Virus record (IMG/VR): IMGVR_UViG_3300024503_000015
Coordinates: 62,001-126,000 of that record
Direction: 5' to 3' (one strand)
Length of the DNA stretch: 64,000 bases
Shown here: positions 1-64,000 of the stretch, one piece after another
Numbering within the stretch: position 1 is the stretch's first letter
Layout of the letters: each line of letters begins with the position of its first letter
The notes under the pieces: model-generated
Database searches by the model: none
Seen by the model: only the letters and a program-made list of their open reading frames with translations
What the model was told of the DNA's origin: nothing
Made by a program: the position numbers and the translations under genes

Positions 1-2
1 AT

Positions 3-305
3 ATGGTGTGTTTATATTATGCCAGCGACAGCGATGGCGGCGATACTGTATTTTTTGATAAAACAGTAAAGGATATTTTAGAAACGCAGGAAATAAAGGC
101 CCAATTAGAGGGCAAAGATCTAACATTTTATGATCAAACTATTCTGGAATTGATCGATAGTCAAGTTGATAAGACTAATTTTAGTGTTATTAAAAGAGTA
201 ACTCCAAAAAAGGGAAGGGTAGCAATATTCAACGGTGCAAGGTATCATAGTGCGGCTAGATGCAATAGCGGTCACCGTTTAGTTGTTAATACGTGTGTAA
301 GATGA
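3..305 (+). CDS. 2OG-Fe(II) oxygenase-family protein, C-terminal part (truncated by window start)
   Basis: GGDTVFF strand, PKKGRVAIFNG..YHSA distal His motif and R-x-V-V-N terminal strand typical of phage 2OG oxygenases. Confidence 0.7.
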   Translation: MVCLYYASDSDGGDTVFFDKTVKDILETQEIKAQLEGKDLTFYDQTILELIDSQVDKTNFSVIKRVTPKKGRVAIFNGARYHSAARCNSGHRLVVNTCVR

Positions 306-877
306 TAATATCAGTTGGTGCTATTCCTGTAGGAATATTTGAATGGAAAGAATTTACCGATCACAAAGATGCGATTGTTGATCTATGCCTTAGAGAAGAA
401 AAACCTAATGTCATAGAATCTAATATTGCACCTAAGGTTAAAACAAACTTATGGGAATCTAATTTTAGTTTCTTACAGCAACATTCAGAGTTAAAAGCTC
501 TTGATACTTGGTTAAACAGTACTACTAGAGACTTTGTTAATGCTGTAAACAAATCGGATTATCATATAGCAATTACAGAAAGTTGGGCACACGTTACTCG
601 TCCATTGGGTCAGCATGAACCACATAGACACCCAGACTCTACCTGGAGTGGTATATTTTATATAGATGCCGATGAGCCGCAGAGCGGAAATAATATATGG
701 TTTAATATGTTTAAGTTGCCCGAACGTCCCGGGCTAGAATTTTTTGATGAAAATTTCTCTGCAGAATTTATTCCTGGACGCTTAATAATATTCCCAAGTA
801 TAATGTTGCATTATGCAAAACCATACTTGGGAAAAGATAGAAGAATATTAATTGCGTTTAATAGTGTCTGTGTTTAA
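302..877 (+). CDS. Putative 2OG-Fe(II) oxygenase (TIGR02466-like)
   Basis: ESWA...HEPHRHP..TWSGIFY, PGRLIIFPS.MLH and RILIAFN motifs; likely start is ATG 302, an ATGA overlap with the upstream stop (ORF track starts at 293). Confidence 0.8.
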   Translation: MIISVGAIPVGIFEWKEFTDHKDAIVDLCLREEKPNVIESNIAPKVKTNLWESNFSFLQQHSELKALDTWLNSTTRDFVNAVNKSDYHIAITESWAHVTRPLGQHEPHRHPDSTWSGIFYIDADEPQSGNNIWFNMFKLPERPGLEFFDENFSAEFIPGRLIIFPSIMLHYAKPYLGKDRRILIAFNSVCV

Positions 878-1515
878 TTCACAGATACTGTAACAATGCT
901 ACCTGTATTATCTACTTCAGATACTGTAACAGCACAATTATAATCATTACCTGACAATGTAATTACATCGTTGGCTTTGTATCCTGTGCCGCCAGTTGTA
1001 GCAATAACCTGATACACATCGCCTGCTTTTCTTACTTTAAACTTAGCACCAGATCCTTTGCCACCTGTTCCGCTAACTTCTGAAAATAACTGAACAAACT
1101 GTCCATCAGATGTATACCATTGTGTAGTTGTAGAAGCAATAGGGTTTGCTGGATCGTAGGCTACAGGCTTAGGAATTGATTCTTTTACGGCTAGTATAGA
1201 TTGGAACCAAGCACCGTCTGCTGAAATACCACCAGTATCTCTAATTTCTTTCCATAACATATCCATTTGATCGCCTGCTGGAGGGTATGCACGTTGACGT
1301 TGCATAGTAAATGGCTCTACAGGATTTCCAAATTCGTCTTTAGATGCCGCATGTGGGTCTTCAAATGTTAACTCTTCTGGATCATACAGGTAGTATGTGT
1401 CAGCATCATCGGGACAATCTACCCAATACAATGCTGAGTGTACTTCAAATTCTTCTCCGATGTTAACAATCTGAATTACTCTAGAGTTGTTGCTATCAAT
1501 TAGTGCTCGTTTCAT
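874..1515 (-). CDS. Tail-fibre-associated / fibre assembly chaperone-like protein
   Basis: Last gene of the fibre operon; WVDCPD and RxxAYPxxxDQxDMLW motifs seen in fibre chaperones; C-terminal GSGAKF..GGTGY beta module shared with the giant fibres. Confidence 0.5.
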   Translation of the reverse strand: MKRALIDSNNSRVIQIVNIGEEFEVHSALYWVDCPDDADTYYLYDPEELTFEDPHAASKDEFGNPVEPFTMQRQRAYPPAGDQMDMLWKEIRDTGGISADGAWFQSILAVKESIPKPVAYDPANPIASTTTQWYTSDGQFVQLFSEVSGTGGKGSGAKFKVRKAGDVYQVIATTGGTGYKANDVITLSGNDYNCAVTVSEVDNTGSIVTVSVN

Positions 1516-1523
1516 AATAATCC

Positions 1524-2480
1524 TTATCTATATTCATAAACTATACAAATTCCAGACTGGCCGCTTCTGCCACCTTGTCCGTTATGGTTCGGTGCAATGG
1601 CTACTCCGCCTGTACCTGGTGCTGCCGTACTACTTGAAGTACTCCAGTCAGGTCTATCGCCTTGCAAACAACCACCAAAATATGTTCCGCCACCAATTCC
1701 GCCCGAAGCGTTTGATGTGGAATATTGGTCCATATTATTATGACTGCCTCCCATACCTCCATAGGTATTTATACTACCGCCATAACCTATTCCACCATGT
1801 CCACCGCTGTGCTGTGTATTTCTATTTGCGCCGTAACCGCCGCCTGCTGATAGATAAGCACCAAAACTAGTTGTACCACCATCAGGACTAAATCCAAAAT
1901 ATGCTCCGCCGGACCCGCCACCGCCGATAGTAACTGTTACTGTTGTTATACTCGTAGCGGTAATAATACCTTCGCTAAAGCCACCTCCACCTCCACACTC
2001 TGAATATGCACGGGCTCCACCGCCCCCACCACATAACAGAACGTGTAATGTTTGTACTTCTGGCCCACTCTTAGTATAAGTGTATGTACCTGATCCTGAA
2101 TAAACATAAACACCAACCAATCTATCTTTTAATCTGTTATCGGTCATATACTTGGCGCCGGCTTCGCTAACTAACACTGAGTTAGACGTGCCGTCCCATG
2201 CGCCTGTACTTTGTGTTACTGCTGTACCACCTAGTGTTAACTGGCTACCAGTAACTGCTGATGAAGAATAAGTGCTGACGGTAACTGTACCGCCTGAAAT
2301 ACTTACTGCATTACTTTCTTGTTGTGCAACATTACCAATAATTTTAACTGGGTTATTAGAGGCATTACCTGCCCAAGCACGTTGATCAGCAATATTAAAT
2401 GCTGGTTCTCCAGGTTGTAATGTTCCTGATCCTGGTACACTACTAGAAGTTACACTATTTTTAAATTTAATTGTTGGCAT
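1524..2480 (-). CDS. Glycine-rich tail fibre tip / adhesin-like protein, paralog 3
   Basis: N-terminal MPxIKxK..P.xL.xGE.A.N module and C-terminal Gly-rich domain ending GICIVYEYR. Confidence 0.65.
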   Translation of the reverse strand: MPTIKFKNSVTSSSVPGSGTLQPGEPAFNIADQRAWAGNASNNPVKIIGNVAQQESNAVSISGGTVTVSTYSSSAVTGSQLTLGGTAVTQSTGAWDGTSNSVLVSEAGAKYMTDNRLKDRLVGVYVYSGSGTYTYTKSGPEVQTLHVLLCGGGGGARAYSECGGGGGFSEGIITATSITTVTVTIGGGGSGGAYFGFSPDGGTTSFGAYLSAGGGYGANRNTQHSGGHGGIGYGGSINTYGGMGGSHNNMDQYSTSNASGGIGGGTYFGGCLQGDRPDWSTSSSTAAPGTGGVAIAPNHNGQGGRSGQSGICIVYEYR

Positions 2481-2481
2481 A

Positions 2482-3963
2482 TTATCTGTACTCGTAAACT
2501 AAACAAATTCCGGCATATCCGTCTGAGCCGTTGTGGTTACCTGCGCCACCAGGTCCGCCACCTCCAGGTGCTGCCACAGGGTTAAAACTGTTGCCTCCGT
2601 GACGCCCTGCTCCGCCACCTCCAAAGAACGTTGCGCCACCTTCGCCGCTCATACCGCCTTGTTGGTTATTATAGCCCGGTGCGTGTCCGCCGCCGCCGCC
2701 TCCGTATGTATTAATTTGACCGCCTGAACCGATGCCGCCGTGGCCACCGCAGTGGCTCTTATTTTGATTAGCACCGTAGCCTCCAGATGCACTTACATAA
2801 CTACCAAAACTAGTTGTGCCACCCTGTCCACTGAATCCAAAGTAATAACCGCCACCAGATCCGCCGCCTACTGTGATAGAAACACTGGAAATATTTGTAG
2901 CGTCAATCCAACGCTCGGCATATCCGCCACCACCACCACTTTCGTGATAGCCACGGCCGCCGCCGCCACCGCCTACACAGATAACACGTAAGCGTTGTAC
3001 ATCGGATCCGCTCTTAGTATAGGTACTGTTTCCAGTATAACTGTATAAGTTCTTTAATGTACCGTTGTACTGGTCAGCATATCCTTTGACAGCCGCTTCT
3101 GTTGGTAGCGTAGAGTTACTGTTTCCGCTGAGAGAAGTACTTGTAGTTACTCCAGTTACCTGAGAGTTTCCGCCTCTGATCCATACTTTAACGTGACTAA
3201 TGTAAAATGCTTCGTCACTTTGTGCTTGATCCAATCCTGTATACATCTTAGCAATGATTGTAGATGTAGTATGTCCAAACCATCCTGTGGTAACTTTTGA
3301 ATAACCGTTAAATCTTGCAGAGTTTTCTGATTGATTACCACCCCAGGGTAAGTAAGAATACCAACGACCACCGAACCATGTATGTTCAGTGCTATTATAT
3401 GTGGCCACATTATATGGCGCAGTTGAATATTGTTTATTCCAAGATGCCATTGTAACATCTGCGCCTGAAGAGTTTTGTAAATAAATTACGTTTTGTTCAG
3501 CGTCCCATGAGTCTACTTGATGAATCAAACATTCAAATTTAATTTCTGTATGAGTCGGTACACCTGTTAGTGTCAACTGATAAGTTCTTGCACTACCGCC
3601 CCAGCCGTGTACTGTTACGTTTCCTAGTCCAGCACAGTCTGTCATGTTATATGTTTCTGTGTAGTTCCAGTTTCCTGTATAGGCACTAGCGTTACCGCCT
3701 TCATCGTAGTACAAACGTTCGCCAGCATTAAGAGTTAATGATGTTAAGTTTACACTAGTAGCAGTTGTAGTTACACCGGACATCGTACCCCCGGTGATTG
3801 CCACGCTGTTACTTTCCATAGCACCTGCAGATCCAATAATTTTTACTGGAGTGTTTGATGCATTACCAATCCACATTTGGTTGGCGCTGGTATTATATGC
3901 TACCTCGCCTTGTACCAATGAAGATGGTGTTGTTGTTCCACGTTTTACTTTAATTACTGGCAT
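2482..3963 (-). CDS. Glycine-rich tail fibre tip / adhesin-like protein, paralog 2 (extra central domain)
   Basis: Same N- and C-terminal modules as its neighbours plus a ~185-aa aromatic-rich insertion. Confidence 0.65.
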   Translation of the reverse strand: MPVIKVKRGTTTPSSLVQGEVAYNTSANQMWIGNASNTPVKIIGSAGAMESNSVAITGGTMSGVTTTATSVNLTSLTLNAGERLYYDEGGNASAYTGNWNYTETYNMTDCAGLGNVTVHGWGGSARTYQLTLTGVPTHTEIKFECLIHQVDSWDAEQNVIYLQNSSGADVTMASWNKQYSTAPYNVATYNSTEHTWFGGRWYSYLPWGGNQSENSARFNGYSKVTTGWFGHTTSTIIAKMYTGLDQAQSDEAFYISHVKVWIRGGNSQVTGVTTSTSLSGNSNSTLPTEAAVKGYADQYNGTLKNLYSYTGNSTYTKSGSDVQRLRVICVGGGGGGRGYHESGGGGGYAERWIDATNISSVSITVGGGSGGGYYFGFSGQGGTTSFGSYVSASGGYGANQNKSHCGGHGGIGSGGQINTYGGGGGGHAPGYNNQQGGMSGEGGATFFGGGGAGRHGGNSFNPVAAPGGGGPGGAGNHNGSDGYAGICLVYEYR

Positions 3964-3969
3964 TCTATT

Positions 3970-4911
3970 TTACCTATATTCATATACTACACAAATTCCA
4001 TAGGTCCCGTCGTAGCCTGCTGACCACGTACCTTGACCGTAACTGTTATGTCCTGCGCCACCTGTTCCAGGTGCGCCAAGGTTTTGAGCCCATCTTTCGC
4101 TATAGTGATGTCCTGAATTAGCGCCACCAAAGAAACTTTGTCCACCGTGTCCTGGATTGTGATACGATGCGCTGTGACAATTTTTGTGTCCTGAGCCACC
4201 GCCACCGTGAATGTTCATGTTACCGCCAGAGCCAACACCGCCGTGGCCTCCACTGTGTTGATAGTTTTGATTAGCACCATAACCACCGGTAGCAGAACAA
4301 TATCCGCCAAAACTAGTTGTGCCACCCTGTCCACTAAAACCAAAATATTGGCCACCGCCTGATCCACCGCCTACTGTAACTGCTACAGTTGATATACCAG
4401 TAGCGTCTAAAATTAATTCAGACATGCCACCACTGCCGCCACTTTCACCGTAGCCACGTCCACCACCGCCTGCGCCAATACAAATTACACGAATTCTTTG
4501 TACATCTGATCCGCTTTTAGTATAAGTTCCATTAGATGTCCAGGTATAAATGTTCTTTAAAGAACCTTTTTTACTAGACACATAAGAAGTAACTGCGTTT
4601 TGTGTAGGAATTAACGAGTTACTAGTACCTAAACTAGTACTGGTACTAACTCCTGTAGCAGTTTGTCCGCCGTTAAGTTGTAAGTTTGATGTAGTCAGTG
4701 TACCACTAGACTGTGTAGTTCCTGTAATTGTTCCGCCAGTAATGCTTACGCTGTTAGATTCTTGATTACCAAACGAGCCAATAATTTTTCTAACACCAGC
4801 ATTACCGATATACATTTTAGCATCAGTAGTATTGACAGCAACTTCGCCATCGGCTAAGGAGCCTGGTACAGAACTTGCTGTGGTGCTAGATTTAAATTTT
4901 ATCTTTGGCAT
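3970..4911 (-). CDS. Glycine-rich tail fibre tip / adhesin-like protein, paralog 1
   Basis: Same architecture, ends GICVVYEYR. Confidence 0.65.
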   Translation of the reverse strand: MPKIKFKSSTTASSVPGSLADGEVAVNTTDAKMYIGNAGVRKIIGSFGNQESNSVSITGGTITGTTQSSGTLTTSNLQLNGGQTATGVSTSTSLGTSNSLIPTQNAVTSYVSSKKGSLKNIYTWTSNGTYTKSGSDVQRIRVICIGAGGGGRGYGESGGSGGMSELILDATGISTVAVTVGGGSGGGQYFGFSGQGGTTSFGGYCSATGGYGANQNYQHSGGHGGVGSGGNMNIHGGGGSGHKNCHSASYHNPGHGGQSFFGGANSGHHYSERWAQNLGAPGTGGAGHNSYGQGTWSAGYDGTYGICVVYEYR

Positions 4912-4924
4912 TTAATTTACCTTA

Positions 4925-5545
4925 TTAATATGTTCCGCCGTCAACAGTACCAAGTCCGCCACTCATAGTGCCATTTAATGTTATAGTGTCACCGGTTGCA
5001 TCGCCCAATGTAACGTTTCCGTTGGCATCTAACGTAGTAAAACTACCTGCGGCTCTTGTAGTTCCGCCAATAGCAATATTATTAATTGTACCAGCAGTGG
5101 CAGGAGCCATTGTTACTGTACCCGTTCCTGATGGACTAATTGTTACGTTAGCATTTGCTGGACTCATTGCTACTGTACTTTGAGCAGTTAGTGTACCAGT
5201 AAATGTACCGCTTGTGGAATACTGTGGACCACCTTCGTTATTAATAATTATGTAATCTGTGCCATCGGACACCACAGTATAGGTTGAGGTTGTTGGAACT
5301 GCTTGGCTAGTTGCCGCAGTAAACCCTGGACCTTTAATTTGACCGCTAGGTGTACTAATGGTAACTGTACCACTAGTAGCATTGTAAAAACTCTGTTGTA
5401 CACCAATATACAATACAGGGCTGGCTAATGTAACAGTATACGGAGCAGATCCAGTAAATGTTGTTACTAGACCCTGCGCTGGTGCAGAAATAGATGCGGC
5501 ACCAGTCGTTGAAGTTGTTGGTGTTATGGTATTATAACGTGCCAT
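4925..5545 (-). CDS. Virion fibre/adaptor protein
   Basis: Thr/Gly-rich beta protein with ISPSGTGTV and GNVTLGD..DTIT fibre repeats; GGAG RBS. Confidence 0.55.
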   Translation of the reverse strand: MARYNTITPTTSTTGAASISAPAQGLVTTFTGSAPYTVTLASPVLYIGVQQSFYNATSGTVTISTPSGQIKGPGFTAATSQAVPTTSTYTVVSDGTDYIIINNEGGPQYSTSGTFTGTLTAQSTVAMSPANANVTISPSGTGTVTMAPATAGTINNIAIGGTTRAAGSFTTLDANGNVTLGDATGDTITLNGTMSGGLGTVDGGTY

Positions 5546-5560
5546 TTTTAAAATCTCCTG

Positions 5561-5887
5561 TTATGCTGTTGATGTTTCAATGCCATACACAGTAACGTTA
5601 ACAGCAGATCCTGTGTTAGTCCAGGCTACAACGTTTAAGCCTGGGCCGCCGACTAGACCTGTTCTTTCAAACACGCCCTTAGATACAACTACTGTATCGT
5701 ATTCGATCCATTCTGCTGTACCTGGAGTTCCAGTTGTAGCCAGTGCTAATCGAATTGTTACAGATGATGCACCTGTATTTGTAAATGAAACGTTAAACAC
5801 TGAGTAATAACCGATAGGTACGGTGTAAACTGTGGTGCTTGTGGTTGCTGCCAGTTGTGCTGGCGTTGCTAATCTTCCTGTTGCCAT
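5561..5887 (-). CDS. Small virion protein (~110-aa paralog family, copy 1)
   Basis: VYTVP...N....TIRL...EYD...V.V.G.E pattern shared with 25888-26217 and 34762-35097; GGAG RBS. Confidence 0.55.
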   Translation of the reverse strand: MATGRLATPAQLAATTSTTVYTVPIGYYSVFNVSFTNTGASSVTIRLALATTGTPGTAEWIEYDTVVVSKGVFERTGLVGGPGLNVVAWTNTGSAVNVTVYGIETSTA

Positions 5888-5905
5888 GTTATAATTTCTC
5901 CATTA

Positions 5906-8900
5906 TTATCTTTGCATAAAGAATCCAAGGGCAACGGGAGCCCCGTCTATGCCGCCTGTAAAATTCATCTTAGAAGTTACTTTAATACCTTCCCCTGTTG
6001 TTGTGCTAATGCTGTTGCCAGCAATATACACAATACCCGAAGTCAATGTATTTACGTTCAACGAGCTCTGTCCACCACCGATTTGTGCAGTAATGTACGC
6101 TTTAATAGCTCTTTGAGTTGGTACTACGCTGTCCGAATCTGCTGTAAAGAACGGATCTGTACTGAATTGTGTAATAATCGCAGATCCAATACCTAATTCT
6201 ACTGAGCCCAACTGCAAACTGTTCAATCCGCTTAGGTTAAACGCACTAGCGTTCAATGTAGCAGTACCAGTTGCCTGTTGTACTCCGAACAAGTTACCAA
6301 CGTTAAAGTTACCATCTTGGTCAGTACTTGTAAAGAACACTCGTCCACCTGCTGAGAACTGAGCCTGATTTGCTACGTTAGCAGTTGAAATATCCACATT
6401 TGGATAGTTAGTTTGTTCTTTATTACCAGTACCGATGTACAAGAAGTCGTGTCCAGTTAGACGTACTTGACTGTACTTGATTCGTGTTGTTACTCTGTCG
6501 CCGTGACGTGGTGCTTGTAGTACTGTTAATGCTGGGTTAATCTGGAATTGAGCAGTTTTGTCACCCAATTCACCTAACTCATTAGTTACCACAACCAGTT
6601 TGAAGTAAACGCCTGGTAGGCTGTCAAATTCAACGTTAGCACCTGCTTCAGGAATGTCGTACAACCCTGCAATATTAATAAAGTTGCTTGGTTGATACAA
6701 ATCGCTGTATCCGTCACCTTGTGTTTCAGAAGTAGCAGTTGTATTATCTGCTCCACGATTTACAAAACTTGGGTTACCTAGTGCGCCGTCTGCCATTCTA
6801 ATACGTAGACTTGCTACCTTAACCTTGTTAGGATCTGTCAATGTATAGATTGGTCCTGCACGATATGTCATTCCACTAACTGTAGCAGTAGACAATGTTA
6901 CAGGAGTTGCGCTTCCTTGTGTAGCACTTACCTTAAATTGTGTGCTGGTAATTGTTGAACCGATTACATAGTAAGTCTGTTCTTCAACTAATCCGCCTGC
7001 GCTAGTGCCGTAGAACTCAATTGGCTGACTATCTACTAAGTTTGTAGTGTTGTCAACTGTAATCAAGTTAGTTGTAACAGTAGTTGCAGTTACAGTTCCT
7101 TTTGGATAACCTGATCCAGGTTCTAACATACGAATCTCTGTTACTACACCGCTGGCTACTTTAGCACGACCTGTTGCTTGAGCACCTGTTCTAATGCTTG
7201 CGGCCACTGTACCTGATGTTGCAGATGCCGCAACCCATAATGGGTTACTTGAAATGTTACCAAATTGTACTGCTGTCCAGTTAGAACTGCTTGGCATTGC
7301 ACGTAAAGTCCAAGTTACACCGTCTGGACTTGTTGCGGCTGTTGTTCCGCCTGTGGCTACTGCAAAGAATAAACCTTGTCCATAAGAAATTTTACTCCAA
7401 GTTGTACTTGCTGGTAGACCTGCTGGGCTTTCTAACCAAGTAGTTCCTCTGTCAATACTGTAGGCAACTCTCTTACTACCGCTAGCGATAGCAACAAAGC
7501 GTCCATTACCATAGGCAACACTGGTCCATGATAAACTTGCTGGTAAGTTTCCGCCTGCGGTCCAACTTGTTCCGTTTGAAGAATATGCTGTTGCTAGGTT
7601 TCCTGTAGAAATTGCAACAAACATTTCAGCACCGTAGGCTACTGATGAGTAAGTACCTGAACCTAATGTAGGAATAGTTCTGCTAGTCCATAAACTACCG
7701 CTGGTGCTAGATACTGCACTGGCTGTTCCGCCAACTGCAACATAAACGCCACCACCATAGGCCAATCCTGCTAAGTCTGTCTTACCAGTACTTGTTCCTG
7801 CGGTCCATGTAGAACCTGCTAGTATGCCTGCACTAGTTGTATAGCAGTTATCGCCTGTACTTGTAGCAATTGCCACATATCTTGCACCTGTATCTAATAT
7901 AGAAATAGTAGGTGTTGTTGTGTAACCTTTACCAGTATCTGTAACAGTAAATCCGCTAACACCTTCGTTAGTTCTTGTTGGTGTTAGGACTGCTGTTGTA
8001 CCAGCATAAGTTAATGTTACTGTACCGTTTGCGGCAGATCCGCTGGTATGTATTGGGCCAGATGTTGTAAATGTTCCGCCACTTGTTACATAATACCAGT
8101 TCTTATCTCCAGAATCAACATAATAAATGTAAACTCCAGTTGTAACTGTACCTCCTGAGCTCCATGCTGAACCAGTAAATGGATCTGATACAGTTACACT
8201 TGGTGCACCTGTATAGTTTCTTCCCCAACTATTAACAGTTACCTGAGTCAGTCTGTCAGTGGCTGCACTTACTGTTGGAGGAACTGTGTATCCTGTTCCT
8301 GGAATTGTAACAGTTACGCTAACAATCTCACCGTCAAGAACTGCACAAGTCGCTACTGCGCCTGTTCCGCCACTTACTGGAGTAAACACAATAACCGGTG
8401 GTGTTGTATAACCTTGTCCGCCGCTGATAATATTAACACTGGCAACTTGATCCGCTGTGGCCGCACCAGTTGTATTTGCTACACCTAGAACTGCTTCAAA
8501 TACAGCGCCTTGACCGCCTAAGCCGCCAATAATTGCAGTTGCTCTTGCTCCTTCGCCACCACCATATACAACATCTACCCAACTTGCACTAGCGGACAAT
8601 GCGCCTGCTGTAGCCCAAGTTGTGCCGTTTGCACTATACGATGTAGTTGTTCCGCTACTTGCTATGGCAACATACTTGCTATCACCATAGGTTAGTTCTT
8701 TCCATGTAGCAGTTGCACTTAAAGTTCTTGCTGTTGCTGTATAACCAGGTGCTGTATAACTAATTCTTGGTTCAATGATGTACTGAGTTGTTAAGTCTAG
8801 TGTGTTTTCAATAGTCTTACCAGGTACAGTATGGTCCCAACCTGCTTCATACATAGTCATAGAGCCAGATGCTGTAGACAATGTAATTGGTGTAGAACTT

Positions 8901-11900
8901 CCTGATGTTGCCGCAACTTTAAATTGTGTACTTGTAATAGTCGAACCAATTACATAGTAGGCAGTATTTGCAGAAACTCCGCCAAATGTTGTACCGCTAA
9001 AGTAAACTGGCATGTTATCATACAAGGTTACAGTACTTGCCACTGTAATTAAGTTTGTAGTTACTGTGGTATTTGTTGCTGTTAACGGTGTGAAACTGTC
9101 TTTGTATACCTGTGCAATCTTGCTGCCAGTTTGGTATGTTAAGATGTTAGCATATTGACCAACACCAGTACCGGCAGTTAATTGAATTCTCATGCCAGTA
9201 TATGCCGCGCTTAGTGCAGTATCAGTGGCCGCAATAGTAATGCTGACTTTATCACCACTCTGAGCCGCGTTGCTGGCTGTTACATAACTTGTACCTCCAA
9301 CACCGTTGTCATCATCTAAGTCAATAATTCTTGATTCAAATACAGTATTGTCACGGAATTCGTCGCCGATTGCGTCGATGTTATATCCTGAACCGCTAAT
9401 TGTATATGTTGTATTTGTATAATTTGTACCAGCATTACCAAATTCTAAACGAAGCACTTCTGATAATGCATCTGTTACAGTATTTGTAATTTGTGCCTGA
9501 TATGCTTGGTTGTCAACCGTACCATATAATGGTACTTCGCTAACATCCACACCTTCGGCAATAACACCATATGTACCATATGAGCTGTTGCCGTTGGTAG
9601 CACGGATTCTACCGCCTAGTTCTGCTAGGTAACCTGCATAGCCGTAGTAGTTAAACACAGAAACAAGTTCTGTTAATGAGTCACTACCAGTACACCATAC
9701 ACCAATACCGTCTGACATAATTGTAGTAAAGTCGTTTTTAACCATTGACTTATTACCACGGGCATGTAGAGCCGCATCGATCTTAGCACCTGTACAGCCT
9801 ACACCAAACATTGTAACGTTCTGTGAGTAGTGTGAGCGACTTGTTACCCATACTTTGCTATCCCATGGACCAAATCCTGGGTTAAGGGCTACGTATGCTC
9901 CACCAGTTGGGCGTTTTGTACCATAGTCGTTTTCAGCAGTTAAGTCGCCATTCAATCCGCTTAGAGTACAGTTACGTAAACCAGAAGCGTTACTTACTTG
10001 GAACATATCTGACAATTCAGAACCTGCAACTGCATTGTTGTACAATACGGCAGAGCGTGTTCCTTTGTAGTTACCTGGTAAATTAATATCGTAAATGATA
10101 GAATCAATGTACTCGCCCATATCACGCTTGCATGATGCTTCGTCGTATGAGTAAACTGCTGTACAAGTTCCTGTATCTGTACTTACAGATGTCGGAGTAA
10201 TGGATCCTGCTGTTGTACCAATTGTAAATGTTGTAGTAGATGGAACTGTTAATACGTAGTATTGTGTATTTTCAGCCAACCCGCCAATTACTGCTCCGGC
10301 TACTACAGTCATTTCGCCTGTGCCGGTGCCTACGCTAAACACAGAACCATTATAACTTGCACTAATTGTTATTTCTGTGTCACTTTCAACAGTTAAAATA
10401 TAATATGTAACACCAGATACAATGTTACCAATACCAGTTCCGGTAAATGTAATCTTAGAACCTACTGTCATTCCTGTTGTAGATAGAACTGTAACAATGT
10501 TTCCAGTTGCAGTTGTGTCTGTGGCCACAGTCGATACTTGATTTGCCAAGAACTTAACTGGATCGCCCACAGACAAGTTGTGTGCTCTGGTTGTTGTAAT
10601 AACGTTGCCACTAGAACTTGTACCTGATGTTGGTCCGCCGAAGTTATAAGAAATCCAAGCAGTTGCTTCGTTTTCTAAGAATGTCTTATTAGCACGTAAG
10701 ATTTCTGCGGCAGCAATATGTCCTGGATCGTTATGGTATGTTGTTGTACCCACAACGTCTGGAGTTTCTCCAACACCCTTGTCTAATATTGCAATAATAG
10801 TGTCCATGTTTGCTTTAGCAGATGCTAGTGCTGTAGCATTACTTTCAACTTTAAGATTAACAGCATCTCTTAGATATCTGTAAGCATTCAAAGTTGCTCG
10901 CTTCTGATCACCGATTACTAGTGATGCCTGTGCTTGATAGTAACTCATACCTGCTTTGATTGAGCGGAAGTTACTGCCCATTAGAATATCGTAACGTAGA
11001 GCATCTAAAATATAACCCACGTCTCTAGCACAAGTAGCAGAATTGTAGTCTAAGTTTGGATAGTTAGTGTCAATGTAAAGTGTTACTGCACTCTGAATTG
11101 ATGCTTTGTCTGTTGACAACACTTTTGCCTGTGTTGCTACATTAGTATCTACCCAACTTGTACTTGGCAAGTTAGTAATTTCTACAGCAATAGATAATCC
11201 AGTTCCGTTGGTGAAACTTGTTAATTCTGTGCCGTCGTAGGTTGCTGCCAATGTAAATGTCGATGTCAATGGTGTTGTCTTAACATAATATGTAGTACCA
11301 GCAACTAATCCGTTGGCTGTGGTTTGTGCGATTACTTCATCGCCTACAGATAAACCGTGTGCTGTGCTGGTAAATGTTGTGCCACTAGCAATAGTTGTAA
11401 TTGTAATACGTGGCACACCAGTTGTTAAACCAGTATCAATGATGTTTGTAATAACATCCATTAATGCGCCAACTCTTGTAGAACTTGTAGCATCGCCGCC
11501 TGTGCCTGTAACATAACTTACGTTAGTTTGTAGTGCTGAATAAGAGCTTAAACCTCCGTTAGCAATGTCTGTCACAATAGATTTCATATTAGCATAGGCC
11601 GCTAATGTTGCTGTTTTATCTCCGCTATCAATCTGTAGTGCAGAAGTTAAACGTGAGTAGTATGCAATACCTGCTTGCTTACTTGCAAAATGACCACCGT
11701 AGGTTAAGTCATAGCGTAGTGCATCGATAATGTAACCAGTATCTCTAGCACACGCACTCTTGCTGTACACAATCGCTGGATAGTTTGTATTGATATACTT
11801 TAATGTTTCTGCTGTGATAAAATCTTTGTTATCATAGATTAACTTTGCCGCCGCATAGTTCTCTGCATCTACACCAGTAAAGTCTGGCCATAAGAAGCGA

Positions 11901-14900
11901 GGAACTGCTCCTCCGTCAATTGTACCAACGATATCGTCAACGATTGTACCAATTTGTGCAACTGCACCGCCAACTGCATAGCCTTTTAATTTGTATTTTA
12001 AGAACTTAATTAGTCCAAGACTTGCACTTAACTGGTTTGCCAGCACGATTGCTGTCGAAGATATTGCTCTATGATAACTACGTCCAATAGTGATTGCGGC
12101 AAAATTACTGCCAAACATCATGTCGTAGCCGATACCATCTACCATGTATCCAATGTCTCGACTGCAAGTTGTTTCGTCGTAGGATAGATAGTGATGGAAT
12201 TTCTGTACATAACCAGTACCATCTAGTTGAATTTCAGATTTACGATCTTGTAAAATGTTAAATCCTGCTACTAATGCTGGATCAACCCAACTTGTATCTG
12301 GTGCTATAGCAGTTCCTGCTTCGCCGTTGTTAATCCAATCTATAATATCTTGTACACGAGCCTGTGCAAATGCTGCCGCAGTTGCATCACCGCCTGTTCC
12401 AGATGTTACCTGAGGTGTTGTGTTACCAGACTGTGGAGTTACAGAAATTCTTTGTGCAACATCGTCGATAATGCTCTTTAAGAATGTGTATGCGGCCACT
12501 GTTGCGGCTGTTTCGCTAGAACTAATAGTTAGATTTAAACCACTGTAATATGCACTACCGGCAATTAAAGTCTGTGTGTTACCACCGTAGGTTAAATCGT
12601 AACGAATTGCGTCAAGGATGTAGCCAATATCGCGTTGGCAAGCGGCTTGTCCTGTTGCGCCAAGTGCTGTCCAAACAACAGCATAGTTGTTTTGAATGTA
12701 TCGGCTAACATCTGCTTTAATGAAAGCATAGTTATTTGCAATCTGTGTTCTTGCATTTAAGAAATCTACATCAAGATTAGTTGGATCTGTGATAACTTCT
12801 GCTGGGACAGCATCCAAACCGTTGTTTAGAATGTCGTAGGCTGTGTTAGCACTTAGTTCAATTCTATCAATTGCTACGGAATTACCCACTGAACCTGTAA
12901 CACCAGTAGTAATTTCTTTTACTGATGCTCCAATAAAGCCGATTACACCTATTGTTGGCAATAACTGTTGTGCAATTACTGTCTGTGTTGATGTAATTCC
13001 TCTGTAATAGCTCATTGCGTTCCATGAACTTAGGAAGTTACTACCAAACATTAGGTCGTAGCATAATGCATCAATAATATAACCCACATCTCGTGAGCAT
13101 GTAGATGCTGTATAGATTAAATCTGGATATGTTGCATTGATCCAGTTGATTGCGGCTGATTTAATTCTTGTTTTTGCCGCTTGAATATTAGTATTCTTAG
13201 TTGTAAGATCACTTGCTACCCAAGTAATATCTGGAGCAACTGTTGTTGGCTCTGTTCCTGTATTGATTGTGTCGTACAATTCTTGAATACGTGTTTGTGC
13301 ATCTGTTGCGGCGCCAGCACTACCGGCTGTGCCGCTAGTTACTTGACTTACAACGTTTCCTGAGCTAGGTGTAATTGCAAGACCTTTTGCAATATCATCG
13401 ATAATAGTTTTTACATAAGCCCATAGTGCCAATGCTTGAGATTTTTCACCTACTTCAACTAACACACCGTTGCTATAGTAAGAACGTGCGGCAATTTGTG
13501 TTGCTAGGTTGCCACCATATGTTAAGTCAAAAGTTAGTGCGTCTACAATGTAGCCAACGTCACGTTCGCAAGTTGTTGCATCGTAGATAAATCCGCTGAA
13601 CGGAGAGACAGAACCTGCAATTTGTACATTAATCCATGCTGTAACTTCTGCTTTTAAGAATGCTTTGTTAGCAAGAATTAATCTTGCGGCATGGAAGTAT
13701 CCAGAAGTATAAGCGTTGCTACTACCACCAGTTGGTGTTGGTAGGTCAAAGGTAGGAACTGCGGTTAGTCCTGTTGACAGAATGTCTGTCATTACACCAA
13801 TATTTGATGTAATTGTATCTGTACCTGCGCTGGCTTTTAATACTGCATTCTTAACAAAATCTACAGTACCTAAAGTCTGTGGTAATTGATCTGCTAAAAC
13901 AACTCCGGTTGATGCAAGGCCTCGTTGATATGCCATACCTGCTTTTGCAGACATAAAGTTACTGCCAAACATAACATCGTATGCTAGTGCATCAACCATA
14001 TAGCCAACATCACGTGAACATAATGCTTGGTCGTAATCTAATGTTGGATAATTTGCATTAATCCAAGCAATAGCACCTATTTGAATATTTGTTTTATCTG
14101 CAACAATAGCGTTAAATGCTGTTAACAATCTTGGACGAACCCAACTTGTGCTTGGAGCAATAGTTGTTGGCTCTGTGCCTGTATTGATTGTGTCGTACAT
14201 TTCTTGGATACGTGCTTGTGCAAATGTTCCTGCGGCTGCACCGCCTGGTGTTCCAGAAGTTACCTGTGAAGATGAAGTTGTTTTTGTCCATCCTGCTGTA
14301 TTACCTACAGCAATATTGTCGATAAACGATTTAATTCTTGTTTGAACAGCCAATGCTTGATCTTTTTCGCCTGTTTCAACAAAAATGCCCTTGCTGTAGT
14401 AAGAACGTGCGGCTACCTGTGTTGCTAAATTGCCACCGTAGGTTAAGTCATATACCAATGCGTCTACAATATAACCAACATCTCGTTCGCAGGCTGTTTG
14501 TCCTGCGCCGCCGTATGTAAATCCAACGAATGGAGAGATGTTTCCAGAAATCTGTGCATTAATCCATGCACTAACTTCAGACTGAATAAATGATTTGTTA
14601 GCAAGAATTAATCTTGCGGCATTGTAATAATCTGCATCATAAGCATTACCTGTTCCACCAGTTGGTGTTGGGTATACAAATGCTGGAACAGAACTTAGGC
14701 CGTTTTCTAAAATTGCTTTGATTGATGCAATATTAGTTGTTACAGAATCTAATGCAATAGTTTCTGTGACATTAAACATAAACTCTTGTGTTGCTGTGTT
14801 GCCTTCTGTTGGCACAATAGAGTTGTTTGCTACTAAGTTTGGTGCAACTGCCTTAATTCTTTCTAGTGCAGAAATAGTTTTTGGCTTGTCATTAACTAAA

Positions 14901-17413
14901 TTTGCAATAGCAGGCTTAGGACTGATAACAGTTGAACGTAGTTCATCACCAACAACTGCGGTATTCTTTGGAAGAACGATTGGCAACACTTCGTAGAATG
15001 TACCAGTCTTAACGCTGATTGTTGTGTTTGAAAATACTGCCGCTGGAATTGCTGTGGATGTTCCTGCTAGGATACCGTCAGTAACAATAGTCAATAATGA
15101 TTGTGCTGTAGTTACTGTGTCTGCTTCCGCAGTTAATGTACTGTCAATAATCTGAGCTACTGCTGTGTTTAAAGCAACACCGTTAGCCAATTGATAATTA
15201 ATTTCTGGTGGGTTGTTGTTTAAAACATCTTCCACTAAATCTTTCATGTAATTGTATGCGGCAACAGTTTGAGTAATCTGTTGTCCAAAGTTGCTGTTAA
15301 TATATGCACTACCAGCAGTGGTATAATAGGCCTTGGCTGCTTTAGTTGCTTCTTCATTACCACCGTGGCCGATATCATAAATTAGTGCGTCTACTAACAG
15401 GCCAACATCGCGTTGGCAGAAATCATAATCGTAGGATAATGATCCAGTCATTGATGCTGTTTGTGTTGTTAGTGTAGAAACTGTACCACCTTGTGTAGAA
15501 CTAATTGTAAAGTGTGAGCCGTCTACAACTGTTTTAACAAAATATTTTGTTCCAGCAGTTACACCGCCAACTGTTCCTGAGAACTCAATAGGCATATTTG
15601 CTGTTAAGTTTGTTGTGTCGTCTGCTGTAAATTCATTAGTTGCCGCAGAACTTGCTGTAATTGCTACAGAATATGTGTTAGTAACCCAGTTACTAACTTC
15701 TTTCATAATGAATTGTTTGTTCTTTGCCAACAATTCTGTTGCTTGTCTATTTCTGTAACCTTTTTCAATTTGTTCACAAGCATAACGCACAGTCTTCCAA
15801 GGCTTATCAATTGTAAGACCTTGGCCATCTTCAAGACTATCTGTTCCCAGTGGAGCAACATATACTAGGTTATTAATAACACCGTAGTACGCCCATGTAG
15901 GATAGCCACCGCTAACACGCAATATTTGACCTTCTGTGCCCACTGGCAGTCTTGTTGGTCCTGTTGTACCGTAGTAATATGTGTCGCCTGCTGTGGTTAG
16001 AACTGCTGATTCACTACCAGCAGCCAATAAATTCCAATATGTTGCGGTTGTGTCTGCATCTGGTCTGTTTAATAAACTTGCTGTATGCTCTAATACACAG
16101 ATATAACTGTTTGCACCAAAGAATACTGCATCGCCTTGTACATAATCATGATTCACTGTCCATGTTACAGAATAACCGCTTTCAATAATAATATTATCAA
16201 TTGCGCCAGCAGTTACTCCGTCTACTGTCAATGTTAAATCGTTGGCTGGGCTAATACCACCGACGCTTGTACCAGAGATAACAATTTGATCTCCGTCTGA
16301 ATAATTTGTTCCTGTGTTGTTTTTAACAACTGTATAAACAGTTCCTGTACGTGTAATATCGAAAGTTGCGGCCGAGCCAATGCTTGGGCTAACTGATGTT
16401 CCAGATACTCCAGTATATGTTGTTGACACATTGGTCCACTTAATACCTGTGTTTAATCTGTTCCAATAAGTTAAATTTGGTGGCTCTTGATTTGTGTTGT
16501 CTGCTATTGCCAGGTAAGTATAACTTCCTAATCTTACAACATCGCCTACTTTATAAGCAGTAGACGAAACCCAATCACCGTTAAAATTAAATCCAGTAGT
16601 ATAGACGTCCCAGTATGCTGTCGCTGTACTTGGATTTTGATTTGTATGATTTTGTGTGGCAATATATGAATAACCACCATATGTTACCACATCGCCTTCT
16701 TGGTAGACTGTAGAAGAACTCCAAGAATCTTCAAATTGAAGACCTTCAACAAATACTCCCCACTTAGTATCATCAAAAGTTGTGCTGGAAGTGTGTTGTG
16801 TTGTACAGATCCAAGTGTTGGCGCCGTACTTAACGATATCATTAATTTTGTAGCGTACAGAAGAATTCCATACACCTAGATATTCTAAGCCACTGTTGAA
16901 TACAGTCCACTTACTTTGGTCTGCTTCGAGACCTAATGATGCTGTGGCAGCAGATGTGTGTGCTGTATTACAAATATATGTAATACCGCCATACGAAACA
17001 AAGTCATATACGCGGTAACGAGTCGAGGTTGCCCACTCGCCTGTCCAGTAAAACGATTCTGCAAATGCTTCCCACTTGCTTTGATCTGCTTCTAAGCCCA
17101 GTGTTGTGGTTGCCGCAGATGTATGAGAAGTTAAACAAATATAAACTAAGCCGCCGTACTTAACTTGGTCGCCTTTATTATAATAAGTAGAAACGTCCCA
17201 GTCGCCCTGCCAACTAGTACCGTCACTGACTAGATTCCATTTTGGTGGATTTGCGTCACTATCAGTGACAAATAAACTTGCTGAAGTATGATTTATAACA
17301 CAAATATAACTCTTACCACCGATGTTGACTACGTCGTCAACTACGTAAGAAGTACTTGGTGTCCAATCACCTTTCCAAACAAATTTAATTCTACCTAATC
17401 TAAATTCTGCCAT
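5906..17413 (-). CDS. Giant (3835 aa) tail fibre / virion structural protein
   Basis: N-terminal W..T.Y..GD.V.YGG..Y.C...HTS repeats (CBM5/12-like), ten CxRD helical repeats, beta-helix-like segments, W..VAYG.G.FVA propeller repeats, C-terminus shared with 17462-25474; late promoter and GAGG RBS upstream. Confidence 0.75.
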   Translation of the reverse strand: MAEFRLGRIKFVWKGDWTPSTSYVVDDVVNIGGKSYICVINHTSASLFVTDSDANPPKWNLVSDGTSWQGDWDVSTYYNKGDQVKYGGLVYICLTSHTSAATTTLGLEADQSKWEAFAESFYWTGEWATSTRYRVYDFVSYGGITYICNTAHTSAATASLGLEADQSKWTVFNSGLEYLGVWNSSVRYKINDIVKYGANTWICTTQHTSSTTFDDTKWGVFVEGLQFEDSWSSSTVYQEGDVVTYGGYSYIATQNHTNQNPSTATAYWDVYTTGFNFNGDWVSSTAYKVGDVVRLGSYTYLAIADNTNQEPPNLTYWNRLNTGIKWTNVSTTYTGVSGTSVSPSIGSAATFDITRTGTVYTVVKNNTGTNYSDGDQIVISGTSVGGISPANDLTLTVDGVTAGAIDNIIIESGYSVTWTVNHDYVQGDAVFFGANSYICVLEHTASLLNRPDADTTATYWNLLAAGSESAVLTTAGDTYYYGTTGPTRLPVGTEGQILRVSGGYPTWAYYGVINNLVYVAPLGTDSLEDGQGLTIDKPWKTVRYACEQIEKGYRNRQATELLAKNKQFIMKEVSNWVTNTYSVAITASSAATNEFTADDTTNLTANMPIEFSGTVGGVTAGTKYFVKTVVDGSHFTISSTQGGTVSTLTTQTASMTGSLSYDYDFCQRDVGLLVDALIYDIGHGGNEEATKAAKAYYTTAGSAYINSNFGQQITQTVAAYNYMKDLVEDVLNNNPPEINYQLANGVALNTAVAQIIDSTLTAEADTVTTAQSLLTIVTDGILAGTSTAIPAAVFSNTTISVKTGTFYEVLPIVLPKNTAVVGDELRSTVISPKPAIANLVNDKPKTISALERIKAVAPNLVANNSIVPTEGNTATQEFMFNVTETIALDSVTTNIASIKAILENGLSSVPAFVYPTPTGGTGNAYDADYYNAARLILANKSFIQSEVSAWINAQISGNISPFVGFTYGGAGQTACERDVGYIVDALVYDLTYGGNLATQVAARSYYSKGIFVETGEKDQALAVQTRIKSFIDNIAVGNTAGWTKTTSSSQVTSGTPGGAAAGTFAQARIQEMYDTINTGTEPTTIAPSTSWVRPRLLTAFNAIVADKTNIQIGAIAWINANYPTLDYDQALCSRDVGYMVDALAYDVMFGSNFMSAKAGMAYQRGLASTGVVLADQLPQTLGTVDFVKNAVLKASAGTDTITSNIGVMTDILSTGLTAVPTFDLPTPTGGSSNAYTSGYFHAARLILANKAFLKAEVTAWINVQIAGSVSPFSGFIYDATTCERDVGYIVDALTFDLTYGGNLATQIAARSYYSNGVLVEVGEKSQALALWAYVKTIIDDIAKGLAITPSSGNVVSQVTSGTAGSAGAATDAQTRIQELYDTINTGTEPTTVAPDITWVASDLTTKNTNIQAAKTRIKSAAINWINATYPDLIYTASTCSRDVGYIIDALCYDLMFGSNFLSSWNAMSYYRGITSTQTVIAQQLLPTIGVIGFIGASVKEITTGVTGSVGNSVAIDRIELSANTAYDILNNGLDAVPAEVITDPTNLDVDFLNARTQIANNYAFIKADVSRYIQNNYAVVWTALGATGQAACQRDIGYILDAIRYDLTYGGNTQTLIAGSAYYSGLNLTISSSETAATVAAYTFLKSIIDDVAQRISVTPQSGNTTPQVTSGTGGDATAAAFAQARVQDIIDWINNGEAGTAIAPDTSWVDPALVAGFNILQDRKSEIQLDGTGYVQKFHHYLSYDETTCSRDIGYMVDGIGYDMMFGSNFAAITIGRSYHRAISSTAIVLANQLSASLGLIKFLKYKLKGYAVGGAVAQIGTIVDDIVGTIDGGAVPRFLWPDFTGVDAENYAAAKLIYDNKDFITAETLKYINTNYPAIVYSKSACARDTGYIIDALRYDLTYGGHFASKQAGIAYYSRLTSALQIDSGDKTATLAAYANMKSIVTDIANGGLSSYSALQTNVSYVTGTGGDATSSTRVGALMDVITNIIDTGLTTGVPRITITTIASGTTFTSTAHGLSVGDEVIAQTTANGLVAGTTYYVKTTPLTSTFTLAATYDGTELTSFTNGTGLSIAVEITNLPSTSWVDTNVATQAKVLSTDKASIQSAVTLYIDTNYPNLDYNSATCARDVGYILDALRYDILMGSNFRSIKAGMSYYQAQASLVIGDQKRATLNAYRYLRDAVNLKVESNATALASAKANMDTIIAILDKGVGETPDVVGTTTYHNDPGHIAAAEILRANKTFLENEATAWISYNFGGPTSGTSSSGNVITTTRAHNLSVGDPVKFLANQVSTVATDTTATGNIVTVLSTTGMTVGSKITFTGTGIGNIVSGVTYYILTVESDTEITISASYNGSVFSVGTGTGEMTVVAGAVIGGLAENTQYYVLTVPSTTTFTIGTTAGSITPTSVSTDTGTCTAVYSYDEASCKRDMGEYIDSIIYDINLPGNYKGTRSAVLYNNAVAGSELSDMFQVSNASGLRNCTLSGLNGDLTAENDYGTKRPTGGAYVALNPGFGPWDSKVWVTSRSHYSQNVTMFGVGCTGAKIDAALHARGNKSMVKNDFTTIMSDGIGVWCTGSDSLTELVSVFNYYGYAGYLAELGGRIRATNGNSSYGTYGVIAEGVDVSEVPLYGTVDNQAYQAQITNTVTDALSEVLRLEFGNAGTNYTNTTYTISGSGYNIDAIGDEFRDNTVFESRIIDLDDDNGVGGTSYVTASNAAQSGDKVSITIAATDTALSAAYTGMRIQLTAGTGVGQYANILTYQTGSKIAQVYKDSFTPLTATNTTVTTNLITVASTVTLYDNMPVYFSGTTFGGVSANTAYYVIGSTITSTQFKVAATSGSSTPITLSTASGSMTMYEAGWDHTVPGKTIENTLDLTTQYIIEPRISYTAPGYTATARTLSATATWKELTYGDSKYVAIASSGTTTSYSANGTTWATAGALSASASWVDVVYGGGEGARATAIIGGLGGQGAVFEAVLGVANTTGAATADQVASVNIISGGQGYTTPPVIVFTPVSGGTGAVATCAVLDGEIVSVTVTIPGTGYTVPPTVSAATDRLTQVTVNSWGRNYTGAPSVTVSDPFTGSAWSSGGTVTTGVYIYYVDSGDKNWYYVTSGGTFTTSGPIHTSGSAANGTVTLTYAGTTAVLTPTRTNEGVSGFTVTDTGKGYTTTPTISILDTGARYVAIATSTGDNCYTTSAGILAGSTWTAGTSTGKTDLAGLAYGGGVYVAVGGTASAVSSTSGSLWTSRTIPTLGSGTYSSVAYGAEMFVAISTGNLATAYSSNGTSWTAGGNLPASLSWTSVAYGNGRFVAIASGSKRVAYSIDRGTTWLESPAGLPASTTWSKISYGQGLFFAVATGGTTAATSPDGVTWTLRAMPSSSNWTAVQFGNISSNPLWVAASATSGTVAASIRTGAQATGRAKVASGVVTEIRMLEPGSGYPKGTVTATTVTTNLITVDNTTNLVDSQPIEFYGTSAGGLVEEQTYYVIGSTITSTQFKVSATQGSATPVTLSTATVSGMTYRAGPIYTLTDPNKVKVASLRIRMADGALGNPSFVNRGADNTTATSETQGDGYSDLYQPSNFINIAGLYDIPEAGANVEFDSLPGVYFKLVVVTNELGELGDKTAQFQINPALTVLQAPRHGDRVTTRIKYSQVRLTGHDFLYIGTGNKEQTNYPNVDISTANVANQAQFSAGGRVFFTSTDQDGNFNVGNLFGVQQATGTATLNASAFNLSGLNSLQLGSVELGIGSAIITQFSTDPFFTADSDSVVPTQRAIKAYITAQIGGGQSSLNVNTLTSGIVYIAGNSISTTTGEGIKVTSKMNFTGGIDGAPVALGFFMQR
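10070..15433 (-). repeat. Ten in-frame CxRDxGYxxDAxxYDxxxGxN helical repeats
   Basis: Counted in the translation; copies 2-9 alternate YGG(N/H) and (F/M)GSN endings; identical 29-nt DNA at 13664-13692 and 14594-14622 marks a ~930-nt internal duplication. Confidence 0.85.
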
Positions 17414-17433
17414 TTTATATCATCCTCTGATAG

Positions 17434-17440
17434 TATTTAT
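17434..17440 (-). promoter_or_regulatory. Late promoter (ATAAATA)
   Basis: T4 gp55-type TATAAATA core about 20 nt upstream of the 3835-aa gene. Confidence 0.7.
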
Positions 17441-17461
17441 CTAAACCCAAAAAATGGGATT

Positions 17462-20400
17462 TTATATTGCTCCTGGGCGGTTCCATGTGTTAACAAAGTA
17501 AGAATACGCCATACCGTCACCGTCCCACCCGCCAAATTGTCCGTCAACTGTTACCTTTGTTGGCATATTAACCACTGCGCCTGTTAAGCCTTCCGGAATA
17601 GTGCTGGCAATTCTGTCTGCGCCACCTACTAAAACTGTACCAGCAATCAACTGTCCAGTAAATGTATTAGCACCACCTTGACTCAAACGTCCAGTTAAGT
17701 ATGCCTTAATTGCTCTCTGTGTTGGAATAATATTATTACTGTTAGCAATAAATGTTTCGTCTGTGCTAAACTGTCTAATAACCACACTTGATCCACCAAC
17801 TGCAATACCGCCCAGTGATAGTGTTTCTAGACCTGTTAGTCCGAATTGTGTAGCACTTAAAGTAACAATACCAGTTGCTTGTTCAACACCAAACAAATCA
17901 CCAACTTTAAAGTTACCGTCTTGGTCAGTACTAGTATAGAACACACGACCAAAGTTAACTTCAACTGCCTGATCCTGTGGAGCAAGAACTGTATCTTCTG
18001 GTAGGTTAGGATAGTTACTTTGAATAGCGTTTCCGTAGCCCACATTTAAGAAATCGTGTCCTGTTAATCTTGCCTGGCTGTATTTTGTTCTAATAATAAT
18101 ATTTGCTTCGTGTGCTGGACTTAATTCCACGGTCATATCTGGAGAAATTTCAATATTTGCTTCAATATTTGGTGCTGTTGTTCCATACACAGGGGTAGCA
18201 TTTGTTACTTTATAAATTTTACTGTTTCCTGAAATAACCAAGTTATCACCAGGAGCAGGTAGTTTAGATAAATTCTTAACTATTAATGTTAATCCGGTTT
18301 GGAATGTATCAGCATAGCCACTGCCATTAATTGTAATAATTGTAGAGTTAGTATTATAATCTTGTCCTCTGTTTACAAAAGTTGGATTTCCTAGTGTACC
18401 GTTGCTAATTCTTAATGAAGTAGTTGCAGACACAGTAACGTTTGGATCTCTAAAAGTTAATAATGGAGTACTGGTATAACCTGACCCTGGCTCCCATAAA
18501 CTAATAGATGTAATAGTTCCTGAAGTAATAACTGCACGACCTTTAGTTCTGCAACCTGTTTCAATAATACTACCAACAGTTTGAGCCGCCACTGTAACAA
18601 ATTTTCCTTGGTCGTTGTTTGTGCCTACAAACGCAAATTTAATAGCACCATATCCGTCATCCGATACTGTGCGTTCTGTCCATGCGTAGCCGTCTTCTGA
18701 TGTATATGCAACTCCAGCAGTGCTAGATAGAGCTAAAAATACACCCTGACCATATTCAATTTTGTTTACACCTGAGATAGTATATGGAGATTGTGTCCAT
18801 GTTATACCATCTCTACTGTAAGCAGGTTTAGCACTACTGCTAGAAACTGCAACAAACAAGCCATTACCATAAGCAACGTCGCTCCATGTTGTAGAGCTAG
18901 GTAATGTTGCTGATGACCAACTTGTTCCGTTTGAACTGTAAGATGCAGTAGTACTTACTGTTGAACTAGCAGTTCCTGAAACAGTAAATGATGTAATAGC
19001 GCCGCCAATAGCCGCTACGCCTGTTACAGTAATTGTAATATCGTTTGCTGTGGTTGCTCCGCCAACTGCTGTACCTAAAACACTAACTATACTAGATGTT
19101 GTATAACTAGAACCACCACTATTAACTGTTACTGTATAGCCACTGCTTCTAGCGGTTACATTAAATGTTGCCCCAGATCCACCGCCTGAAGTAGTAGACG
19201 ATGTAACACCTGTATAGGTAGTTCCATCGGATACTGCAACAAATTTTCCGTTACCAAACGTTAGTCCAGTCCAACTTCTTGCAACTAGTCCTGTACCGCT
19301 AGACCATGTACCGCCATAGTTTGAACTGTATGCAGAGCTAGTAGTTTCAGCGGCTATAGCGACAAATTTTCCGTTGCCGTACGCAACTTTACTCCAAGTA
19401 GTCAACGAAGGCAATGTAGTTGTTCTCCAACCTTCTCCGTTGTTAATAGAATATAGTGCAACTGAACCTGGATCTCCAAGGGCGCCACCGCTGGAAATTA
19501 CAACCCAGCGATTGTTACCGTAGGCAATATCTGTCCAAGTTTTTGGACTTGGCAAAGGTATTGCGTCCCAGGTTGCGCCACCGTCTGTCGATTTTCCAGC
19601 AATAGCATTACCACTTGGTAGAGCAATAAATGTGCCATCGCCATAGGCTAATCCTATCCAACTAGTGCCCGGAGCCAATGTATTAGTTGTCGATGCTGTT
19701 TGTGTCAAACTAGGAGCAGATATTGTAACTCTTGGTTCAACATAGTAAACGGTTGAATTATCTAATAACGCTTCTATAGTAGTTCCTGGATTCATATGAT
19801 CCCAACCTACTGCCGCAATGTTCATAGATCCGGTATCTGTTTTTAATGTACTTGCAGTGCCGCCAGGTGTACCGCTGACTGTAAATGTTGAAGTACTATC
19901 GATCGTCTTGACATAATATGTTGTTCCAGCAGATACATCTCCAAACAAATTAGTCGAATATGTACCGTTCATCGAACCGTAACCAATGGTTAGTGTCGAT
20001 TTTGCATTTGTAGTTGTTCCTGTCATCGATCCTGATGCTGTAGACAATGTAAATGCTGCCGCTGTTGTTTTACCCAATACTTCTCCGGTAGCAGTTGAAA
20101 GGTTTAGCGCACTACCTCCAGGAGAAGAACTAATTGTAAATGTTGTTGCATCATTAACGGCTAGAATATAATATGTTGTTTCGTTGACAATACCGCCAAA
20201 TGTATTTCCTGTAAACTTAATTGGATTGTTTGCAACAAATCCTGCTGTTGAGTCAACAGTAATTAAGTTTGTTAAAGTTTCTGTTTCTGTTACAGTTACA
20301 GAAATAACTGTATCTGTAACTGTAAATGTTGAAGAGTTAACAATCTTATTAACATAATACTTTGTTCCAGCAACAATTCCTCCAAACACAACGCCTGTAA

Positions 20401-23400
20401 ATTCTATTGGATTTAATGGCACTAGCGATGCTGTTGAAGATGTTGTAATGTAATTTGTAGCCGCAGTAGTTGCTGTGGCAGTTATACTTACTAATGTTGT
20501 CGATATTGTAAATTTGGATGCTGAAATAACATCATTAACATAATATGTTGTACCTACTGCAATGTCTCCTATTGAGGTTCCAGTAAACTGAACAGGCATG
20601 TTAATTTTCATATCATTAGTTTGACCTAATACATAACTGTTATAACCTGGGAACGACATAGTCATTGCACCTGTGTCAGAATTTAACAGCCATGCTGTTC
20701 CAAAAGGTTCAGTACTGATAGTTATTGTCGTACCATCGATAATTTCTTTAATGTAATAAGTGTAAGAGTCGGTAACGCCGCCAAAAACTGCGCCGCCAAA
20801 CTTAACTTGCATATTAACACTTAATTTTGCAGTACTAGCCAACGTTAACGTATTAGTTGATCCGCCAATTGTTTCAACAACGTTGACGAAATCAACAGAA
20901 GTATTAGTTACAGTGGTACTGTAATATGTAGGAATAAATTGTACTGGTTGATTCAAATACAATGTATCTGTGGTATAGTCTCCGTCTAAAGTAAGTATTC
21001 CTGTACTGTTATTTGTAGAAATAATGTTCAACGGTTCAAAAGATTCTTTAAGAATCTGTGCTACTTTAGTGCCCTCGTCATATGACGAAATATATCCGTA
21101 TTGTCCTGCTCCTGTTCCGCTGTTAAGGAACACTCTCATACCAATGTAGTTACTTGCAGTTTTTGTATCTGATCCTGCTAAAGTAATAGTTTCTTCGTCT
21201 CCTGCTTGAGCATTATTAGATGACACTAAGTAATTTCTTCCGCCAACTGCACTACCTGTATCTGTAATACGTGCCTGGAATACTGCGTTGGATCTAATTT
21301 CGTCTCCAATTAAGCGAGCATTAGTACCTGCACCTACTATAGAATAATTTGCATAGGCAGTATATTGATCATTCTCTGTCTCAAGGTAGAACGTAGGATC
21401 AGAATTAATCTGAACTTGTGCTCCGTAGAAGCGTGTATTTCCGCTTAGACCTGCTCGACCTCTTGGATAAATTCTAAATTGAAGATTATTATTCAATCCA
21501 ACATTGTCGTACACAGTCATCCATATTCTATACCAACCTTCAGTTAACTCTAGTTTACCGTATGAAACTGGAACTGCGCCGCCAGATGCTGTAGATACTG
21601 CAAGACCTTTAGTGCTAAATGTAAATTCTAAATAAGAATATACTGTTGATGAACCACTGTATATTGCGGCGATGTCAAATGTTGCAGATGATCCTTGTTT
21701 TGCGTAGATGCTAAATGTGTAATTTAAATCGCTGTTTGTTGGAACAACTCCTGAAACAGTGGCGGATAAAATAGAACTTCCCGATAGAGTTGCTACAGTT
21801 AAGAAGCAATCATTTGTTCCGTCTTCGCCGCCCAACGAGCTACCTGGAATTCTTAATTCGTTACCAGTAACGTAGCCGCTACCTCCAGCATTGACTACTG
21901 CTGAGTAACCTGTAGCACCCACAGTAATATCGAATGTAGCACTATTACCTGAACCAGTCACATTAACTGTTTCTACTGCTGTGTAAACTTTACCAGGAGG
22001 TAATACAGAAATATTTTGATAGATATAACTTGAATCGCTACCAGATGTTGCACCTGTCAGTGTCCATGCATCTGATTGTCCAAATGGAGATGTTGTATTC
22101 TTCTGAATAGTAACATTACCGTCTGTAGTCCATGGACTAGTTGAAAATTTATTACTGTATTGTAATAAGTTTGTTGTGTCTGCAACGTAGTTAGAGCCAG
22201 CATTACTAAATTGTATTGCTAATAATTCAGCATTAGTACCAAATGCACTTTGTACACTGGCCTGTACTTGGCTAGATCTGTTGTCAATTTTTCCTGAGAT
22301 AGGAACTTCTGTATTATCGTAACCTTCAGCAATAACACCATATGTACCATATGAGCTGTTACCGTTGGTAGCACGGATTCTACCGCCGTCTTCGGCAAAA
22401 TATCCAGCATAATTGTAGTAACCGAATACTGACACGCACTCAGTTAATGAATTAGAACCAGTACACCATACACCAATACCATCACTGATGATTTGTGTAA
22501 AGTCATTACAAGTTATTGAACGATTGCCGCCGTTGTGTAGTGTTCCATCGATTTTTAATCCGGTGCAACCGACACCAAAGTTGGTAACGTTTTGAATGTA
22601 AGGGCTTCGACGAATAATCCAAGTTCTAGTATCGTCAGGACCATTACCTGGATCTAGACTTACATAGGCACCACCCGTTGGTCTGCGTGTGCCAAAGCCG
22701 TTTGGACTTGTTAAAGATCCTGCTAGACCTGTTAATGTCATGTTACGAATGCCTGTAGCATTACGTACATAGAACATATCTTTCAAACAGTCTCCAGCAT
22801 ACACTGTCATAAATCCTGTGCCAGTTGTTAGTGCAACTACTGAACCTCCTACTGTTTCTGAAATAGTAATTTGACTGCCTACTATTTCTTTAACATAATA
22901 TGTTTGTCCTAGAGTAACTCCACCAAAATCATCATTTGTTGTTGCCGCAGAAAATTGAATAGGCATATTAACTGTGACATTTTTAATAGATCTCAGTGTA
23001 AATCTATTAGTTGAGCTACTTGAGCTAGAAGTTGATGTATAAACAGTTACTTTAGGTTGTACCACAGTTCCACGAAGTTCGTCACCGATTAGAGCAGTAT
23101 TATCTGCAACTATGATCGGTAGTTCTTCAGAATATGTTCCTGTTTTAATCATGATAGAAGTTGTCTGACCTTGATTAATTAAAGGAACATTTTCTGTGCT
23201 GGCATTTTGTATTGCATCGATTACAATGTTCATCAGGCTGGTAATTTCAAGATACGCACCAGACTCTAAAGTTAATCCATTGTTGATATACTGTTGTACT
23301 GTCGGGTCTGCTATTACTTCCCAATTTTGATTTCCAACGGTTTCTGGATTGTTATCGATATTGCCATCAATTAAACTCTTATAAAATATTTCGTTCCAAT

Positions 23401-25474
23401 AGACAATGTCGTTAGTGACATAAGTTTCTGTAGCGTCCCAAACAATATTTTCAACTTGATAGTTAACATCTGGGTTAGAGTTTTGATAGACATAACCAAT
23501 CAAAACTAATAGTCGTTCAAGTGCGGCAACAATATATGGCTGTGCCGCATCTGTTTCTGTGTTAAAGAAAGTAGTAGTGCTACCTTCAGCAAAGAATGCC
23601 TTAGTAGCAATTACTGTTCTACTATTACTAGCTCTAGTAATGTCATAAGAAAGTGCGTCAATAATTAATTCTGCATCTCGTCTAGTCGAGTATTCTTGGA
23701 ATTCCGATGTTGGGCTAAATGGAGAATTACTATTTGCTTTTTGATATAGCATCCACTGATACATTTCTTCAACTAAGAAATCTTTGTTCTCAGTTAATAA
23801 TGTATTGGCATTCTGGAAATAAAATCCGTTCTCAACTTGTTGACAAGCATACGCAATAGTTTTCCAAGGTTTATCCCATGTCTGACCGTGATCTGCATCG
23901 TCTACACCGTCGTTAGATACGTAGTACAGATCTGGAATAACAAACATTTTTTTCCAGTTTGGTTGTCCGTTAGAAATGTGGAAGTGATAATCTTCTGTAT
24001 CTCCGGCAGCACCGCCTTGTGGAATAATTGGAACAGCAACAGTTGATGTTCCGTCAAATGTAACAATGTCGCCTTGAGTATTACCTGCGTTTTCTTTTGC
24101 ATGAACTACATATACTACCCAGAATGCGTTAGCAACATCTAGGTCAGGTCTAAAGAACGAACTAGATGTATGATTTCTAATACAACGATATGTGCAGTTT
24201 TCCCAGATTACTAAGTCGCCGATAATATAATTTGTGGTGTTAGTCCAGAAATTAGTCCATCTAACTGATGGAACAACCAACTTCCATTTAAGATAATTGA
24301 CACCTACAAAGTCAATATTGTCCCCATTGGTCAATGAACCGTTAGGAACTTCGCTGATAATCAATGTTGTACTGTCATTTACAGATACCACAGTCTGGCC
24401 TTGCGTAAATGATGGGTTAACTAAAACCATGCCCTTTGTAATGCCAGCCGTTGAAACTACTTTTAAAGTTGTTCCAGAACTTCCTGTGTCCACATAAGAA
24501 CCAGTTACTGCATAACTTGTTGGATCTTGGCCTGCGCTATCTATCACGGCTGTGAATAATTGTCCGCCTCTGCGTACAACATCACCGACTCTATATTGAG
24601 CACCCGAACTCCACTCGTTCATCATTCTATAACCTTGGGTTATTAGTTCCCAAGCAGATGACGAGTCTTCAGCATTAACTGAAGGAATGATATTTAAGTT
24701 ATTGTTGATTAAACTTACGTAAGTGTAACCGCCATAGATAACAATGTCGCCTTTTTGATACAATGCTGAACTGGTCCAGCCATTTTCAAATTGTGTACCT
24801 GGTAGCCAAACATTAAATGTAGTTGTATCAAATGTAGTAGTAGAAGTATGTCCTTCTGTACAAATATAAACATCTGCTCCTAGTTTAACAAGGTCGTTTA
24901 ATTTATATCTTGTCGATGCAGTCCAAGCACCTTTGTATTCGATACCATTGTTTACTACTTCCCATTTGTAGTTGTCTGCTTCGCGGCCGTCTGTAATATT
25001 GTCAGCAGATGTATGATCTTCAACGCAACGATAAACTATACCGCCATATTTTACAATATCTCCAAAACCATAGACAGTAGAAATAGCCCAAGCAGTATTC
25101 CAGTTATCGAACTGTGCGTATGTGTCCCATTTGGTTAGGTCAATGGTTGTTAATCCACTGGTATGTGCCTCGGTACAAATATAAACAACACCACCAAATC
25201 TAATGATATTGCCGATTGAATAAAATGTGCTCGGTGTCCATTCTTCTCTCCATGCTCGACCATCAATCATTAGTTCCCAGCGAGGAGTGCTTGCGCCACC
25301 GCCTGTTACATAATATAAGTCGTCGTAGAAATTACTAGAGGATGTGTGCGGCTCTTTACATACGTAAGTTTTACCTTCGTATTGAGATACAGCGTCTCTG
25401 TTGTAGAACACGCCATCGTTCCATTGTCCTTTCCAGGTATATCTTAATCTACCAATTTTAAATTCTGCCGCCAT
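17462..25474 (-). CDS. Giant (2670 aa) tail fibre / virion structural protein, paralog of 5906-17413
   Basis: Same N-terminus (EFKIGRLRYTWKG), same C-terminus (RLTGHDFL, TSTDQDGNF, PTQRAIKAY) and several PIxFxG.xFGG.....YYV domains. Confidence 0.75.
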   Translation of the reverse strand: MAAEFKIGRLRYTWKGQWNDGVFYNRDAVSQYEGKTYVCKEPHTSSSNFYDDLYYVTGGGASTPRWELMIDGRAWREEWTPSTFYSIGNIIRFGGVVYICTEAHTSGLTTIDLTKWDTYAQFDNWNTAWAISTVYGFGDIVKYGGIVYRCVEDHTSADNITDGREADNYKWEVVNNGIEYKGAWTASTRYKLNDLVKLGADVYICTEGHTSTTTFDTTTFNVWLPGTQFENGWTSSALYQKGDIVIYGGYTYVSLINNNLNIIPSVNAEDSSSAWELITQGYRMMNEWSSGAQYRVGDVVRRGGQLFTAVIDSAGQDPTSYAVTGSYVDTGSSGTTLKVVSTAGITKGMVLVNPSFTQGQTVVSVNDSTTLIISEVPNGSLTNGDNIDFVGVNYLKWKLVVPSVRWTNFWTNTTNYIIGDLVIWENCTYRCIRNHTSSSFFRPDLDVANAFWVVYVVHAKENAGNTQGDIVTFDGTSTVAVPIIPQGGAAGDTEDYHFHISNGQPNWKKMFVIPDLYYVSNDGVDDADHGQTWDKPWKTIAYACQQVENGFYFQNANTLLTENKDFLVEEMYQWMLYQKANSNSPFSPTSEFQEYSTRRDAELIIDALSYDITRASNSRTVIATKAFFAEGSTTTFFNTETDAAQPYIVAALERLLVLIGYVYQNSNPDVNYQVENIVWDATETYVTNDIVYWNEIFYKSLIDGNIDNNPETVGNQNWEVIADPTVQQYINNGLTLESGAYLEITSLMNIVIDAIQNASTENVPLINQGQTTSIMIKTGTYSEELPIIVADNTALIGDELRGTVVQPKVTVYTSTSSSSSSTNRFTLRSIKNVTVNMPIQFSAATTNDDFGGVTLGQTYYVKEIVGSQITISETVGGSVVALTTGTGFMTVYAGDCLKDMFYVRNATGIRNMTLTGLAGSLTSPNGFGTRRPTGGAYVSLDPGNGPDDTRTWIIRRSPYIQNVTNFGVGCTGLKIDGTLHNGGNRSITCNDFTQIISDGIGVWCTGSNSLTECVSVFGYYNYAGYFAEDGGRIRATNGNSSYGTYGVIAEGYDNTEVPISGKIDNRSSQVQASVQSAFGTNAELLAIQFSNAGSNYVADTTNLLQYSNKFSTSPWTTDGNVTIQKNTTSPFGQSDAWTLTGATSGSDSSYIYQNISVLPPGKVYTAVETVNVTGSGNSATFDITVGATGYSAVVNAGGSGYVTGNELRIPGSSLGGEDGTNDCFLTVATLSGSSILSATVSGVVPTNSDLNYTFSIYAKQGSSATFDIAAIYSGSSTVYSYLEFTFSTKGLAVSTASGGAVPVSYGKLELTEGWYRIWMTVYDNVGLNNNLQFRIYPRGRAGLSGNTRFYGAQVQINSDPTFYLETENDQYTAYANYSIVGAGTNARLIGDEIRSNAVFQARITDTGSAVGGRNYLVSSNNAQAGDEETITLAGSDTKTASNYIGMRVFLNSGTGAGQYGYISSYDEGTKVAQILKESFEPLNIISTNNSTGILTLDGDYTTDTLYLNQPVQFIPTYYSTTVTNTSVDFVNVVETIGGSTNTLTLASTAKLSVNMQVKFGGAVFGGVTDSYTYYIKEIIDGTTITISTEPFGTAWLLNSDTGAMTMSFPGYNSYVLGQTNDMKINMPVQFTGTSIGDIAVGTTYYVNDVISASKFTISTTLVSITATATTAATNYITTSSTASLVPLNPIEFTGVVFGGIVAGTKYYVNKIVNSSTFTVTDTVISVTVTETETLTNLITVDSTAGFVANNPIKFTGNTFGGIVNETTYYILAVNDATTFTISSSPGGSALNLSTATGEVLGKTTAAAFTLSTASGSMTGTTTNAKSTLTIGYGSMNGTYSTNLFGDVSAGTTYYVKTIDSTSTFTVSGTPGGTASTLKTDTGSMNIAAVGWDHMNPGTTIEALLDNSTVYYVEPRVTISAPSLTQTASTTNTLAPGTSWIGLAYGDGTFIALPSGNAIAGKSTDGGATWDAIPLPSPKTWTDIAYGNNRWVVISSGGALGDPGSVALYSINNGEGWRTTTLPSLTTWSKVAYGNGKFVAIAAETTSSAYSSNYGGTWSSGTGLVARSWTGLTFGNGKFVAVSDGTTYTGVTSSTTSGGGSGATFNVTARSSGYTVTVNSGGSSYTTSSIVSVLGTAVGGATTANDITITVTGVAAIGGAITSFTVSGTASSTVSTTASYSSNGTSWSSATLPSSTTWSDVAYGNGLFVAVSSSSAKPAYSRDGITWTQSPYTISGVNKIEYGQGVFLALSSTAGVAYTSEDGYAWTERTVSDDGYGAIKFAFVGTNNDQGKFVTVAAQTVGSIIETGCRTKGRAVITSGTITSISLWEPGSGYTSTPLLTFRDPNVTVSATTSLRISNGTLGNPTFVNRGQDYNTNSTIITINGSGYADTFQTGLTLIVKNLSKLPAPGDNLVISGNSKIYKVTNATPVYGTTAPNIEANIEISPDMTVELSPAHEANIIIRTKYSQARLTGHDFLNVGYGNAIQSNYPNLPEDTVLAPQDQAVEVNFGRVFYTSTDQDGNFKVGDLFGVEQATGIVTLSATQFGLTGLETLSLGGIAVGGSSVVIRQFSTDETFIANSNNIIPTQRAIKAYLTGRLSQGGANTFTGQLIAGTVLVGGADRIASTIPEGLTGAVVNMPTKVTVDGQFGGWDGDGMAYSYFVNTWNRPGAI

Positions 25475-25505
25475 TTTTAATCCTTAAATTATCATTAAAC
25501 TCATG

Positions 25506-25512
25506 TACTTAT
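25506..25512 (-). promoter_or_regulatory. Late promoter variant (ATAAGTA)
   Basis: One mismatch to the TAAATA core, at the expected position upstream of the 2670-aa gene. Confidence 0.45.
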
Positions 25513-25877
25513 CACACTATAGAATCGACTGGATAAACATATTCTTTGTTTAGACGTACAACAAATTCGCCGTTGTCGTTGATATAGTAAAACATACTTC
25601 TGCTGTCCCATCTATACTGATCCCACTCTAAATTTGAGTAAGGACGACTATGGTCGAGTTCTAATCTACCTTCAAAGAAATCAACACCGTATTGAAAATC
25701 CGTAAAGTCGTTTTCTGTTAAACCTGGATTGTTGATAGTAATATCGTCTTCATCTTTTAAACCGTCAACTTTAATAAAATAAAGCATTCCGTTGTCATCT
25801 CTTCTTAGCCCGTAGAAAAAACGTATGCTAAGGTCACCTGCTAGGTCTGATGGTTGTGTTCCAATATAGTATGTCAT
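25512..25877 (-). CDS. Hypothetical virion-module protein (121 aa)
   Basis: Co-oriented ORF filling the gap between structural genes; AGGA RBS. Confidence 0.6.
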   Translation of the reverse strand: MTYYIGTQPSDLAGDLSIRFFYGLRRDDNGMLYFIKVDGLKDEDDITINNPGLTENDFTDFQYGVDFFEGRLELDHSRPYSNLEWDQYRWDSRSMFYYINDNGEFVVRLNKEYVYPVDSIV

Positions 25878-25887
25878 TATCTATTCC

Positions 25888-26217
25888 TTATGATATTTCA
25901 ACATAACTCATGATGCAGTCTAATGCCGCTTCTTGGCTAGCAGAAATATGAATTGCGTTATTTGGTGCTAAAATTAATTTTTCGCCACCGTTAACAACAC
26001 GTAAACTTGAATTTGGTGCTATAATAATATCTTTAATAAAATAACCTACAGTACTAGCATCGTCTGTAACGGTAATACTGGCTAAAATATTACTGCCTGT
26101 TAAATTTGCCAGACTTAAACCAATGACTGTACCTCTGGTACTTGGTCCAAATTCTAAAACTTGTATAGGAGTTGTTCCTATTTCGTTAACTACTTTGTTC
26201 TTAAAAAAGTTTGCCAT
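25888..26217 (-). CDS. Small virion protein (~110-aa paralog family, copy 2)
   Basis: Pattern shared with 5561-5887 and 34762-35097. Confidence 0.55.
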   Translation of the reverse strand: MANFFKNKVVNEIGTTPIQVLEFGPSTRGTVIGLSLANLTGSNILASITVTDDASTVGYFIKDIIIAPNSSLRVVNGGEKLILAPNNAIHISASQEAALDCIMSYVEIS

Positions 26218-26221
26218 GTTC

Positions 26222-29200
26222 TTATCCTAATATCAGTGCGTAGGTGATTGCAATATCTTCAGCAGTGGCCGCATTAATACCACCACCAGCACCTGCGGCA
26301 GAGTCCCAAGTAGTTCCATTAAAAATTTCTAACTGTTTTAGTTCTGAGTTGTAACGTGTCATACCGACTACAGCGTATGCTGGACGTTCTGAGCTAATAC
26401 CTGTTGGAACTACGAAACCATTTGTACCTGCAATTTTAAAATATCCAGTTCCGGACTGAGTAATTGTTGTTATTGCTCCAGAAACTGTGTTTGTTATAGT
26501 ATTATCTTTAATAGCAAAGTTGGCCAGTTTGATACTGCCTGTACCTGTGGCATTAAAAATAATGTCTGTGTTTGTTGTACTGCTAATTGTATTGCCGTCA
26601 ATAATAATGTTGTCAACTTCAACACGTGGCACTTGTAATCTAGCACTGGTTAAATCTGCTGTTACAACATTATTGTTGTAAAATCTAATAGTATCATCAT
26701 TTGCGCCAGGTGTTAGTTCTGCTGTGATACGTGTTGTATCATCCAAGTCGCCGACACCACTTAGTTTAATCCAGTTAACTCCGTCATAGCCTTCATAACG
26801 ACCCATCTGGCTATTGAAACGAATCATACCAGACTGTGCTGTTGGACGCTCTGCTGTGTTACCCACAGGAATTATTAAACTTTGATTTGAATTAATGCTT
26901 ACTAGTTTATTAGTTCCTGGTTGGATTACAATGTCGCTGGCAGAATTACTGCTGATAACGTTTGCGTTAACATTAAATTCTTCTAGAACAATGTAGCCTG
27001 TGCCATTAGCACGTAGTTCTAAATTACTGTTGGATACTGTTGTGGCAATGTAATTGTCTTTGACAATTATGTCACCTGTATAAAATTCTTCTGCTGTAAC
27101 TCTGTTACTGGCCAATGCGTTTGTTGAACTGACGTTTCCGCTGACAGTTAAATTCTGTCCCAATGAAACGTTGTTATATGGCATTGTAATAATGCCTGTA
27201 CCGGCTGCGCTTAATTCTAAATTACTGTTAGAAAGTGTTGTTTTAATTGTGTTGCCAGCAATTTTAATATTTTGAAATTGTGCATCGCTGCCAACTGTTA
27301 ATGTGCCCGAAACGCTGTAGTTACCAGTCTGTGTTACGTTACCAGTTTGAATAATATTACCAGTGTAGGTAACTGTTCCGGTAATATTTGTATTACCTAA
27401 TGTAGATGTTCCTAGTACTGTTAGGTCGTTGTTAATTAAAACATTGTCACTAGGTACATAAATTCTTCCTGTGCCGTTAGCACGTAATTCTAAGTCAGCA
27501 TTTGAGTCAACGGTTTTAATTACATTGCCGTCGATATTAATACTGTCAACGTGTAAATTACCAGTGTATAAATTTGCCCACTGTAGTCCGTTAGTTCCTA
27601 GTGTATAAGTTTCTGTTACGCCTGGAGTGATATTGCTGGTAATACCGGCAACAATGCTAATAGTGTCAGTGGGCTGATCACCTAGTGTAATATTTCCGCC
27701 AACTGTTACGTTACCAGTAACATCTAAATTACCAGTAATGTTTACATTATTTTGTAGATTAATTTCATCGTTGGCACTTAGAACGTTAACTACACCGGTA
27801 GTGCTTTCAATAGTGTTGCCACTGATTTTAATATTACCAGTGCTAACTTCTGTACCATCAATATAAGTTGTGTTTACGCCATCAGTAAATGTTACACCAG
27901 TTAAAGAACTAATGTTAAAACTTGTTGTGGTAAATTCTACTGTACCAGAGGCCTGGTTAACATAAAATAAGTCGCCAACTCTAAAGTCACCTTTATGGTC
28001 GACGCTGGAATAATAAATCTTTGCACCGTTTAGTTCAACAACTTCGTTAGCCTGTACTACATACGTTACATCATTATCTGTTCTGTGTAGTACACCAATA
28101 TAGGCTAAGTTCTGTCCAATTAAGTAAGCAACAACACCTAGTCCGTCGCCATAGATACCATAGTTACCATAAACTGCGGCAGATCCAATACTACGAACTT
28201 CTGCACCAAAGTCTGAATAATCAACTAGACTAAATGCTGTGGCTGTGCCTCCTGCATTAGTTCTAATGTCCTGTGGCAATAGAACATCGTCTACAAAAAC
28301 TGTAGAAGTATCTGCGCCGTCAAAGTGCGCTAACAATACGCTGTAAGAATCGTTTGGTAGTGCAGAAGAAGGAGCAGTAAACGAACTAGTGTGTCTAGCA
28401 GTTCCTTTGCTCACTCGGACATCGTCTACATATCCAACAAAATTTGCAGATCCGCTACCATCAGAACCTATTCTAAATGAACCATTATTGCCTACATCTC
28501 CTGCAACAGTATCAGTTGTTCCTAATAAAGTTCCGTTGACAAATGCTCTGATAGTTGAACCACTTCGTGTAAATGCGATGTGTGTCCATGTGTTAATAGA
28601 TATTGTGCCGCCAAAAGTAACAGTACTGCTTCCGTAAAAGTTTCCTTTTAGTGTACCGTTTTCAATCATTGTGGTGTATCTGTCGGCTGCTTCACCACCG
28701 ATGGTAAACAATGAAAATGTGCCAGTTACGTTTGTTGGATAGAACCAACCTTCTAATGCGAAATCTGCATCGAATACAAAGTCAGTTAAACTGTTTACAG
28801 TTACATAATCGCCTGTACCGTCTAGATACAGACTAGCAGTTCCAAATTTTTTCTGTGCTGTTTTAAGTTGTGCATCTCCATTGGCTGTAATAGTTTTACC
28901 GCCACGTTCTGACTGTGTTTCTAATCCTGTAACTTTACCTGTTAGATAAATTTTACCGTCTGTACCAACTTCGTCGATTGTACCTGAGCCTAGAACAGTA
29001 ACTCCGTCTGTGTCATAGTAACTTAGTGTGTTGCCCACAGCAAATGTACCGGAGTTGCCAGTAACTCTAACTTCTGTTCTACCCTGTCCAGCAAATCCTT
29101 CGCTACTGCTGTACAAATACATACCTTTATCAGCAAAGTATGTAAACGAGTTTAACCATTCAATTCTTGCACCGTTTGTAGCAATTAATGTTTCAGCCGC

Positions 29201-30436
29201 TGGTGTGATAAATGTCACTGCGTGGAATAACATGGCCGCTTCAATGCTGTTTGCATTGACAATGCTACCGTCTAAGAATGCACCGTGACCTGCATCACCT
29301 GCGGCATATCCGCGAGGGTCATCTGCTGTGGCTGTACCCAGTCTTACACTACTACCAAAGGTTAAAACTGTAATATTTTTTACATAAGGACTGCGTGTAC
29401 TAACAGTCATACCTGGAGCAAATGTAAATGCGTGTCCAGTGTTGCCAATTGGCTCGTGCTCAAAACCTGTAATTGTAAAGTCTTGAATGGTAGTTTCGCC
29501 ATTCATCTTGAAACAGTCTTGTTGACGTGTTGCCGCTGTAGGACGAATTGTTACAGAACGCAGGTTAGCACCAACAATCGCAACGCCCTGTGGTACTGTT
29601 AGTGGAAAAATTTCTTCGTAATCGCCAGGGTACACATAAACAGTATCGCCTGTAGTTGCTTGGCTAAGAGCATGTTTGATTGTTAAGAACGGATCGTTTT
29701 GGTGTGTGCCGCTGTAACTGTCACTGCCGTTTACAGCAACGTACCAAATGTTCCCCTGACGTAGGTTTAAGTTAATGTTATCTACAACTAAATCACCAGT
29801 ATCGATTACATCAGCAAATAAGTTGTTAGTCCATACGTCTGCCCAACGTTTGCCACTTTCACCTAATGTGTAAGTATCGTCTTGATCTGGAACAATGTTG
29901 CTGGCTACATCTGCGGCAAAAGTAATATTATCTGTATTGGCATCACCTAATGTAATATTGCCGTCTGCTGTGATATTTCCAGTAGCATGAATATTTCCGT
30001 AAACATTAGTGTCGGCAAATACTTCTACTGTGCCTGTGCCATTTGGACGTAGTTCAAGATTGGTGTTTGTGCTGTTTGTGCTGATAACATTGTTTTCTAT
30101 GTCAATGTCGTCAACACGTAATTTTGCTTGATATACTACTGGACTTGCACCGCTAGGTAGCAAGGATAATACATCTTGTGTTGTGGAAATTGTTGTAGCA
30201 GAAATGCTAATGTCTGCAATTTCTGCTAGAGTATCTACTAGTAAGTTAGTAGTTCTAGTTGTACCATTTACGTGTAAAGTATGTGTAGGGTCGTTAGTCT
30301 TTATACCAACTCTGTGGTTGGCGGAGTCTGGATCAGTAACTTTTAAGTAAACAAGGTCAGTCTCAAAGGCTAAATCCACACCCTGGCGTAGAAGGTTGGC
30401 CTTTAAGAGCGGACCGGAAATTCGACCAACGGCCAT
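26222..30436 (-). CDS. Tail fibre/spike-like protein with beta-helix and LamG/ConA-like domain (1404 aa)
   Basis: WYVA.NG.D....PF.TI..AL....GDTV.V.PG.Y.E beta-helix start; FGTASLYLDGTGDY...WTHIAFTR...YVDDVRVSKG LamG-like block; SNSNLEL.ANGTG repeats; AGGAG RBS. Confidence 0.7.
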   Translation of the reverse strand: MAVGRISGPLLKANLLRQGVDLAFETDLVYLKVTDPDSANHRVGIKTNDPTHTLHVNGTTRTTNLLVDTLAEIADISISATTISTTQDVLSLLPSGASPVVYQAKLRVDDIDIENNVISTNSTNTNLELRPNGTGTVEVFADTNVYGNIHATGNITADGNITLGDANTDNITFAADVASNIVPDQDDTYTLGESGKRWADVWTNNLFADVIDTGDLVVDNINLNLRQGNIWYVAVNGSDSYSGTHQNDPFLTIKHALSQATTGDTVYVYPGDYEEIFPLTVPQGVAIVGANLRSVTIRPTAATRQQDCFKMNGETTIQDFTITGFEHEPIGNTGHAFTFAPGMTVSTRSPYVKNITVLTFGSSVRLGTATADDPRGYAAGDAGHGAFLDGSIVNANSIEAAMLFHAVTFITPAAETLIATNGARIEWLNSFTYFADKGMYLYSSSEGFAGQGRTEVRVTGNSGTFAVGNTLSYYDTDGVTVLGSGTIDEVGTDGKIYLTGKVTGLETQSERGGKTITANGDAQLKTAQKKFGTASLYLDGTGDYVTVNSLTDFVFDADFALEGWFYPTNVTGTFSLFTIGGEAADRYTTMIENGTLKGNFYGSSTVTFGGTISINTWTHIAFTRSGSTIRAFVNGTLLGTTDTVAGDVGNNGSFRIGSDGSGSANFVGYVDDVRVSKGTARHTSSFTAPSSALPNDSYSVLLAHFDGADTSTVFVDDVLLPQDIRTNAGGTATAFSLVDYSDFGAEVRSIGSAAVYGNYGIYGDGLGVVAYLIGQNLAYIGVLHRTDNDVTYVVQANEVVELNGAKIYYSSVDHKGDFRVGDLFYVNQASGTVEFTTTSFNISSLTGVTFTDGVNTTYIDGTEVSTGNIKISGNTIESTTGVVNVLSANDEINLQNNVNITGNLDVTGNVTVGGNITLGDQPTDTISIVAGITSNITPGVTETYTLGTNGLQWANLYTGNLHVDSINIDGNVIKTVDSNADLELRANGTGRIYVPSDNVLINNDLTVLGTSTLGNTNITGTVTYTGNIIQTGNVTQTGNYSVSGTLTVGSDAQFQNIKIAGNTIKTTLSNSNLELSAAGTGIITMPYNNVSLGQNLTVSGNVSSTNALASNRVTAEEFYTGDIIVKDNYIATTVSNSNLELRANGTGYIVLEEFNVNANVISSNSASDIVIQPGTNKLVSINSNQSLIIPVGNTAERPTAQSGMIRFNSQMGRYEGYDGVNWIKLSGVGDLDDTTRITAELTPGANDDTIRFYNNNVVTADLTSARLQVPRVEVDNIIIDGNTISSTTNTDIIFNATGTGSIKLANFAIKDNTITNTVSGAITTITQSGTGYFKIAGTNGFVVPTGISSERPAYAVVGMTRYNSELKQLEIFNGTTWDSAAGAGGGINAATAEDIAITYALILG

Positions 30437-30555
30437 ATATCACTCCTGATAACCCCGTGTTTCACGGTTAACCAAGTTCTCATCCCTTGCGGGCTCTTTG
30501 CTGGTTTACCACAGTTTAATCATACAAGAAATTGGTCGTTCCTTGTAATCAGTAG
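30437..30555 (-). ncRNA. Candidate structured 5' leader RNA with a pseudoknot
   Basis: Hairpins TACAAGGAA/TTTCTTGTA, CCC-GCAA-GGG and CCGTG-AAA-CACGG; loop GACCAA complementary to downstream TTGGTT; lies between late promoter and RBS. Confidence 0.5.
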
Positions 30556-30562
30556 TATTTAG
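30556..30562 (-). promoter_or_regulatory. Late promoter (CTAAATA)
   Basis: TAAATA core at the start of the intergenic region. Confidence 0.65.
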
Positions 30563-30574
30563 CCGTTTGTATTT

Positions 30575-33500
30575 TTAACCTAGTATTAGGTTCCAAAGAT
30601 AGGAAATGTCTTCCATATATTGTTGCGTAACAGTTTCGCCCTCACCGCCAGCATTACCCCATTTTGTACCAGTCCACACTTCAACAACACTTTCTTCAAT
30701 GTTGTATCTAGTTTCACCGACTTCTGGGGATGAAGGTTGTTCTGCTGTAGTTCCGTAGGGAATTACTAGACCATTAGTTCCAGTAAATTTAATATATCCT
30801 AGCCCTGTAGATCCAAGTGTTATTGCAGAATTTAACTCGTTTCTAATATCAGATCCATCTGGGGTAATATTTTCAATTCTATTAAGTCCGGTTCCATTGG
30901 GTGCAAATGTTAGATCATTGTTAGTTGTAGTAACTGTGTTAACATCAAATAATGTATTGTCTACTAGTAATCCGTTAGTACGTAATCTTGTGGAAGTAAT
31001 ATCCATTGTTAGGATATTATCTGCTTTAAAGTTTATTTCTTCACTAGAACCAGCAGTTACAGATGTTTGTCTATCTGCTGAATATACTCCGCCAAATGCC
31101 GCGCCATAGCCTTCAAAAATTCCAGTTGTGGTATTAAATCTAACATCACCTTGTTGGAATGTTGGGCGATTTGCCGTGGTACCTTTTGGAACTATTAATG
31201 CCGCAGTAGTATCAAATTTTAAATTTTTACCAGTGTTGGGCTGTAGTACAATGTCATCTGCATTAGAAACAGTACTTCCAGTAAATTTTGTAGTTTCTAA
31301 AAATACTCCGCCTGCAGAGTTTCCTCTTAATTCTAAATTTGAGTTACTGGTAGTTGTAGAAATGTAGTTGTCTTTGATTAAGATATCTGCATTATAAAAT
31401 TCTTCAGCAGTATATCTATTGCTGGCTGTGATATTTGTTGTGTAATAATCACCAGAAATGCTAAGACTTCGTGTAATGCTAACATTATCTACTGGAATTT
31501 GTATAATGCCGGAAGCGTGTGCGCTTAGTTCTAAATCACTGTTTGAATCACTGGTGAAAATTCTATTATTAACTATCTGAACATTGTCAAAATATGCGCT
31601 AGATCCTACAGTTAATGTTCCGCTAATGTCTAAAAATCCTGTGTTAGATTTATCACCAGCGAGTACTACTGCACCGGTATGATTTAAAGTTCCTATAACA
31701 TTTACAGATTTTACAGTAGTTAATCCGCTGACAGTAAGATTTTGGTCGAACGCCGCATAATCTTTTAAGTTTACGATTCCTGCAGAATTAGCACGTAGTT
31801 CTAAGTCACTGTTTGACACAGTAGTTTCTATTACATTTCCTCTAATTCTAATATCGTTAATATTTGCTTCTGATGTATAAGTATCTCGCCATACTTTTGT
31901 ACTTGAACCTAAGTTGTAGGTTTCTGTTACATCTGGTTCAAAATTTTGATTTAATGTTTGTTTGAATGTTACGGTATCTACTGTTTGATTACCTAAAATT
32001 AATTGTCCACCTAGACTAAAATCTCCGGTGATATCTAAATTCTTAGCAACATTAACATCTAAAGTTAGGTTAGTTTCTCCGCTGGCTGATAAAATGTTTA
32101 CTTCGCCAAATAAAGATTCAATTGTATTTCCTGCTATTTTTAAATTGCCTGTATTAACAAAATCTTTTGTAATTGTTGTTACGTCTGCGCCCGTGGTAAT
32201 AGTCAAACCAGTTGCACCTGTTGATGCTAATCCGCTGGCGTCAAAACTAACTGTACCATTTTCAAAATCGACATAAAATTGATCGCCTACACGGAATGTA
32301 CCTTTGTGATCCTGACTTTGATAGTAAACTCTACCGCTGTTTAATTCTACTGTTTCGTTAGTTTGTACAACTAGTGTGTCATCATTAGTAGCATCTTTGC
32401 CTGTACCTATATAGGCAAAGTTGTGCTGAATTAGATACATTAATGTATCTGCACCGTCTGCTACTGCTCCATAATTTCCGTAAACGTTTGCTGAACCAAT
32501 ACTACGAACTTCTGCACCATAGGCCAGTGTGCTACCATCTTCAGTTAATCTACCTGTGCCTTGTATAGCATATAGAGCTCTATTAGCAAAATATGTAAAT
32601 GAATTTAACCATTCAACACGCACACCGTTGGTCATTGTCAATGCATCTACACCAGGTGTGATAAATGTCACAGCATGGAACAACATACTTGCTTCTTTAG
32701 TTAAGTAGTTTGTTTCACTACCGTCTACTAGGGCACCTTTACCCGCATCGCCACTGGCAAAACCTCTTGGATCATCGGCTGTAGTTGTTGTACCTTGTGT
32801 TATAACTGATACATTTTGAATGTAAGGACTGCGACTAGTTACCTGCGCATTTGGAGCAAAACGGAAAGCATAACCTTTGTCGTTAATACTGTCATAGTAA
32901 AAGTCTTTGATTGTTAAGTTATTAACTGTGGTTTCACCATTTAAATGAAATACGTCTTCGCTTTGACTGGCTGTGTCTGGAACAATGGTAACGCTTCTTA
33001 ATTCTAATCCACTTACAGCAACACCTGCCGGAACAACTAATGGTAATAGTTCTGCATAAGTTCCTGGATATATTTTAATTGTGTCACCGGCAGTGGCCAC
33101 GCTTAATGCTTTTTCAATAGTAGCATACGGTGCGTTTTCGTGATTACCTTGATTTAAGTTATCGCCATTTTCAGCAACAAACCATGTTTTGCCCGGACGA
33201 AGAGCATAGTTAACTCCACTAGGAGTTGATAAACTGCTAGTAGTTACTTGTTGCCCGTTGACTAGATTTGTGTACAGGCCGTTCCATCTATTAGATGATG
33301 ATGTTCCTAAACTATAAAATGCATCTGTATCTGGAACAATGTTACTGGCTATGTCTGCATTAAAATCTACAGCATCGTTTTGATCTGAACCAAATGTAAT
33401 CGTGCCGTCTAAGGTAATATCGCCGGTAGAGTGTAAATTACCAGTAATATTAAACTCGTTGTAAACTTCTAACGTGCCTGATCCGTTTGGTCTAATTTCT

Positions 33501-33994
33501 AAGTTAGTATTAGATGAACTTGCTGTCAAGGCGGCATCGCCCAAATCGATAACATCATCAAATGTTGTTGTAGATGCTAGTCCTAAGTCTAAGAAGAAAT
33601 CCTGTCCGCCGCTGGCTGGACCACCGTCTAATTGATCTAATAAAATACTGCTAGTAGTGGCAATAATATTATTGTTAATAAAAATATCGTCTGTAGATAT
33701 AGCAGATGCAACTACACGATTAACTGCGGTAATGTTTAACGATCCTAATGCTGTAGTAATTCTAGAGAAATCTACAGTAATATCGTTATTAGTAAAATTT
33801 GTTGATAGTGTATTGGTACTGCGTGTTGTACCTAATACTTCTAATTCTGTGTTGGGAGAATTAGTTTTAATGCCCAAGCGGCTAGTGCCAACATCGAAGT
33901 ATATTAAATCGGTTTCAAAGGAAAGATCAACACCGTCTCGCAACAGGTTGTCTTTAAGCATTCCACCGGAAATTCGGCCAATATCTACAGGCAT
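30575..33994 (-). CDS. Tail fibre/spike-like beta-helix protein, paralog of 26222-30436 without the LamG-like domain
   Basis: Shared GRISG.xLK.NLLR.GVDL.FETDL N-terminus and beta-helix; likely start ATG 33994 with GGAG RBS (ORF track extends to 34009). Confidence 0.7.
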   Translation of the reverse strand: MPVDIGRISGGMLKDNLLRDGVDLSFETDLIYFDVGTSRLGIKTNSPNTELEVLGTTRSTNTLSTNFTNNDITVDFSRITTALGSLNITAVNRVVASAISTDDIFINNNIIATTSSILLDQLDGGPASGGQDFFLDLGLASTTTFDDVIDLGDAALTASSSNTNLEIRPNGSGTLEVYNEFNITGNLHSTGDITLDGTITFGSDQNDAVDFNADIASNIVPDTDAFYSLGTSSSNRWNGLYTNLVNGQQVTTSSLSTPSGVNYALRPGKTWFVAENGDNLNQGNHENAPYATIEKALSVATAGDTIKIYPGTYAELLPLVVPAGVAVSGLELRSVTIVPDTASQSEDVFHLNGETTVNNLTIKDFYYDSINDKGYAFRFAPNAQVTSRSPYIQNVSVITQGTTTTADDPRGFASGDAGKGALVDGSETNYLTKEASMLFHAVTFITPGVDALTMTNGVRVEWLNSFTYFANRALYAIQGTGRLTEDGSTLAYGAEVRSIGSANVYGNYGAVADGADTLMYLIQHNFAYIGTGKDATNDDTLVVQTNETVELNSGRVYYQSQDHKGTFRVGDQFYVDFENGTVSFDASGLASTGATGLTITTGADVTTITKDFVNTGNLKIAGNTIESLFGEVNILSASGETNLTLDVNVAKNLDITGDFSLGGQLILGNQTVDTVTFKQTLNQNFEPDVTETYNLGSSTKVWRDTYTSEANINDIRIRGNVIETTVSNSDLELRANSAGIVNLKDYAAFDQNLTVSGLTTVKSVNVIGTLNHTGAVVLAGDKSNTGFLDISGTLTVGSSAYFDNVQIVNNRIFTSDSNSDLELSAHASGIIQIPVDNVSITRSLSISGDYYTTNITASNRYTAEEFYNADILIKDNYISTTTSNSNLELRGNSAGGVFLETTKFTGSTVSNADDIVLQPNTGKNLKFDTTAALIVPKGTTANRPTFQQGDVRFNTTTGIFEGYGAAFGGVYSADRQTSVTAGSSEEINFKADNILTMDITSTRLRTNGLLVDNTLFDVNTVTTTNNDLTFAPNGTGLNRIENITPDGSDIRNELNSAITLGSTGLGYIKFTGTNGLVIPYGTTAEQPSSPEVGETRYNIEESVVEVWTGTKWGNAGGEGETVTQQYMEDISYLWNLILG

Positions 33995-34012
33995 GTGATT
34001 AGTCTCCAATAA

Positions 34013-34019
34013 TATTTAT
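34013..34019 (-). promoter_or_regulatory. Late promoter (ATAAATA)
   Basis: TAAATA core upstream of RBS. Confidence 0.65.
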
Positions 34020-34048
34020 TGGATCCTGAATTATTAAAAGTGTTGAGA

Positions 34049-34762
34049 TTAACGGTCGAAGCCGTGAATGACAGTGACTGGTTTACCGTAAGGAACAGCA
34101 CTTGTGAACTCTACAAAACGTCCAACTCTTGTTACAGTAACGCTAACAGTTCCAGATCCGCTAGCATTTGTGTTTAGTGTTAAACTTACGCCAGGACTTA
34201 CACCTGTTACAGTCCCAGAAACACCAGATCCAGATACAGTTGCACCGATCATACTGTCAGTGGCTTCTGAAGTAATTAATGTTGGGTTTCCGTCTGTCTT
34301 TGCTACAGAAATAGTACTTGCGGGCGCATCTACTAGTGTGTAGTTTGTTGTAGAAATTTGATAAACGTTTTCAATTAATACGAATAAGTTCTGTGGGTTT
34401 GTTAGTTCTGGATATGGATAATCAGCATACCCCGAATCCAACGGGCCAAAATAAACTTCGGCAGCGTCACCGTTACCTAGATTTTGTTGTGTAATTAGTG
34501 CTGGTTCTTTAAATCTAAATTTGCGCCATGCCGCTGGAGTTCCTTGACGTCCTTCAAATTCTTGGTCCGTTGTGTTATAACGAATATGTCCTTCGACTGG
34601 ACTAGTTACTGTGCCAGATTCGCCAGGACGACTAGTAGTAGGTCCGTTGGGAATTAACAATACGTTTTCAGTATCTAACTTAACTTCGTCTGTAATTTCA
34701 ACCGCAATACGATTGTCTTTTACATTACGACTGTTTAATTGATTACGTTTTAAAAACTTCAT
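34049..34762 (-). CDS. Virion structural protein
   Basis: IP.G.T..RP...G.IRYN....FEG motif shared with the two beta-helix proteins; likely start ATG 34762 (TAATG overlap with upstream stop). Confidence 0.6.
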   Translation of the reverse strand: MKFLKRNQLNSRNVKDNRIAVEITDEVKLDTENVLLIPNGPTTSRPGESGTVTSPVEGHIRYNTTDQEFEGRQGTPAAWRKFRFKEPALITQQNLGNGDAAEVYFGPLDSGYADYPYPELTNPQNLFVLIENVYQISTTNYTLVDAPASTISVAKTDGNPTLITSEATDSMIGATVSGSGVSGTVTGVSPGVSLTLNTNASGSGTVSVTVTRVGRFVEFTSAVPYGKPVTVIHGFDR

Positions 34763-35097
34763 TAACTTACTCTCATTGAAGTTAGAGATACACTTAGTCG
34801 TGTATTTGCATCTGCTGTTGCCCAAATTCTTTCTTCTGAACCTAGTACAATTTTTTCTGTATCAAATGTAAATGTTTCACCTGCTGGTATTGTTAAGTTA
34901 TGAATAACTTTAGTAGTGTTAGCAATAGTAGCCGGTAAAGGTGCTAATAACCAAAGATTTAAAACAACATCCGATGTTGAATAATTGCAAAACATCATGC
35001 AGGTCACAGCATATTCTCTGTCATCAGAACCAACAGTGCCAGGGGCAGTATAAATTGCACTGCCTAGTGTAGTTACTAAATTGCTTGTGATTGCCAT
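34762..35097 (-). CDS. Small virion protein (~110-aa paralog family, copy 3)
   Basis: IYTAP...FCN....V.LNL...LTIPAGETF..EKIVL pattern. Confidence 0.55.
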   Translation of the reverse strand: MAITSNLVTTLGSAIYTAPGTVGSDDREYAVTCMMFCNYSTSDVVLNLWLLAPLPATIANTTKVIHNLTIPAGETFTFDTEKIVLGSEERIWATADANTRLSVSLTSMRVS

Positions 35098-35106
35098 GTT
35101 CTATCC

Positions 35107-36123
35107 TTAAAATATCATACTGTAAACGATTGCTTTACGTTTACTTATTAATTCATCTTGCTTGTTCTCTGAGTTTACAAAGAACAATCCTGTGCCACCT
35201 TGGGCTTCATTCTTAGCATAAAGTTTTACACCATCGGCTACGCTTCCTGGATCTTCTGTTTGTAGGTATAATTTAAAATGGTCATCGACACCTACGCAAC
35301 CTGTACCGTCACTGCGTAAAACTAAATCTTCGTTACTTAATCTACTTTCAATAGTAGCATTATAAAACTTTAAATTCTGTACTTCAAATCTGTCTACAAA
35401 CCAAGCGGCATTAATTACATTATCTAAAGTTAATGTTAAATTACTTGGGCCACCATCTGCTTCAAAGTCACTAATTTCCAAATAAGAATCATACAATACT
35501 GTTACGCCGCCAATCTTAGCACTATCTTGTAATTTGTAAGGCGGATTTAATGTAAAGTAACTACCTACATAATCTGTAACTGCTTGAATGTTAGGAATAA
35601 TATCTGGATCAATCGGAGGAAGGCCAGGTGCTGTATAATCTAAAACTTGTTCTTCATAGTTTACTGTGCCAGTAACGTTAACTACAGCCGTTCCTGTTCC
35701 TAACAAGTTTAAATTATATCCAGCAGTAGTAATGGAATTAGTCTGTATTCCAATTAAATCATCAGTTTCATTTTTAGCAACAAACAGTCCGCTACGTGTT
35801 GTACCAGATTGTGTATCTAACCAGTTTTTTGATTCATCAAAAACTAAAAAAACATCAGGTCTTGATCCGCGAGATATTTGAATACCCGCTTCTCCTAGTC
35901 CTGTTGGACTAATACCTGCGCCGCTTTCGCCTCTGTTTAATAGAATAATTTTATCTTCTATTTCAACGTTGACTGTTTGTATGGATGTTGTATTACCTAA
36001 TACAGTTAAATCACCGGTGACAAGAACCGTACCAATTTGATCACCAGTATTCAGCGTAATTGTTCCGCCAGAATTAACTGATATCTTATAATCGGTGTCT
36101 TGTACTTTAACTATTCTTGCCAT
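35107..36123 (-). CDS. Virion fibre/structural protein
   Basis: VTGDLTV.G.TT....V.IEDKII.LN.GE..AG..AGI.I.RG fibre motif. Confidence 0.6.
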   Translation of the reverse strand: MARIVKVQDTDYKISVNSGGTITLNTGDQIGTVLVTGDLTVLGNTTSIQTVNVEIEDKIILLNRGESGAGISPTGLGEAGIQISRGSRPDVFLVFDESKNWLDTQSGTTRSGLFVAKNETDDLIGIQTNSITTAGYNLNLLGTGTAVVNVTGTVNYEEQVLDYTAPGLPPIDPDIIPNIQAVTDYVGSYFTLNPPYKLQDSAKIGGVTVLYDSYLEISDFEADGGPSNLTLTLDNVINAAWFVDRFEVQNLKFYNATIESRLSNEDLVLRSDGTGCVGVDDHFKLYLQTEDPGSVADGVKLYAKNEAQGGTGLFFVNSENKQDELISKRKAIVYSMIF

Positions 36124-36135
36124 GTGTAATCCTTA

Positions 36136-36157
36136 ATAAGGGACCTAAGTCCCTTAT
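36136..36157 (-). terminator. Hairpin, probable intrinsic terminator or attenuator
   Basis: 9-bp perfect stem ATAAGGGAC/GTCCCTTAT right after the 36159 stop; weak U tail. Confidence 0.55.
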
Positions 36158-36158
36158 A

Positions 36159-36581
36159 TTAAACTGCAATCAATACTAATACGTCTGCTGACGAATCGTT
36201 ATCTAAATACCACTTGTACTTGTTACCGCTAAAGTCATAAGCAAGGCGCTTAGTTAATTTAGCAATAGCAGTAGTACCAGGAGTTTGACCAGTTGTAGAA
36301 CCTAAAATACGAATTTCACCATTGGCTGCTGGTGTTCCAGAAACTAGTTTACCAACTTTTAAGTTAGTACCTGTAATAGAACTGATGCTTTCTGCTTCAG
36401 TAAATGCATCATCGGATGTTTTTAAAACAACGTATGTGCTCTTGCCACGTTGTTTAACAATTTGATAGTCACTGGCTAATGAACCGCCGAAGTAACCTTG
36501 AACTAAAATACCTGCTTGTGATGTAGTAAATGAACGAGTAACTTTAGTACCGTATACATCTTTCTTTAATGGACGTCCCAT
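36159..36581 (-). CDS. Hypothetical late protein (MGRPL N-terminus), possibly capsid-associated
   Basis: Own late promoter, strong AAGGAG RBS, directly downstream of the major capsid gene. Confidence 0.6.
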   Translation of the reverse strand: MGRPLKKDVYGTKVTRSFTTSQAGILVQGYFGGSLASDYQIVKQRGKSTYVVLKTSDDAFTEAESISSITGTNLKVGKLVSGTPAANGEIRILGSTTGQTPGTTAIAKLTKRLAYDFSGNKYKWYLDNDSSADVLVLIAV

Positions 36582-36665
36582 TTGTTTTCTCCTTATGTTG
36601 ACGTTTTAGGTCTACGCAGAGGGATTCTGCATAAGTTCGCTAATGCGAATATAATTTAGACATTG

Positions 36666-36672
36666 TATTTAG
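36666..36672 (-). promoter_or_regulatory. Late promoter (CTAAATA)
   Basis: TAAATA core just past the gp23 terminator. Confidence 0.65.
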
Positions 36673-36676
36673 CCAC

Positions 36677-36708
36677 AAAAGAAAAAGGACTCCGAAGAGT
36701 CCTTTTCT
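36677..36708 (-). terminator. Rho-independent terminator of the major capsid gene
   Basis: AAAAGGACTC-TTCG-GAGTCCTTTT stem with C(UUCG)G loop followed by TCTTTT. Confidence 0.9.
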
Positions 36709-36730
36709 TGTTACACTTGTTAAGTGTTGA

Positions 36731-37906
36731 TTACTGGAATGTAGCGTTAGAGATACTAACTGTACCTAAGTAATCAGCCGCGTTACCAAGAGATGATGCT
36801 GTGTTGTTCAACTCAACATATCCATAACGAGTCATGAAAGACACGACTGGTTCGAATGATGTTGGGTCTAATACAACGCCAGAGCTCATCAATGGAACGT
36901 ATGGGCAGTAGAAAGCGGCTGCGTCAGATTCGCTAGAACCTTTGTAACCAACTAATACTGATGCGCTGTCAGATGCGTATGTGTTAACATAGATCTTCAT
37001 AGCATTGTTCAATGTACCAACAAACTTAGTGTTTGTAGGTGCTTCGAAAGTACCTTCTGTTGTTCTTGCGAACGCAGAAGTTGTTGCACTTTGAAGGATT
37101 GTTAATGCGTATGGGCTAACAACGGCCCAGTTACCAGCACCACGACGTGTACGTTGTGCGATAACGTTAGCGGCACGGTTGATTAGAACTGCCAAAGCGG
37201 CGTGTTCGTCACCAACGAATGTTGCTGTACCAGATACTGTTGCCTGGTCAAATGCTTGGTTGTTACCGTTAGATGTTGCAAGAGTTGCTAGGGAACCTAG
37301 AACTTCTTGGTCGATTTCAGCAGTGATTTCTTGAGCAAGAGCAGCCATGATTTCTGCTTCGATGTCAATACCTTGTTGGGCTTGTGCATCTTGAGCAGCC
37401 TCGAATGTCCAACGTGCAGACAATTTACGAGTCTTGGCTTCAACTGTTTGCTTCAAGATTTGGATGCTCATACGCTTACCAGCAACACCTTCTAATGCGG
37501 CAGTTGCGGCGGCTGTAGTAGCAGATCCGTTATTTGCAGAATAACCTTCTGCAATCTTGAATGGGCTTAGAGCCTCTTCACCAGCGGTAGCACCATATGT
37601 ACCACTTAGTGTATCGCTGTAGCGAACACGTAGAGTATGGATTTGACCAACTGGACCAGTCATTGGTTGTACACCAACTAATTCGTTGGCAATAACTGTT
37701 GGCATAACACGACGGATCACTGGAAGGATCACGCGGTTAAGGGTTGCGACGTTACCGGCAGAAGTAGCACCAGTTGACGCAGATTCTGAAAGATACTTAC
37801 GAGTATTCTCTAAAGTAACTCCCATTACGCTACGCTTGGTACCTTGAAGGCCTTCTAATAGTGCCTCTTTAGTTTCTTGCCAGCGGCTTTCTAGTAGTTC
37901 TGACAT
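36731..37906 (-). CDS. gp23: Major capsid protein (T4 gp23 family)
   Basis: GVQPMTGP.GQI, VEAKTRKL.A.WT.EAAQD, EI..EID.E, FY.PYVPL and F.P...F.TRYG motifs. Confidence 0.95.
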   Translation of the reverse strand: MSELLESRWQETKEALLEGLQGTKRSVMGVTLENTRKYLSESASTGATSAGNVATLNRVILPVIRRVMPTVIANELVGVQPMTGPVGQIHTLRVRYSDTLSGTYGATAGEEALSPFKIAEGYSANNGSATTAAATAALEGVAGKRMSIQILKQTVEAKTRKLSARWTFEAAQDAQAQQGIDIEAEIMAALAQEITAEIDQEVLGSLATLATSNGNNQAFDQATVSGTATFVGDEHAALAVLINRAANVIAQRTRRGAGNWAVVSPYALTILQSATTSAFARTTEGTFEAPTNTKFVGTLNNAMKIYVNTYASDSASVLVGYKGSSESDAAAFYCPYVPLMSSGVVLDPTSFEPVVSFMTRYGYVELNNTASSLGNAADYLGTVSISNATFQ

Positions 37907-37917
37907 TTAAATTCTCC

Positions 37918-39009
37918 TTATTTTAATCCAGCAAGGCGACGGATGTCAATTACATCGGCCTGGCTATTAGCACTACTAATGCTATGGGTTTCTTTGTTGC
38001 CTGTGATTTCTTTTGCCTCTACAAGAGCCTTCTTCTTCTCCGGTGTGCTACCACTCAATACTGCTGGTAAGTACTTGTCGAAACTAGTACGTAGTTTTGC
38101 AGTTTGCACACTTTCTAGTAACTCGCTCATGATGTCTTTTTGGTCCTTGTTTAGAGGATTTAGAAGTTCACTCATTACTTCTTTACGTTCAGCGGCTTCT
38201 TGTGCGCGAGCAACTTCTTGCTCTTTGCTTTCTACCAACTGTTGCTTTTCAGAAATAATGCTCTGTGCTTCTGCGAGTTTTTGTTCTTTTTCTGCGATTA
38301 CTTTGAGTAACTTGCTTGTCTCTGATTTCTCGTTCAACAAACTAGATTGATACTCAGTTGTAAATGCTTCAAAAATCTTACGTCCAAAGTCGTTTTGACG
38401 AGCTTGGTCGATATCTTCTTTAAGTTGAGTAATCTCTTTCTCAAGACCTTGTTTTACAACAGATTCAACTAATTCTGCTGAAGTCTTTACAAACTTGCTC
38501 TTAAGTTGAGCAAATTGTTCTTTTGCTTCTTTAACAAGTTTAACTTTGGTTTCTGCCAAGTCTTTCTTGTCATCATAGAAGTCTGCAATTTCCTTAGCCA
38601 ATGCTTCGACTACAAACTGCTCTAACTTACTAAAATTCTCAGCCATTACTTTCTGATCTTCGTGAAGTTCAGAAATTTCTCTAGCAAGAGAAGTCAATAC
38701 AAACTCGTTAAGTTTACTTGAGTGTTCGCGAATAGCAACAGCATACTTGGCTTTCGCCTCTGCTAGTTGTGCGCGATCTTCTGTAAACTCTTGGATTTCG
38801 ACAGATAAACGATCTTCAATCATGTTATTGATTGCGTCGACCATTACTTGTTTGTCATGTTCGTATTTTTGCGCGAATTCTTCGCGTAGTTGTTGAGTAG
38901 CCTGTTCGCGGTTTTCAGCGATTCTGGCGTTCCAAGCAGACTCGATGTCTGCTTTGATTTCTTCGGAAATCACGTTGTTTTCAAATAATGATTTAAGTGC
39001 ATCCAACAT
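37918..39009 (-). CDS. gp22: Prohead core scaffold protein (T4 gp22-like)
   Basis: Coiled-coil, Glu/Lys-rich, between protease and capsid genes; GRKIFEAF motif. Confidence 0.8.
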   Translation of the reverse strand: MLDALKSLFENNVISEEIKADIESAWNARIAENREQATQQLREEFAQKYEHDKQVMVDAINNMIEDRLSVEIQEFTEDRAQLAEAKAKYAVAIREHSSKLNEFVLTSLAREISELHEDQKVMAENFSKLEQFVVEALAKEIADFYDDKKDLAETKVKLVKEAKEQFAQLKSKFVKTSAELVESVVKQGLEKEITQLKEDIDQARQNDFGRKIFEAFTTEYQSSLLNEKSETSKLLKVIAEKEQKLAEAQSIISEKQQLVESKEQEVARAQEAAERKEVMSELLNPLNKDQKDIMSELLESVQTAKLRTSFDKYLPAVLSGSTPEKKKALVEAKEITGNKETHSISSANSQADVIDIRRLAGLK

Positions 39010-39024
39010 TGTGATTCTCCCTTG

Positions 39025-39657
39025 TTATTGGAGTCCGCCTATTATTTTTAATAGGCTTTCTTTTAAGTATTGCTGTGCCTTTGCGTCGCCTTGTACTTCT
39101 TGTGCTATTCTTAGTGCCTTATATCCGCCCTTACTATTCATGAGATGCTCATAAATGGGCGTTGGATACGCACCCGGGGCTGATGGTTGAGCTACTACAT
39201 CAACTGTAATAATCTCGAAATCTGACACTTCACCGGATCCGTCTTCTTTGACGTTTCCGGATCCGCGCGAACTAACTCCTAACTTAACACCACTTTCCAA
39301 CATAGTTTTCACTAATTGTCCCATTGGGGTTGGAAGAATCTTAAGTTTACCGTAACCATTTGGGCCATCCATCCACATTTCTGTAATCATATGGCTTACA
39401 CGGTCTAGGTTAATTTTTAAGTCGTCTGGATGATCTACTTCGCCAAGAACTGAATATCCACCAGTGATCTGGTCGTTTAGTGTTTTGACAGCCCTGCCGA
39501 TTTCGCTCACAGGATACACACGCTGATTTGCGTTACGAATGCCGCCCTGGATACAAATACCCTTCATATAAAGGTTTTTGCCTCCGTCGCCATCCGACTC
39601 CACAACCATTCGGGCTTGGTCGAATGTTAGGTTCTCACGTAAGTAGAAATTACTCAT
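39025..39657 (-). CDS. gp21: Prohead protease (T4 gp21 family)
   Basis: N.N.RVYP, LGEVDHP (catalytic His), LGVSSRGSG (catalytic Ser), D.V..PSAP.A motifs. Confidence 0.93.
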   Translation of the reverse strand: MSNFYLRENLTFDQARMVVESDGDGGKNLYMKGICIQGGIRNANQRVYPVSEIGRAVKTLNDQITGGYSVLGEVDHPDDLKINLDRVSHMITEMWMDGPNGYGKLKILPTPMGQLVKTMLESGVKLGVSSRGSGNVKEDGSGEVSDFEIITVDVVAQPSAPGAYPTPIYEHLMNSKGGYKALRIAQEVQGDAKAQQYLKESLLKIIGGLQ

Positions 39658-39673
39658 CTAGATTAGACCCTAA

Positions 39674-40456
39674 TTAACCTTTGCTACCAATGATACTCTT
39701 GGTATCAGCGCCGCTTTCGCCTGCGCCTTTCTTCTCTGCGCCATGACCTTTGCTTTGAGCATTAAGTTTTGTCGCATTTTTTGAACCAGGCACATTAACG
39801 TTACCTGAATTCAAATCCTTTGTTGATGGATTTGCTAAACCACCTTGTGTACCACCTTTGTTGCTTTCGCCGCCTTTAGCGATATTAGCAACTGTGCCAC
39901 CCATATCGTTCTTACCGGCTACGATTGACTTAGTGTTAGCACCGTTGTCACCGTGCTTTGGAGCACTTACTTTTTCTACGTATTCTACAACGTAGTCTTC
40001 TTTAGTTTCTTCTTCTTCGCCGCCTTCTTCGCCTTCAGGTGCTTCTGGACCTTCTTCTGATCCACCTGCTGGGAATTCGTCGCCGCCTTCTTCACCTTTG
40101 TCACCACCCATCATTTGTTCAAATTCTGCGGTTAGTGCATCGATAATGTCTTGTTTCATTAGGTCTAGGTCGCCTACAGTTGCTGGCTCTTCATCGCCAC
40201 CTTCGCCACCGTCCATGTCATCTTCTGGTTCATCGGCATCGATATCGCTTAGTAAATCGGCTGCTGGCTCGTCTTGAGCTTCTAAACCAAATGCTTCTTC
40301 TGCTGGTTGATCAAATTGTAGATCATCGTCCAACAAGTTTTCGTAAATTTCGCGAGATTTTGCTACCACTAGTTCGTGGAACAATTCTTCGGCTTTTTGT
40401 TTGTCTTCATTAATTAGATATTCAAGCATCTGCTCGAACTTTGCGCGATCAGTCAT
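39674..40456 (-). CDS. Acidic prohead core protein (gp67/gp68 position)
   Basis: Very Glu/Asp-rich, between portal and protease; own late promoter and AGGAG RBS. Confidence 0.55.
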   Translation of the reverse strand: MTDRAKFEQMLEYLINEDKQKAEELFHELVVAKSREIYENLLDDDLQFDQPAEEAFGLEAQDEPAADLLSDIDADEPEDDMDGGEGGDEEPATVGDLDLMKQDIIDALTAEFEQMMGGDKGEEGGDEFPAGGSEEGPEAPEGEEGGEEEETKEDYVVEYVEKVSAPKHGDNGANTKSIVAGKNDMGGTVANIAKGGESNKGGTQGGLANPSTKDLNSGNVNVPGSKNATKLNAQSKGHGAEKKGAGESGADTKSIIGSKG

Positions 40457-40508
40457 TTATGTTCTCCTATATATGTGATGGGGTTATTCACCCGCAAGGC
40501 TGTCGATG

Positions 40509-40515
40509 TATTTAC
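40509..40515 (-). promoter_or_regulatory. Late promoter (GTAAATA)
   Basis: TAAATA core upstream of the head operon. Confidence 0.65.
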
Positions 40516-40524
40516 TATGTATAT

Positions 40525-40547
40525 AAAAAAACCGGTGCAAACCGGTT
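40525..40547 (-). terminator. Rho-independent terminator
   Basis: AACCGGT-TTGC-ACCGGTT followed by TTTTT. Confidence 0.8.
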
Positions 40548-40561
40548 CAAAATACGAAATT

Positions 40562-41137
40562 TTAATAAAATATCACAGACTTAAACTCATCATAAGTCAT
40601 TGTACTATAATTTTTGTATTTCTGCCACCCGAACTCTAATGCACCAGGTTCAGTAATTCTAATGTATTTAGTATCAGTAAATTCTTTAATAACAGATTCG
40701 GTTTGACGTTGCCAGTTACCATGAAATGTAGCAGGTTCTGTACTGCGTCTGTAGTTAGGAGTATCCGAGTAAACGTTGTTTAGTTTATCGTTGATTCCTT
40801 TATAGTCAAAGCCTAGAATATAGATTGTATCGTAGCCGTGTGTACTGGCCAGCCATAGTGCTGTAGGCCCACTACTCCAGCCTTTTGACGGGTTAAAAAA
40901 GTTTAAATCGTAGATATTTTTAAGTTTTGTATTGACGTTAGTCCATACTGGGATACGCCTGTGTACTGCTTTATCTGTGATTTCCAATACCATTTTGGCA
41001 TCTACTGCCACTAGATAATCTGGGTCACAGTCCCTGTACAATGCGTTACAGCCGTATAATTTGCCAAGAGCTTTTAGTCTGTTAGGTTCAATGGCCATAC
41101 GGCTACGACCATTGCCTAACACAAAGGCGTGATTCAT
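40562..41137 (-). CDS. Nucleotide-sugar transferase-like Rossmann protein (DUF115/Maf/CstII-like)
   Basis: AFVLGNG.S, YGCNA.YR..PDYLV.VD, SSG.TA and IYILGFD motifs. Confidence 0.55.
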   Translation of the reverse strand: MNHAFVLGNGRSRMAIEPNRLKALGKLYGCNALYRDCDPDYLVAVDAKMVLEITDKAVHRRIPVWTNVNTKLKNIYDLNFFNPSKGWSSGPTALWLASTHGYDTIYILGFDYKGINDKLNNVYSDTPNYRRSTEPATFHGNWQRQTESVIKEFTDTKYIRITEPGALEFGWQKYKNYSTMTYDEFKSVIFY

Positions 41138-41148
41138 GTATTAATTTA

Positions 41149-41388
41149 TCAAGCGGCTGGTGGAGGTGCCGCGTACATTCGAGCGATAAATTCTAGCTCT
41201 GCTTGAGTTTCTTTGACGTGTTGGTCGGATGCTCTACGTAACTCGTTGATTTGACCAAGAGTTAAACGAGTCTTGCGTGTGTCTTCTAAACCATTAAGGA
41301 CATCAGTATCACGTTTAGCCATGTACTTGTCGTCCTGCTCTAGTTCAGCAGTTTCACGATTAAAATAAAATAGTTCGCGTAGGATCAT
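41149..41388 (-). CDS. Small hypothetical head-module protein (79 aa)
   Basis: ORF right after the portal gene; RKTRLTL.QINELR motif; own late promoter. Confidence 0.65.
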   Translation of the reverse strand: MILRELFYFNRETAELEQDDKYMAKRDTDVLNGLEDTRKTRLTLGQINELRRASDQHVKETQAELEFIARMYAAPPPAA

Positions 41389-41393
41389 ATTAT

Positions 41394-41400
41394 TATTTAT
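41394..41400 (-). promoter_or_regulatory. Late promoter (ATAAATA) overlapping the portal stop codon
   Basis: TAAATA core 5 nt upstream of ATG 41388. Confidence 0.6.
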
Positions 41401-43106
41401 GCTGGTGGAGCGGCTGGCGCGGGAGCGGCACCTGGTGCTGGCGCACCGCCTTCTGCTCCTGCTTCAGGTGCCATACCTTCGGGTGCTGGTGTTTCTCCTG
41501 CCATAGCACTAGCATCTGCGGCAATGCCCGTTGGGCTTACACCTGCTGTACGCAATTCTCCTGCGGCATCCATTGCGTTAGACTTGGCCATACCGCTTTC
41601 TTCTTTCCACAGACGTTCGTTTTCTGCTAAGTCTTCGTCTGTCATACCTAAGAAACGTTTTAGTGCAAACCGTTTAGCAATAAATGGCAATGCTACTACC
41701 TGTGCAAAAGTACTGATACGTTGATTGTCTAACTCTGCTTGACGATATGCGGCAAAGTTTTGTGGACTTTGGAAACGAATATCAAACAAACTAAAGTCAA
41801 TGTTTACACCTTTGTTATACAAGAATAATTTAAATTCTGTATCAAATGTACTGATCATTAACGTTTGTAAACGCTCGCAATATTTGTTAAAACGTAGTTC
41901 TTGAATGTATGCTGTACCTACACGTCCATCATTAAATGCCGCTTGACTGTCATCTGCGCCTGTAGGCAAGTAACTGCTAGGAATACGTAGAGCTCGCATT
42001 AACTTGTTAGTAAAATACTTTAAGTCGTCGATTTCGCCCAGGTTAGTACCGCCCGGTAGCGTTTCAACTTTACTTCCACGACCTTCTGCTGTCTGTGGAA
42101 AGAAGTAGTCTTCATTGATAGACAACGGATTGTAAGCACTATCAATAGCACTGCCACCGCCTGTACTACTAGGAATACGTCTTTGATGAATCTCATTTTT
42201 AACTCTTTCAACAAAGCTCATGGCCAAGTGACTAGGCATATTGCCTACGTCAATGTAGAAAATTCTACGCTCTGGAGCACGTTGAATACGATAGATAATA
42301 ATAGCATCTTCCAGTAATTCTTTCTGTTTGTAAACTTTAAAAACAGATTCTAACAGCGAATTACCAAAAGGATAATTGTTGTCTAAGCCTTCACTTAGAC
42401 TAAGATGTACAACGTGTTTAGCATCAATAGCAAATTCATTTTGACTTTTGCTAAAACGTGTTCCTGACTGCTGAGGATATGATCCTGTCATACCGCGAGC
42501 ACCGCTGCCGCCTTGTGTATAAGCGGCACCACCAGGCTGTTGATTTTGTGTATTAGGATTAATCTGTGTTACAACTAAATCCTGTAAATTAATGTTTAAG
42601 TCGCGGATAACGTATTGTTCTGGCTTCTTGCCTTCGCTTTCGTTAACAATAATCTTTACAACTTTACCCGGATCAACGTAATACCATTTTTGTGTTTCTG
42701 GATCGCGTACAAAGAATCCGTCGCCGTATTTGAACAAGTTACGTGCAATACGGAACATACGTGTATCAAGTTTTTGTAACTTAGTCCACTGTTGTAGGTA
42801 TTCCTTTAAAATTTTAATTTCAGAATTTGTAGCACGATTTCTAAATTGTAATGTAAACGGTGTACCGTTTTCTTTATTTTTCTGTGTGCAAAACTCTGCT
42901 AGAATGTCCAATGCGGCATTAACTTCGCTGTCCCAATCCATGGTGTCGTACTGCATATAACGCTCAACACGATTTGGACTACCAGTGTAAACATCTGGAA
43001 GATAGGAACTATAGTTGGATCGTGCAGGACCAGGCTTTCCGCCTGCGCCGGATATCGGGCTAACGTTGCCTGTTGTTACTGGAGAGAAATGTCTTTTCCA
43101 ACTCAT
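41397..43106 (-). CDS. gp20: Portal vertex protein (T4 gp20 family)
   Basis: LLEDAIIIYRI.RAPERRIFYIDVGNMP, EDYFFP...GRGS.VETLPGG.NLG.IDD..YF..KL..AL.IP.S. Confidence 0.95.
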   Translation of the reverse strand: MSWKRHFSPVTTGNVSPISGAGGKPGPARSNYSSYLPDVYTGSPNRVERYMQYDTMDWDSEVNAALDILAEFCTQKNKENGTPFTLQFRNRATNSEIKILKEYLQQWTKLQKLDTRMFRIARNLFKYGDGFFVRDPETQKWYYVDPGKVVKIIVNESEGKKPEQYVIRDLNINLQDLVVTQINPNTQNQQPGGAAYTQGGSGARGMTGSYPQQSGTRFSKSQNEFAIDAKHVVHLSLSEGLDNNYPFGNSLLESVFKVYKQKELLEDAIIIYRIQRAPERRIFYIDVGNMPSHLAMSFVERVKNEIHQRRIPSSTGGGSAIDSAYNPLSINEDYFFPQTAEGRGSKVETLPGGTNLGEIDDLKYFTNKLMRALRIPSSYLPTGADDSQAAFNDGRVGTAYIQELRFNKYCERLQTLMISTFDTEFKLFLYNKGVNIDFSLFDIRFQSPQNFAAYRQAELDNQRISTFAQVVALPFIAKRFALKRFLGMTDEDLAENERLWKEESGMAKSNAMDAAGELRTAGVSPTGIAADASAMAGETPAPEGMAPEAGAEGGAPAPGAAPAPAAPPA

Positions 43107-43118
43107 TATTAATTCCTA

Positions 43119-45488
43119 TTATGCACTATTATTTGAAGTTTGTCTAGTGTATTTGGCTGTCTTGCTCAAATAATCCACAGCGTCTGATTGATGTGAGACT
43201 AATTGACTCATATTCATATTTAACTGATTTAACAGGTCTACCATCTCTTTGCTGGACGCATCGGATACTTTTACGTTTCCAGGTGCTCCTTCTTTTTGCT
43301 CAGACTTCATAGAGCTCTTGATGGTTTCGCTTAATTTATTAATGTTATTATTCAGTTGATCTAAATTAGTGTTATTCAAATCTTTAAATGCACTAGTTGT
43401 TGTAGTAATTTCTTCTCTAAGATTTTTTAATTTAATAACACCTGCATCGATACTTGAACCCACTGCCTCTGGGAACATTAATTTTGAATAATCTACATCC
43501 TTTAATGCCGTTTTAAGTGCATTAACTTCTTGATTTAACTTTGCTACAGGTTCGGCAGCATTTGTCTCTGGAGGTTTTGGTGCATTTGCTTTTGGTATTT
43601 CTGCACCAGGTACTGTATTTTTAGTATTTTCCGTTTGTGCATTAGCGGCCGCATTTGTTTTTGTCTTTAAAAAGTCTGGAGTTAGAAAATCAACAACTTC
43701 ATCTTTATAAATGATTAATCCTGCTGTTGTTGCTATTGCCCAGGCCCATGGATTCTTTATAGTGGAAACAATTTTTTCTAGTTTTCCGGCTTTTGCAACA
43801 TCTTCTGCGGCTTCTGCGGCTGCTCCTGGCTTAACTGGTTCTCCTTTAGGAGTTTTAGGTTCACCACCTTTAGGTTCACCGCCACCTTTTTTCATTTCTT
43901 CATATTTTTTATAATCCATGCCAGCGGCTTTTGCACCAGCATAACCTATTGCAGTACCTACACCAGCCTTAATAAGAGCATCTGCAATCTCTTTACCTAG
44001 TGCGGCTCCAAACAATACTGGAATTCTTGCGGCTGGATCTAACTTAGCAAATTTTTCAGCGGCTGCTTCTGCACCACTTGCCGCCGATTTTAATCCAGTT
44101 GCGGTTAAATCTAGTACGCCACTTTCAATAAATGACTTCTTAAATGAATTTTGTACATTAGTTAATGTCTGATCTAAACCTGCTACTGCTCTTGTTGGGT
44201 CTGTCTTAGATGCAGCCAGACGTTTTTCTTGTTCTTCCTTGGCCATTGCGGCTGCTTTTTGCGAGTCGCCCATGCCTTGTAATACTGCTTTACCTAACAT
44301 TGGAGTCATTTGACCCATAGTTGCCATTGCGGCGGCTGTTCTTCTTTCGCCTTCGCTGATATTTTCGCTGGCTTTGGCGGCTTTACTAAATCCAGCGTTC
44401 ATATCGTCGACAGCAGACTTAGATCCGTTAAAAATTTCTCGGCCCATTTTACTAGCATCAACGCCTGCACTTTGCATTGTCAATGCAAATTGTCTTGCTT
44501 CAGCAGTTACAGCAACACCACCGCCAGCAATAATATCTTTAAAGCCTGCGGCCATTTTACCAGTTGGATCTAGTTGTTCTAACTGTTTAATTTTAGCATT
44601 AACTGCCGCCTGTTGGTCTGCATCTAATTTGCCTAATGCTAATTTCATTCTAGCATCACGTTGAGATGATTTATTGGCTTCATCTATCTGTTGTCTAGAT
44701 AATCCTGTTGCCTTTGATAGTCTGTCTAGTTCTTCGTTATATTTTTCTTGACCTGCAACAATTTCATCAGTGCTCATCTTTGACAAGCGACCGTTGCGTT
44801 GTTGTTGTTCCATGTAACTAGCATTATATGTTGCTAGTTCATCCATACTAAATCCAAGCGCGGCAAATTTTTGACCGCTCTGTGCCATAAACTTGCCTTG
44901 TGTTTCAGCAAACTTAGTAGCACCAGCAGTGGCAGATCCAAACGCCATAGCCAGCGATTGGCTGTTTTCTTTTACAGTTTTTCCAAAAATTTCTAAAGGA
45001 AGTCTTGCTTCACCTGCTGATAGTTGTGCTTGTAACAATGAATCACCTAAGTCAATACCAGATCCACTTAGTGTTCTAAAAATTTGTATTTGATCTTCTA
45101 ATGTTCCGCCAAATTGCTGAACTACATCGCTAACGCCCTTGATGTTTGCGCCGGGCATTTGTGCCAGTACACCAGAAAAATCTTTAATTGTAGGAGTAGT
45201 ATTTGAAAATGTTTTAGCAAATGAGTCTGCACCAAGAGATACAGCATCTCCTGCTAGTTTCATTCGTGCCTTATATTCTTTTTCAGTTTCAGCACCTTTT
45301 CGCATTTGCTCAGCCCGAGCATCATTGTCTCCTGCGCCACCGCCACCGCCGGGCGTGGCACCAGGTTTTCCGCCTGCAGGTATTCCGCTTTTATTAATTG
45401 CCGCAAGTATCTGTCTAAGAGTCGAGTCTTCGGCAGCGTTTTCTACAATAACTGTTCCTACTCCAGGAACTATGGCTTTTACTGACAT
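43119..45488 (-). CDS. Tape measure protein (putative)
   Basis: 789-aa Ala/Gln/Met-rich helical protein, Y..ELD.LSK.TG.SR motif, adjacent to a frameshifted chaperone gene. Confidence 0.7.
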   Translation of the reverse strand: MSVKAIVPGVGTVIVENAAEDSTLRQILAAINKSGIPAGGKPGATPGGGGGAGDNDARAEQMRKGAETEKEYKARMKLAGDAVSLGADSFAKTFSNTTPTIKDFSGVLAQMPGANIKGVSDVVQQFGGTLEDQIQIFRTLSGSGIDLGDSLLQAQLSAGEARLPLEIFGKTVKENSQSLAMAFGSATAGATKFAETQGKFMAQSGQKFAALGFSMDELATYNASYMEQQQRNGRLSKMSTDEIVAGQEKYNEELDRLSKATGLSRQQIDEANKSSQRDARMKLALGKLDADQQAAVNAKIKQLEQLDPTGKMAAGFKDIIAGGGVAVTAEARQFALTMQSAGVDASKMGREIFNGSKSAVDDMNAGFSKAAKASENISEGERRTAAAMATMGQMTPMLGKAVLQGMGDSQKAAAMAKEEQEKRLAASKTDPTRAVAGLDQTLTNVQNSFKKSFIESGVLDLTATGLKSAASGAEAAAEKFAKLDPAARIPVLFGAALGKEIADALIKAGVGTAIGYAGAKAAGMDYKKYEEMKKGGGEPKGGEPKTPKGEPVKPGAAAEAAEDVAKAGKLEKIVSTIKNPWAWAIATTAGLIIYKDEVVDFLTPDFLKTKTNAAANAQTENTKNTVPGAEIPKANAPKPPETNAAEPVAKLNQEVNALKTALKDVDYSKLMFPEAVGSSIDAGVIKLKNLREEITTTTSAFKDLNNTNLDQLNNNINKLSETIKSSMKSEQKEGAPGNVKVSDASSKEMVDLLNQLNMNMSQLVSHQSDAVDYLSKTAKYTRQTSNNSA

Positions 45489-45512
45489 AATTTTTCCGTC
45501 AAAAACTGCGTA

Positions 45513-45520
45513 TATAAATA
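45513..45520 (+). promoter_or_regulatory. Late promoter (TATAAATA) for the gp26-like gene
   Basis: Exact T4 late consensus; GGAG RBS downstream. Confidence 0.75.
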
Positions 45521-45539
45521 TAATGACACAGCAGTATAT

Positions 45540-45546
45540 TATTTAG
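45540..45546 (-). promoter_or_regulatory. Late promoter (CTAAATA) for the tape measure-portal unit
   Basis: TAAATA core on the minus strand upstream of ATG 45488. Confidence 0.6.
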
Positions 45547-45561
45547 TTGGAGTAAAAACAC

Positions 45562-46428
45562 ATGGAAAATCAAGTAGCAGTACCGCAAAACCCGTTGAAG
45601 AAGTACTTTAGACAACCGAAGCTCTATGTTCGTTTGCCTAGTTCTGGTAATTTTTATCCACCAGGCACGTTAGAACCTACACAAAATATGGAGTTTCCAG
45701 TTTATGCTATGACTGCTAGAGATGAAATTTCTATTAAAACACCAGACGCATTGTTAAATGGTCAAAGTACTGTTGATGTTATTCAAAGTTGTATGCCTAA
45801 TATTAAAAATGCCTGGGCAATTCCTAGTATTGATATTGATGCTATATTAATTGCTATTCGTATTGCAACATATGGCGAACAAATTGATGTAGATATTGCT
45901 ATTCCAAACATATCAGAAACAAAAACGTATACTACTGACCTACGATTAGCGTTAGATAAACTGTTAGATGCTACATTTGATCCAGAAGTTCGAATTAATG
46001 ATGAATTAACTGCATTTTTACGTCCATTATCCTATGAAGAATTTACTAAAAGTTCTTTAAAAAGTTTAGAAGAACAACGAATTTTTACTATTGTTAACAG
46101 TCAAGAACTAACAGAAGAACAAAAGATTGCTCAATTTAATAAGAGTTTTAAAGCATTAACTGAAATTACCATGAGATCAGTGGCCAATGGATTAGTCAAA
46201 GTTGTTACGCCTGAAGGCGAAGTAAGTGATCCAGCATTTATTAAAGAGTTTATCGATAATGCTGACAAAGAATTTTATACTAAAATCATCGATCACTTGG
46301 AAAAACAACGCATTAAGTTTCAAATGCCGTCGTTTAAAATTCAAACTACAGCAGAAGAGCAAGCTCAAGGTGCTCCTGCTGAATTTGAAACTCCTATAGG
46401 ACTAGACGCTTCAAATTTTTTCGCGTAA
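45562..46428 (+). CDS. gp26: Baseplate hub assembly chaperone (T4 gp26-like)
   Basis: NPL..YFRQP...LPS.G.FY, V..MTA.DE, D.DAILIAIR.ATYGE motifs. Confidence 0.75.
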   Translation: MENQVAVPQNPLKKYFRQPKLYVRLPSSGNFYPPGTLEPTQNMEFPVYAMTARDEISIKTPDALLNGQSTVDVIQSCMPNIKNAWAIPSIDIDAILIAIRIATYGEQIDVDIAIPNISETKTYTTDLRLALDKLLDATFDPEVRINDELTAFLRPLSYEEFTKSSLKSLEEQRIFTIVNSQELTEEQKIAQFNKSFKALTEITMRSVANGLVKVVTPEGEVSDPAFIKEFIDNADKEFYTKIIDHLEKQRIKFQMPSFKIQTTAEEQAQGAPAEFETPIGLDASNFFA

Positions 46429-46652
46429 AGCTCTTCAGCCTAACACTCGAAGACGCACTAAGAGTAGTTGAGGGGCTAGATAAAGAAGCAAAGTCCATAA
46501 GAACCGAATTGTTTAAATTGTGCTGGTATATGAGAGGTAGCATCACCATAGATGACGCATTTGCATTATCCTATGAAGATCGTGAAATCATATCGAATAT
46601 TATCAAAGAGAATTTAGAAACTACTAAGAAATCAGGATTACCCTTTTTCTAA
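46419..46652 (+). CDS. -1 frameshift extension of the gp26-like chaperone (gp51-like segment, 77 codons)
   Basis: Slippery heptamer T TTT TTC at 46416-46422 just before the 0-frame stop; -1 frame open to TAA 46650-46652 (FRVKLF...LCWYMRG...KENLETTKKSGLPFF) with no RBS-linked start at its 5' end. Confidence 0.7.
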   Translation, partial: FRVKLFSLTLEDALRVVEGLDKEAKSIRTELFKLCWYMRGSITIDDAFALSYEDREIISNIIKENLETTKKSGLPFF

Positions 46653-46659
46653 TACTTCA

Positions 46660-46745
46660 AGATTCACTGCGTTCATCTGTTCATCGCTTCGCTCGAACTA
46701 TTTGTTTTATTTTAATTATAGAGCATTATTAAGTGCGAAGCACTT
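46660..46745. other. Cluster of ssDNA-type mini-hairpins flanking an AT-rich tract (possible origin/priming site)
   Basis: Minus strand GTTC-GA-GC-GAA-GC-GA-T-GAAC and AGAT-GA-AC-GCA-GT-GA-ATCT; plus strand AAGTGC-GAA-GCACTT; 46699-46720 has one G in 22 nt. Confidence 0.5.
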
Positions 46746-47095
46746 TAGCATTATCCAGATTGTTCAGTCACACTTCGCCCGCACAGGGCAAAGTTAAAAA
46801 CATTATCCGAGTTGCACAATGTCACACAGCGTTAGAGCATTACAGTGGCGGTTGTCCGGTACCACGAGCTCCGTCTTATCACAACGGCGGTAAACAAATA
46901 TACGCTATCATACTTGCTTACGTGAGGTTTTTCTCCTCTCCTTGAGCCTTTTCTTCTTAAAACAGCAAAACCGCGGCAATTTGCGATCCTCGTCCTGTTA
47001 AGGATAGTTGCTGAGTACTCTTAACGGCAAGAGAATTCCGTCCCTGCGACCCGAGGTCCAGGTATAGAGCGCACGAATTTAGCCTGCGCTAGCCA
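46746..47095 (-). ncRNA. Candidate large structured non-coding RNA downstream of GIY-YIG nuclease
   Basis: At least nine hairpins; about 47% GC by hand count over 46741-47100, clearly above the flanking genes; several stems need G-U pairs that work only on the minus strand. Confidence 0.6.
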
Positions 47096-47539
47096 TTAAC
47101 CGTTTGATTTTGCCTGTGCTTGTTCTAATAAACGCTGTCTTAGTATATTTGATCCGCCTACTCTAACATTAATAATACCGTTATAGTAGTCGTCAGTTTC
47201 TAAAACCCTACGTTCGAACTGCTCTCTTGCCTCTAGATAAGACATTTCTGCCTTGGATTTGCAAAAATAAAGTATTTCTCTTGTGAATTTTTCTGGACCT
47301 AGTGCGTGGACGTCTGCTTGTAATCTCTCAGATGAGCCCCAATATTCGCGCCAATCGCTTTCTACTGTGCTACGTCTTTTGAGTTTTTTGCCTTTGAGTG
47401 GTGGTTTTGTACGCTTAAACTGTGCTAGTTTTTTGCCTATATATTTCTGTCCAGATTGGTTGTTAGTGATGAGATAAACAAAGCCTATAACGCCTTCGGG
47501 TATTTCTTCAACTAATACATTTTGATAGTGCCACGACAT
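47096..47539 (-). CDS. GIY-YIG family endonuclease (standalone, short)
   Basis: GFVYLITN...KYIGKK, Y.GSS, F.REIL..C, E...Q and YYN motifs; likely start ATG 47539 (MSWHY). Confidence 0.8.
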   Translation of the reverse strand: MSWHYQNVLVEEIPEGVIGFVYLITNNQSGQKYIGKKLAQFKRTKPPLKGKKLKRRSTVESDWREYWGSSERLQADVHALGPEKFTREILYFCKSKAEMSYLEAREQFERRVLETDDYYNGIINVRVGGSNILRQRLLEQAQAKSNG

Positions 47540-47554
47540 GCACATATATACCAG

Positions 47555-47782
47555 TTACTCTGAATCATCTTGTGTCGTTTTGGCCTTTTTGTTTAATCGC
47601 CGCTGTGCCTGTATTTCCATTCGCCTTTTTGTGCATAAATCGCGTATGTCTCGCAGATATTCGCGAGCCTGTTGACTGGATGCAAAGTATCCATAACGTT
47701 CAAATCGTTCGTTCCAGCGTGAATATTCGATAAACGCTTTAACTAACTGGTCGTGAGTGTCGTCTTTGATGTCGTCAGTCAT
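47555..47782 (-). CDS. Small basic helical protein (Hc1/histone-H1-like phage family, tentative)
   Basis: E.F..G...S..AR..L.DI..L...RR.EIQ pattern. Confidence 0.45.
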   Translation of the reverse strand: MTDDIKDDTHDQLVKAFIEYSRWNERFERYGYFASSQQAREYLRDIRDLCTKRRMEIQAQRRLNKKAKTTQDDSE

Positions 47783-49556
47783 AAACTTCTATGTCGTTAG
47801 CATAACTTGTGAACCCGTTTTCTTTTATTACCTTGAGCACGTTGTTCACTCGACCCACTAATTCATCCCTATGAGAAATTAGATAGATGTTCTTATTACG
47901 TTCTCTGCCCATTTTCTTCAAAACACCCAGAGAGTTTTCAACGCCATTGGCGTCCATACCGCTATCGATAAGTTCATCTATGAATAAGAGATTAATGTTC
48001 TGGTATAATGATTCCCAGACATCGCGGAACGCCCACGACAATCCTAAGATTAAGCGATTCCTTTCTCCTCGTGACAGGTTATCAAAATCTAAGTCCTGCC
48101 CGAGTTGGGTTATTTCTACCGTTAGGTCATTTTGGAATACAACGGTGTGAGGTAGACCCACCTTATCAAGGTAATAAGTCAGACGGTTATTCAAGTAAGC
48201 AAGATTTTGATCTATAATCTTCTTACGAATAAACGAATCTTTTGAAGTTAACAGTTTTAATAAAAACTCTTGATGCTCTTTCATTAGATTTAAACTGTTA
48301 ACAGAGTCCCACGCTACTTCTTGAAGTGCAGTATTCTCTAATTCAGTAATCTGCTCTTGGTAAGTATCGCGTTCTTCTTGTTTATTTTTTAATTGTACAG
48401 CAAGGCTATCTAAATTAGACCTATGATTATAGGCTTCGTTTAGTGTGTCATAGAAAGTCTGTGGACGACCGTTGATGTCTCCAATAGACTCAAGTTCCTT
48501 TATAATCAACTCGAGATCTCCCGCTACCTTGGACAAGTATGTATCTGCATCAGCGAGATTTTTCTCTGCCGCTTTAATCATTTCTTCATGTTTATGATCG
48601 TGCAGTTCTTGTTCACACGCAGGACAAGTCTTGTGTTCTAGTCGTTCTACTTCTTTCTGATACTTTCGTACAGTTTTATCAGCCTGCATCACAGCAGTTT
48701 CTAAGGTAGCCTTTTCTTTGTTAAGACTTTTAATTCTAGCCGCTTGTTCGTCATATACTTTTAACTTTTCATGCTGTGCAATTTCTGCATCAATATCCAC
48801 GCCAGCCAGCTCATCTATGGCTTTTTGTATTTTACTAATGTCTGCATCTTTACTACGTTGCCAAGCCGCTTGTTTTAATTTTAAACTGTCGATGCTTTCT
48901 TGAATTTTATCATTGCTTTTCTTTACAGCATCAATTCTAGCACTTTCCTGTGTAATTTCTTCTTTAGTAATACGTACTTGCTCTTTGAGAGTTTCTGCTT
49001 TTTCACTTAAAAGTGTAATACCTAGTAATTGTTCAATAATTACACGCTGGTCGTTGGCCCGCATACTAAGAAATGGCTCAGTATAAGTGTTCAATGCAAC
49101 AATGTGCTTGAACATATCATGACTCATGCCTAGTAATTCATCAATATCTTTCTGTGTTTCTCGACTATCGCCTTGACCTTCGTCATCTACATCTGCATTT
49201 TCTTGTTCTTGCTCGTCGACATAGAATTTTAATATGTTAGGTTTGCGCCCACGTTCGATTCTGTATAAACGTCCGTCTTTTTCAAACTCAACAGTAACTA
49301 ACATATTCTTAGAATTAATCTTGTTAATAAGATTATCCTTCTTAATGTTAGTCAACGCCTGTCCGTAAAGCCCATAACTTAGTGCATTTACGATAGTGGT
49401 CTTACCCGTGCCGTTTCGAGAGCCGGAATCGTCACCTCCTTGGTCCAAGTTCTCGCCTAAGACGAGGGTAAGTTGTTCTTTACCAAAATCTACTGCCTGT
49501 GTAGCATTACCTACACTCATGAAATTTTTAACTGTTAAGTCTTTTATTCTAATCAT
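47775..49556 (-). CDS. gp46: Recombination endonuclease ATPase subunit (gp46/SbcC/Rad50)
   Basis: KNFMSVGN, Walker A NGTGKTT, CPAC zinc hook, LSRGE signature, Walker B LLFIDE, ISH. Confidence 0.95.
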   Translation of the reverse strand: MIRIKDLTVKNFMSVGNATQAVDFGKEQLTLVLGENLDQGGDDSGSRNGTGKTTIVNALSYGLYGQALTNIKKDNLINKINSKNMLVTVEFEKDGRLYRIERGRKPNILKFYVDEQEQENADVDDEGQGDSRETQKDIDELLGMSHDMFKHIVALNTYTEPFLSMRANDQRVIIEQLLGITLLSEKAETLKEQVRITKEEITQESARIDAVKKSNDKIQESIDSLKLKQAAWQRSKDADISKIQKAIDELAGVDIDAEIAQHEKLKVYDEQAARIKSLNKEKATLETAVMQADKTVRKYQKEVERLEHKTCPACEQELHDHKHEEMIKAAEKNLADADTYLSKVAGDLELIIKELESIGDINGRPQTFYDTLNEAYNHRSNLDSLAVQLKNKQEERDTYQEQITELENTALQEVAWDSVNSLNLMKEHQEFLLKLLTSKDSFIRKKIIDQNLAYLNNRLTYYLDKVGLPHTVVFQNDLTVEITQLGQDLDFDNLSRGERNRLILGLSWAFRDVWESLYQNINLLFIDELIDSGMDANGVENSLGVLKKMGRERNKNIYLISHRDELVGRVNNVLKVIKENGFTSYANDIEVYD

Positions 49557-50557
49557 AGGTTATTATAAATCGCGAGTAATACTTTAGGATCGTATGTGTC
49601 GCTTTGTATGCTGGCAATTTGATTACTAACAATTTGATCTACACTTTCAAACTGTTGGACATCAAGGTTAGTGTTAATTTCTACGTCTTTCTTCTCAGGA
49701 ATTAATGTAAGTTCTCTGATATTTTCCTGAGCCATAAATGTTTCTTTAATAAAACTGGCTTCTTCGAAACTAATATCAATATCAATACCTACACGTAGAT
49801 ATGTTTTAGGAAGAATTAGTGTTTCGGATTCGTCAATAAGTTGACTCAGTTTTACAGTCTTAAACTTAGGAGCATCGTTCCAAACTTTATACACAGGCTT
49901 CTTTCCGTGTTCTAAAATCATCATGCCTCTGTCGTCGTCCCAAGCATCTGCATAGTTGTGCGGAAACGCATTACCAATGTAAACAATATTTTCTTTTGCT
50001 TGGCGTTTATGAAAGTGCCCGCTGAATACATATTCAGGGTTCTTAAAGTTGCTGGCCTGTAACTCACCGTGGTCCGGCATCTGCACCATTGCGTTCATCA
50101 TAAACAACGGAAGTTCAAAGTGTCCAAACACATAACGACTTTTTAACTTTTCCATCTTTTTCCACTCATCGCCTACTAACCAAGGAACTAGTGTAACATC
50201 ATCTATGGTAGTAATTTCGCTGATAACAGTTACTCCTGGAATATGTCTGCCCCAGTCAACTGAGTGTACATCACGCTTATCCTTATAGTATAAGTCGTGA
50301 TTGCCTGGAAAGAAGTAAAACTGATCAAATGCCTTGCCCAGTTTTTCTAAACAGCGGATTGAACTGTGCATAGTCAACATATTAAGACTGTTTCGATTGT
50401 GATGCCAATCGCCTAGGAAGATGCCAGTATCACATCCTTCCTTTTTAGCCTCAGCAATAAACCAATCTACGAATTCTTCGCAGTCCTGATTATGTGTACT
50501 AGAGTTCGATTTTAATCCAAAGTGTATGTCTGTAAAACACGCAACTTTTTTAAACAT
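49553..50557 (-). CDS. gp47: Recombination endonuclease nuclease subunit (gp47/SbcD/Mre11)
   Basis: DIHFG, GDWHH, GNHD, GHFE and SGHFH metallophosphoesterase motifs. Confidence 0.95.
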   Translation of the reverse strand: MFKKVACFTDIHFGLKSNSSTHNQDCEEFVDWFIAEAKKEGCDTGIFLGDWHHNRNSLNMLTMHSSIRCLEKLGKAFDQFYFFPGNHDLYYKDKRDVHSVDWGRHIPGVTVISEITTIDDVTLVPWLVGDEWKKMEKLKSRYVFGHFELPLFMMNAMVQMPDHGELQASNFKNPEYVFSGHFHKRQAKENIVYIGNAFPHNYADAWDDDRGMMILEHGKKPVYKVWNDAPKFKTVKLSQLIDESETLILPKTYLRVGIDIDISFEEASFIKETFMAQENIRELTLIPEKKDVEINTNLDVQQFESVDQIVSNQIASIQSDTYDPKVLLAIYNNL

Positions 50558-50574
50558 TATAATCCTTTTTGGTT

Positions 50575-50604
50575 ATTATAGCAAAAATACAACAGCCGTG
50601 TCAA
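50575..50604 (-). promoter_or_regulatory. sigma70-type promoter for gp47-gp46
   Basis: TTGACA-N18-TATAAT with extended -10 TG. Confidence 0.8.
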
Positions 50605-51431
50605 TCTTCTGCGGCCGGTGTATTCTCTCGTTTCATTGCGTTATCGTATTCTTGATTAATCATACGGGTGTAACTTGGGTTCATACCATTTTCTTGCAAG
50701 ATATCGTCTCGGATGTTTTGCATTTTCTTTTCGATATTAATGACACGGACAAACGAATTCGTGACTGCCGCGGTAAAATATGCGAAAGGGTTATCACTTT
50801 TGCTTTCATCAAATTGTAATCCTATTTGTGTAAGTTGAAGGATTGCTTGACCCTTCATTTCGTCATTGTAAGTATAACCTCTAACGTTACCTCTGGTAGC
50901 ATATCGTTCGCAGAGTTTGATATACATACGGGCTAGTGTGTCTGTAATTTGACCATGATCTTTACTGAACTTGCCCTTAATCATTCCGCCCTTCCAGTGG
51001 CTTTTACCTACACATATTAGTTCGTCATTGTCGTCAAATTTCCAGTGCTGGAACGCTGGAAAATTTACTTTCTCTCTATGATCCGCCTGACTTTTTGGTG
51101 TACGTTTACGCCCAGGTTCTAGCGGAATGTGATCGTAAGTCATAATTCTAAAAACTAAATCAGTTTTTTCAATTTTCTTATAATCTACTTCAAACTCGGC
51201 TACTTTAACTTTGGGGTTTACGGCTTTAGCCGCTTCAAATGCTTGTTGTTGCTGTCGTTTAGCCTTAACTCTTTTGGCTTCTGCGATGGTTCTAATGTTA
51301 ATTTTTTCTAAACTTGGTAGTATTAAGTCGTATTGATGGTACTCTGGCTTAACAAAACTACAGTAAGAGTTCTTACTTTTGTGTATCTCGGATAACAAAT
51401 CTTTGTTATTCAGGTAGTTAACTTTTTTCAT
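50601..51431 (-). CDS. gp55: Late transcription sigma factor (T4 gp55 family)
   Basis: NYLNNKDLL, RGYTYNDEM and FDESKSDNPFAYFT....NSF motifs. Confidence 0.88.
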   Translation of the reverse strand: MKKVNYLNNKDLLSEIHKSKNSYCSFVKPEYHQYDLILPSLEKINIRTIAEAKRVKAKRQQQQAFEAAKAVNPKVKVAEFEVDYKKIEKTDLVFRIMTYDHIPLEPGRKRTPKSQADHREKVNFPAFQHWKFDDNDELICVGKSHWKGGMIKGKFSKDHGQITDTLARMYIKLCERYATRGNVRGYTYNDEMKGQAILQLTQIGLQFDESKSDNPFAYFTAAVTNSFVRVINIEKKMQNIRDDILQENGMNPSYTRMINQEYDNAMKRENTPAAED

Positions 51432-51455
51432 TATAATTATGACTCCTCACTATAA

Positions 51456-51484
51456 ATTATAAACTATGCACTTAATAAAGTCAA
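51456..51484 (-). promoter_or_regulatory. sigma70-type promoter for gp55
   Basis: TTGACT-N17-TATAAT followed by GAGGAG RBS. Confidence 0.85.
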
Positions 51485-51490
51485 TAAATA
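51484..51490 (+). promoter_or_regulatory. Late promoter (ATAAATA) for the baseplate operon
   Basis: TAAATA core, AAGGA RBS downstream. Confidence 0.7.
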
Positions 51491-51512
51491 TGTTTAACAA
51501 GGATAACCAAAA

Positions 51513-52400
51513 ATGCCATTAGACTTAAACAATTTTGTTAGCGGTGCTAGATCTATTGCTGGCTCTGTAGCCGGTACATTGGGTACTATCGGGAATACGG
51601 TAAACACATTAAAAACGGAAGGGTTTGGCGCGGCATTACGTAGCGTTAATTTACTCCCGGGCGGAGAAACAGGCGCAAAAAGTAATCCAGCATCTGCAAT
51701 TTTTAGTTCATCTGCAAGTAGAGATTGGAGAGTGCGTTTAAGCCTCCCAACTAACCCAGCATATAAATCTAGTTCTATTATGCGTCCGTTGATAGAAACC
51801 AATGGTATGGTGTTTCCTTTTACGCCCTCAATACAGATGCAACATACGGCAAACTACCAGCCAATGACACCTGTACACAATAATTATCCTTTCTTGTCTT
51901 ATGAAAACAGCAAAGTTGATGCAATGACAATTACAGGACAGTTTTTCTGCGAAGATGCTGTGGAAGCCGCATACTGGATTGCCGCAGTACATTATCTAAA
52001 ATCAGTAACAAAGATGGCATTCGGTTCTGACACAAATGCAGGAGCACCTCCTCCAGTATTAAAACTTAACGGATACGGAGATTATGTATTCAAAGATGTG
52101 CCTGTGGTAGTTACAAACTTTTCAATAGAATTACCTAATGATTGTGATTATATTTCTACAGGACTATCTGCCGGCGCACCTAGTGCAGGTGTAGTATCAA
52201 AGGCAGCATCTTTAGTTGGAATTAACATTCCAGGATCCAGCGTAGGACAAGGTGTCGCGTGGGCACCAGTTAAAAGTACAATTACAGTTACAGTACAGCC
52301 ATTGTACAGTAGAGAACAAGTTAGAAACTTTAGCCTTGATAAGTTTATCAAAGGAGACTATGTACTTGGTTCAGGTAACAATAAATCAGGATTCATTTAA
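51513..52400 (+). CDS. Baseplate-tail tube initiator-like protein (gp48/gp54 position)
   Basis: FPFTP.I....A.Y....H.NY, G.PPPV..LNGYG..F..VPVVV..F...LP.D.DY tube-fold pattern; precedes the gp53-like gene. Confidence 0.55.
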   Translation: MPLDLNNFVSGARSIAGSVAGTLGTIGNTVNTLKTEGFGAALRSVNLLPGGETGAKSNPASAIFSSSASRDWRVRLSLPTNPAYKSSSIMRPLIETNGMVFPFTPSIQMQHTANYQPMTPVHNNYPFLSYENSKVDAMTITGQFFCEDAVEAAYWIAAVHYLKSVTKMAFGSDTNAGAPPPVLKLNGYGDYVFKDVPVVVTNFSIELPNDCDYISTGLSAGAPSAGVVSKAASLVGINIPGSSVGQGVAWAPVKSTITVTVQPLYSREQVRNFSLDKFIKGDYVLGSGNNKSGFI

Positions 52401-52699
52401 TGGTAACGTATAACAATAAAAGCCCGTGGTTTAAAACACAAGAACTTCCAGGATTTCTTGCACCTATCAATGTGCGCCCAGTTAGTGCAGAGCCAGACGA
52501 TTGGGTTTATACAATTGAACCGCAGTACAATCACAGACCTGATTTATTAGCATATGACTTGTATGGCTCTACTAAATTATGGTGGGTGTTCATGCAACGT
52601 AATATGGACACTATAAAAGATCCAATTTTTGATTTTAGATCTGGAGTAAAAATTTACATTCCTAAAAAATCTAGTTTATTCGATGTGTTAGGATTATAA
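52400..52699 (+). CDS. gp53: Baseplate wedge protein (gp53/LysM-like)
   Basis: RPDLLAYDLYG...LWWVF...N....DP..DF..G..I.IP. Confidence 0.75.
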   Translation: MVTYNNKSPWFKTQELPGFLAPINVRPVSAEPDDWVYTIEPQYNHRPDLLAYDLYGSTKLWWVFMQRNMDTIKDPIFDFRSGVKIYIPKKSSLFDVLGL

Positions 52700-52700
52700 T

Positions 52701-55136
52701 ATGCCTTTAACAGACAGTATCGGTATTAAACGAAATGTACTGGAAAAATTTTCTTCCTATAACAGCATTTTTACAATTAGTGCTTTAACTAGTGAACAAA
52801 TAAATTTTCCAGAATCATCTACAAGTTATAAAAATAATCAACTAGGACAGATTATTTTACGTAGCGGTGCAGGCAGACCCGACAACAGAGTTATGACTGC
52901 ATATACTTCAGCGGCAAACCCAACAGGAAAATACGACTTTTATATTGACAACATTGAAATAGGTAGTTTAATAACCTACGATAAAAGAACTAAAGGAACA
53001 AACTCTACAAATATAAGTTTTGAAATATTTGAACCTTATAGTTTAGGAATGTTTTTACAGACATTACAATTAGCCGCCGCCGCACAATCGGATCAAGGTA
53101 TGATGGTTAACTATACAGAAATGCCTTTTTTGTTAACCATAGAATTTATTGGCTATGACAGCGCAGGAAATATTATTCCTGTAGACGACGTTTTAAATCG
53201 ACACATTCCTTTTACTTGGGGACAGATAGAAATGGATATTTCTGCCTCTGGTTGTCGATATAAATGCACAGCCATTCCTTACAACGAATCTGCACTGTCA
53301 GACGAAGTAAACACATTAAAATCAGATATAAAAATCAGCGGCACAACAGTTCAGGAAATATTACAGTCGGGTACTAATAGTCTGCAAAGATGGGCCAATG
53401 AGCGTACAAAAGAAATGGCCAAACAAGGAAGTGAAACAGGCAAAGAAGAATATGTTCCAGACGAAATTGTTATAATCTTTCCTAAAGACGGCGCACAGAT
53501 ATCATCTACAGAAATTCAAGATGATGCTGGACAATCAGCAACAGTTAATCCATCGTCGGAATCAAAAGATAAAAAAGTTCAAGAAAAATTAACATTAAAC
53601 AAAAGTAGTAACTCTGTGGGCGGCACAGCAGGATCTGTAAAAATGCTCGTGCAGAATTCAGAATCTTTAAACGATATAGGTAAATCAAAAATGGGATTTG
53701 ACCTAGACACTGGCGGAGACAGTCAATTAAAACCTAAAGATCAAATACAAAAAGACCCAGACAAGCCTAACTCTAGAAAAGACAACGTCTACGATCCTAA
53801 GGATAAAGTTTTTAAATTTGGCCAAGGCACAACAATAGTTAATGCTATTACAGAAGTATTGTTGATGAGCGAATTTTGTAAAACAAACACAACGGCGCCT
53901 TCAGACAAAATGGGATTTAAAAAATGGTTTAGAATTGAAACACAGGTATTCAATTTAAAGCCACAGCCTGGAAACAATAACAGGGCAAAGATTCCTAAAC
54001 TTTATGTTTTTAAAATTGTTGAATATCTTGTACACGAGCACAGATTTAAACCTCCAGGCGCACAGCCACAGGGTTACGATGAATTAAAAAAGAATGCAGT
54101 TAAAGAATACAATTACATTTACACTGGCAAAAACGTAGATATTCTTACTTTTAATATTCAATTAAAAGCAGGATTGTTTACAACGGCTTATGCAGATAAA
54201 AACGCACTATCCGGCGCGGTGTACCCGCAAATTAATGGCCAAGGCGTAGGTTCCGCAGGACAACCGACCAACGACGAAGCAAACAAAAATGCTGTTGAAA
54301 AAGGTGCTCCAGTTGTTCCTGTAGGCGAAACATTTAGAAGATATAAAAATGCTGGTGGCGGTCCAAACGATGACTATCGTAGTTTAGTTGCTAAAAACTT
54401 TTACGAAGCATTACTAAACAGTCAAGCAGATTTAATGACAGCAGACATAGAAATACTAGGAGACCCTTACTATATTGCCGATAGTGGTATGGGAAATTTC
54501 AGTGACATTCCTGCAAACTTTAATGAAACATCCAGTGGCGCAATGAATTATCAAAGTGGCGAAGTCGATGTTATCGTTAATTTTAGAACACCATCGGATT
54601 ATAATTCTATCACCGGAAACATGGACTTTATGTCTGGTGTTCAAAATGCAGGATTTAGTGGGTTGTATAATGTTCAAGAAGTTACAAACGTCTTTAAAGG
54701 CGGAAAATTTACACAAACATTAAAAGCAATACGCAGACCAATACAAGAACCAGTTAAAGAAGCACCGGCTGAAACTAAACAAGATGTTAAAAAACAAGAA
54801 GTTCCTGTAGCAGAACAAGCAACAAACAAACCTGAACCTCCAAAACAACAAACGTTTGCACAGGCATTTGCATCTGCAAGAAAGAGTGCAGGAAATAGCG
54901 GCGGCAGATTTACTTGGACAGATCCTAAGACAGGTAATACTGGAGTTTATCATACTGGATATAAAGGTGAAAATGTATTACCGCCTAACACAGACGAAGG
55001 TAAATCATTAACACAACGTCCAGGAGAAACTGCTAAGAAGTCAATCGATTCTGTTTCTAAAGGATCGAGAGAAAGTCAAGTTGAATACACTAATACAGGA
55101 ATACCAATTCCAGGAAGACCAAGAGGCGGCGCATAA
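52701..55136 (+). CDS. Baseplate hub protein (gp27/VgrG-N-like)
   Basis: Between gp53 and gp5; I.EPY..G.F, K.Y.YIYTG.N.DI..F, I.GDPY and SGLY.V..V...F..G.FTQ.L motifs. Confidence 0.6.
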   Translation: MPLTDSIGIKRNVLEKFSSYNSIFTISALTSEQINFPESSTSYKNNQLGQIILRSGAGRPDNRVMTAYTSAANPTGKYDFYIDNIEIGSLITYDKRTKGTNSTNISFEIFEPYSLGMFLQTLQLAAAAQSDQGMMVNYTEMPFLLTIEFIGYDSAGNIIPVDDVLNRHIPFTWGQIEMDISASGCRYKCTAIPYNESALSDEVNTLKSDIKISGTTVQEILQSGTNSLQRWANERTKEMAKQGSETGKEEYVPDEIVIIFPKDGAQISSTEIQDDAGQSATVNPSSESKDKKVQEKLTLNKSSNSVGGTAGSVKMLVQNSESLNDIGKSKMGFDLDTGGDSQLKPKDQIQKDPDKPNSRKDNVYDPKDKVFKFGQGTTIVNAITEVLLMSEFCKTNTTAPSDKMGFKKWFRIETQVFNLKPQPGNNNRAKIPKLYVFKIVEYLVHEHRFKPPGAQPQGYDELKKNAVKEYNYIYTGKNVDILTFNIQLKAGLFTTAYADKNALSGAVYPQINGQGVGSAGQPTNDEANKNAVEKGAPVVPVGETFRRYKNAGGGPNDDYRSLVAKNFYEALLNSQADLMTADIEILGDPYYIADSGMGNFSDIPANFNETSSGAMNYQSGEVDVIVNFRTPSDYNSITGNMDFMSGVQNAGFSGLYNVQEVTNVFKGGKFTQTLKAIRRPIQEPVKEAPAETKQDVKKQEVPVAEQATNKPEPPKQQTFAQAFASARKSAGNSGGRFTWTDPKTGNTGVYHTGYKGENVLPPNTDEGKSLTQRPGETAKKSIDSVSKGSRESQVEYTNTGIPIPGRPRGGA

Positions 55137-56530
55137 TGTCTAATGAAAATAATAGAAGTAATGAAGTAAGCGGTGGAAGAGTTGATCCAGGCCCTCACTT
55201 GGCAAGAGTAGTTAGAAATGAAGATAACAAATATATGGGCACACTCCATGTACAGTTATTGCGTGATGTTGGTAATATACCAAACAGTGAAGGTAGCACA
55301 TATCCTGTACAGTATCTAAGTCCATTTTATGGTGTTACTAGTTTAGAGCATGTGGGAAAAAATAATACCTATGACGACACACAAAAAAGTTACGGTATGT
55401 GGATGGTGCCGCCAACTGAAGGAGGAATAGTTGTTGTTATTTTTATTGAAGGCGATACTAGCAAAGGTTTCTGGCTAGGCTGTGTTCAGGATGAATACAT
55501 GAATTTTATGATTCCTGGAATTGCCGCAACGGAATTGAATACAAAAATTCCTCCAGCAAAAGAACCTGTAGCAGAATACAATAAAAAACTTAATACAGGA
55601 AATCAACCTGATGCTACACAAATTAAAAAACCTGTACATCCGTTTACAGGAGTATTAAGCACACAAGGTTTACTAACAGATGAAATTAGAGGCATAACAA
55701 CTAGCTCTGCTCGCAGAGAAAGCCCAAGTAATGTATTTGGTATTAGTACCCCAGGGCCTGTAGATAGATTATCTGGACAGGCACGCGGTACAGTTGGAAC
55801 AAAAGAAAATCCTGTTAAAGGAGCCTTTGTTAGTCGTTTAGGCGGCACAACTTTAGTAATGGATGACGGCGATGAAAATTATCTACGAACAGGACATGCT
55901 TCAGAAACTGCTTCTAATTATGTGTCTGTAGATGACAAAGGCGGCAGCAAAGATATACCTCACAATGAATTATTTCGTATTAGGACAAGAACTGGACATC
56001 AGATTCTTTTACACAATAGTGAAGATTTAATTTACATAGGTAATGCTCGAGGTACTACTTGGATCGAATTGACTAGCAACGGAAAGATAGATATTTTTGC
56101 CGAAGACAGCATTAGTATCCATACTAAAAACGACCTAAATATTACAGCAGACAGAGATATTAATATGAAAGCCGGTAGAAATATAAATTTAATTGCCGGA
56201 GAAAAAATGCACACGGAAACGGGTGCAGACTGGTTAGTGTCTGTAGGTGCAGACAGCAAATTAACAGTTAGCGGACAGAGCAATATCAGTGCCGGCGGCA
56301 ACCATGTTGAAACAGCCAGCCAAATTCATATGAACGGCCCTGCGGCATCGACCTGCGGATCGGCTAGTGCGCCCAAGCGAATTCCACAGCACGAACCGTG
56401 GTCAGGACATGAAAATTTAAATCCAGCAGGCCATACTCCTGCTAAAACAGACTCTAGTTCTAGTGCAAGTGTAACAGATGGAACACAGTCTAAAATCGTT
56501 GATACCTTCAAAAAGATATCAAAAAAATAA
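55136..56530 (+). CDS. gp5: Baseplate central spike (gp5/VgrG-like), no lysozyme domain
   Basis: OB-fold SYGMWMVPP..G..V.V.F..GD...GFW.GC; RTRTGHQI.L.N...IYI.N..G..WIEL..NG.ID; beta-helix repeats. Confidence 0.75.
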   Translation: MSNENNRSNEVSGGRVDPGPHLARVVRNEDNKYMGTLHVQLLRDVGNIPNSEGSTYPVQYLSPFYGVTSLEHVGKNNTYDDTQKSYGMWMVPPTEGGIVVVIFIEGDTSKGFWLGCVQDEYMNFMIPGIAATELNTKIPPAKEPVAEYNKKLNTGNQPDATQIKKPVHPFTGVLSTQGLLTDEIRGITTSSARRESPSNVFGISTPGPVDRLSGQARGTVGTKENPVKGAFVSRLGGTTLVMDDGDENYLRTGHASETASNYVSVDDKGGSKDIPHNELFRIRTRTGHQILLHNSEDLIYIGNARGTTWIELTSNGKIDIFAEDSISIHTKNDLNITADRDINMKAGRNINLIAGEKMHTETGADWLVSVGADSKLTVSGQSNISAGGNHVETASQIHMNGPAASTCGSASAPKRIPQHEPWSGHENLNPAGHTPAKTDSSSSASVTDGTQSKIVDTFKKISKK

Positions 56531-56533
56531 GAA

Positions 56534-56540
56534 ATAAATA
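56534..56540 (+). promoter_or_regulatory. Late promoter (ATAAATA)
   Basis: 7 nt upstream of gp25 ATG. Confidence 0.6.
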
Positions 56541-56547
56541 TTAAACT

Positions 56548-56991
56548 ATGGCAACTTATAACTCAGTCTCAGGTAGAAGTGTAATCCCTCAAAACGGAAT
56601 ACCAGATGCCGTTCCAACGGGCCGAGCGTACCGCGGACTAAGCACAATTAGCAACCCAACAGGTAGTTTTACACTATATGATTTAAGTCTAATCAAGCAG
56701 GATATTGTGAATCATCTACATATTAGACAGGGTGAAAAATTAGAAAATCCTGAGTTTGGTTGTATTATTTGGGACCTTTTATTCGATCCTTTAACAGAAG
56801 AATTAAAAGATATTATTGCAGAAAACGTTACACAGATAATGAACTACGACCCTAGAGTTAAAGTAGATAGCCTTATAGTAAGCCAATATGAAAGCGGCAT
56901 TCAAGTAGAATGTAACTTAACTTATTTGCCTTATAATATTTCTGAACAACTACGCTTCAGATTTGACGAAGAAAATAACATCCTCAGTTAA
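56548..56991 (+). CDS. gp25: Baseplate wedge subunit (gp25 family)
   Basis: IKQDI.NH...R.GE...NP.FG.IIWD.LF.P and YDPRV motifs. Confidence 0.88.
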   Translation: MATYNSVSGRSVIPQNGIPDAVPTGRAYRGLSTISNPTGSFTLYDLSLIKQDIVNHLHIRQGEKLENPEFGCIIWDLLFDPLTEELKDIIAENVTQIMNYDPRVKVDSLIVSQYESGIQVECNLTYLPYNISEQLRFRFDEENNILS

Positions 56992-57015
56992 TAATCTACC
57001 CACTTTTTAGACTTG

Positions 57016-57022
57016 ATAAATA
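57016..57022 (+). promoter_or_regulatory. Late promoter (ATAAATA)
   Basis: Upstream of GAGG RBS of gp6. Confidence 0.65.
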
Positions 57023-57040
57023 TAATATCGAGGGCTGATT

Positions 57041-60000
57041 ATGGCAAGTGTAGATAGACAAAATAAACTAATAGCGGCAGAAGACTGGAAACGAGTATAC
57101 CAGAGCTTTAAAAACGCAGACTTTAAATCGTACGACTTTGACAACCTTCGTCGTACTATGATCACGTATCTACGTGAAAATTATCCAGAAGATTTTAACG
57201 ATTATATTGAGTCAAGTGAATACTTGGCCCTTATTGACCTTATTGCTTTCTTGGGACAAAACCTAGCATTTAGATTTGATTTAAACGCTCGTGATAACTT
57301 CCTTGAACTAGCAGAACGTCGTGAAAGTGTGCTACGTCTAGCACGTTTACTATCCTACAACCCTAAGCGCAATCAGCCAGCCAACGGACTTTTAAAGTTC
57401 ACTTCTATATCTACAACAGAATCTGTTATTGACAGCAACGGCAGAGATTTATCCAATCAGACTATTGTATGGAATGACAGTGCTAACAGCAATTGGTACG
57501 AGCAGTTTATTAAAGTAATCAATGCTTCGTTGCCAGAAACCAGCCAATTTGGAAAACCAACAGACAGCGCAACAATTAGTGGTGTTCCTTGCGAACAATA
57601 TCGATTCAACGCATCAAATACTGAAGTGCCTATCTACGGATTTAGCAAAAATATTGATGGTAGAAATATTGATTTCGAAGTAGTATCTACATCATTTTCT
57701 GGAGCAAACTTTATCTATGAAGAACCTCCGTTTCCAACAAACAGTCTAGCATTCTTATACAGAGATGATGGCGGCGGTCCTCCTAGTAGTAACACAGGTT
57801 TCTTTGTACATTTCCGTCAAGGTACATTACAAGAAAGTACATTTACAATTGAACGACCAAGCACTAGTGAAACATTAGACATTGACAGTCCTAACGTAAA
57901 CAACACAGACGTGTGGTTATACGGACTTGACAGTATTGGTTTTGAATCCACACTATGGACTAAAGTTGATTCTGTTGAAGGCAACAACATCATTTACAAT
58001 AGTCTTTCTAAGAATATTAGAGATGTTTACTCTGTGCTTACACGTTCATTGGATCGTATTAGATTAATCTTTTCTGATGGAACTTTTGGAAATTTACCAC
58101 AAGGTAATTTTAAAGTTTATTACAGAACAAGTAATGGACAGTCTTATTCTATTAATCCAGCAGATATTAAAAACGTTACCATTGATATTCCTTACATCAG
58201 TCGCTCAGGAAAGAAGGAAGTTGTAACCGTTGCATTAGGATTAAAATATACAGTTACTAATGCGACTATTGCAGAAACATCTGACGAAATTAAAAACAAT
58301 GCTCCTGCAACTTATTATACACAGAGTCGAATGATCACCGGTGAAGATTATAATATTCTTCCACTAAGTGTTAATCAAGAAGTTGTTAAAATTAAATCTG
58401 TTAACAGAGTTAGCAGTGGTATTAGCCGTTATTTTGACCTAAAAGATTCTACAGGAAAATACAGCACGACTAATTTGTTTGGTACAGATGGAGTTATCTA
58501 TAAAGAACCGATAGTAGATATTTTTACCTTTAGCGTAAGCACACGTTCTGATATCGAAAATGTAGTATTAAATCAAATAGAGCCTATACTTGCTCTTAGA
58601 AAAACTATTGATTTTTATCTTGACAGATATCCAACAGTTACACTAGCACCTAATTATAGTGCATTTTATCAAAAGACTAATGCAGTTAATTTGTCTACAG
58701 GTTATGTAGGCGACATTGAAAATGCAGCCACAAAGAAGTTAGGATCTTTTACCAGTTCTAATTTGAGATACTTAATTCCAGGTGCCCTTGCAAAATTTAT
58801 TCCACCGACAGGAAAAGTATTTGATGCAGATAATAATATTATAGATGCAACAGCGGCAGATGAAAATTCAAAAACATACATTTGGAGCAAAGTAATTAAT
58901 GTTATTTCTGATGGTACTGCTTCAAATACAGGACAATTAACTGACGGAACCGGACCGGTTATCCTTAACGATGTTATTGCTACCGGATCATACATAGATT
59001 CTATATTACCTAAATTTGTAACAGGTTTAGAATCTAGCGTAATTACCAGAATGGTTGATTTAATATTTGCTAATAAAGAATTTGGTTTACGTTACGATGC
59101 TAATCTTACTACATGGAAAATTGTTACAGACACCAACGTCGATAAGAAAAACGATTTTAGTTTAGGTAAAGCAGGAGATGTAAGTAACCAACAATTAGAC
59201 GCCAGTTGGATTATTTTATTTGAAACTAACGGTGAAACTTATACTGTTACAAGTCGCGGCACTCGCTACGTTTTTGAAAGCGAAAAAGAAATTAGATTTT
59301 TCTTTGATAGTTCAGACAAAGTATACGACACTAGTACAGGAAAAATTGTTAGAGACAAAATTTCTGTATTAGGAATCAACCCAGAACCAGATGCCACAAC
59401 ACCGATTAATCAAGATGTTAATTGGGAAATTGTTGACGAATATAAAGGATCTGACGGCTACATCGATAGTAAAAAGATTTCAATTAGTTTTTACGATCAG
59501 GACGAAGACGGTGTAGTTGACAACCCAGAAATTTTTGATGTTATTGTTGCACCAGATGTTAACCCAGAACAAAAATTTATTTTTCAAAAGAGCAGAGTTA
59601 GTATCGATGGTATAACAGATTACTATTATATTAAGAATGAAAATAATCTAATTAAAATTTTTACGACACAGGGTGTAGTAGACAGCAATCTGTTAGACAA
59701 CCAACAATTAATCTATATTATGGATGAAAACGTTGTTAAAGTTTTCTATAAAGAAAGTGTAAGTTTTGTAATCACTACAGAGTACAGAGCATTTGTGGGC
59801 AGAGACATGTTAAAATTCCAATACGTACACGCCGCAGATGAAAGTGCAAGAATAGATCCGGCAGCAACAAATATTATTGATGTATTCATGTTAACAAAAA
59901 ACTATGACACGCAATATCGCTTGTGGCTAAACGGTGACATAACAACCAAGCCACTGCCTCCAAGCAGTGATGCACTATTCATTAATTTTGGTGCAGAGTT

Positions 60001-60472
60001 AGGAAAAATTAAAGCAATTAGCGACGAAGTAATCTATCATCCTGTAAAATATAAAAATTTATTTGGATCTAAAGCAGATATTAGTCTACAGGCAACATTT
60101 AAAGTTGTTAAAAATAGTTCATTAGTAGTCAGCGACAATGATATTAAGACTGGAGTTGTTAGCGCAATTAAGGAATTCTTTTCTATAGATAACTGGGACT
60201 TTGGAGATACATTCTACTTTGGAGAATTAGCAACCTATATCATGAACAGAATGAGTCCAAGAATTGCAAATATTGTTTTAGTTCCTAAAAATCAAAACTT
60301 GTCATTTGGCAGTCTTTATGAAATTAAAGCAAATCCGGATGAAATATTTGCCAGTTCTGTGTCTGTAGATAATGTTGAAATTATTTCAGAAATTACAGCG
60401 GCAAGATTAAACACAACAGGAGTTGTGCTAACATCTAGCACCACTTCAGCAAACGGCATAGTAAGTAACTAA
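57041..60472 (+). CDS. gp6: Baseplate wedge subunit (gp6 family)
   Basis: DFD.LR..M..YL...YPE.FNDY.ESS, FL..A.RR.SV..LA..L.Y.P, F.DG.FG..P and AP..Y.TQ.RM.T.EDY motifs. Confidence 0.85.
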   Translation: MASVDRQNKLIAAEDWKRVYQSFKNADFKSYDFDNLRRTMITYLRENYPEDFNDYIESSEYLALIDLIAFLGQNLAFRFDLNARDNFLELAERRESVLRLARLLSYNPKRNQPANGLLKFTSISTTESVIDSNGRDLSNQTIVWNDSANSNWYEQFIKVINASLPETSQFGKPTDSATISGVPCEQYRFNASNTEVPIYGFSKNIDGRNIDFEVVSTSFSGANFIYEEPPFPTNSLAFLYRDDGGGPPSSNTGFFVHFRQGTLQESTFTIERPSTSETLDIDSPNVNNTDVWLYGLDSIGFESTLWTKVDSVEGNNIIYNSLSKNIRDVYSVLTRSLDRIRLIFSDGTFGNLPQGNFKVYYRTSNGQSYSINPADIKNVTIDIPYISRSGKKEVVTVALGLKYTVTNATIAETSDEIKNNAPATYYTQSRMITGEDYNILPLSVNQEVVKIKSVNRVSSGISRYFDLKDSTGKYSTTNLFGTDGVIYKEPIVDIFTFSVSTRSDIENVVLNQIEPILALRKTIDFYLDRYPTVTLAPNYSAFYQKTNAVNLSTGYVGDIENAATKKLGSFTSSNLRYLIPGALAKFIPPTGKVFDADNNIIDATAADENSKTYIWSKVINVISDGTASNTGQLTDGTGPVILNDVIATGSYIDSILPKFVTGLESSVITRMVDLIFANKEFGLRYDANLTTWKIVTDTNVDKKNDFSLGKAGDVSNQQLDASWIILFETNGETYTVTSRGTRYVFESEKEIRFFFDSSDKVYDTSTGKIVRDKISVLGINPEPDATTPINQDVNWEIVDEYKGSDGYIDSKKISISFYDQDEDGVVDNPEIFDVIVAPDVNPEQKFIFQKSRVSIDGITDYYYIKNENNLIKIFTTQGVVDSNLLDNQQLIYIMDENVVKVFYKESVSFVITTEYRAFVGRDMLKFQYVHAADESARIDPAATNIIDVFMLTKNYDTQYRLWLNGDITTKPLPPSSDALFINFGAELGKIKAISDEVIYHPVKYKNLFGSKADISLQATFKVVKNSSLVVSDNDIKTGVVSAIKEFFSIDNWDFGDTFYFGELATYIMNRMSPRIANIVLVPKNQNLSFGSLYEIKANPDEIFASSVSVDNVEIISEITAARLNTTGVVLTSSTTSANGIVSN

Positions 60473-60482
60473 AGGACAGTAA

Positions 60483-63400
60483 ATGGCATTTACTAAAGAT
60501 CAAAAAGAACCAAGTCTGCCAATCGGTACAGATACAACTAGAAGCGCGGTTAATTTTTTACCTAGATATTTTAGAACTAGTACCAATCAGAAATTTTTAA
60601 ACGGAACATTAGATCAGTTAATTTCTGTTGGCAATGTTGATAAAATTAATGCGTATATTGGTAGAAAAAATAGCAAAGCCTATGTGCCTTCGGACAACTA
60701 TGTTGATGAAATATCTGTAGAACGTTCTGCCTACCAACTTGAGCCAGCAATTATTGTCAAAGATAGTTTAGAGAATGTAACATTCTTCAGTGATTATAAC
60801 GACTATATCAACCAACTTGTATATTTTAATTCTTCTGCGGTAGACCATAGCAAGATTAACAGTCAAGAGTTTTATAGTTGGAATCCTAATATAGATTGGG
60901 ACAAATTTGTTAACTATAGAGAATATTACTGGCTACCAAAAGGTCCGCAGTCTATTGCAGTTAAAGGACAATCTCGTAGTATTATTAGCACATATACTGT
61001 GACTACTGTCAGCGATGTTGACAATATTGCCTATGTTTTCAGTCCAGACGGATTAACTCGCAACCCAAGTCTAAAATTGTATAGAGGTCAAACTTATAAG
61101 TTTGATATTAATTGTCCAGGTAATGCAATCGCATTTAAGACAATCAGAGATATGGCCGATTCTTATATCTACACTGATGGGGTTATCAGCGATACTCCTT
61201 ATGTAGAAGTGGGAACTATTACTTTTACAGTTCCAGACGATGCACCAGATTTATTATATTACGTTAGTGCTAACAATATTAATACATCTGGATTCTTTAA
61301 AATTTATGATATTGCCGAGAATACATTTATCGATGTCGAAAAAGAAATACTAGGAAAGAAAACATATAATATTGACGGTACAACAGAGTTGTCCAACGGT
61401 ATGAAAGTTTATTTTATAGGTAATGTTACTCCGGCGAAGTATGCTACAGACAACTGGTATGTTGAAGGTGTAGGTGATAAAATTAGATTAATTGCAGAGT
61501 TTGATTTACAAACTCCATCATCTTTTGCCTTAGACAGCGACATCGAATTTGATACAGAAAACTTTGATACACAAGGTTTTGATGTTAATAGTAACTATCC
61601 TGCGGAAAAAGATTATATCACTATCAGCAGAGCAAGCAGAGATAGAAATCACTGGTCGAGATATAACCGCTGGTTCCATCGTTCAGTCATAGAAGCCAGT
61701 GCAACATATAATAATCAACCTGTTGAAATAGATCAGACTGCTAGAGCTAAACGACCTATTATTGAATTTAAACCAGACTTACAATTATGGAATTTTGGAC
61801 GTCAGGCAAAGCGTAGCGTTGATTTAGTTGACTTGTATACTAAAGATGCGTTTTCGACTGTTGAAGGTAGTATAGGTTATAATATTGACGGTGTATTATT
61901 ACTAGAAGGCATGCGTGTTCTGTTTGCCGCTGATACTGATGCCATTGTAAATGGTCGTATTTTTAAAATTGGATTTATTACACACCTTGGTGTTAAGAGA
62001 ATTACACTATTAGAAGAAACAGATACTACTCCTATTGACGGTGAAACTGTACTAGTTACAGACGGCGACAATTTTAAAGGAAAAATGTTCCACTATTCTA
62101 GTGGTGCGTGGGTAGAGAGTCAGGACAAAACAGCAGTTAATGTTGCACCATTGTTTGATGTAGTTGATGTAAACGCCACAAGTTTTGGAGATAGAACAAC
62201 TTATATTGGTTCTTCATTTATCGGATCTAAAGTTTTTAGTTACCAGCCAGGCGACACATATGATAATATTTTAACACAAAATATTTCTTATAGAAACATT
62301 GGTAATATTGGAGATATTGTTTTTGACTTCAATTTACAAAAAGATTCATTTACCTATCAAGGCGAAGTTGAACTTATCACACGAGTGCTTGACCGAGGGT
62401 ATCTTCGAATTAATGATAGTCTTTCAGACTATAGACTTGTTAATGGATGGGTCAAATCTGAGTTTCAAACAAAACAACCGGTTATACGACAAATCAATGT
62501 CCAGGCAGATTTGTTAAATTTATTCCCTATTGACGTCTATGCAAAGAGCGGAATGTTAGACGACTTAGATGTTAAGGTTTTTGTTAACAATAAGAAACGT
62601 ACAGATTATGAAATTTACAGACAAAATAGTATTGCTTACATTCAGTTTACCGCAGATTTAACTGTAGACGATGTTGTAGTTATAGAAACAATGTCTTCTG
62701 CTACTAAATTAGATAACATCGGATATTATAAATTCCCAAGTAATCTTGAAAGCAACCCGCAAAATTTAAGTTTAGAAGATTTGACCTTAGGTCAAATTTC
62801 TAATCATTTAAAAACTATTTCAGAAAATTTTGTTAAGTTTGAAGGTAACATTCCAGGCATTAGTAATCTGCGCGACCTAGGAAACATATCAGGATATGGT
62901 ACACAGATAGTTCAGCATTCTGGACCTTTAGCACCAATCATGTATAGTTTTACAAATAAAAACGTTAACATTATTAAGAGTTTGCGTTATGCCAGAGACG
63001 AATATTCTAAATTCAAACGTAATTTAATTAGAACTGCAACTACATATGGTTACGATGGTATAACTCGTACACATTTAGATTTGGTGCTTAAAGAAGTAAC
63101 CAAAGATAAAACAGTCGAGTCTCCATTTTATCTAAGCGACATGGTTCCGTTTGGAGTTAATTTTGTCTATGAACAAGAAGTTATTGATAATTCCTTCACT
63201 GATTATCCACTGACATTCGATTTTAATTTAGACGAAGCAAGTTCTAAAGCAGTAATGGTATATGTCAACGATGATCTTTTACTGCACGGCAGAGATTACA
63301 TTTTCGTCAATACAAGTTTTGTTAGAATATTATCTGCAATACAAACTGGCGATATATTAAAAATTTATCAATACGATCAAACTGCGGGCTGTTGTGTTCC

Positions 63401-64000
63401 ACCGACTCCTACTAAGTTAGGATTGTATCCATTGTTTGAACCAAAGATTTTTGTCGATAACACTTATGTTACTCCTACAAAAGTTATACAAGGTCACGAC
63501 GGTAGTATTACTGTTGCATTTTCAAAACCAGATGAGCCAAATGAATTTAGAGACGAGTTATTACTAGAATTAGAAACACGTATCTATAATAATATTAAAA
63601 TTCGTTACAATCCAGAATTGTTTAATCTTGATACATTAATGACTGGATATTTTAGAAATGCCGATATTACTGTTGACGAATTGAATTCTACACTAAGACA
63701 AGAGTTCTTAAACTGGACTAGTTTAATCAACGACGATTATACTAAACACAGTTTCTTTGATAGAAACGAGCCGTTTACTTATAACTATAAGTCATTTGCT
63801 GACCCGCAAGGAAATCCGTTGCCAGGTTTCTGGAGAGGAATATACAAATATTTCTACGATACAGATCGTCCGCACACACATCCATGGGAGATGTTAGGAT
63901 TCAGTATTAAACCAAAATGGTGGGAGACTACCTACGGTCCAGCACCTTATACTAAAGATAATTTATTACTATGGAATGACCTAGCAGAAGGCCTTGTAAG
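60483..64000 (+). CDS. Very large baseplate wedge/structural protein (gp7 position), truncated by window end
   Basis: ATG 60483 with AAGGA RBS; MAFTKDQ...FLPRYFRT..N.KFL..TLDQL...IDWDKFVNYREYYWLP; same frame still open at the window end (TDRPHTHPWEMLGF); missing from the ORF track because no stop is reached. Confidence 0.75.
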   Translation, partial: MAFTKDQKEPSLPIGTDTTRSAVNFLPRYFRTSTNQKFLNGTLDQLISVGNVDKINAYIGRKNSKAYVPSDNYVDEISVERSAYQLEPAIIVKDSLENVTFFSDYNDYINQLVYFNSSAVDHSKINSQEFYSWNPNIDWDKFVNYREYYWLPKGPQSIAVKGQSRSIISTYTVTTVSDVDNIAYVFSPDGLTRNPSLKLYRGQTYKFDINCPGNAIAFKTIRDMADSYIYTDGVISDTPYVEVGTITFTVPDDAPDLLYYVSANNINTSGFFKIYDIAENTFIDVEKEILGKKTYNIDGTTELSNGMKVYFIGNVTPAKYATDNWYVEGVGDKIRLIAEFDLQTPSSFALDSDIEFDTENFDTQGFDVNSNYPAEKDYITISRASRDRNHWSRYNRWFHRSVIEASATYNNQPVEIDQTARAKRPIIEFKPDLQLWNFGRQAKRSVDLVDLYTKDAFSTVEGSIGYNIDGVLLLEGMRVLFAADTDAIVNGRIFKIGFITHLGVKRITLLEETDTTPIDGETVLVTDGDNFKGKMFHYSSGAWVESQDKTAVNVAPLFDVVDVNATSFGDRTTYIGSSFIGSKVFSYQPGDTYDNILTQNISYRNIGNIGDIVFDFNLQKDSFTYQGEVELITRVLDRGYLRINDSLSDYRLVNGWVKSEFQTKQPVIRQINVQADLLNLFPIDVYAKSGMLDDLDVKVFVNNKKRTDYEIYRQNSIAYIQFTADLTVDDVVVIETMSSATKLDNIGYYKFPSNLESNPQNLSLEDLTLGQISNHLKTISENFVKFEGNIPGISNLRDLGNISGYGTQIVQHSGPLAPIMYSFTNKNVNIIKSLRYARDEYSKFKRNLIRTATTYGYDGITRTHLDLVLKEVTKDKTVESPFYLSDMVPFGVNFVYEQEVIDNSFTDYPLTFDFNLDEASSKAVMVYVNDDLLLHGRDYIFVNTSFVRILSAIQTGDILKIYQYDQTAGCCVPPTPTKLGLYPLFEPKIFVDNTYVTPTKVIQGHDGSITVAFSKPDEPNEFRDELLLELETRIYNNIKIRYNPELFNLDTLMTGYFRNADITVDELNSTLRQEFLNWTSLINDDYTKHSFFDRNEPFTYNYKSFADPQGNPLPGFWRGIYKYFYDTDRPHTHPWEMLGFSIKPKWWETTYGPAPYTKDNLLLWNDLAEGLV

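Follow-up and report, generated by a model that had tools for sequence, protein, structure and literature searches.

The closest described counterparts of the domains reported here are the phycobiliproteins (phycocyanin, allophycocyanin, phycoerythrin and the bilin-binding domain of ApcE; PF00502). In the phycobiliprotein fold, the Cys that carries the chromophore is directed into the cleft within the same domain. The units of the present array share with these proteins a globin core, a CxRD motif in helix E and a domain size of ~140–160 aa, and, like the bilin domain of ApcE, they form part of a multi-domain protein of very large size. They differ from phycobiliproteins in being without the X-Y hairpin, in scoring below the Pfam threshold, and in having extra invariant residues, Asp(+9), Asp(+14) and Tyr(+30). 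Further, phycobiliproteins have separate alpha and beta subunits, whereas the units lie in tandem in one chain, 2–34 per protein, and are phage-encoded, in tail-fibre proteins, with lyase genes not found.

A second group, the BBAGs of heterotrophic bacteria, are phycobiliprotein-like globins outside photosynthesis (Rockwell et al. 2023, PMC10151467). CXRD is the recognised bilin motif, and BBAG-1 and BBAG-3, which have it in common with the units, attach bilins themselves; according to the same study, BBAGs are photo-inert (PMC10151467). As with the units, haem oxygenase (HO) and ferredoxin-dependent bilin reductase (FDBR) genes are found in the same genome. The lyase-free attachment of BBAGs would fit the absence of lyase genes here. 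BBAGs are single-domain, cytoplasmic and clustered with pre-PcyA genes, whereas the units exist only as arrays in giant predicted virion proteins.

Bilin synthesis genes are also known from phages, as hemO-pcyX/pcyA cassettes (Ledermann et al. 2016; Wegner et al. 2024, PMC11480375). There, as here, the pair is carried by phages that have no photosystem genes, found in both fresh water and the sea, and its purpose in phages of non-photosynthetic hosts was termed "still enigmatic" (PMC11480375). The acceptor was left unknown in those systems, whereas the phage described here itself encodes a candidate acceptor; the sole cultured carrier of a cassette, pelagiphage Mosig, differs in having no detectable unit. 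We found no publications describing phycobiliprotein-like units in phage fibres.

The giant fibre protein and its motif array

The DNA analysed is a stretch of 64,000 nucleotides (the window), and all features given window positions below lie on its minus strand. The ORF list and translation place a 3835-aa ORF, P0001, at window positions 5906–17413. The protein has N-terminal CBM_5_12 repeats (found six times by Pfam), the unit array at aa ~656–2464, and a beta-rich C-terminal third. PHROGs matched it to tail-fibre families 9851, 4527 and 5342. Fibre-assembly and baseplate wedge genes flank it, and major head and portal genes lie nearby. By these family matches and its position in a tail-gene module, the protein is assigned as a putative tail fibre.

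The original prediction was that this protein contains ten phycobiliprotein-like helical repeats, of which copies 2–9 alternate between two subtypes. The motif CxRDxG(Y/L/E)xxD (regular expression C.RD.G[YLE]..D) indeed matched ten times, with the Cys at aa 666, 975, 1132, 1282, 1439, 1592, 1750, 1888, 2128 and 2428 (window 10070–15418). The number expected by chance from composition is 2e-5, and only one of 20,000 shuffled sequences had any match. Copies 2–9 are complete units of ~150 aa each. The type A units, with TYGGN after YD, are unit 2 (window 14171–14656, aa 920–1081, Cys975), unit 4 (13250–13735, aa 1227–1388, Cys1282), unit 6 (12320–12805, aa 1537–1698, Cys1592) and unit 8 (11432–11917, aa 1833–1994, Cys1888). 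The type B units, with MFGSNF, are unit 3 (13739–14158, aa 1086–1225, Cys1132), unit 5 (12818–13237, aa 1393–1532, Cys1439), unit 7 (11885–12304, aa 1704–1843, Cys1750) and unit 9 (10751–11170, aa 2082–2221, Cys2128), the last preceded by a beta insert. The predicted alternation is thus present, and it is conserved across relatives as well. Copies 1 and 10 are partial or divergent, the unit profile matching their central part only: unit 1 (15212–15448, Cys666, CQRDVGLLVDALIYD) is matched from helix E to G, and unit 10 (10022–10153, Cys2428) reads CKRDMGEYIDSIIYD. The flanks of the block are Gly/Thr/Ser-rich and the block itself is helical in the models described below, so that the alpha-helical block claimed for this protein is also found, as is the single degenerate, Cys-less copy claimed for its 2670-aa paralogue (17462–25474). 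In the paralogous fibre protein the copy is STRRDAELIIDALSYD at aa 597 (~window 23639–23686), with Thr in place of Cys, and the unit profile gave no significant match to the protein.

The repeat stretch (5,364 letters) is matched with zero differences by contigs of four independent metatranscriptome runs, and no fewer than 18 DNA runs of riverine metagenomes contain it in full. Because independent runs reproduce it, the stretch is not an assembly artefact. A megablast search of the repeat region against 50,697 phage records gave no match. The major capsid protein shares 65–70% identity with its counterparts in Sinorhizobium Phosso, Vibrio 2.275.O, Pseudomonas PA5oct and Serratia BF, all of them jumbo phages. 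The phage itself is an uncultured river jumbo phage and belongs to a large clade whose members have genomes of ~360 kb and no psbA. A cyanophage identity was considered and ruled out, there being no psbA and the capsid being closest to those of jumbo phages of proteobacteria.

Sequence signal and predicted fold of the units

Similarity between the units and phycobiliproteins is not significant at database scale. A profile built from the eight window units reached E<=10 with 39 PDB sequences, of which only ~4 were not phycobiliproteins (best E 3e-4), and aligned Cys79 on Cys84, Arg on Arg86 and Asp on Asp87. A B-unit profile gave a best E of 1.7e-3 with the motif in the same register. In these HMM alignments the unit motif, which opens helix E, lines up with phycocyanin Cys84-x-Arg86-Asp87. 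Pfam PF00502 was the top or sole match for three of the eight units; E was 0.043 for unit 6, 0.0024 for unit 8 (model positions 33–137) and 0.0067 for unit 9 (model positions 72–154). Unit scores were 13.0–18.3 bits, below the gathering threshold of 22.2, and genome-wide PF00502 gave five sub-threshold matches, all within the two giant ORFs. A deeper profile, of 78 A-B pairs, was weaker against the PDB than the eight-unit profile (E 0.13 vs 3e-4). The sequence signal is thus motif-centred, and the claim about the fold rests on structure searches.

An A-B pair that includes unit 4 was modelled with AlphaFold (AF2; pLDDT 95.6, pTM 0.92), and unit 5 was modelled singly as a B unit (AF2; pLDDT 95.0). 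Both models were used as queries in a VIA-align search of 48,161 chains. For both, the top eight chains were all phycobiliproteins or the ApcE bilin-binding domain, with Z 10.8–13.0 and rmsd 2.5–3.6 over 118–146 aa for the pair, and Z 12.6–14.7 and rmsd 2.9–3.9 over 122–133 aa for the B unit, whose best matches were the ApcE bilin-binding domain (Z 14.7) and allophycocyanin (Z 14.6). After the phycobiliproteins, both lists continued with a photocobilin globin, which binds bilin, and with haem sensor globins. The top 50 Foldseek matches to the B unit were phycobiliproteins without exception (probability 1.00, TM 0.61–0.76). A structure search of the ESM Atlas turned up nothing useful. The models thus predict, with high confidence, that both unit types are globins whose nearest solved structures are phycobiliproteins, as had been proposed from the sequence.

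The N-terminal X-Y helix hairpin of phycobiliproteins is absent from the units, which have only ~8 residues ahead of their first helix; the alignments start at about phycobiliprotein residue 24–45. Because the A and B domains of a pair follow each other in a single chain and have no such hairpin, any pairing of the alpha/beta type is conjectural.

The original prediction had allowed that the likeness to phycocyanin might be convergent; an unrelated helical repeat would then share a short motif with it by chance. The marginal sequence E-values would suit this idea, as would a language-model search that led, with low recognition, to Gp6-like baseplate clusters. It is hard to reconcile with two independent high-confidence models that match phycobiliproteins over the whole domain, ahead of other folds, with the motif on the equivalent helix and in the same register, and Gp6-like families were not hit in Pfam. 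Given globin models and a motif in register with phycocyanin, convergence in an unrelated bundle is effectively excluded, and we give it hardly any credence. The Gp6-like or Baseplate_J identity suggested by the language model was likewise dropped, as Pfam did not confirm it and the structural matches included no T4 baseplate chains.

Conservation across the unit family

The family is large, with 1,401 clusters at 50% identity, and the number of units per protein ranges from 2 to 34. A search of 5.8 billion proteins yielded only three short fragments with such units. A scan of genome contigs found only nine loci, all in metagenome bins, and found no units in cyanobacterial genomes; the nine are probably mis-binned phage contigs and indicate no host.

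Constraint was studied in 1,579 units from 150 proteins (clusters at <=50% identity). At an overall unit identity of ~30%, the Cys was kept in 94.1% of units, the Arg in 94.9%, the Asp in 98.2%, Asp(+14) in 99.6% and Tyr(+30) in 97.9%. The most conserved columns are polar, as would be expected of a ligand site. Phycobiliproteins have no equivalent of the two invariant Asp residues on helix E, at positions +9 and +14 relative to the Cys, which hints at a site that may differ from the phycobiliprotein one.

These data bear on two other uses for the conserved residues. One is that units or chains are cross-linked through the Cys, by disulfides or other covalent bonds, which would harden the fibre and make the likeness to a bilin site a relic. 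A single conserved Cys per unit in a secreted, oxidised setting is what such a fibre would have, and the A-B pairing of the units could bring their Cys together in pairs. Against this, the equivalent Cys of the phycobiliprotein fold faces the cleft of its own domain and not an interface, odd-count arrays and lone units occur, and the Arg and Asp, neither of which a disulfide needs, are conserved equally with the Cys. We regard cross-linking as improbable. The other is that the units bind haem, or biliverdin non-covalently, in the manner of sensor globins or BBAG-2, and not a reduced bilin attached through Cys. Globin-coupled sensor globins were matched at Z ~10–11, HO by itself would yield biliverdin, and BBAG-2 binds biliverdin (PMC10151467). 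No well-occupied column has His at >15% among the 1,579 units, however, and in every search phycobiliproteins ranked above haem globins; moreover, the CXRD of the units is absent from BBAG-2. Because no His is conserved, haem, which the original prediction had listed among the possible ligands, is unlikely, and the chance that either form of this reading holds is very slight.

Bilin genes of the phage

A first look found no bilin genes in the phage's own record. Synteny and overlapping contigs showed that this was because the record ends too early: contigs that overlap its last 12.4 kb at 99.98–99.99% identity carry HO and FDBR 7.3–8.5 kb beyond the record end. A 212-kb contig of the same phage has the HO/FDBR pair together with a 3103-aa unit protein, and in a complete 364-kb relative units, HO and FDBR are all present. 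Among 22 syntenic loci the pair was found in 18 and missing in four. The phage FDBR is 50% identical to that of pelagiphage Mosig and belongs to the "AX" lineage (PcyX/PcyA), which, with the 60–190 kb separating HO/FDBR from the unit proteins, sets the phage apart from the BBAG systems. The pair and the unit genes do not form one cluster, and HO/FDBR are not adjacent to the fibre genes.

Searches of the phage found neither another bilin acceptor (phytochrome, GAF or PHY) nor a bilin lyase gene (CpeT, CpeS or HEAT_PBS). That the phage has HO and a bilin reductase without another recognisable acceptor favours a bilin as the ligand, and we take this as strong circumstantial support. A strict co-occurrence of units and FDBR was ruled out: no units are detectable in pelagiphage Mosig or cyanophage P-SSM2, though both have FDBR, and S-PM2 has units without FDBR.

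The alternative to be weighed against these genes is that the units, as globins, descend from bilin-binding ancestors but have lost their pigment and now act as rigid helical spacers or receptor-binding modules, the CxRD and the extra Asp residues being kept for folding, domain contacts or metal. Globins without a ligand exist, and the stressosome protein RsbR and pXO2-61 were among the structural matches. Phycobiliproteins lack the invariant Asp and Tyr residues at +9, +14 and +30, some relatives are without HO/FDBR, and the number of units varies freely, from 2 to 34, in the way of structural repeats. Packing alone, however, hardly explains a lone Cys retained in 94% of 1,579 units at ~30% identity in an extracellular protein. 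The conserved triad is the exact ligand triad of the nearest fold family (PMC10151467), and the phage invests genes in bilin synthesis with other acceptors not seen. We consider loss of the pigment unlikely, although it deserves serious consideration.

Units in T4-like cyanophages

The original prediction placed the repeats in a T4-like phage and supposed that similar ones occur in other aquatic T4-like phages. The first part does not hold for this phage, whose capsid is nearest those of jumbo phages, but the second does: CxRD units are present in T4-like cyanophages, among them S-PM2 (p088 and p218), P-HM2, S-RSM4 and Syn1. There they are parts of giant "short tail fibre / virion structural" proteins encoded, as here, beside baseplate and fibre genes; the S-PM2 homologues sit between virion structural genes and beside gp12. 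These cyanophages belong to another lineage (capsid protein <60% identical), their units are fewer and more divergent, and their hosts are bilin-rich. Some of these phages have cpeT, which in S-PM2 is p215; P-HM1 and P-HM2 encode CpeT as well. We found no literature linking the cyanophage giant proteins to globins or bilins; they are annotated as hypothetical or structural only. The idea of an enrichment of units in Synechococcus over Prochlorococcus isolates was dropped, because tblastn misses divergent units, those of P-HM2 being found by profile only.

One report (10.1101/167650, citing Jia et al. 2010) attributes light-dependent adsorption to unknown receptor or fibre changes. S-PM2 and P-HM2 have units and cpeT, whereas both are missing from P-SSM2 and P-SSP7, which adsorb in the dark. 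A link between units and adsorption, as suggested by these four phages only, would be a tentative one.

Discussion

The reading we prefer is that the block consists of tandem bilin-binding globin domains, of the phycobiliprotein/BBAG kind, inside a giant tail-fibre protein. Each unit would have a globin core (helices A to H), in which Cys-x-Arg-Asp would supply the covalent attachment Cys and two hydrogen-bonding residues of a bilin site, the part these residues play in phycobiliproteins and in BBAG-1 and BBAG-3. In the infected cell, phage HO would open host haem to biliverdin, which the "AX"-type FDBR would reduce to phycoerythrobilin or phycocyanobilin. The bilin would then join the unit Cys through a thioether, lyase-free, as in BBAGs and ApcE, and the virion would come to bear ~8–10 bilins per 3835-aa chain and more on the second giant protein (3103 aa). 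That the virion carries an array of bilin-binding globins to which phage-made bilin attaches unaided seems to us somewhat the better bet; we infer the attachment, the location on the virion and the role from the predicted fold, the conserved motif and the gene content.

The least supported step is the role. The most likely one may be that of a light-responsive or light-protective fibre, for example one in which adsorption is light-gated, a behaviour reported for cyanophages with units of this kind. In its boldest form, covalent bilins on fibres of up to 34 phycobiliprotein-like domains would make the virion a viral light sensor that gates adsorption. This would explain both the light-dependent adsorption of cyanophages and the presence in phages of hemO-pcyX/pcyA and cpeT, which would then serve the virion instead of the host antenna. 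We offer this extension as a speculation that is considerably more likely to be wrong than right. The photo-inert behaviour of BBAGs weakens the reading of the units as a light switch.

In sum, the units are a candidate and testable acceptor for phage-made bilins which, if true, would explain bilin synthesis in phages of non-photosynthetic hosts. A chromophore in a virion fibre would, if true, be a new property of virus particles, and a pigmented fibre would be a candidate basis of light-dependent adsorption. Self-attaching tandem bilin domains might also find use as fluorescent tags. Bilin-binding globins are thought to have originated in heterotrophs and to have been adopted later by cyanobacteria (PMC10151467). 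The large unit family would extend the bilin-binding globins into the virosphere, so that phages may have been vehicles in their history.

Results

The original prediction placed ten copies of a CxRD helical repeat in P0001, the 3835-aa giant fibre protein encoded by the largest ORF of the window (5906..17413, minus strand). A regex scan of the translation with C.RD.G[YLE]..D confirmed the array: ten matches were found, with the motif Cys at aa 666, 975, 1132, 1282, 1439, 1592, 1750, 1888, 2128 and 2428, against a chance expectation of 2e-5 from composition; any match at all arose in 1 of 20,000 shuffles. Copies 2-9 are alignable over ~155 aa and, as predicted, alternate between two subtypes, A (…YDLTYGGN…) and B (…YD.MFGSNF…). 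Copies 2-8 are spaced 138-158 aa apart, with larger gaps where small beta inserts intervene, and in copies 1 and 10 the match to the profile of the unit, a ~150-aa domain, is confined to the central helices. The single Cys-less relic expected in the 2670-aa neighbour was also seen by motif scan, and the unit-profile search found no significant unit in that protein. A small beta-rich insert, P-[IV]-x-F-x-G…GG-[VL]…T-x-YYV, precedes units 1, 9 and 10 of P0001 (aa ~605-650, ~2000-2075 and ~2290-2420), and two further near-identical copies lie in the C-terminal third, near aa 2840-2900 and 3560-3620. Both giant proteins open with CBM_5_12 (chitin-binding-type) repeats, 5-6 each (window 17250-17413 and 25000-25474), every one with a Cys in a YIC or YVC context. 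At least 18 riverine metagenome DNA runs contain the complete array stretch, and contigs from four metatranscriptome runs match it at every base; its occurrence in RNA libraries is consistent with transcription without proving it. In all four RNA-library assemblies the contigs are broken at one shared 43-base piece, window 14588-14630, a repeat boundary between units.

The structural module in the window comprises three fibre-assembly paralogues, two giant proteins, two baseplate wedge proteins, the major head protein and the portal. The paralogues (phrog_863; 318, 493 and 313 aa) form a tandem immediately downstream of the P0001 gene, at 1524-4911 on the minus strand. On the strand opposite to the fibre ORFs (plus), a third giant ORF (4694 aa) starts in the window (60483-63998) and runs on to G000:C1:136564 of the whole record; the unit-profile search found no globin unit in it. 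A second unit-bearing giant protein (3103 aa) is encoded outside the window at G000:C1:197786-207094, minus strand, and has six units by profile, three of them matched by a strict CxRDxG scan, as well as two sub-threshold matches to the Pfam phycobiliprotein family, PF00502. The label T4-like, given to the phage earlier, fails because the head protein is closest to those of the jumbo phages Sinorhizobium Phosso, Vibrio 2.275.O, Pseudomonas PA5oct, Serratia BF and Yersinia fHe-Yen9 (65-70% identity, and <60% to T4-like cyanophage counterparts) and because psbA was found in 0 of 18 clade records. The 270-kb record, of estimated completeness 71%, has a large clade of IMG/VR relatives with head proteins 81-89% identical, one of them a complete genome of 363,943 bp.

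Models were built of an A-B pair (aa 1204-1515, alignment of 78 pairs; pLDDT 95.6, pTM 0.92) and of a B unit (aa 1393-1532, 96 sequences; pLDDT 95.0). In both, the final helix of each globin domain is its own and not that of the next unit. When 48,161 chains were compared by VIA-align, the best eight matches of either model were phycobiliproteins or the ApcE bilin-binding domain, with Z 10.8-13.0 and rmsd 2.5-3.6 Å over 118-146 aa for the pair and Z 12.6-14.7 and rmsd 2.9-3.9 Å over 122-133 aa for the B unit, scores to be read knowing that helical models can reach ~13 through chance arrangement. Next came globin-coupled sensors, the bilin-binding photocobilin globin and RsbR for the pair, and photocobilin globin, pXO2-61, RsbR and globin-coupled sensors for the B unit. 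Foldseek against the PDB gave nearly all phycobiliproteins as top matches of the pair, with E only 0.15-0.8, and phycobiliproteins only among the best 50 of the B unit (probability 1.00, TM 0.61-0.76, E 3e-3 to 1e-2). Because the matches span the whole domain, are confined to one family and fit the register of the sequence alignments, we accept the proposed fold: the models support a globin fold of the phycobiliprotein kind.

Sequence searches point the same way at marginal scores. A single 727-aa stretch ranked phycocyanin alpha first in the PDB (E 0.12), and an 8-unit profile retrieved 39 sequences, nearly all phycobiliproteins (best E 3e-4), with the best alignment covering helix B, loop and helix E and placing the unit Cys, Arg and Asp on C84, R86 and D87. 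The best PDB E values were 1.7e-3 for the B-unit profile and only 0.13 for the 78-pair profile. In three of the eight units PF00502 was the top or only Pfam match (E 0.0024-0.043, 14-18 bits; model positions 33-137 and 72-154), and its five sub-threshold matches in the genome all fall within two giant ORFs. Since these scores lie under the 22.2-bit threshold, the units are phycobiliprotein-like but not family members by the Pfam rule. Over 1,579 units the Cys is conserved at 94.1%, Arg(+2) at 94.9% and Asp(+3) at 98.2%; other best-kept columns are Asp(+14) (99.6%), Tyr(+30) (97.9%) and Thr(+48) (89%), and no His is conserved. Unlike the units, phycobiliproteins lack the extra invariant Asp residues.

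At least 578 IMG/VR stretches encode relatives, and 80 loci gave 552 unit matches, 302 of them unique full units. Relatives run AB, ABAB, ABABAB… with variable copy number, and the evolutionary module is therefore the A-B pair. Against 1.84 billion representative proteins, the B-unit profile matched 1,401 clusters at E<=1e-3, of which 591 reached E<=1e-30; those at the top measure 4,800-6,400 aa and hold up to 34 units. Stand-alone units were essentially absent, with three short fragments among 5.8 billion proteins. A motif scan of 185,579 species genomes found nine loci; each came from a metagenome bin, and cyanobacteria had none. One unit lies on L140 (PBPT01000016.1), a 335-kb contig assigned to a Candidatus Neomarinimicrobiota MAG, and three contigs of 'Rhodobacteraceae bacterium Water_Bin34' bear 5-6 each; all of these appear to be jumbo-phage DNA placed in bacterial bins. 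A tblastn search of 50,697 phage isolates located units in 72 records, every one a cyanophage, where giant 'short tail fibre / structural' proteins carry them; in S-PM2, p088 sits between virion structural genes and p218 adjoins gp12. In the S-PM2 record (AJ630128, 168556-173383), 16 tRNA genes are annotated within the 3779-aa CDS p218, apparently through a shift of coordinates in the deposit.

No haem oxygenase (HO), ferredoxin-dependent bilin reductase (FDBR) or CpeT gene was found in the 270-kb record. The complete relative and one other record carry an adjacent HO-FDBR pair, and synteny placed this site just beyond the record's end. Four IMG/VR contigs overlap its last 12,428 bp at 99.98-99.99% identity and extend 9,963 bp further; one of them (212 kb) also encodes the 3103-aa protein with six units. 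On the four contigs, HO (L089:1456-2010, 82.8 bits) and FDBR (L089:2003-2683, 60.6 bits) lie 7.3-8.5 kb past the end of the record, flanked by ClpS and a DUF6321 gene. The pair is present in 18 of 22 loci with the conserved ClpS…CsgF arrangement and absent in four. Around it (L089:649-7830, 2-9 kb past the end) are homologues of the curli secretion proteins CsgF and CsgG, the latter with an SH3 domain, a Bax1-inhibitor-like membrane protein, Hsp20, ClpS and an Hsp70 C-terminal piece; the CsgF-CsgG pair is kept across the jumbo-phage clade. The reductase shares 50% identity with the enzyme of pelagiphage Mosig, of the phage PcyX / alphaproteobacterial PcyA lineage, and ~25% with cyanophage PcyA. 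Because GAF, PHY, CpeT, CpeS and HEAT_PBS were not found in six records, the complete genome included, the units are the only recognisable bilin-binding fold encoded, and no lyase is.

Discussion

Phycobiliproteins use a CXRD motif for bilin, and the heterotroph bilin biosynthesis-associated globins (BBAGs) BBAG-1 and BBAG-3 share it and attach bilin lyase-free (Rockwell et al., PMC10151467). The phage described here encodes the parts of the proposed pathway, the fold being a prediction; chemistry, location and role we infer. Phage HO would open host haem to biliverdin, FDBR would reduce this to phycoerythrobilin or phycocyanobilin, and the bilin would join the unit Cys by a lyase-free thioether, giving a pigmented fibre. 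Bilin binding by the units is probable, and the full sequence of steps, our best explanation, is rated slightly more likely than not. Against a pigmented fibre stand the marginal sequence statistics, the Asp residues foreign to phycobiliproteins, relatives without HO or FDBR, FDBR without units in Mosig and P-SSM2, and the reported photo-inertness of BBAGs (PMC10151467).

Four cyanophages were compared with one unit profile (E<=1). S-PM2 has ten unit matches in two giant ORFs, lacks FDBR and carries cpeT on the strand of unit-bearing p218, 1.4 kb upstream of it; its adsorption is light-dependent (Jia et al. 2010, as cited in 10.1101/167650). P-HM2, with four matches in two giant ORFs, cpeT and FDBR, does not adsorb in the dark (10.1101/167650). 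Neither P-SSM2 (FDBR, no cpeT) nor P-SSP7 (neither gene) has a unit match, and both adsorb in the dark, P-SSM2 less than in light (10.1101/167650). This pattern is a lead and proves nothing, and a light-sensing role for the units is speculative and rather doubtful.

Wegner et al. (PMC11480375) termed the occurrence of hemO and FDBR in phages whose hosts are non-photosynthetic 'still enigmatic', naming phytochromes or BBAGs solely as possibilities. Phage globins go unmentioned in that paper, in PMC10151467 and in the photoglobin survey PMC8717448. In the literature searched, no paper joined bilin, globin, tail fibre and phage, and no earlier description of the units was found; they would be a new architectural and biological variant of bilin-binding globins.

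What the first reader, a model, noticed from the sequence alone, without database searches (positions are those of the whole stretch)
30437..30562. ~115-nt pseudoknotted leader RNA in front of the LamG-containing fibre gene
Seen: most late promoters here sit 5-55 nt from the ATG, but this one is ~120 nt away. The leader has a 9-bp hairpin whose loop GACCAA can pair with downstream UUGGUU, a UGG-UAAA-CCA hairpin, a CCC-GCAA-GGG GNRA hairpin, and UAACC-GUG-AAA-CAC-GG-GGUUA ending 2 nt before the AGGAG RBS. Inference: a compact cis-regulatory RNA (translational operator, riboswitch-like or processing element) that tunes one of two paralogous receptor-binding proteins. GGUAAACC and CGGGGUUA echo c-di-GMP-I riboswitch words, but the overall fold does not obviously match.
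Basis: partly seen in the sequence, partly recalled or inferred. Interest (0 to 1): 0.6.

Follow-up and report, generated by a model that had tools for sequence, protein, structure and literature searches.

The report
Conserved pseudoknot leader in jumbo phages
The long leader in front of this phage baseplate/fibre gene is a real, strongly conserved folded RNA, found once per genome in about 170 uncultured freshwater jumbo-phage contigs, that reaches into the first 11 codons and most likely controls how the gene is translated, although what it senses is unknown.

Summary
Comparative data show they belong to a real RNA family. I found 171 IMG/VR loci and 10 metagenome loci with 103 distinct core sequences. 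Each of six 209-278 kb contigs holds one strong copy, always in front of one orthologous gene whose product begins MA(V/I)GRISGPLLK.

The supported helices are:
- a 5'-terminal hairpin P1;
- an H-type pseudoknot, with stem S1 (UGU/GCA) interleaved with stem S2 (AACC-X / Y-N-GGUU), whose X:Y pair is standard in 106 of 109 sequences across five pair types;
- optional insert hairpins;
- hairpin P4 (CCGUG-AAA-CACGG).

The P1 loop GACCAA pairs with codons 3-5 of the gene (UUGGUC), not with the internal UUGGUU. In at least two lineages the pair changed together to GUCCA:UGGAC. Codons 10-11 (CUCUU) are predicted to pair with the Shine-Dalgarno (ribosome-binding) sequence. Twenty-two leaderless paralogs encode the same peptide without these nucleotide constraints.

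No Rfam family matches, including c-di-GMP-I. No cultured phage or prokaryotic genome holds the motif.

The best reading is a translational operator whose effector is unknown. It is a new orphan RNA motif, though it may already be listed in an automated catalogue that I could not check.

The parts
30555..30563 (-). Late-promoter-like box GCTAAATAC (T4-late-like TAAATA core). By analogy with T4, the transcription start would be at about 30549, 1-2 nt before P1.
   Evidence: TAAATA is invariant in 77 of 77 aligned leaders. TAAATAC occurs 8 times in the window against 19.8 expected, and four of these are intergenic upstream of minus-strand genes. RNA-library contigs of three runs stop at 30528-30532, which is weak evidence. 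The start site itself is inferred.
30523..30547 (-). P1: 5'-terminal hairpin with a 9-bp stem (30547-30539 pairs with 30531-30523) and loop L1 CGACCAA (30538-30532).
   Evidence: There are 104 different P1 segments among 109 leaders. 107 of them fold with at least 6 pairs, and the mean z-score is -3.1. The loop holds GACC in 78 of 108.
30514..30522 (-). Joining region J (UGAUUAAAC). U30519 may form a long-range pair or base triple with A30468.
   Evidence: Alignment columns 7 and 83 pair as U:A 76, A:U 8, C:G 2 and other 17. A30468 also co-varies with G30454 as A..G, U..U and G..U. This is tentative.
30499..30513 (-). Pseudoknot 5' half. S1 5' strand is UGU (30513-30511). Invariant GGUA follows (30510-30507). 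S2 5' strand is AACC-X (30506-30502; X is A here). S1 3' strand is GCA (30501-30499).
   Evidence: GUGGUAAACC is invariant in all leaders retrieved with an anchor placed elsewhere. S1 pairs vary as U:A to A:U (3 sequences in 2 lineages) and U:G to U:A (7 sequences).
30476..30498 (-). Variable insert in pseudoknot loop 3. In this window it is AAG, the hairpin CCC-GCAA-GGG (30493-30484), then AUGAGAAC.
   Evidence: 61 of 109 members have only a 10-nt linker here (the short form). The others have one or two hairpins with different, co-varying stems and GNRA or UNCG loops. The insert is therefore dispensable and peripheral.
30468..30475 (-). Pseudoknot S2 3' strand: Y (U30475), bulged N (U30474) and GGUU (30473-30470), followed by AA (30469-30468).
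   Evidence: The X:Y pair is C:G 71, A:U 26, G:U 5, G:C 2, U:A 2 and non-standard 3, of 109. It is the top covarying pair (MIp 0.90). Further G:C cases occur in a short-form lineage.
30452..30467 (-). P4 hairpin CCGUG-AAA-CACGG (30467-30455), followed by GGU (30454-30452).
   Evidence: C:G changes to G:C at the second pair in 5 sequences and U:A to U:G in 5. In L146 the whole hairpin is replaced by a different hairpin.
30434..30447 (-). Shine-Dalgarno AGGAG (30447-30443), a 6-nt spacer, and the start codon AUG (30436-30434).
   Evidence: Only 3-8 nt separate the conserved core from the Shine-Dalgarno sequence in all members.
30423..30429 (-). ORF nucleotides +8 to +14, UUGGUCG (codons V3-G4-R5). 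They are the exact complement of loop L1, CGACCAA.
   Evidence: The Gly4 codon is GGT in 103 of 109, against even usage at other Gly codons. Loop GUCCA(A) goes with ORF (U)UGGAC in at least two lineages. In leaderless paralogs the Gly codon is mixed and Arg is mostly AGA.
30404..30412 (-). ORF codons P9-L10-L11 (CCG CUC UUA). CGCUCUU is the predicted anti-Shine-Dalgarno partner.
   Evidence: CTC makes up 90 of 102 Leu10 codons (entropy 0.76 bits, against 2.0-2.5 for other Leu codons). CUCUU(A/G) is present in 97 of 118 leader-bearing genes and 0 of 22 leaderless paralogs. The Shine-Dalgarno sequence is paired with probability 0.68, against 0.54 after synonymous recoding, and its partner is ORF +29 to +33. 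The pairing is inferred; no clear covariation was found.

Best explanation
This is a roughly 145-nt cis-acting mRNA element running from the predicted start of a late transcript through codon 11 (window 30549-30404, minus strand). It most likely governs translation initiation of the second of two tandem baseplate-wedge/tail-fibre paralogs.

Shown by comparison: a 5'-terminal hairpin P1; an H-type pseudoknot (S1 UGU/GCA interleaved with S2 AACC-X/Y-N-GGUU) with an almost invariant sequence; optional hairpins in pseudoknot loop 3; hairpin P4 only 3-8 nt before the Shine-Dalgarno sequence; a loop-to-ORF pairing between the P1 loop (GACCAA) and codons 3-5 (UUGGUC); and nucleotide-level constraint on codons 9-11.

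Inferred: the Shine-Dalgarno sequence pairs with CUCUU of codons 10-11. The loop of that hairpin, which holds the AUG and UUGGUCG, is clamped by the P1 loop. The ribosome-binding region therefore sits in a closed complex. The invariant pseudoknot next to it would be the docking site of a trans-acting effector that sets how often the region opens. I think the effector is more likely a phage protein, possibly unassembled product of this gene, than a metabolite. The element is tied to one structural gene and occurs once per genome, like the autogenous operators of T4 genes 32 and 43.

My confidence by level: that the structured RNA is real, about 0.95; that it acts in cis on translation, about 0.7; that the effector is a protein, about 0.4.
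For: - Conservation and covariation.
- Single strong copy per genome (77-83 bits, E about 1e-20) in six contigs of 209-278 kb; the next-best hits have E of 0.009 or worse.
- Always upstream of the same orthologue, even when the upstream neighbour differs (an upstream gene ending ..LILG* or one ending ..HGFD*).
- P1 loop to ORF compensatory change GACCA:UGGUC to GUCCA:UGGAC, at a synonymous Gly position, in at least two lineages.
- Suppressed synonymous variation at codons 3-5 and 8-11.
- Internal control of 22 leaderless paralogs that encode the same [VIL]GRISG..L peptide but use mixed Gly codons, mostly AGA for Arg, and no CUCUU. The window's own upstream paralog is one of them.
- The Shine-Dalgarno sequence is predicted paired more often than after synonymous recoding (0.68 against 0.54; 75 of 109 sequences; partner +29 to +33).
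- The stretch is present in six riverine metatranscriptome runs. In three of them contigs begin at 30528-30532, and the upstream 430 nt are uncovered.
Against: - No effector is identified and no RNA-binding domain was found in the product (Pfam finds only Laminin_G_3).
- The pairing of the Shine-Dalgarno sequence with codons 10-11 has no clear compensatory change. The recoding test is not corrected for relatedness of the sequences.
- P1 and its loop are absent or unrelated in some members. L175 has no P1, and the subfamily whose P1 reads GAUGCC..GGCAG has no GACC loop. The clamp is therefore accessory.
- About 40 invariant nucleotides, a possible base triple and variable peripheral hairpins look at least as much like a riboswitch aptamer as like a protein site.
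- The RNA evidence comes from assembled contigs, which cannot prove a transcript end or exclude DNA carry-over.
- The sample was gathered with fixed sequence anchors, so members that differ in both anchors at once were missed.
Confidence: 0.4

Rival explanations
1. It is a riboswitch. The pseudoknot plus P4 form an aptamer for a small molecule of the infected cell, such as a nucleotide second messenger or alarmone. Ligand binding shifts the balance between the closed ribosome-binding region and an open one. This would let the phage set the dose of one baseplate/fibre paralog according to host state.
For: - About 40 nearly invariant nucleotides, many of them unpaired (entropy 0.014 bits per position in the core).
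- H-type pseudoknot with zero nucleotides between the two stems and an A-rich loop 3.
- A possible base triple between the joining region (U30519), A30468 and G30454.
- Dispensable peripheral hairpins with GNRA or UNCG loops.
- The core ends 3-8 nt before the Shine-Dalgarno sequence.
- The same genome carries two other orphan Rfam motifs.
Against: - It is associated with a single structural gene family and occurs once per genome, whereas riboswitch classes usually control several ligand-related genes.
- It is absent from one genome each of 185,579 prokaryotic species.
- No Rfam aptamer matches, including c-di-GMP-I.
- No ligand is suggested by the gene context.
Confidence: 0.2
2. It is an effector-free RNA device. 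The structure alone fixes a low or temperature-dependent translation rate and protects the 5' end of the late mRNA (a 5'-terminal hairpin acting against RNase E or RppH). This would keep the second paralog at a set ratio to the first.
For: - P1 sits at the predicted 5' end.
- The Shine-Dalgarno sequence and early codons are predicted to be paired.
- The leaderless upstream paralog has a plain ~19-nt leader.
Against: Simple occlusion or stabiliser hairpins do not need an invariant 40-nt pseudoknot with conserved unpaired bases. Thermometers and stabilisers drift in sequence, as P1 does here (104 variants).
Confidence: 0.17
3. It is a processing element. The conserved core would be a self-cleaving ribozyme or a specific RNase site that separates the transcript of the second paralog from read-through RNA.
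For: RNA-library contigs of three runs end at nearly the same place (30532, 30528, 30532), inside the P1 loop or its 3' arm. Small pseudoknotted ribozymes are common in phage metagenomes (my own knowledge).
Against: - No match to any Rfam ribozyme family at E up to 10.
- The contig ends lie in the variable P1, not in the invariant core. They are also what a transcript starting about 17 nt upstream would give at 3-10x depth.
- Contigs cannot show RNA ends.
- One run has a contig straight through the leader.
Confidence: 0.07
4. It is a DNA-level element. The conserved block would be a recombination or regulatory cassette that mediates exchange of fibre modules between phages, like the promoter-stem-loop cassettes of T4-type phages, rather than a functional RNA.
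For: - The block sits at the junction of two mosaic paralogs.
- It includes a promoter.
- It is far better conserved than both flanking genes.
Against: - There are compensatory changes in four helices and in a pairing about 110 nt apart.
- G:U pairs are tolerated on the transcribed strand only.
- The hairpins vary in sequence while keeping their pairing.
Confidence: 0.03

Closest known systems
T4 gene 32 mRNA 5' pseudoknot operator, and the gene 43 hairpin operator (autogenous translational repression; reviewed in PMC3014915)
   Same: It is a structured element in the leader of a T4-type phage mRNA. It is tied to one gene, occurs once per genome and contains a pseudoknot. The presumed action is at translation initiation.
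   Different: The sequence is unrelated. Here the pseudoknot abuts the Shine-Dalgarno sequence instead of nucleating binding along a long unstructured AU-rich tract. The product is a large structural protein with no known nucleic-acid-binding domain. No binding protein is known.
Riboswitch aptamers with an H-type pseudoknot next to the Shine-Dalgarno sequence (preQ1-I/II, SAM-II/V, fluoride)
   Same: It has a compact pseudoknot with coaxial stems and an A-rich loop 3. Unpaired bases are invariant. It lies directly before the ribosome-binding site.
   Different: No Rfam model matches. The gene context is one structural gene. No bacterial copies were found. No ligand is known.
c-di-GMP-I riboswitch (GEMM-I, RF01051)
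   Same: It shares short words: GGNAAACC, GCAAAG and CGGGGUUA. Some long-form members carry a GAAA-capped hairpin.
   Different: There is no hit at E up to 10 in the window, in a long-form member or in a short-form member. More than half of the members have no insert hairpins at all, so the two-hairpin tetraloop-receptor architecture is absent. The A after GGGGUU is not conserved.
Orphan metagenomic RNA motifs of Rfam found in this same window: freshwater-2 (RF02980) and Polynucleobacter-1 (RF01718; Weinberg 2010, PMC2864571)
   Same: They are conserved structured RNAs of unknown function from fresh water or estuaries. Freshwater-2 here also lies between a GCTAAATAC box and the Shine-Dalgarno sequence of a late gene.
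   Different: Their sequences and folds are different. The present motif is not in Rfam 15.
Automated catalogue of 8,495 candidate structured RNAs from IMG/VR intergenic regions (Fremin, Bhatt, Kyrpides 2023, PMC10690425)
   Same: It uses the same data source and the same kind of object. It reports candidates upstream of gp20 and gp32 genes.
   Different: Its supplementary alignments are not held here, so I cannot tell whether this motif is listed. The text does not mention tail or baseplate genes. An intergenic-only screen would not have seen the pseudoknot or the pairing with the ORF.
RBS-occluding hairpins of T4 late genes (e, soc, 49, I-TevI), and long-range 5'UTR-ORF pairings such as the MS2 long-distance interaction and hok fold-back inhibition
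   Same: The initiation region is paired with a distant segment of the same mRNA.
   Different: In T4 the late promoter lies inside the hairpin, so late transcripts escape occlusion. Here the whole structure lies downstream of the late promoter and is combined with an invariant pseudoknot.

Membership tests
c-di-GMP-I riboswitch (RF01051) | Match to the Rfam covariance model (sequence plus structure) | tested here: not met
   No hit at the gathering threshold on the whole window. No hit at E up to 10 on window 30300-30750, on the long-form L009 or on the short-form L020.
c-di-GMP-I riboswitch (RF01051) | Two parallel hairpins joined by a tetraloop-receptor contact around the ligand site | tested here: not met
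   61 of 109 members have a 10-nt linker and no hairpin at that place. The rest have one or two hairpins of varied sequence.
c-di-GMP-I riboswitch (RF01051) | Binds c-di-GMP | not testable with these tools
   Needs in-line probing or calorimetry.
Known riboswitch classes with an H-type pseudoknot (preQ1, SAM-II/V, fluoride and others in Rfam 15) | Match to a family model | tested here: not met
   only chance-level hits to unrelated families.
Riboswitch (as a general kind) | Conserved aptamer with covariation, next to an expression platform | tested here: met
   Pseudoknot plus P4 with 97.9% standard pairs and covariation above all 500 shuffles. The core lies 3-8 nt from the Shine-Dalgarno sequence.
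Riboswitch (as a general kind) | Controls genes functionally linked to a ligand, usually several gene families, and present in cellular genomes | tested here: not met
   There is one downstream gene family only and one copy per genome. The pattern is absent from 185,579 species genomes except for 3 chance coding hits.
Autogenous phage translational operator (T4 gene 32 type) | Structured element in the leader of the regulated gene, single copy, gene-specific | tested here: met
Autogenous phage translational operator (T4 gene 32 type) | The gene product binds nucleic acid | tested here: inconclusive
   Pfam finds only Laminin_G_3. PHROGs name it a baseplate wedge or tail fibre protein. The first ~130 residues have no match in cultured phages.
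Self-cleaving ribozymes in Rfam (hammerhead, twister, pistol, hatchet, HDV-like) | Match to a family model | tested here: not met
T4-type late promoter | TATAAATA-like box about 6-7 nt upstream of the transcript start, with no -35 element | tested here: inconclusive
   TAAATA is invariant in 77 of 77 leaders. No sigma-70-like site is present. The word is depleted in the window and found before genes. The transcript start is not mapped; contig ends at 30528-30532 are only compatible with it.
Candidate structured RNAs of Fremin et al. 2023 (DNAVirus_N) | Listed in that catalogue | not testable with these tools
   No supplementary files are held.

The most novel reading that the evidence does not exclude
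The invariant pseudoknot is the aptamer of a new riboswitch class that exists only in lytic jumbo phages. It would read a small molecule of the infected cell, for instance a nucleotide second messenger or alarmone, to decide how much of an alternative baseplate/receptor-binding paralog is built into progeny virions. Host physiology would then be coupled to virion composition.
Probability: 0.17. Interest if true: 0.9.

Novelty: new member of a known kind. Interest (0 to 1): 0.6.

Why it matters
Structured leaders that control structural genes of phages are almost unknown, and jumbo phages of fresh waters are uncultured. This motif has three useful properties:
- It is widespread, with about 170 contigs.
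- It is supported by covariation, including a pairing that constrains synonymous codon positions.
- It is attached to only one of two tandem baseplate/fibre paralogs.

It therefore offers a defined 145-nt object with which to ask how such phages set the dose of alternative tail proteins. It can be tested in vitro without the unknown host, by probing, toeprinting and reporter fusions. If it binds a ligand, it would be a phage-only riboswitch class. If it binds its own product, it would be an assembly-feedback operator for a virion protein.

It also shows that intergenic-only motif screens miss the parts of such elements that lie inside ORFs.

Tried and rejected
- Rfam 15, at gathering threshold on the whole window and at E up to 10 on three representatives: only chance hits (BMV3_UPD-PK1, CRISPR-DR18, GIR1, mir-5881, two lncRNA pieces).
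- blastn of the leader against 50,697 cultured-phage records at E up to 10: one chance hit. tblastn of the first 200 residues matched only residues 131-200 in pelagiphage- and cyanophage-type fibres.
- Pattern scan of one genome each of 185,579 prokaryotic species: three chance coding hits.
Rejected because Y of that word covaries with X, and because the loop change A to U would break that pairing yet restores pairing with the ORF.
Rejected because the 3' side is not conserved, and the flanking positions co-vary as A..G, U..U and G..U, which are not standard pairs.
- The small hairpin UGG-UAAA-CCA. RNAalifold prefers a nested UGUGG/CC-GCA hairpin. Its GG and CC are invariant, so it cannot be separated from S2 by covariation. 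I favour S2 because X:Y extends it, but the two could be alternative states.
- Mini-ORF AUG-AUU-AAA-CUG-UGG-UAA (MIKLW). Its AUG is present only in some P1 types, so it is incidental. No other ORF of 20 aa or more is conserved in the leader.
- Terminator or sigma-70 promoter in 30200-30800: none.
- Covariation between the bases after GGAG and codon 9: no consistent pattern.
- Upper stem AUGGC/GGUC. Not conserved, because the Ser7 third position varies freely.
- The metagenome scan used too loose a pattern. Only 10 of 120 stretches were real members.
- Supplement of the 2023 catalogue: not held.
- A longer pairing of the P1 5' arm with codons 6-7, predicted for the window, is specific to this subfamily.

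Full report
WHAT IS AT THE SITE

The window is part of a 270-kb IMG/VR virus record. Its major capsid protein is about 66-70% identical to those of the jumbo phages Phosso, Vibrio 2.275.O and PA5oct. The genes around the finding lie on the minus strand. The 138-nt spacer 30574-30437 separates a 1144-aa ORF from a 1404-aa ORF. The 1404-aa ORF carries a Laminin_G_3 domain, and PHROGs calls it a baseplate wedge subunit or tail fibre.

- GCTAAATAC at 30563-30555;
- a 9-bp hairpin at 30547-30523 with loop CGACCAA;
- UGG-UAAA-CCA;
- CCC-GCAA-GGG;
- the GUG-AAA-CAC hairpin;
- AGGAG at 30447-30443.

On its own the sequence folds only modestly better than shuffles (z = -2.79).

IT IS A WIDESPREAD, CONSERVED RNA FAMILY

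- Relatives whose protein is 70-89% identical keep the leader almost unchanged.
A second anchor in the 5' part gave about 35 more stretches with variant 3' parts.
- Altogether 171 viral loci and 10 metagenome loci carry the motif, with 103 distinct core sequences.
- All share one layout: stop codon of the upstream gene, a TAAATA box, hairpin P1, a conserved core, 3-8 nt, the Shine-Dalgarno sequence, then an ORF that begins MA(V/I)GRISGPLLK.
- A covariance model built on the core finds one strong hit (77-83 bits) in each of six contigs of 209-278 kb, and nothing else with E better than 0.009.
- No Rfam 15 family matches. No cultured phage holds the leader. No prokaryotic species genome holds it.
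- The phage occurs in 18 riverine DNA runs and 6 riverine metatranscriptome runs.

THE FOLD THAT THE COMPARISON SUPPORTS

- P1: 104 different sequences among 109 leaders, and 107 still fold into a hairpin of at least 6 pairs.
- Core: GUGGUAAACC and GGUU never vary, even when the retrieval anchor lay elsewhere.
- X:Y pair: the base after AAACC (X) pairs with the base two positions before GGUU (Y). The counts are C:G 71, A:U 26, G:U 5, G:C 2, U:A 2 and non-standard 3, of 109. This is the strongest covarying pair, and a short-form lineage shows G:C as well. It extends a helix S2, AACC-X with Y-N-GGUU.
- S1: the U of ACUGUGG pairs with the A of GCAA. U:A changes to A:U in two lineages, and the neighbouring U:G becomes U:A in seven sequences. 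This gives a 3-bp stem UGU/GCA.
- Pseudoknot: S1 and S2 interleave, which makes an H-type pseudoknot with no nucleotide between the stems.
- Loop 3 of the pseudoknot: a 10-nt linker in 61 of 109 members. In the rest it holds one or two hairpins with co-varying stems and GNRA or UNCG loops. The window's CCC-GCAA-GGG is one of these.
- P4 is CCGUG-AAA-CACGG. Its second pair flips from C:G to G:C, U:A becomes U:G, and one member has a different hairpin there.
- Whole core: on the MAFFT alignment the structure has 97.9% standard pairs and a covariation score of 0.129, against 0.036 for shuffles (0 of 500) and at most 0.038 when slid.
- Possible base triple: the positions flanking P4 co-vary as A..G, U..U and G..U, and one of them also tracks a U in the joining region (U:A 76, A:U 8, C:G 2). 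This is tentative.

THE ELEMENT REACHES INTO THE ORF

- The P1 loop CGACCAA (30538-30532) is the exact complement of UUGGUCG at +8 to +14 (30429-30423).
- The Gly4 codon is GGT in 103 of 109 members, while other Gly codons of the same genes use all four codons evenly. Pro9 is CCG in 82 of 91 and Leu10 is CTC in 90 of 102.
- Where Gly4 is GGA followed by CG, the loop reads GUCCA(A). This holds in one long-form lineage with several P1 variants and in a short-form lineage. The only exception is L018, whose P1 has no such loop.
- As an internal control, 22 paralogs that encode the same [VIL]GRISG..L peptide but have short, plain leaders use GGT 13, GGA 3, GGG 3 and GGC 3. They mostly use AGA for Arg, and none has CUCUU. 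Of 118 leader-bearing genes, 97 have CUCUU(A/G).
- The window's own upstream gene is such a paralog. It is 44-46% identical, its true start is the ATG at 33994, and a box lies 19 nt upstream.
- Folding predicts that the Shine-Dalgarno sequence pairs with +29 to +33. The pairing probability is 0.68, against 0.54 after synonymous recoding. I found no compensatory change for this pairing.

EXPRESSION

The TAAATA box is invariant. TAAATAC is depleted in the window, with 8 occurrences against 19.8 expected, and it lies before several genes.

In three metatranscriptome assemblies the contigs that cover the start of the gene end at 30532, 30528 and 30532, and nothing covers 30533-30964. A fourth run has a contig straight through the leader, and also a contig of a related phage's leader. 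These are contigs at 3-12x depth. They fit a transcript starting at the box, or a cut in the P1 loop, but they prove neither. DNA carry-over cannot be excluded.

INTERPRETATION

That this is a structured RNA is, in my view, settled. Its place against the Shine-Dalgarno sequence, the pairing of the P1 loop with codons 3-5 and the constraint on codons 9-11 all point to control of translation initiation.

I propose a closed complex. The Shine-Dalgarno sequence pairs with codons 10-11, and the loop of that hairpin is clamped by P1. The invariant pseudoknot serves as the docking site for an effector.

A protein effector is somewhat more likely than a metabolite, because the element belongs to one structural gene and occurs once per genome. 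The aptamer-like conservation keeps a riboswitch clearly alive as an alternative. A constitutive tuning or stabilising device, a processing element and a DNA-level cassette are less likely, for the reasons given under the rival explanations.

LIMITS

- Members were collected with fixed sequence anchors.
- The sequences are related, so shuffle-based numbers overstate independence. I therefore rely on changes seen in separate lineages.
- S2 and the small nested hairpin share invariant bases and cannot be told apart. They may be alternative states.
- An automated 2023 catalogue built from the same database may already list the intergenic part of this motif.

Noticed in passing
window 36579-36650 (-), with its flanks 36560-36740: The Rfam motif freshwater-2 (55.2 bits) also lies in a late leader. 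The MCP gene is followed by a strong terminator-like hairpin with a T run, then GCTAAATAC (36673-36665), the freshwater-2 RNA, AAGGAG and the ATG of a 140-aa ORF (36159-36581). Two late genes of this phage therefore carry conserved structured leaders.
   Followed up: partly
window 46960-47094 (-): A full-length Polynucleobacter-1 RNA (119.3 bits, E 2.6e-25) lies directly downstream of ORF 47096-47545. Weinberg 2010 lists this motif as 'Burkholderiales, fresh water/estuary'. Its presence in a riverine jumbo phage suggests that some of those metagenomic hits are viral, and it hints at a Burkholderiales host.
   Followed up: no
window 33994 (true ATG) versus 34009 (listed TTG start): The mechanical ORF list starts the 1144-aa paralog at a TTG. 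The likely start is the ATG at 33994 (MPVDIGRISGGMLK), preceded by GGAG and by an AATAAATA box 19 nt upstream.
   Followed up: yes
window 5906-17413 (-) and 17462-25474 (-): Two giant ORFs of 3835 and 2670 aa lie downstream of the fibre/baseplate paralogs in the same orientation. The first has a GATAAATAC box 20 nt before its ATG.
   Followed up: no
whole window: The word TAAATAC is depleted: 8 occurrences against 19.8 expected from shuffles, and every one of 100 shuffles had at least 8. This is as expected if the word is avoided outside promoters.
   Followed up: partly
L175 (minus strand of the locus) and L146: These are two atypical members. L175 has no P1 hairpin at all and a GTG start. 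L146 keeps the pseudoknot but has a different hairpin (UUGGGU-GUGA-UACCCAA) in place of P4.
   Followed up: partly
Read-laying run X19, record 3 (window 30492-30563): A 579-nt contig from a riverine RNA library matches only the conserved leader (3 differences) and continues on both sides into unlike sequence, including a long-form insert. A second phage with this leader is therefore present in the same sample.
   Followed up: no
window 30506-30523 (-): A tiny reading frame AUG-AUU-AAA-CUG-UGG-UAA overlaps the joining region and the invariant GGUAAACC. Its AUG is kept only in some P1 types, so it looks incidental.
   Followed up: yes
loci L094, L019, L042, L043, L123 and others: The usual gene order in these phages is a gene ending ..HGFD(Q)*, then a leaderless GRISG paralog (LGRISGPLLADNL type), then the leader-bearing paralog. 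In a few contigs the leader-bearing gene follows the HGFD gene directly.
   Followed up: partly

Follow-up and report, generated by a model that had tools for sequence, protein, structure and literature searches.

We identify a conserved site at the 3' end of the single gp26/gp51-family (PF12322) gene of a jumbo phage which is best explained as a programmed -1 ribosomal frameshift that gives a 288-aa and a 363-aa form of a predicted baseplate-hub assembly chaperone, probably the equivalents of T4 gp26 and gp51, respectively. We consider this reading very likely from the comparative evidence, although it is inferred from sequence and no trans-frame protein has been observed. The stretch analysed here (the window) is 64,000 nucleotides of IMG/VR record IMGVR_UViG_3300024503_000015 (positions 62,001 to 126,000 of that record). 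The record is 270 kb long with an estimated completeness of 71%, and the window sequence occurs in many riverine metagenome runs. The surrounding genes are those of a jumbo phage with T4-like core genes (portal gp20, protease gp21, major capsid protein gp23, gp46/47, late sigma gp55, gp5-like and gp25-like proteins, and large baseplate-wedge and fibre proteins), rather than those of a T4-sized phage.

The gp26-like gene (45562..46428, + strand) encodes 288 aa, is preceded by GGAG at 45549-45552 (9 nt before the ATG), and ends AAT TTT TTC GCG TAA. Its product was assigned to PF12322 (T4_baseplate; 33.5 bits against a cut-off of 24.5, residues 59-255) and to phrog_150 ('baseplate hub'; 3.5e-11) by profile search, and a six-frame search of the window's own record recovered it at 6e-9. 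The slippery heptamer T TTT TTC (46416..46422, + strand) lies in X XXY YYZ register and encodes the C-terminal Phe-Phe. The -1 frame read from 46422 (46422..46652, + strand) gives 76 sense codons (RVKLFSLTLEDALRVV...KKSGLPFF) and a TAA at 46650-46652. This frame is closed by a stop 12 codons upstream of the zero-frame stop, and its first ATG, GTG or TTG is the TTG at 46509, which lies 29 codons into the conserved domain. A -1 slip would therefore give a protein of 287 + 76 = 363 aa with junction ...LDASNFF|RVKLF, as originally predicted. On this reading, most ribosomes read AAT TTT TTC GCG and stop, whereas a fraction, held up by a downstream stem-loop, slip back one base while tRNA-Phe occupies both the P and A sites on U UUU UUC, and continue with CGC GUA AAG to add a 76-residue helical domain.

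To assess conservation of the site, we collected homologues by tblastn, which found the gene only in jumbo phages (Phosso, Atu_ph07, PA5oct, Asteriusvirus, RaK2, XacN1, Vibrio phage 2.275.O and others; 92-94 records in all), and by a scan of IMG/VR, which gave 80 loci at 42-100% identity. In 64 non-redundant sequences, down to about 26% protein identity, the gene ends with TTTTTTC (63 sequences) or TTTTTTT (XacN1). The codon before the heptamer always ends in T although it encodes eight different amino acids (AAT 24, ACT 18, GAT 12, CAT 4, AGT 3, and CGT, GCT and TAT once each), and the second Phe codon is TTC in 63 of 64, whereas TTC makes up only 149 of 737 Phe codons (20%) elsewhere in the same genes. 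The zero-frame stop moves while the heptamer stays, lying 1 codon after the heptamer in 50 sequences, 4 codons in 10, and 3, 6, 10 or 11 codons in single cases. The -1 frame is open for 71-79 codons in every complete locus and its peptide is conserved (W35, M37, R38, G39, N64 and P74 nearly invariant). Only 11 of 64 loci have an ATG near the junction, 31 have only a GTG or TTG (mostly the Leu codon of the conserved R-x-R-L-L), and 22 have no start codon at all. None of the deposited records of these relatives annotates a frameshift, and the piece is either a 'hypothetical protein' or unannotated.

To search for a stimulatory RNA structure, we first applied RNAalifold to a codon-based alignment of 59 downstream regions, which found no common structure because the 3' arm sits at different distances in different clades. 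A register-free search for the longest stem whose 5' arm begins 3-10 nt after the heptamer then found perfect stems of 10-18 bp, starting 3-6 nt downstream, in nearly all loci (for example GGCTTTTGTATCT/AGATACAAAAGCC, GGCTTTTGAATC/GATTCAAAAGCC, AGGATCTTAAC/GTTAAGGTCCT and, in XacN1, CCATCAAGTCC/GGACTTGATGG). The mean stem score was 11.3 against 5.7 +/- 1.3 at 992 control positions inside the same genes, 89% of loci reached the 95th percentile of the controls, and the arms differ between clades by paired changes. In the window (46429..46477, + strand), an 11-bp stem is formed by AGCTCTTCAGC (46429-46439) and GTTGAGGGGCT (46467-46477), beginning 6 nt after the heptamer, although the window's own fold is not more stable than shuffles overall (z = -0.17). 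A heptamer, a spacer of about 6 nt and a covarying stem together make the classical -1 ribosomal frameshift cassette.

To assess whether the extension is a real domain, we computed AlphaFold2 models, in which the 76 residues fold at pLDDT 91 (57-row alignment) with helices 9-37, 43-48 and 51-71, and the 288-aa part folds at pLDDT 84 and pTM 0.78. The 288-aa model matches BFVD models named 'baseplate hub (assembly) protein' (E down to 4e-21, TM up to 0.84). A profile of the extension was searched against 1.84 billion representative proteins and found 481 proteins at E <= 1e-3, most of them short ORFs. About 20 of the best 150 are proteins of 319-351 aa in which the domain occupies the last 75 residues of a PF12322-type protein, with a junction (...LDLDFSxxFRx(K/R)(L/I)...) that mirrors the predicted trans-frame junction. 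One such fused gene (labelled P0124, 351 aa) lies directly after a 294-aa PF12322 paralogue, so some lineages encode the short and long forms as two genes.

T4 gp26 (208 aa) and gp51 (249 aa) both match the whole PF12322 profile (8.8e-64 and 3.9e-52), and gp51 has an extra tail of about 47 residues (precomputed tag PF28602) covered by phrog_150 positions 236-282 and by phrog_634. T4 gp26 ends ...KEFFELL, with the non-slippery codons TTC TTT and a TGA in the -1 frame. Six-frame searches showed two PF12322 genes in T4 but only one in the window's record, Atu_ph07, PA5oct, RaK2, A4, S-PM2, KVP40, HTVC008M, phiM12, RM378 and Aeh1. In S-PM2, KVP40, phiM12, HTVC008M and Aeh1 this gene again ends in T TTT TTC or T TTT TTT followed by an open -1 frame of about 60 codons, whereas RM378 does not fit the pattern. 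An HMM of the T4-type gp51 tail matches the -1 peptides of S-PM2 (1.2e-10), phiM12 (1.4e-9), HTVC008M (7.5e-8) and KVP40 (2.3e-4). In 57 of 57 non-redundant cyanophage-type loci the heptamer is TTTTTTC, the stop is one codon later, and the -1 frame runs 57-64 codons; an ATG near the junction is present in only about half of them, and a hairpin at or above the control 95th percentile in 52%. These short ORFs are called 'gp51' in S-PM2 (S-PM2p208) and 'similar to a 40 amino acid stretch at the C-terminus of T4 gp51' in KVP40 (KVP40.0327), are described as truncated and 'missing the first ~200 aa' (Sullivan 2010, PMC3037559), and are counted as missing in Aeh1. On the frameshift reading, the missing 200 residues are supplied by gp26, and the extension of Aeh1 simply has no start codon.

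For the window's extension, homology to the gp51 tail rests mainly on position and architecture. PHROG and Pfam scans of the window's extension were empty, one of 64 members hits phrog_634 at 0.0055, and direct hhalign or HMM comparisons with T4 gp51 were weak or inconsistent. The jumbo-type extension aligns colinearly with the T4-like extension family (extension residues 41-72 against small-gp51 residues 25-56, sharing the ...(E/D)R(E)... helix), but similarity is marginal (hhalign P = 0.011 for this alignment, and 0.011 to 0.07 across comparisons). The window's extension is also longer (76 aa), and the window protein lacks the Cys motifs of T4 gp26 and gp51, although the C-terminal FF is conserved.

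The function of the two forms is inferred from T4 genetics and synteny. gp26 and gp51 are listed as hub assembly chaperones, and gp51 is absent from the virion (reviewed in PMC3004832); the hub contains the tape measure gp29. We infer that the two predicted products are likewise non-virion chaperones needed to build the central baseplate hub around the tape measure protein, and that they are made in a set ratio. In S-PM2, the gene order is a tail-tube-family gene (phrog_45), gp26, the -1 'gp51', and a 1167-aa ORF with tape-measure (phrog_9570, 5e-21) and peptidase hits, while in KVP40 it is tail tube, gene 26, small 51 and a 656-aa ORF of unknown function. This is the canonical tube-G-T-tape measure order of lambda-like phages (in KVP40, in position only). 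In the window, the gene is instead divergent from a 789-aa ORF (43119..45488, - strand), and no tube gene is nearby (a PF06841 search of the window's own record gave only a sub-threshold hit). The original prediction took this ORF to be the tape measure gene, which is probable but not proven: it has no Pfam or PHROG hit, but it is syntenic with RaK2 ORF088 (noted as similar to a tape measure protein) and with PA5oct gp335 (a virion protein by mass spectrometry, to which there is a weak BLAST match), ESM Atlas features point to tape-measure families PF10145, PF20155 and PF06791, the protein is fast-evolving, and its length varies from 679 to 923 aa among relatives. T4 also has gene 26 divergent from the 51-27-28-29 cluster.

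The logic resembles that of lambda gpG/gpGT (Levin 1993 and Xu 2004, as summarised in PMC5009743), in which two non-virion assembly proteins share an N-terminus through a -1 frameshift, and we think that the pair works like G/GT, with a shared domain plus a minority form carrying an extra adaptor domain. The original prediction that gp26/gp51 correspond to G/T is supported with one refinement, as gp26 corresponds to G and gp51 to the whole GT fusion rather than to T alone. The heptamer is U UUU UUC rather than G GGA AAG, and the protein is not a member of the known tail-assembly-chaperone families. PDB searches of the 288-aa model (predicted alpha/beta) by Foldseek and VIA-align returned only generic helical-hairpin matches, so no structural link to known tail assembly chaperones could be made, and the extension gave only weak hits to 'tape measure chaperone' models (E about 2).

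Among alternatives, it is unlikely that the downstream piece is a separate small gene translated by coupling or re-initiation at the gp26 stop, with the heptamer merely encoding a conserved Phe-Phe. This is how the piece is annotated in KVP40, S-PM2, A4, XacN1 and others; ATGA or TAATG overlaps, or an ATG 2 nt after the stop, occur in Atu_ph07, Phosso, KVP40 and S-PM2, where an independent small protein could also be made; and T4 gp26 also ends in FF. However, the window has no start codon before codon 30 of the domain, most jumbo-type loci lack an ATG, about half of the cyanophage-type loci and Aeh1 lack a nearby ATG, synonymous positions of the heptamer are invariant whereas T4, which needs no slip, uses TTC TTT, and the natural in-frame fusions and T4 gp51 show that the domain works attached to a PF12322 domain. 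Transcriptional slippage, in which RNA polymerase adds one U in the T6-T7 run, is similarly unlikely but cannot be excluded without deep RNA reads. A homopolymeric T run is the conserved core, and slippage on A or T runs is a known route to the same outcome (PMC5009743), but the run is only 6 T (7 in a few), shorter than the runs usually needed, the X XXY YYZ register and the following C are conserved, the covarying stem is the hallmark of ribosomal frameshifting, and contigs from RNA libraries bridge the site with the genomic run length (although contigs hide rare variants). A chance open frame or a homopolymer assembly error, to which some sequencing chemistries are prone, is excluded by the identical tail sequence in 9 independent metagenome contigs and at least 18 runs, by conservation across families of phages, and by the confident predicted fold.

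Frameshifted tail chaperones are well known from lambda G/GT, but we found no mention of such a frameshift for gp26/gp51 or for T4-like phages in the open literature (subscription journals were not covered), in the 2016 recoding review, or in any of the annotated records examined. It is somewhat more likely than not that the tail-chaperone frameshift conserved in long-tailed phages, and thought absent from T4, is present in the gp26 gene across the T4-like superfamily (cyanophages, pelagiphage, KVP40, Aeh1, phiM12, and the RaK2, PA5oct and Atu_ph07 jumbo phages), that T4-type phages split the G and GT equivalents into two genes, and that the 'truncated' or 'missing' gp51 of marine T4-like phages is the frameshift extension. 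This would correct the annotation of at least about a hundred deposited genomes (the 92-94 jumbo-phage records plus T4-like phages such as S-PM2, KVP40 and Aeh1), would extend the rule of a frameshifted chaperone pair beside the tape measure to the largest group of contractile-tailed phages, and offers a natural comparison of two ways to set a protein ratio, by frameshift or by gene duplication.

Finally, a T4-late-promoter-like octamer (TATAAATA; 45513..45520, + strand) lies 42 nt before the gp26-like start, possibly by chance; the octamer has only 2 matches in the window, fewer than the shuffles give. A gp55-like late sigma factor is encoded at 50601-51431.

In Aeromonas phage Aeh1 (record positions 117507-121223), which was reported to lack gp51, the single gp26 gene ends GAT TTT TTC GAC TGA and is followed by an open -1 frame that carries the gp51-tail motif (PFERAIY) and has no start codon. 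A metagenomic contig (L109, positions 411-2389) carries tandem PF12322 genes, of which the first is a 294-aa short form that keeps AAT TTT TTC but has a closed -1 frame, and the second is a 351-aa form with the extension fused in frame. This is a two-gene solution like T4 genes 26 and 51. T4 also makes an internal product, 26' (95 aa; positions 3803-4090 on the minus strand of the T4 record segment L088), sharing the C-terminus of gp26, and therefore produces nested forms of this chaperone by a different route. Rhodothermus phage RM378 does not fit the pattern: its PF12322 gene has C TTT TTT near the end, but the -1 frame is closed and the +1 frame is open for about 70 codons instead.

The T4 late-promoter consensus, TATAAATA, lies at window positions 45513-45520 on the plus strand, 42 nt before the gp26-like start. 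Only 2 copies are present in the 64 kb window, fewer than chance gives, so this phage may use another late-promoter motif. At position 46648, one RNA-library contig (run X19) reads C instead of T, which changes the last Phe codon of the extension to Ser and is probably a strain variant.

The 443-nt stretch after the extension (46653-47095) contains no ORF longer than the 70-aa GTG ORF at 46733-46945. A strong, full-length match to Rfam RF01718, Polynucleobacter-1 RNA (119 bits; E-value 1e-26), was found at 46960-47094 on the minus strand, directly 3' of the SegE-like GIY-YIG endonuclease ORF at 47096-47545 on the minus strand. In a DNA run, contig depth rises at 46803-46863 and 46986-47046, and other contigs break off at 46985/46986. 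The stretch at 46960-47094 therefore seems to be repeated elsewhere in the sample and may be part of a mobile unit.

Two giant ORFs of 3835 and 2670 aa (5906-17413 and 17462-25474, both on the minus strand) lie beside the baseplate-wedge-like genes. At 1524-4911 on the minus strand, three consecutive ORFs (318, 493 and 313 aa) share the same C-terminal tail-fibre-type region (phrog_863 and phrog_21412) and look like a paralogous fibre or chaperone cassette.

What the first reader, a model, noticed from the sequence alone, without database searches (positions are those of the whole stretch)
46653..46850. Origin-like end of the same locus: repeats, AT-rich tract and primosome-site-like ssDNA hairpins
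Seen: past the RNA-like region come four TAATG(C/T)T repeats on the minus strand (plus-strand CATTA near 46724, 46749, 46801, 46838), a hairpin AAGTGC-GAA-GCACTT (46731-46745), a 22-nt tract with one G (46699-46720), then two adjacent minus-strand hairpins of the same design: stem, GA, 2 bp, GNA triloop, 2 bp, GA, stem (46679-46698 and 46660-46678). Known: GNA triloops such as d(GCGAAGC) and tandem sheared G-A pairs are exceptionally stable in single-stranded DNA. As I recall it, the ColE1/pBR322 primosome assembly region contains GAGCGCAGCGA downstream of, and on the same strand as, the structured RNA II primer; here the motifs are GAGCGAAGCGA and GAACGCAGTGA. Inference: the order structured RNA, unwinding element, pas-like hairpins on the displaced strand resembles a ColE1-type RNA-primed (R-loop) origin in a large phage, placed next to gp46/47 and a nuclease that could nick or process it.
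Basis: partly seen in the sequence, partly recalled or inferred. Interest (0 to 1): 0.78.

Follow-up and report, generated by a model that had tools for sequence, protein, structure and literature searches.

The report
Conserved phage hairpin-and-repeat module
The flagged 200 bases are the best-conserved end of a ~445-base non-coding element that occurs once per genome in many freshwater T4-like phages; its hairpins and twin repeats are real and fit a DNA replication-start signal fed by a structured RNA slightly better than plain RNA, but neither reading is proven.

Summary
Comparison with about 100 distinct related phage loci sorts them. Conserved: two of the four TAATGYT repeats, hairpin 46731-46745, and the GA-GC-G(N)NA-GC-GA design of hairpin 46679-46698. 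Specific to this lineage or chance: the other two repeats, the sequence of the AT-rich tract, and the GA pairs of hairpin 46660-46678.

The interval is the 3' module (46649-46826, minus strand) of a ~445-nt non-coding element. The 5' third of that element is Rfam RF01718 (Polynucleobacter-1 RNA). The element always follows gp47-gp46-p75-GIY-YIG.

The module holds two 12-nt boxes with identical variable bases in nearly every locus, four covarying hairpins almost free of wobble pairs, and an A-rich linker of variable length. Hairpins c and d carry DNA-mini-hairpin-type loops on the RNA-sense strand. Hairpin b carries one on the opposite strand.

Best reading (0.4): a transcription-fed replication-initiation module. 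Main rival (0.3): a purely RNA 3' domain. No promoter, GC-skew shift or initiator was found. The ColE1/PriA reading is partly supported. Moderately high interest.

The parts
46649..46826 (-). 3' module as a whole, matched by my covariance model R1. It contains almost all of the finding's interval.
   Evidence: The only hit in the 64-kb window: 151.6 bits, E 1.4e-35. Exactly one hit in each of the 99 searched sources that have the module, and none in the Melnitz genome. 92.6% of cells are paired against 30-44% with slid partners; 24 of 27 pairs show changes on both sides.
46802..46813 (-). Box 1 (minus strand AACUCGGAUAAU).
   Evidence: Its variable bases equal those of box 2 in 53/54 loci and in 79/79 loci of a second, overlapping retrieval. 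Mutual information with box 2 is 1.0 bit, and no complementary column exists.
46773..46793 (-). Hairpin a (CUUUGCCC / GGGCGAAG).
   Evidence: 5 of 7 pairs change on both sides and 93.8% of cells are paired. 18 G-U cells against 8 A-C cells.
46750..46761 (-). Box 2 (minus strand AAUCUGGAUAAU), preceded by the invariant GUGUGACUGAAC spacer.
   Evidence: It differs from box 1 only by C/U exchanges (ACUC versus AUCU).
46731..46745 (.). Hairpin b. The loop is UUC on the minus strand and GAA on the plus strand (GCGAAGC on plus).
   Evidence: 5 of 5 pairs covary and 97.9% of cells are paired. The loop reads G-N-A on the plus strand in 94/99 loci and on the minus strand in 0/99. GCGAAGC is present on the plus strand in 81/99. 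z -4.9 and -2.9 when folded as DNA.
46699..46730 (-).
   Evidence: 8-69 nt long across loci. Composition on the sense strand: A 50%, T 29%, G 11%, C 9%. The 14 nt before hairpin c are 74% purine on average. Some loci carry an extra AT-rich hairpin here.
46679..46698 (-). Hairpin c: outer stem, GA, GC, GAA loop, GC, GA, one extra base, outer stem.
   Evidence: GAGCG..AGCGA in 95/99 loci, GCG-N(N)-AGC in 89/99, G..A loop on the minus strand in 98/99. The two outer-stem pairs next to the GA motif covary as UA/CG/GC.
46660..46678 (-). Hairpin d: 8 bp, with two G.A/A.G mismatches in this lineage only.
   Evidence: 8 of 8 pairs change on both sides, 97% of cells are paired, and there is 1 G-U cell in 792. 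Loops read G..A on the minus strand in 67/99 loci. TAAATA follows within 40 nt in 91/99 relatives but not in the window. A U-tract of 4 or more in 8 nt occurs in only 13/99.
46826..46838 (-). 3' strands of two long-range RNA helices that tie the finding's upper edge to the upstream RNA fold.
   Evidence: 46826 and 46831 pair with 46908 and 46903 in the loop of the central hairpin (TA/AT/TG and GC/AT). 46835-36 pair with 46871-70 (five pair types).
46846..46919 (-). Central RNA domain: a long covarying hairpin (about 46892-46919), the GUGG/CCAC hairpin (46846-64), and GAGC at 46868-71.
   Evidence: G-U pairs reach 10-20% at several positions, and only in the minus-strand sense.
46960..47094 (-). 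Rfam RF01718 (Polynucleobacter-1 RNA), the 5' domain of the element.
   Evidence: 119.3 bits against a gathering score of 37, E 2.4e-26. The same position, directly after the GIY-YIG stop codon, in 19 of 36 IMG/VR loci scanned.
47096..47545 (-). GIY-YIG nuclease-domain-only protein (149 aa), the upstream neighbour on the same strand.
   Evidence: Pfam SegE_GIY-YIG 3.5e-34. Best fold match is the I-TevI catalytic domain. Upstream of the module in 69/69 loci retrieved by the RNA pattern.

Best explanation
The interval is the 3' module of a ~445-nt non-coding element (46649-47094, minus strand) that sits at the end of the gp47-gp46-p75-GIY-YIG transcription unit.

I think the module is a cis-acting DNA initiation site fed by the upstream structured transcript. 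Proposed steps:
1. Transcription from the minus-sense operon runs through the pseudoknotted RNA domain into the module.
2. The A/purine-rich RNA stays annealed to, or opens, the linker DNA.
3. The displaced RNA-sense strand folds into the mini-hairpins c and d (and a). The opposite strand folds hairpin b on the other side of the linker.
4. These SSB-resistant, fork-like hairpins mark where helicase and primase start DNA synthesis.
5. The two identical boxes are iteron-like recognition sites for an unidentified factor.

Shown here: the anatomy, the conservation, single-strand pairing, which strand each loop is selected on, one copy per genome, and the fixed gene order.

Inferred, not shown: transcription through the module, the R-loop, priming, and any role for the boxes.
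For: 1. The module is real and deeply conserved. There is one copy per locus in 99 sources, strong covariation, and GIY-YIG identity in the same loci falls to 49%.
2. Hairpin cores fit the DNA mini-hairpin consensus GCGNAGC/GCGNNAGC with C-G closure. That review reports the motif as frequent at phage replication-initiation sites such as G4, St-1 and alpha3, and a related mini-hairpin in RSF1010 ssiA (PMC13037366). Here it is met by hairpin c in 89/99 loci and by hairpin b on the opposite strand in 81/99.
3. About a third of the G-N-N-A tetraloops have a pyrimidine at position 3, so they are not GNRA loops. Hairpin d has GNA triloops in 33/99 loci.
4. Hairpin b's loop is selected on the strand opposite to the RNA (94/99 against 0/99). 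A sense-RNA-only model does not explain this.
5. Hairpins b and d have almost no wobble pairs (1 cell each in 566 and 792), whereas the upstream RNA helices have 10-20% at several positions.
6. Hairpins b and c flank an A+T-rich linker of variable length.
7. The two boxes co-vary in parallel, with at least 25 state changes on the GIY-YIG tree, as iterons do.
8. ColE1 carries the same GA-GCGNAGC-GA motif on the RNA II strand, about 135 nt past its origin.
9. T4 origins use R-loop primers. T4 oriE combines an early-promoter transcript with 12-nt direct repeats (PMC3016281).
10. The window's lineage lost the downstream late genes but kept the element intact, so the element is not a leader for those genes.
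Against: - No sigma-70-like promoter lies upstream on the minus strand.
- The cumulative GC-skew minimum is at about 52 kb, not 46.7 kb, and genes converge here rather than diverge.
- There are only two boxes. No initiator was found: box type does not track p75 or GIY-YIG residues.
- The T4-type gp41/gp59/gp61 machinery is not known to need hairpin signals (my knowledge).
- Origins are rarely conserved this deeply.
- The elaborate, pseudoknotted and interchangeable 5' domains (three types) have no role in the model.
- G..A loops and tandem G.A pairs are also stable in RNA.
- Short RNA hairpins in the upstream domain are also poor in G-U pairs.
- Folding of the window alone gives no signal for hairpins c and d.
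- No experimental data exist, and no cultured phage carries the element.
Confidence: 0.4

Rival explanations
1. Purely RNA. The module is the 3' domain of one long (~445 nt) structured non-coding RNA, co-transcribed with or processed from the GIY-YIG mRNA. Hairpins a-d are RNA hairpins. The boxes are single-stranded sites for two copies of a protein or a trans RNA. Hairpins c and d protect or form the 3' end.
For: - It is contiguous and co-linear with RF01718 and a central domain that has pseudoknots and sense-only G-U pairs. Two long-range helices reach to 46826-46838, at the module's edge.
- G..A loops lie on the sense strand in hairpins a, c and d.
- Hairpin a has 18 G-U cells against 8 A-C cells.
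- Hairpins c and d are more stable on the sense strand in 46 of 47 loci.
- The linker is purine-rich on the sense strand.
- This is the simplest model: one molecule, one strand.
- The minus-strand fold of 46653-46960 has z = -3.4.
Against: - Hairpin b keeps a U-N-C triloop in the RNA sense. It is not a recognised stable RNA loop as far as I know, and it mirrors a GNA loop on the other strand.
- A third of the tetraloops are G-N-Y-A, not GNRA.
- Hairpins b and d are almost free of wobble pairs.
- No U-tract follows hairpin d in most loci.
- No Rfam family covers the module.
- No partner for the boxes was found.
Confidence: 0.3
2. Another DNA-level single-strand or structure-specific site, not an origin. 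Examples: a nicking or cleavage site for the adjacent GIY-YIG nuclease that seeds recombination-dependent replication or loads the gp45 clamp for the late promoter just downstream, or a hairpin-type promoter.
For: - The GIY-YIG gene lies 248-431 nt upstream of box 1 in 69/69 loci. It lacks any DNA-binding domain.
- It sits next to gp46/gp47.
- TAAATA, which resembles a T4 late promoter, lies within 40 nt after hairpin d in 91/99 loci.
- The DNA-type hairpin signatures are as listed for the best explanation.
Against: - More distant GIY-YIG homologues (35-62% identity) in cultured phages sit elsewhere with no long spacer, so the linkage may be conserved gene order only.
- Box type does not follow GIY-YIG residues.
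- No cleavage motif was identified.
- The window's lineage lacks the late promoter yet keeps the element.
Confidence: 0.15
3. Only a terminator or insulator. The hairpins end the early operon and, in this phage, also end the converging gp26-like transcript.
For: - The position is at the end of an operon, 8 nt beyond the converging stop codon at 46650-52.
- A T-rich run follows hairpin c on the plus strand.
- Some relatives have GCUCGUUUUU after hairpin d.
Against: - The terminator scan calls nothing here.
- The plus-strand fold is no better than shuffled sequence (z -0.2).
- 86 of 99 loci have at most 3 U in the 8 nt after hairpin d.
- In relatives the neighbour on that side is a same-strand gene, not a converging one.
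- A terminator does not explain the boxes, hairpins a and b, or the invariant GA-GC..GC-GA core.
Confidence: 0.05

Closest known systems
Rfam RF01718, Polynucleobacter-1 RNA motif (Weinberg et al. 2010, PMC2864571)
   Same: It is the 5' 135 nt of the same element, on the same strand (119 bits). It was reported from freshwater and estuary sequences.
   Different: The family model stops at 46960, and the finding's interval is not covered by any Rfam family. The 3' module also occurs behind two other, unrelated 5' domains. The paper's table marks the motif as a likely RNA and likely cis-regulatory, and describes no phage context or 3' module.
ColE1/pMB1 origin: RNA II pre-primer plus the L-strand primosome assembly site
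   Same: A structured RNA is followed, on the same strand, by a GA-GCGNAGC-GA hairpin motif. In ColE1 this is GAGCGTAGCGA at 1332-42, about 135 nt past the expected origin.
   Different: - No sequence homology beyond the 11-nt motif.
- No RNA I-like antisense RNA and no promoter were found.
- The ColE1 motif has only a 3-bp outer stem.
- PriA dependence is untestable here and not expected for a phage that is expected, as a T4-like phage, to bring its own gp41/gp59/gp61-type primosome.
- The ori position in ColE1 is my inference from the RNA I coordinates and the known ~555-nt length of RNA II.
Primase-dependent single-strand initiation signals: phage G4/St-1/alpha3 complementary-strand origins and RSF1010 ssiA/ssiB (reviewed in PMC13037366)
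   Same: - The same mini-hairpin cores occur here. GCGAAAGC (as in G4) is hairpin c's core in 20 of 99 loci, and GCGTTAGC (as in St-1 and alpha3) in 5.
- The signals lie on opposite strands beside an A+T-rich stretch. For RSF1010 oriV this arrangement is my recollection.
   Different: Those systems belong to ssDNA phages or a plasmid with its own primase. Here the genome is that of a large dsDNA T4-like phage, the signals follow a structured RNA, and no priming has been shown.
Phage T4 origins: oriF/oriG (promoter + DUE, R-loop primer) and oriE (early-promoter transcript + 12-nt direct repeats) (PMC3016281)
   Same: - The phage type is the same.
- Priming would depend on a transcript.
- There is an A+T-rich segment.
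- There are ~12-nt direct repeats, as at oriE.
- The site lies next to late genes.
   Different: - T4 origins share no motifs.
- They are not preceded by a pseudoknotted RNA.
- oriE, oriF and oriG sit at transcriptional divergence and skew shifts. This locus does not.
- Here there are only two repeats.

Membership tests
Rfam RF01718 (Polynucleobacter-1 RNA) | Covariance-model score at or above the gathering threshold (37 bits) over the stretch in question. | tested here: not met
   The model matches 46960-47094 at 119.3 bits. Nothing matches within 46653-46850, even at E up to 1. The finding is adjacent to the family, not part of it as currently defined.
ColE1-type RNA-primed origin | A promoter-driven structured pre-primer RNA transcribed towards the origin. 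| tested here: inconclusive
   A structured RNA domain lies upstream on the same strand. No sigma-70-like promoter was found on the minus strand between 48500 and 46650, apart from a weak match at 48451. The RNA may be the tail of the operon transcript.
ColE1-type RNA-primed origin | An antisense RNA I regulator overlapping the 5' end of the pre-primer. | tested here: not met
   There is no RF00106 or other antisense family hit in 44000-50000. The same scan finds RNA I in ColE1.
ColE1-type RNA-primed origin | A persistent RNA-DNA hybrid cut by RNase H to give the primer. | not testable with these tools
   This needs DRIP or RNase H mapping. The only indirect hint is the purine/A-rich RNA-sense linker.
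ColE1-type RNA-primed origin | A PriA-type primosome assembly site on the displaced strand downstream. | tested here: inconclusive
   The GA-GCGNAGC-GA motif is shared with ColE1 (1332-42) and conserved here in 95/99 loci. PriA recognises structure rather than sequence, and binding cannot be tested.
T4 oriF/oriG-type R-loop origin | A promoter directly upstream of an A+T-rich unwinding element. | tested here: inconclusive
   The A+T-rich linker is present (79% A+T, 8-69 nt). No sigma-70-type promoter is adjacent. Phage-specific promoter types cannot be scanned.
T4 oriE/oriF/oriG-type origin | Location at a switch of transcription direction and of nucleotide skew (true of oriE, oriF and oriG, but not of all T4 origins). 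| tested here: not met
   Genes converge at 46.65 kb. The cumulative GC-skew minimum is near 52 kb.
DNA mini-hairpin / single-strand initiation signal | A GCGNAGC or GCGNNAGC core with a C-G closing pair and a sheared G.A pair. | tested here: met
   Hairpin c in 89/99 loci on the minus strand. Hairpin b has GCGAAGC in 81/99 on the plus strand. Closing C-G in 94-98 of 99. The consensus is from PMC13037366.
DNA mini-hairpin / single-strand initiation signal | Directs priming on SSB-coated single-stranded DNA. | not testable with these tools
   This needs an ssi assay in an origin-defective M13 vector, or in vitro priming.
Iteron-type origin | Several direct repeats bound by a cognate initiator that co-varies with them. 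| tested here: inconclusive
   Two 12-nt boxes co-vary in parallel. There are only two, and neither adjacent protein tracks box type (best normalised mutual information 0.52 for p75 and 0.35 for GIY-YIG, with mixed states).
Intrinsic (rho-independent) terminator | A G+C-rich stem followed by a U-tract (at least 5 U in 8 nt). | tested here: not met
   The terminator scan calls nothing in 46650-46750. The window has 3 U in the 8 nt after hairpin d. Only 1 of 99 loci reaches 5.

The most novel reading that the evidence does not exclude
A large clade of freshwater T4-like phages uses one conserved, RNA-primed origin. A pseudoknotted pre-primer RNA, of which Rfam's Polynucleobacter-1 motif is one of three interchangeable forms, runs into an unwinding tract. 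That tract is flanked by DNA mini-hairpins on opposite strands and preceded by two specificity boxes, which switch state together and often, as an incompatibility or exclusion determinant between co-infecting phages would.
Probability: 0.25. Interest if true: 0.85.

Novelty: new variant of a known kind. Interest (0 to 1): 0.66.

Why it matters
Origins of T4-like phages outside T4 itself are essentially unmapped, and T4's own origins share no motif. A conserved, single-copy, sequence-recognisable initiation module would give a direct handle on replication in abundant uncultured freshwater phages. It would also reassign part of an orphan 'RNA motif' from 2010 to a concrete role.

Even if the element proves to be purely RNA, three results stand:
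- RF01718 is only the 5' third of a much larger element.
- The real conserved core is an undescribed 3' module.
- The module contains two boxes that change in concert, an unexplained constraint that points to an unknown sequence-specific partner.

Tried and rejected
- **Boxes as ends of small ORFs, or as take-off and landing sites for ribosome hopping.** The boxes contain UAA/UGA after an NNA triplet and lie about 50 nt apart, as in T4 gene 60. Rejected: the open frame upstream is 2-51 codons long with no fixed frame, and the spacing is not kept modulo 3.
- **A cis partner for the boxes.** No complementary 6- or 7-mer recurs in any locus. No covarying column exists in the element. Nothing above chance turns up in the 64-kb window.
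- **p75 or GIY-YIG as the factor that sets box specificity.** No residue tracks box type.
- **A sigma-70 promoter or a canonical terminator in the module.** None found.
- **A tmRNA-like RNA.** This idea came from Melnitz's 453-nt tmRNA. ARAGORN and Rfam find none in the window, and Melnitz's is a genuine permuted tmRNA at a different locus.
- **A cultured phage carrying the element.** No DNA match in 50,697 phage records. The module is absent from the whole Melnitz genome.
- **A scan of bacterial genomes.** Whether any cellular genome carries the element is therefore untested.
- **GIY-YIG as a T4 EndoII (denA) orthologue.** In Melnitz the homologue sits right after nrdB, which I recall is where denA sits in T4. 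There is no sequence match to solved structures, and the best fold match is the I-TevI catalytic domain. Left open.
- **RNAalifold's pairing of GAGCUC (46866-71) with hairpin c.** Replaced by the covarying GAGC:GCUC helix at 46868-71 and 46835-38.
- **Structure prediction.** I re-ran it without that row.
Full report
**1. What is in the window**

The window comes from a T4-like phage.
- The portal protein (41397-43106, minus) matches Portal_T4 and is about 50% identical to the portals of jumbo T4 relatives.
- Around the finding the genes run, on the minus strand: gp55-like sigma factor, gp47, gp46, a 75-aa protein (p75), and a 149-aa GIY-YIG protein (47096-47545).
- Then comes 443 nt without a credible ORF (46653-47095).
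- It is met head-on by a plus-strand gp26-like baseplate-hub gene and a small downstream frame that ends at 46652.
- Rfam places RF01718 (Polynucleobacter-1 RNA) at 46960-47094 on the minus strand, at 119 bits, starting 2 nt after the GIY-YIG stop codon. Nothing in Rfam covers the rest.
- There are no tRNA or tmRNA genes.

**2. Checking the observation**

Folding the window alone does not separate the last two hairpins from shuffled sequence, either as DNA (z +0.8) or as plus-strand RNA (z -0.2). The nearest-neighbour tables behind these folds probably carry no special stability terms for sheared G.A pairs or mini-hairpins (my assumption). The test therefore had to be comparative.

**3. Related loci**

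- The GIY-YIG protein has more than 600 relatives in IMG/VR.
- In all 80 loci kept, the order gp47-gp46-(p75)-GIY-YIG is fixed.
- GIY-YIG is more conserved than its neighbours, for example 85% identity against 62% for gp46 and 60% for gp47 in L006. It behaves as a core gene, not as a selfish homing endonuclease.
- The whole ~440 nt after the gene aligns across loci.
- Most relatives have 1-2 kb of same-strand genes between the element and the converging gp26-like gene. Those genes are preceded by TAAATA, which resembles a T4 late promoter. The window's lineage (L001-L003) has lost them, so here the element's end abuts the converging stop codon.
- A reverse search with a pattern from the module found 79 loci with the full module. 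All 69 with enough upstream sequence have GIY-YIG 248-431 nt upstream, with identity down to 49%.
- More distant GIY-YIG homologues (35-62% identical) in cultured phages sit elsewhere and have no long spacer after them: Melnitz, S-SRM01, ACP17 and P-SSM7. The link may therefore be conserved gene order only.
- No record in the phage collection matches the element's DNA. The complete Melnitz genome lacks the module.

**4. Anatomy of the element**

The 5' part varies. RF01718 is present in one group of loci. At least two other, unrelated 5' domains occur in others (L050/L056/L069 and L012).

In RF01718-type loci a central domain follows. It has a 13-bp covarying hairpin and a GUGG/CCAC hairpin. 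Two long-range helices reach into the finding's interval:
- GAGC (46868-71) pairs with GCUC (46835-38).
- The central hairpin's loop pairs with 46826-31, forming a pseudoknot.

These helices carry G-U pairs at 10-20% of sequences at several positions, and only in the minus-strand sense. This part is RNA.

Its order is:
- box 1
- hairpin a
- invariant spacer GUGUGACUGAAC
- box 2
- hairpin b
- A-rich linker
- hairpin c
- hairpin d

My covariance model of the module hits once in the window (46649-46826, 151.6 bits), and once in each of the 99 searched sources that have it. On that alignment 92.6% of cells are paired, against 30-44% when partners are slid. 24 of 27 pairs change on both sides, and no shuffle out of 500 reaches the observed values.

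**5.

- Repeats at 46747 and 46799: conserved, as parts of boxes 2 and 1.
- Repeat at 46722: lies in the variable linker and is not conserved.
- Hairpin b: conserved.
- AT tract: conserved only in composition. On the sense strand it is A 50%, T 29%, G 11% and C 9%, and it is purine-rich just before hairpin c. Length ranges from 8 to 69 nt.
- Hairpin c: its design (outer stem, GA, GC, G..A loop, GC, GA) is kept in 95-98 of 99 loci, and the outer-stem pairs next to the GA motif covary.
- Hairpin d: a plain 8-bp Watson-Crick hairpin in relatives. Its tandem G.A/A.G pairs occur only in the window's lineage.

**6. Unexpected properties**

(a) *The boxes change together.* They carry the same bases at five variable positions in 53/54 and 79/79 loci (two overlapping sets). 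The states seen are GGAUAAU, AGAUAAU, GCAUAAU, GAAUAAU, AGAUGAU, ACAUGAA, ACAUAAU, ACAUGAG and ACAUGAU, plus a base 5 nt upstream.
- The dinucleotide state changes at least 25 times on the GIY-YIG tree. That tree is poorly resolved, so the count is rough.
- The window and L003 differ in both boxes although their GIY-YIG proteins are 99% identical.
- The covariation is parallel, not complementary. No partner exists in the element, within 3 kb either side, or in the window.
- Neither p75 nor GIY-YIG residues track the state.
- The boxes are not ORF ends.

(b) *Loops are selected on different strands.* Hairpins c, d and mostly a have G..A loops on the RNA-sense strand. Hairpin b has a U-N-C triloop there, which is G-N-A on the opposite strand, in 94/99 loci. 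GCGAAGC is present on the plus strand in 81/99.

(c) *Loop types look DNA-like.* About a third of the G-N-N-A tetraloops have a pyrimidine at position 3, and hairpin d has GNA triloops in 33/99 loci. This fits the DNA mini-hairpin consensus GCGNAGC/GCGNNAGC, not GNRA (PMC13037366).

(d) *Wobble pairs are nearly absent.* Hairpins b and d each have 1 G-U cell, in 566 and 792 cells.

**7. Interpretation**

Property (b) is hard to reconcile with a sense-RNA-only module. Properties (c) and (d) lean the same way, but more weakly.

The mini-hairpin review reports these cores as frequent at phage replication-initiation sites: G4 has GCGAAAGC, St-1 and alpha3 have GCGTTAGC, and RSF1010 ssiA carries a related mini-hairpin. 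It also reports that they bind SSB poorly (PMC13037366). Both GCGAAAGC and GCGTTAGC occur as hairpin c cores here.

GAGCGTAGCGA lies on the RNA II strand at 1332-42, followed by GAGGAAGCGG. From the RNA I coordinates (645-749, minus strand) and the known ~555-nt length of RNA II, I infer that this is about 135 nt beyond the origin.

T4 origins work through R-loop primers. T4 oriE combines an early transcript with 12-nt direct repeats of unknown role (PMC3016281).

Together these favour, narrowly, a transcription-fed initiation module with mini-hairpins on the displaced and opposite strands beside an unwinding tract.

**8. Why I am not more confident**

- No promoter, no skew inflection, no divergence of transcription, no antisense regulator and no initiator were found.
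- There are only two boxes.
- The T4-type primosome is not known to need hairpins (my knowledge).
- The depth of conservation is unusual for an origin.
- The pseudoknotted, interchangeable 5' domains are left without a role.
- The module is contiguous with a bona fide RNA fold, and three of its four hairpins have sense-strand loops that are also stable in RNA.
- Short RNA hairpins upstream are also poor in G-U pairs.

My estimates:
- Origin-like module: 0.4
- Pure RNA domain: 0.3
- Another DNA-level site, such as a nuclease or clamp-loading site: 0.15
- Terminator only: 0.05
- Unassigned: the remainder

**9. Membership and novelty**

- The interval is not part of RF01718 as that family is defined.
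- It cannot be filed as a ColE1-type or T4-type origin. The antisense-regulator and skew features were tested and not met, the promoter scans were inconclusive, and the hybrid and priming features cannot be tested here.
- It does meet the sequence definition of DNA mini-hairpins.
- I found no description of the module, or of the concerted boxes, in Rfam or in the searchable literature.
- I rate it a new variant of a known kind, of moderately high interest.

Noticed in passing
window 46413-46652 (+), with the gp26-like ORF 45562-46428: A probable programmed -1 frameshift. The slippery run AAATTTTTTC lies at 46413-22, just before the 0-frame stop at 46426-28. From my reading, the -1 frame stays open to 46652 and contains the conserved 'orf47'. 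TTTTTTC is kept in all 16 related loci I looked at, and several have complementary segments downstream. Melnitz annotates the two pieces as separate genes.
   Followed up: partly
window 47096-47545 (-): This 149-aa GIY-YIG family is widely labelled 'NAD synthetase' in phage records and in PHROGs (phrog_447). It matches Pfam SegE_GIY-YIG (3.5e-34) and folds like the I-TevI catalytic domain. It has no DNA-binding domain and is more conserved than gp46 and gp47 in the same loci.
   Followed up: partly
L050, L056, L069 (about 3440-3760) and L012 (3180-3460): Two other long non-coding 5' domains, unrelated to RF01718 and with no Rfam hit, occupy the same position between GIY-YIG and the shared 3' module.
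   Followed up: no
L018 3688-3720; L004 3705-3775; L051 820-960: Natural variants. L018 lacks box 1 and hairpin a through a deletion. L004 and L051 carry AT-rich insertions between the GUGG/CCAC hairpin and the pseudoknot strand.
   Followed up: no
whole window: The heptamer TAATGYT is 2.4-fold over-represented across the window (94 copies against 40 expected; no shuffle out of 100 reaches it). The cause is unknown and may be codon usage.
   Followed up: no
window 47555-47782 (-): p75 is a small protein that looks helical from its sequence and has a basic C-terminus. It is the fastest-evolving gene of the locus (31-51% identity in most relatives). It has no family hit in Pfam, PHROGs or NCBIfam.
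   Followed up: partly
window 43119-45488 (-): A 789-aa ORF between the portal and gp26-like genes has no hit in Pfam, PHROGs or NCBIfam.
   Followed up: no
L322 45973-46446 (Methylophilales phage Melnitz): The closest cultured relative carries a permuted tmRNA immediately followed by a glutamine-riboswitch hit. It has no copy of the module described here.
   Followed up: partly
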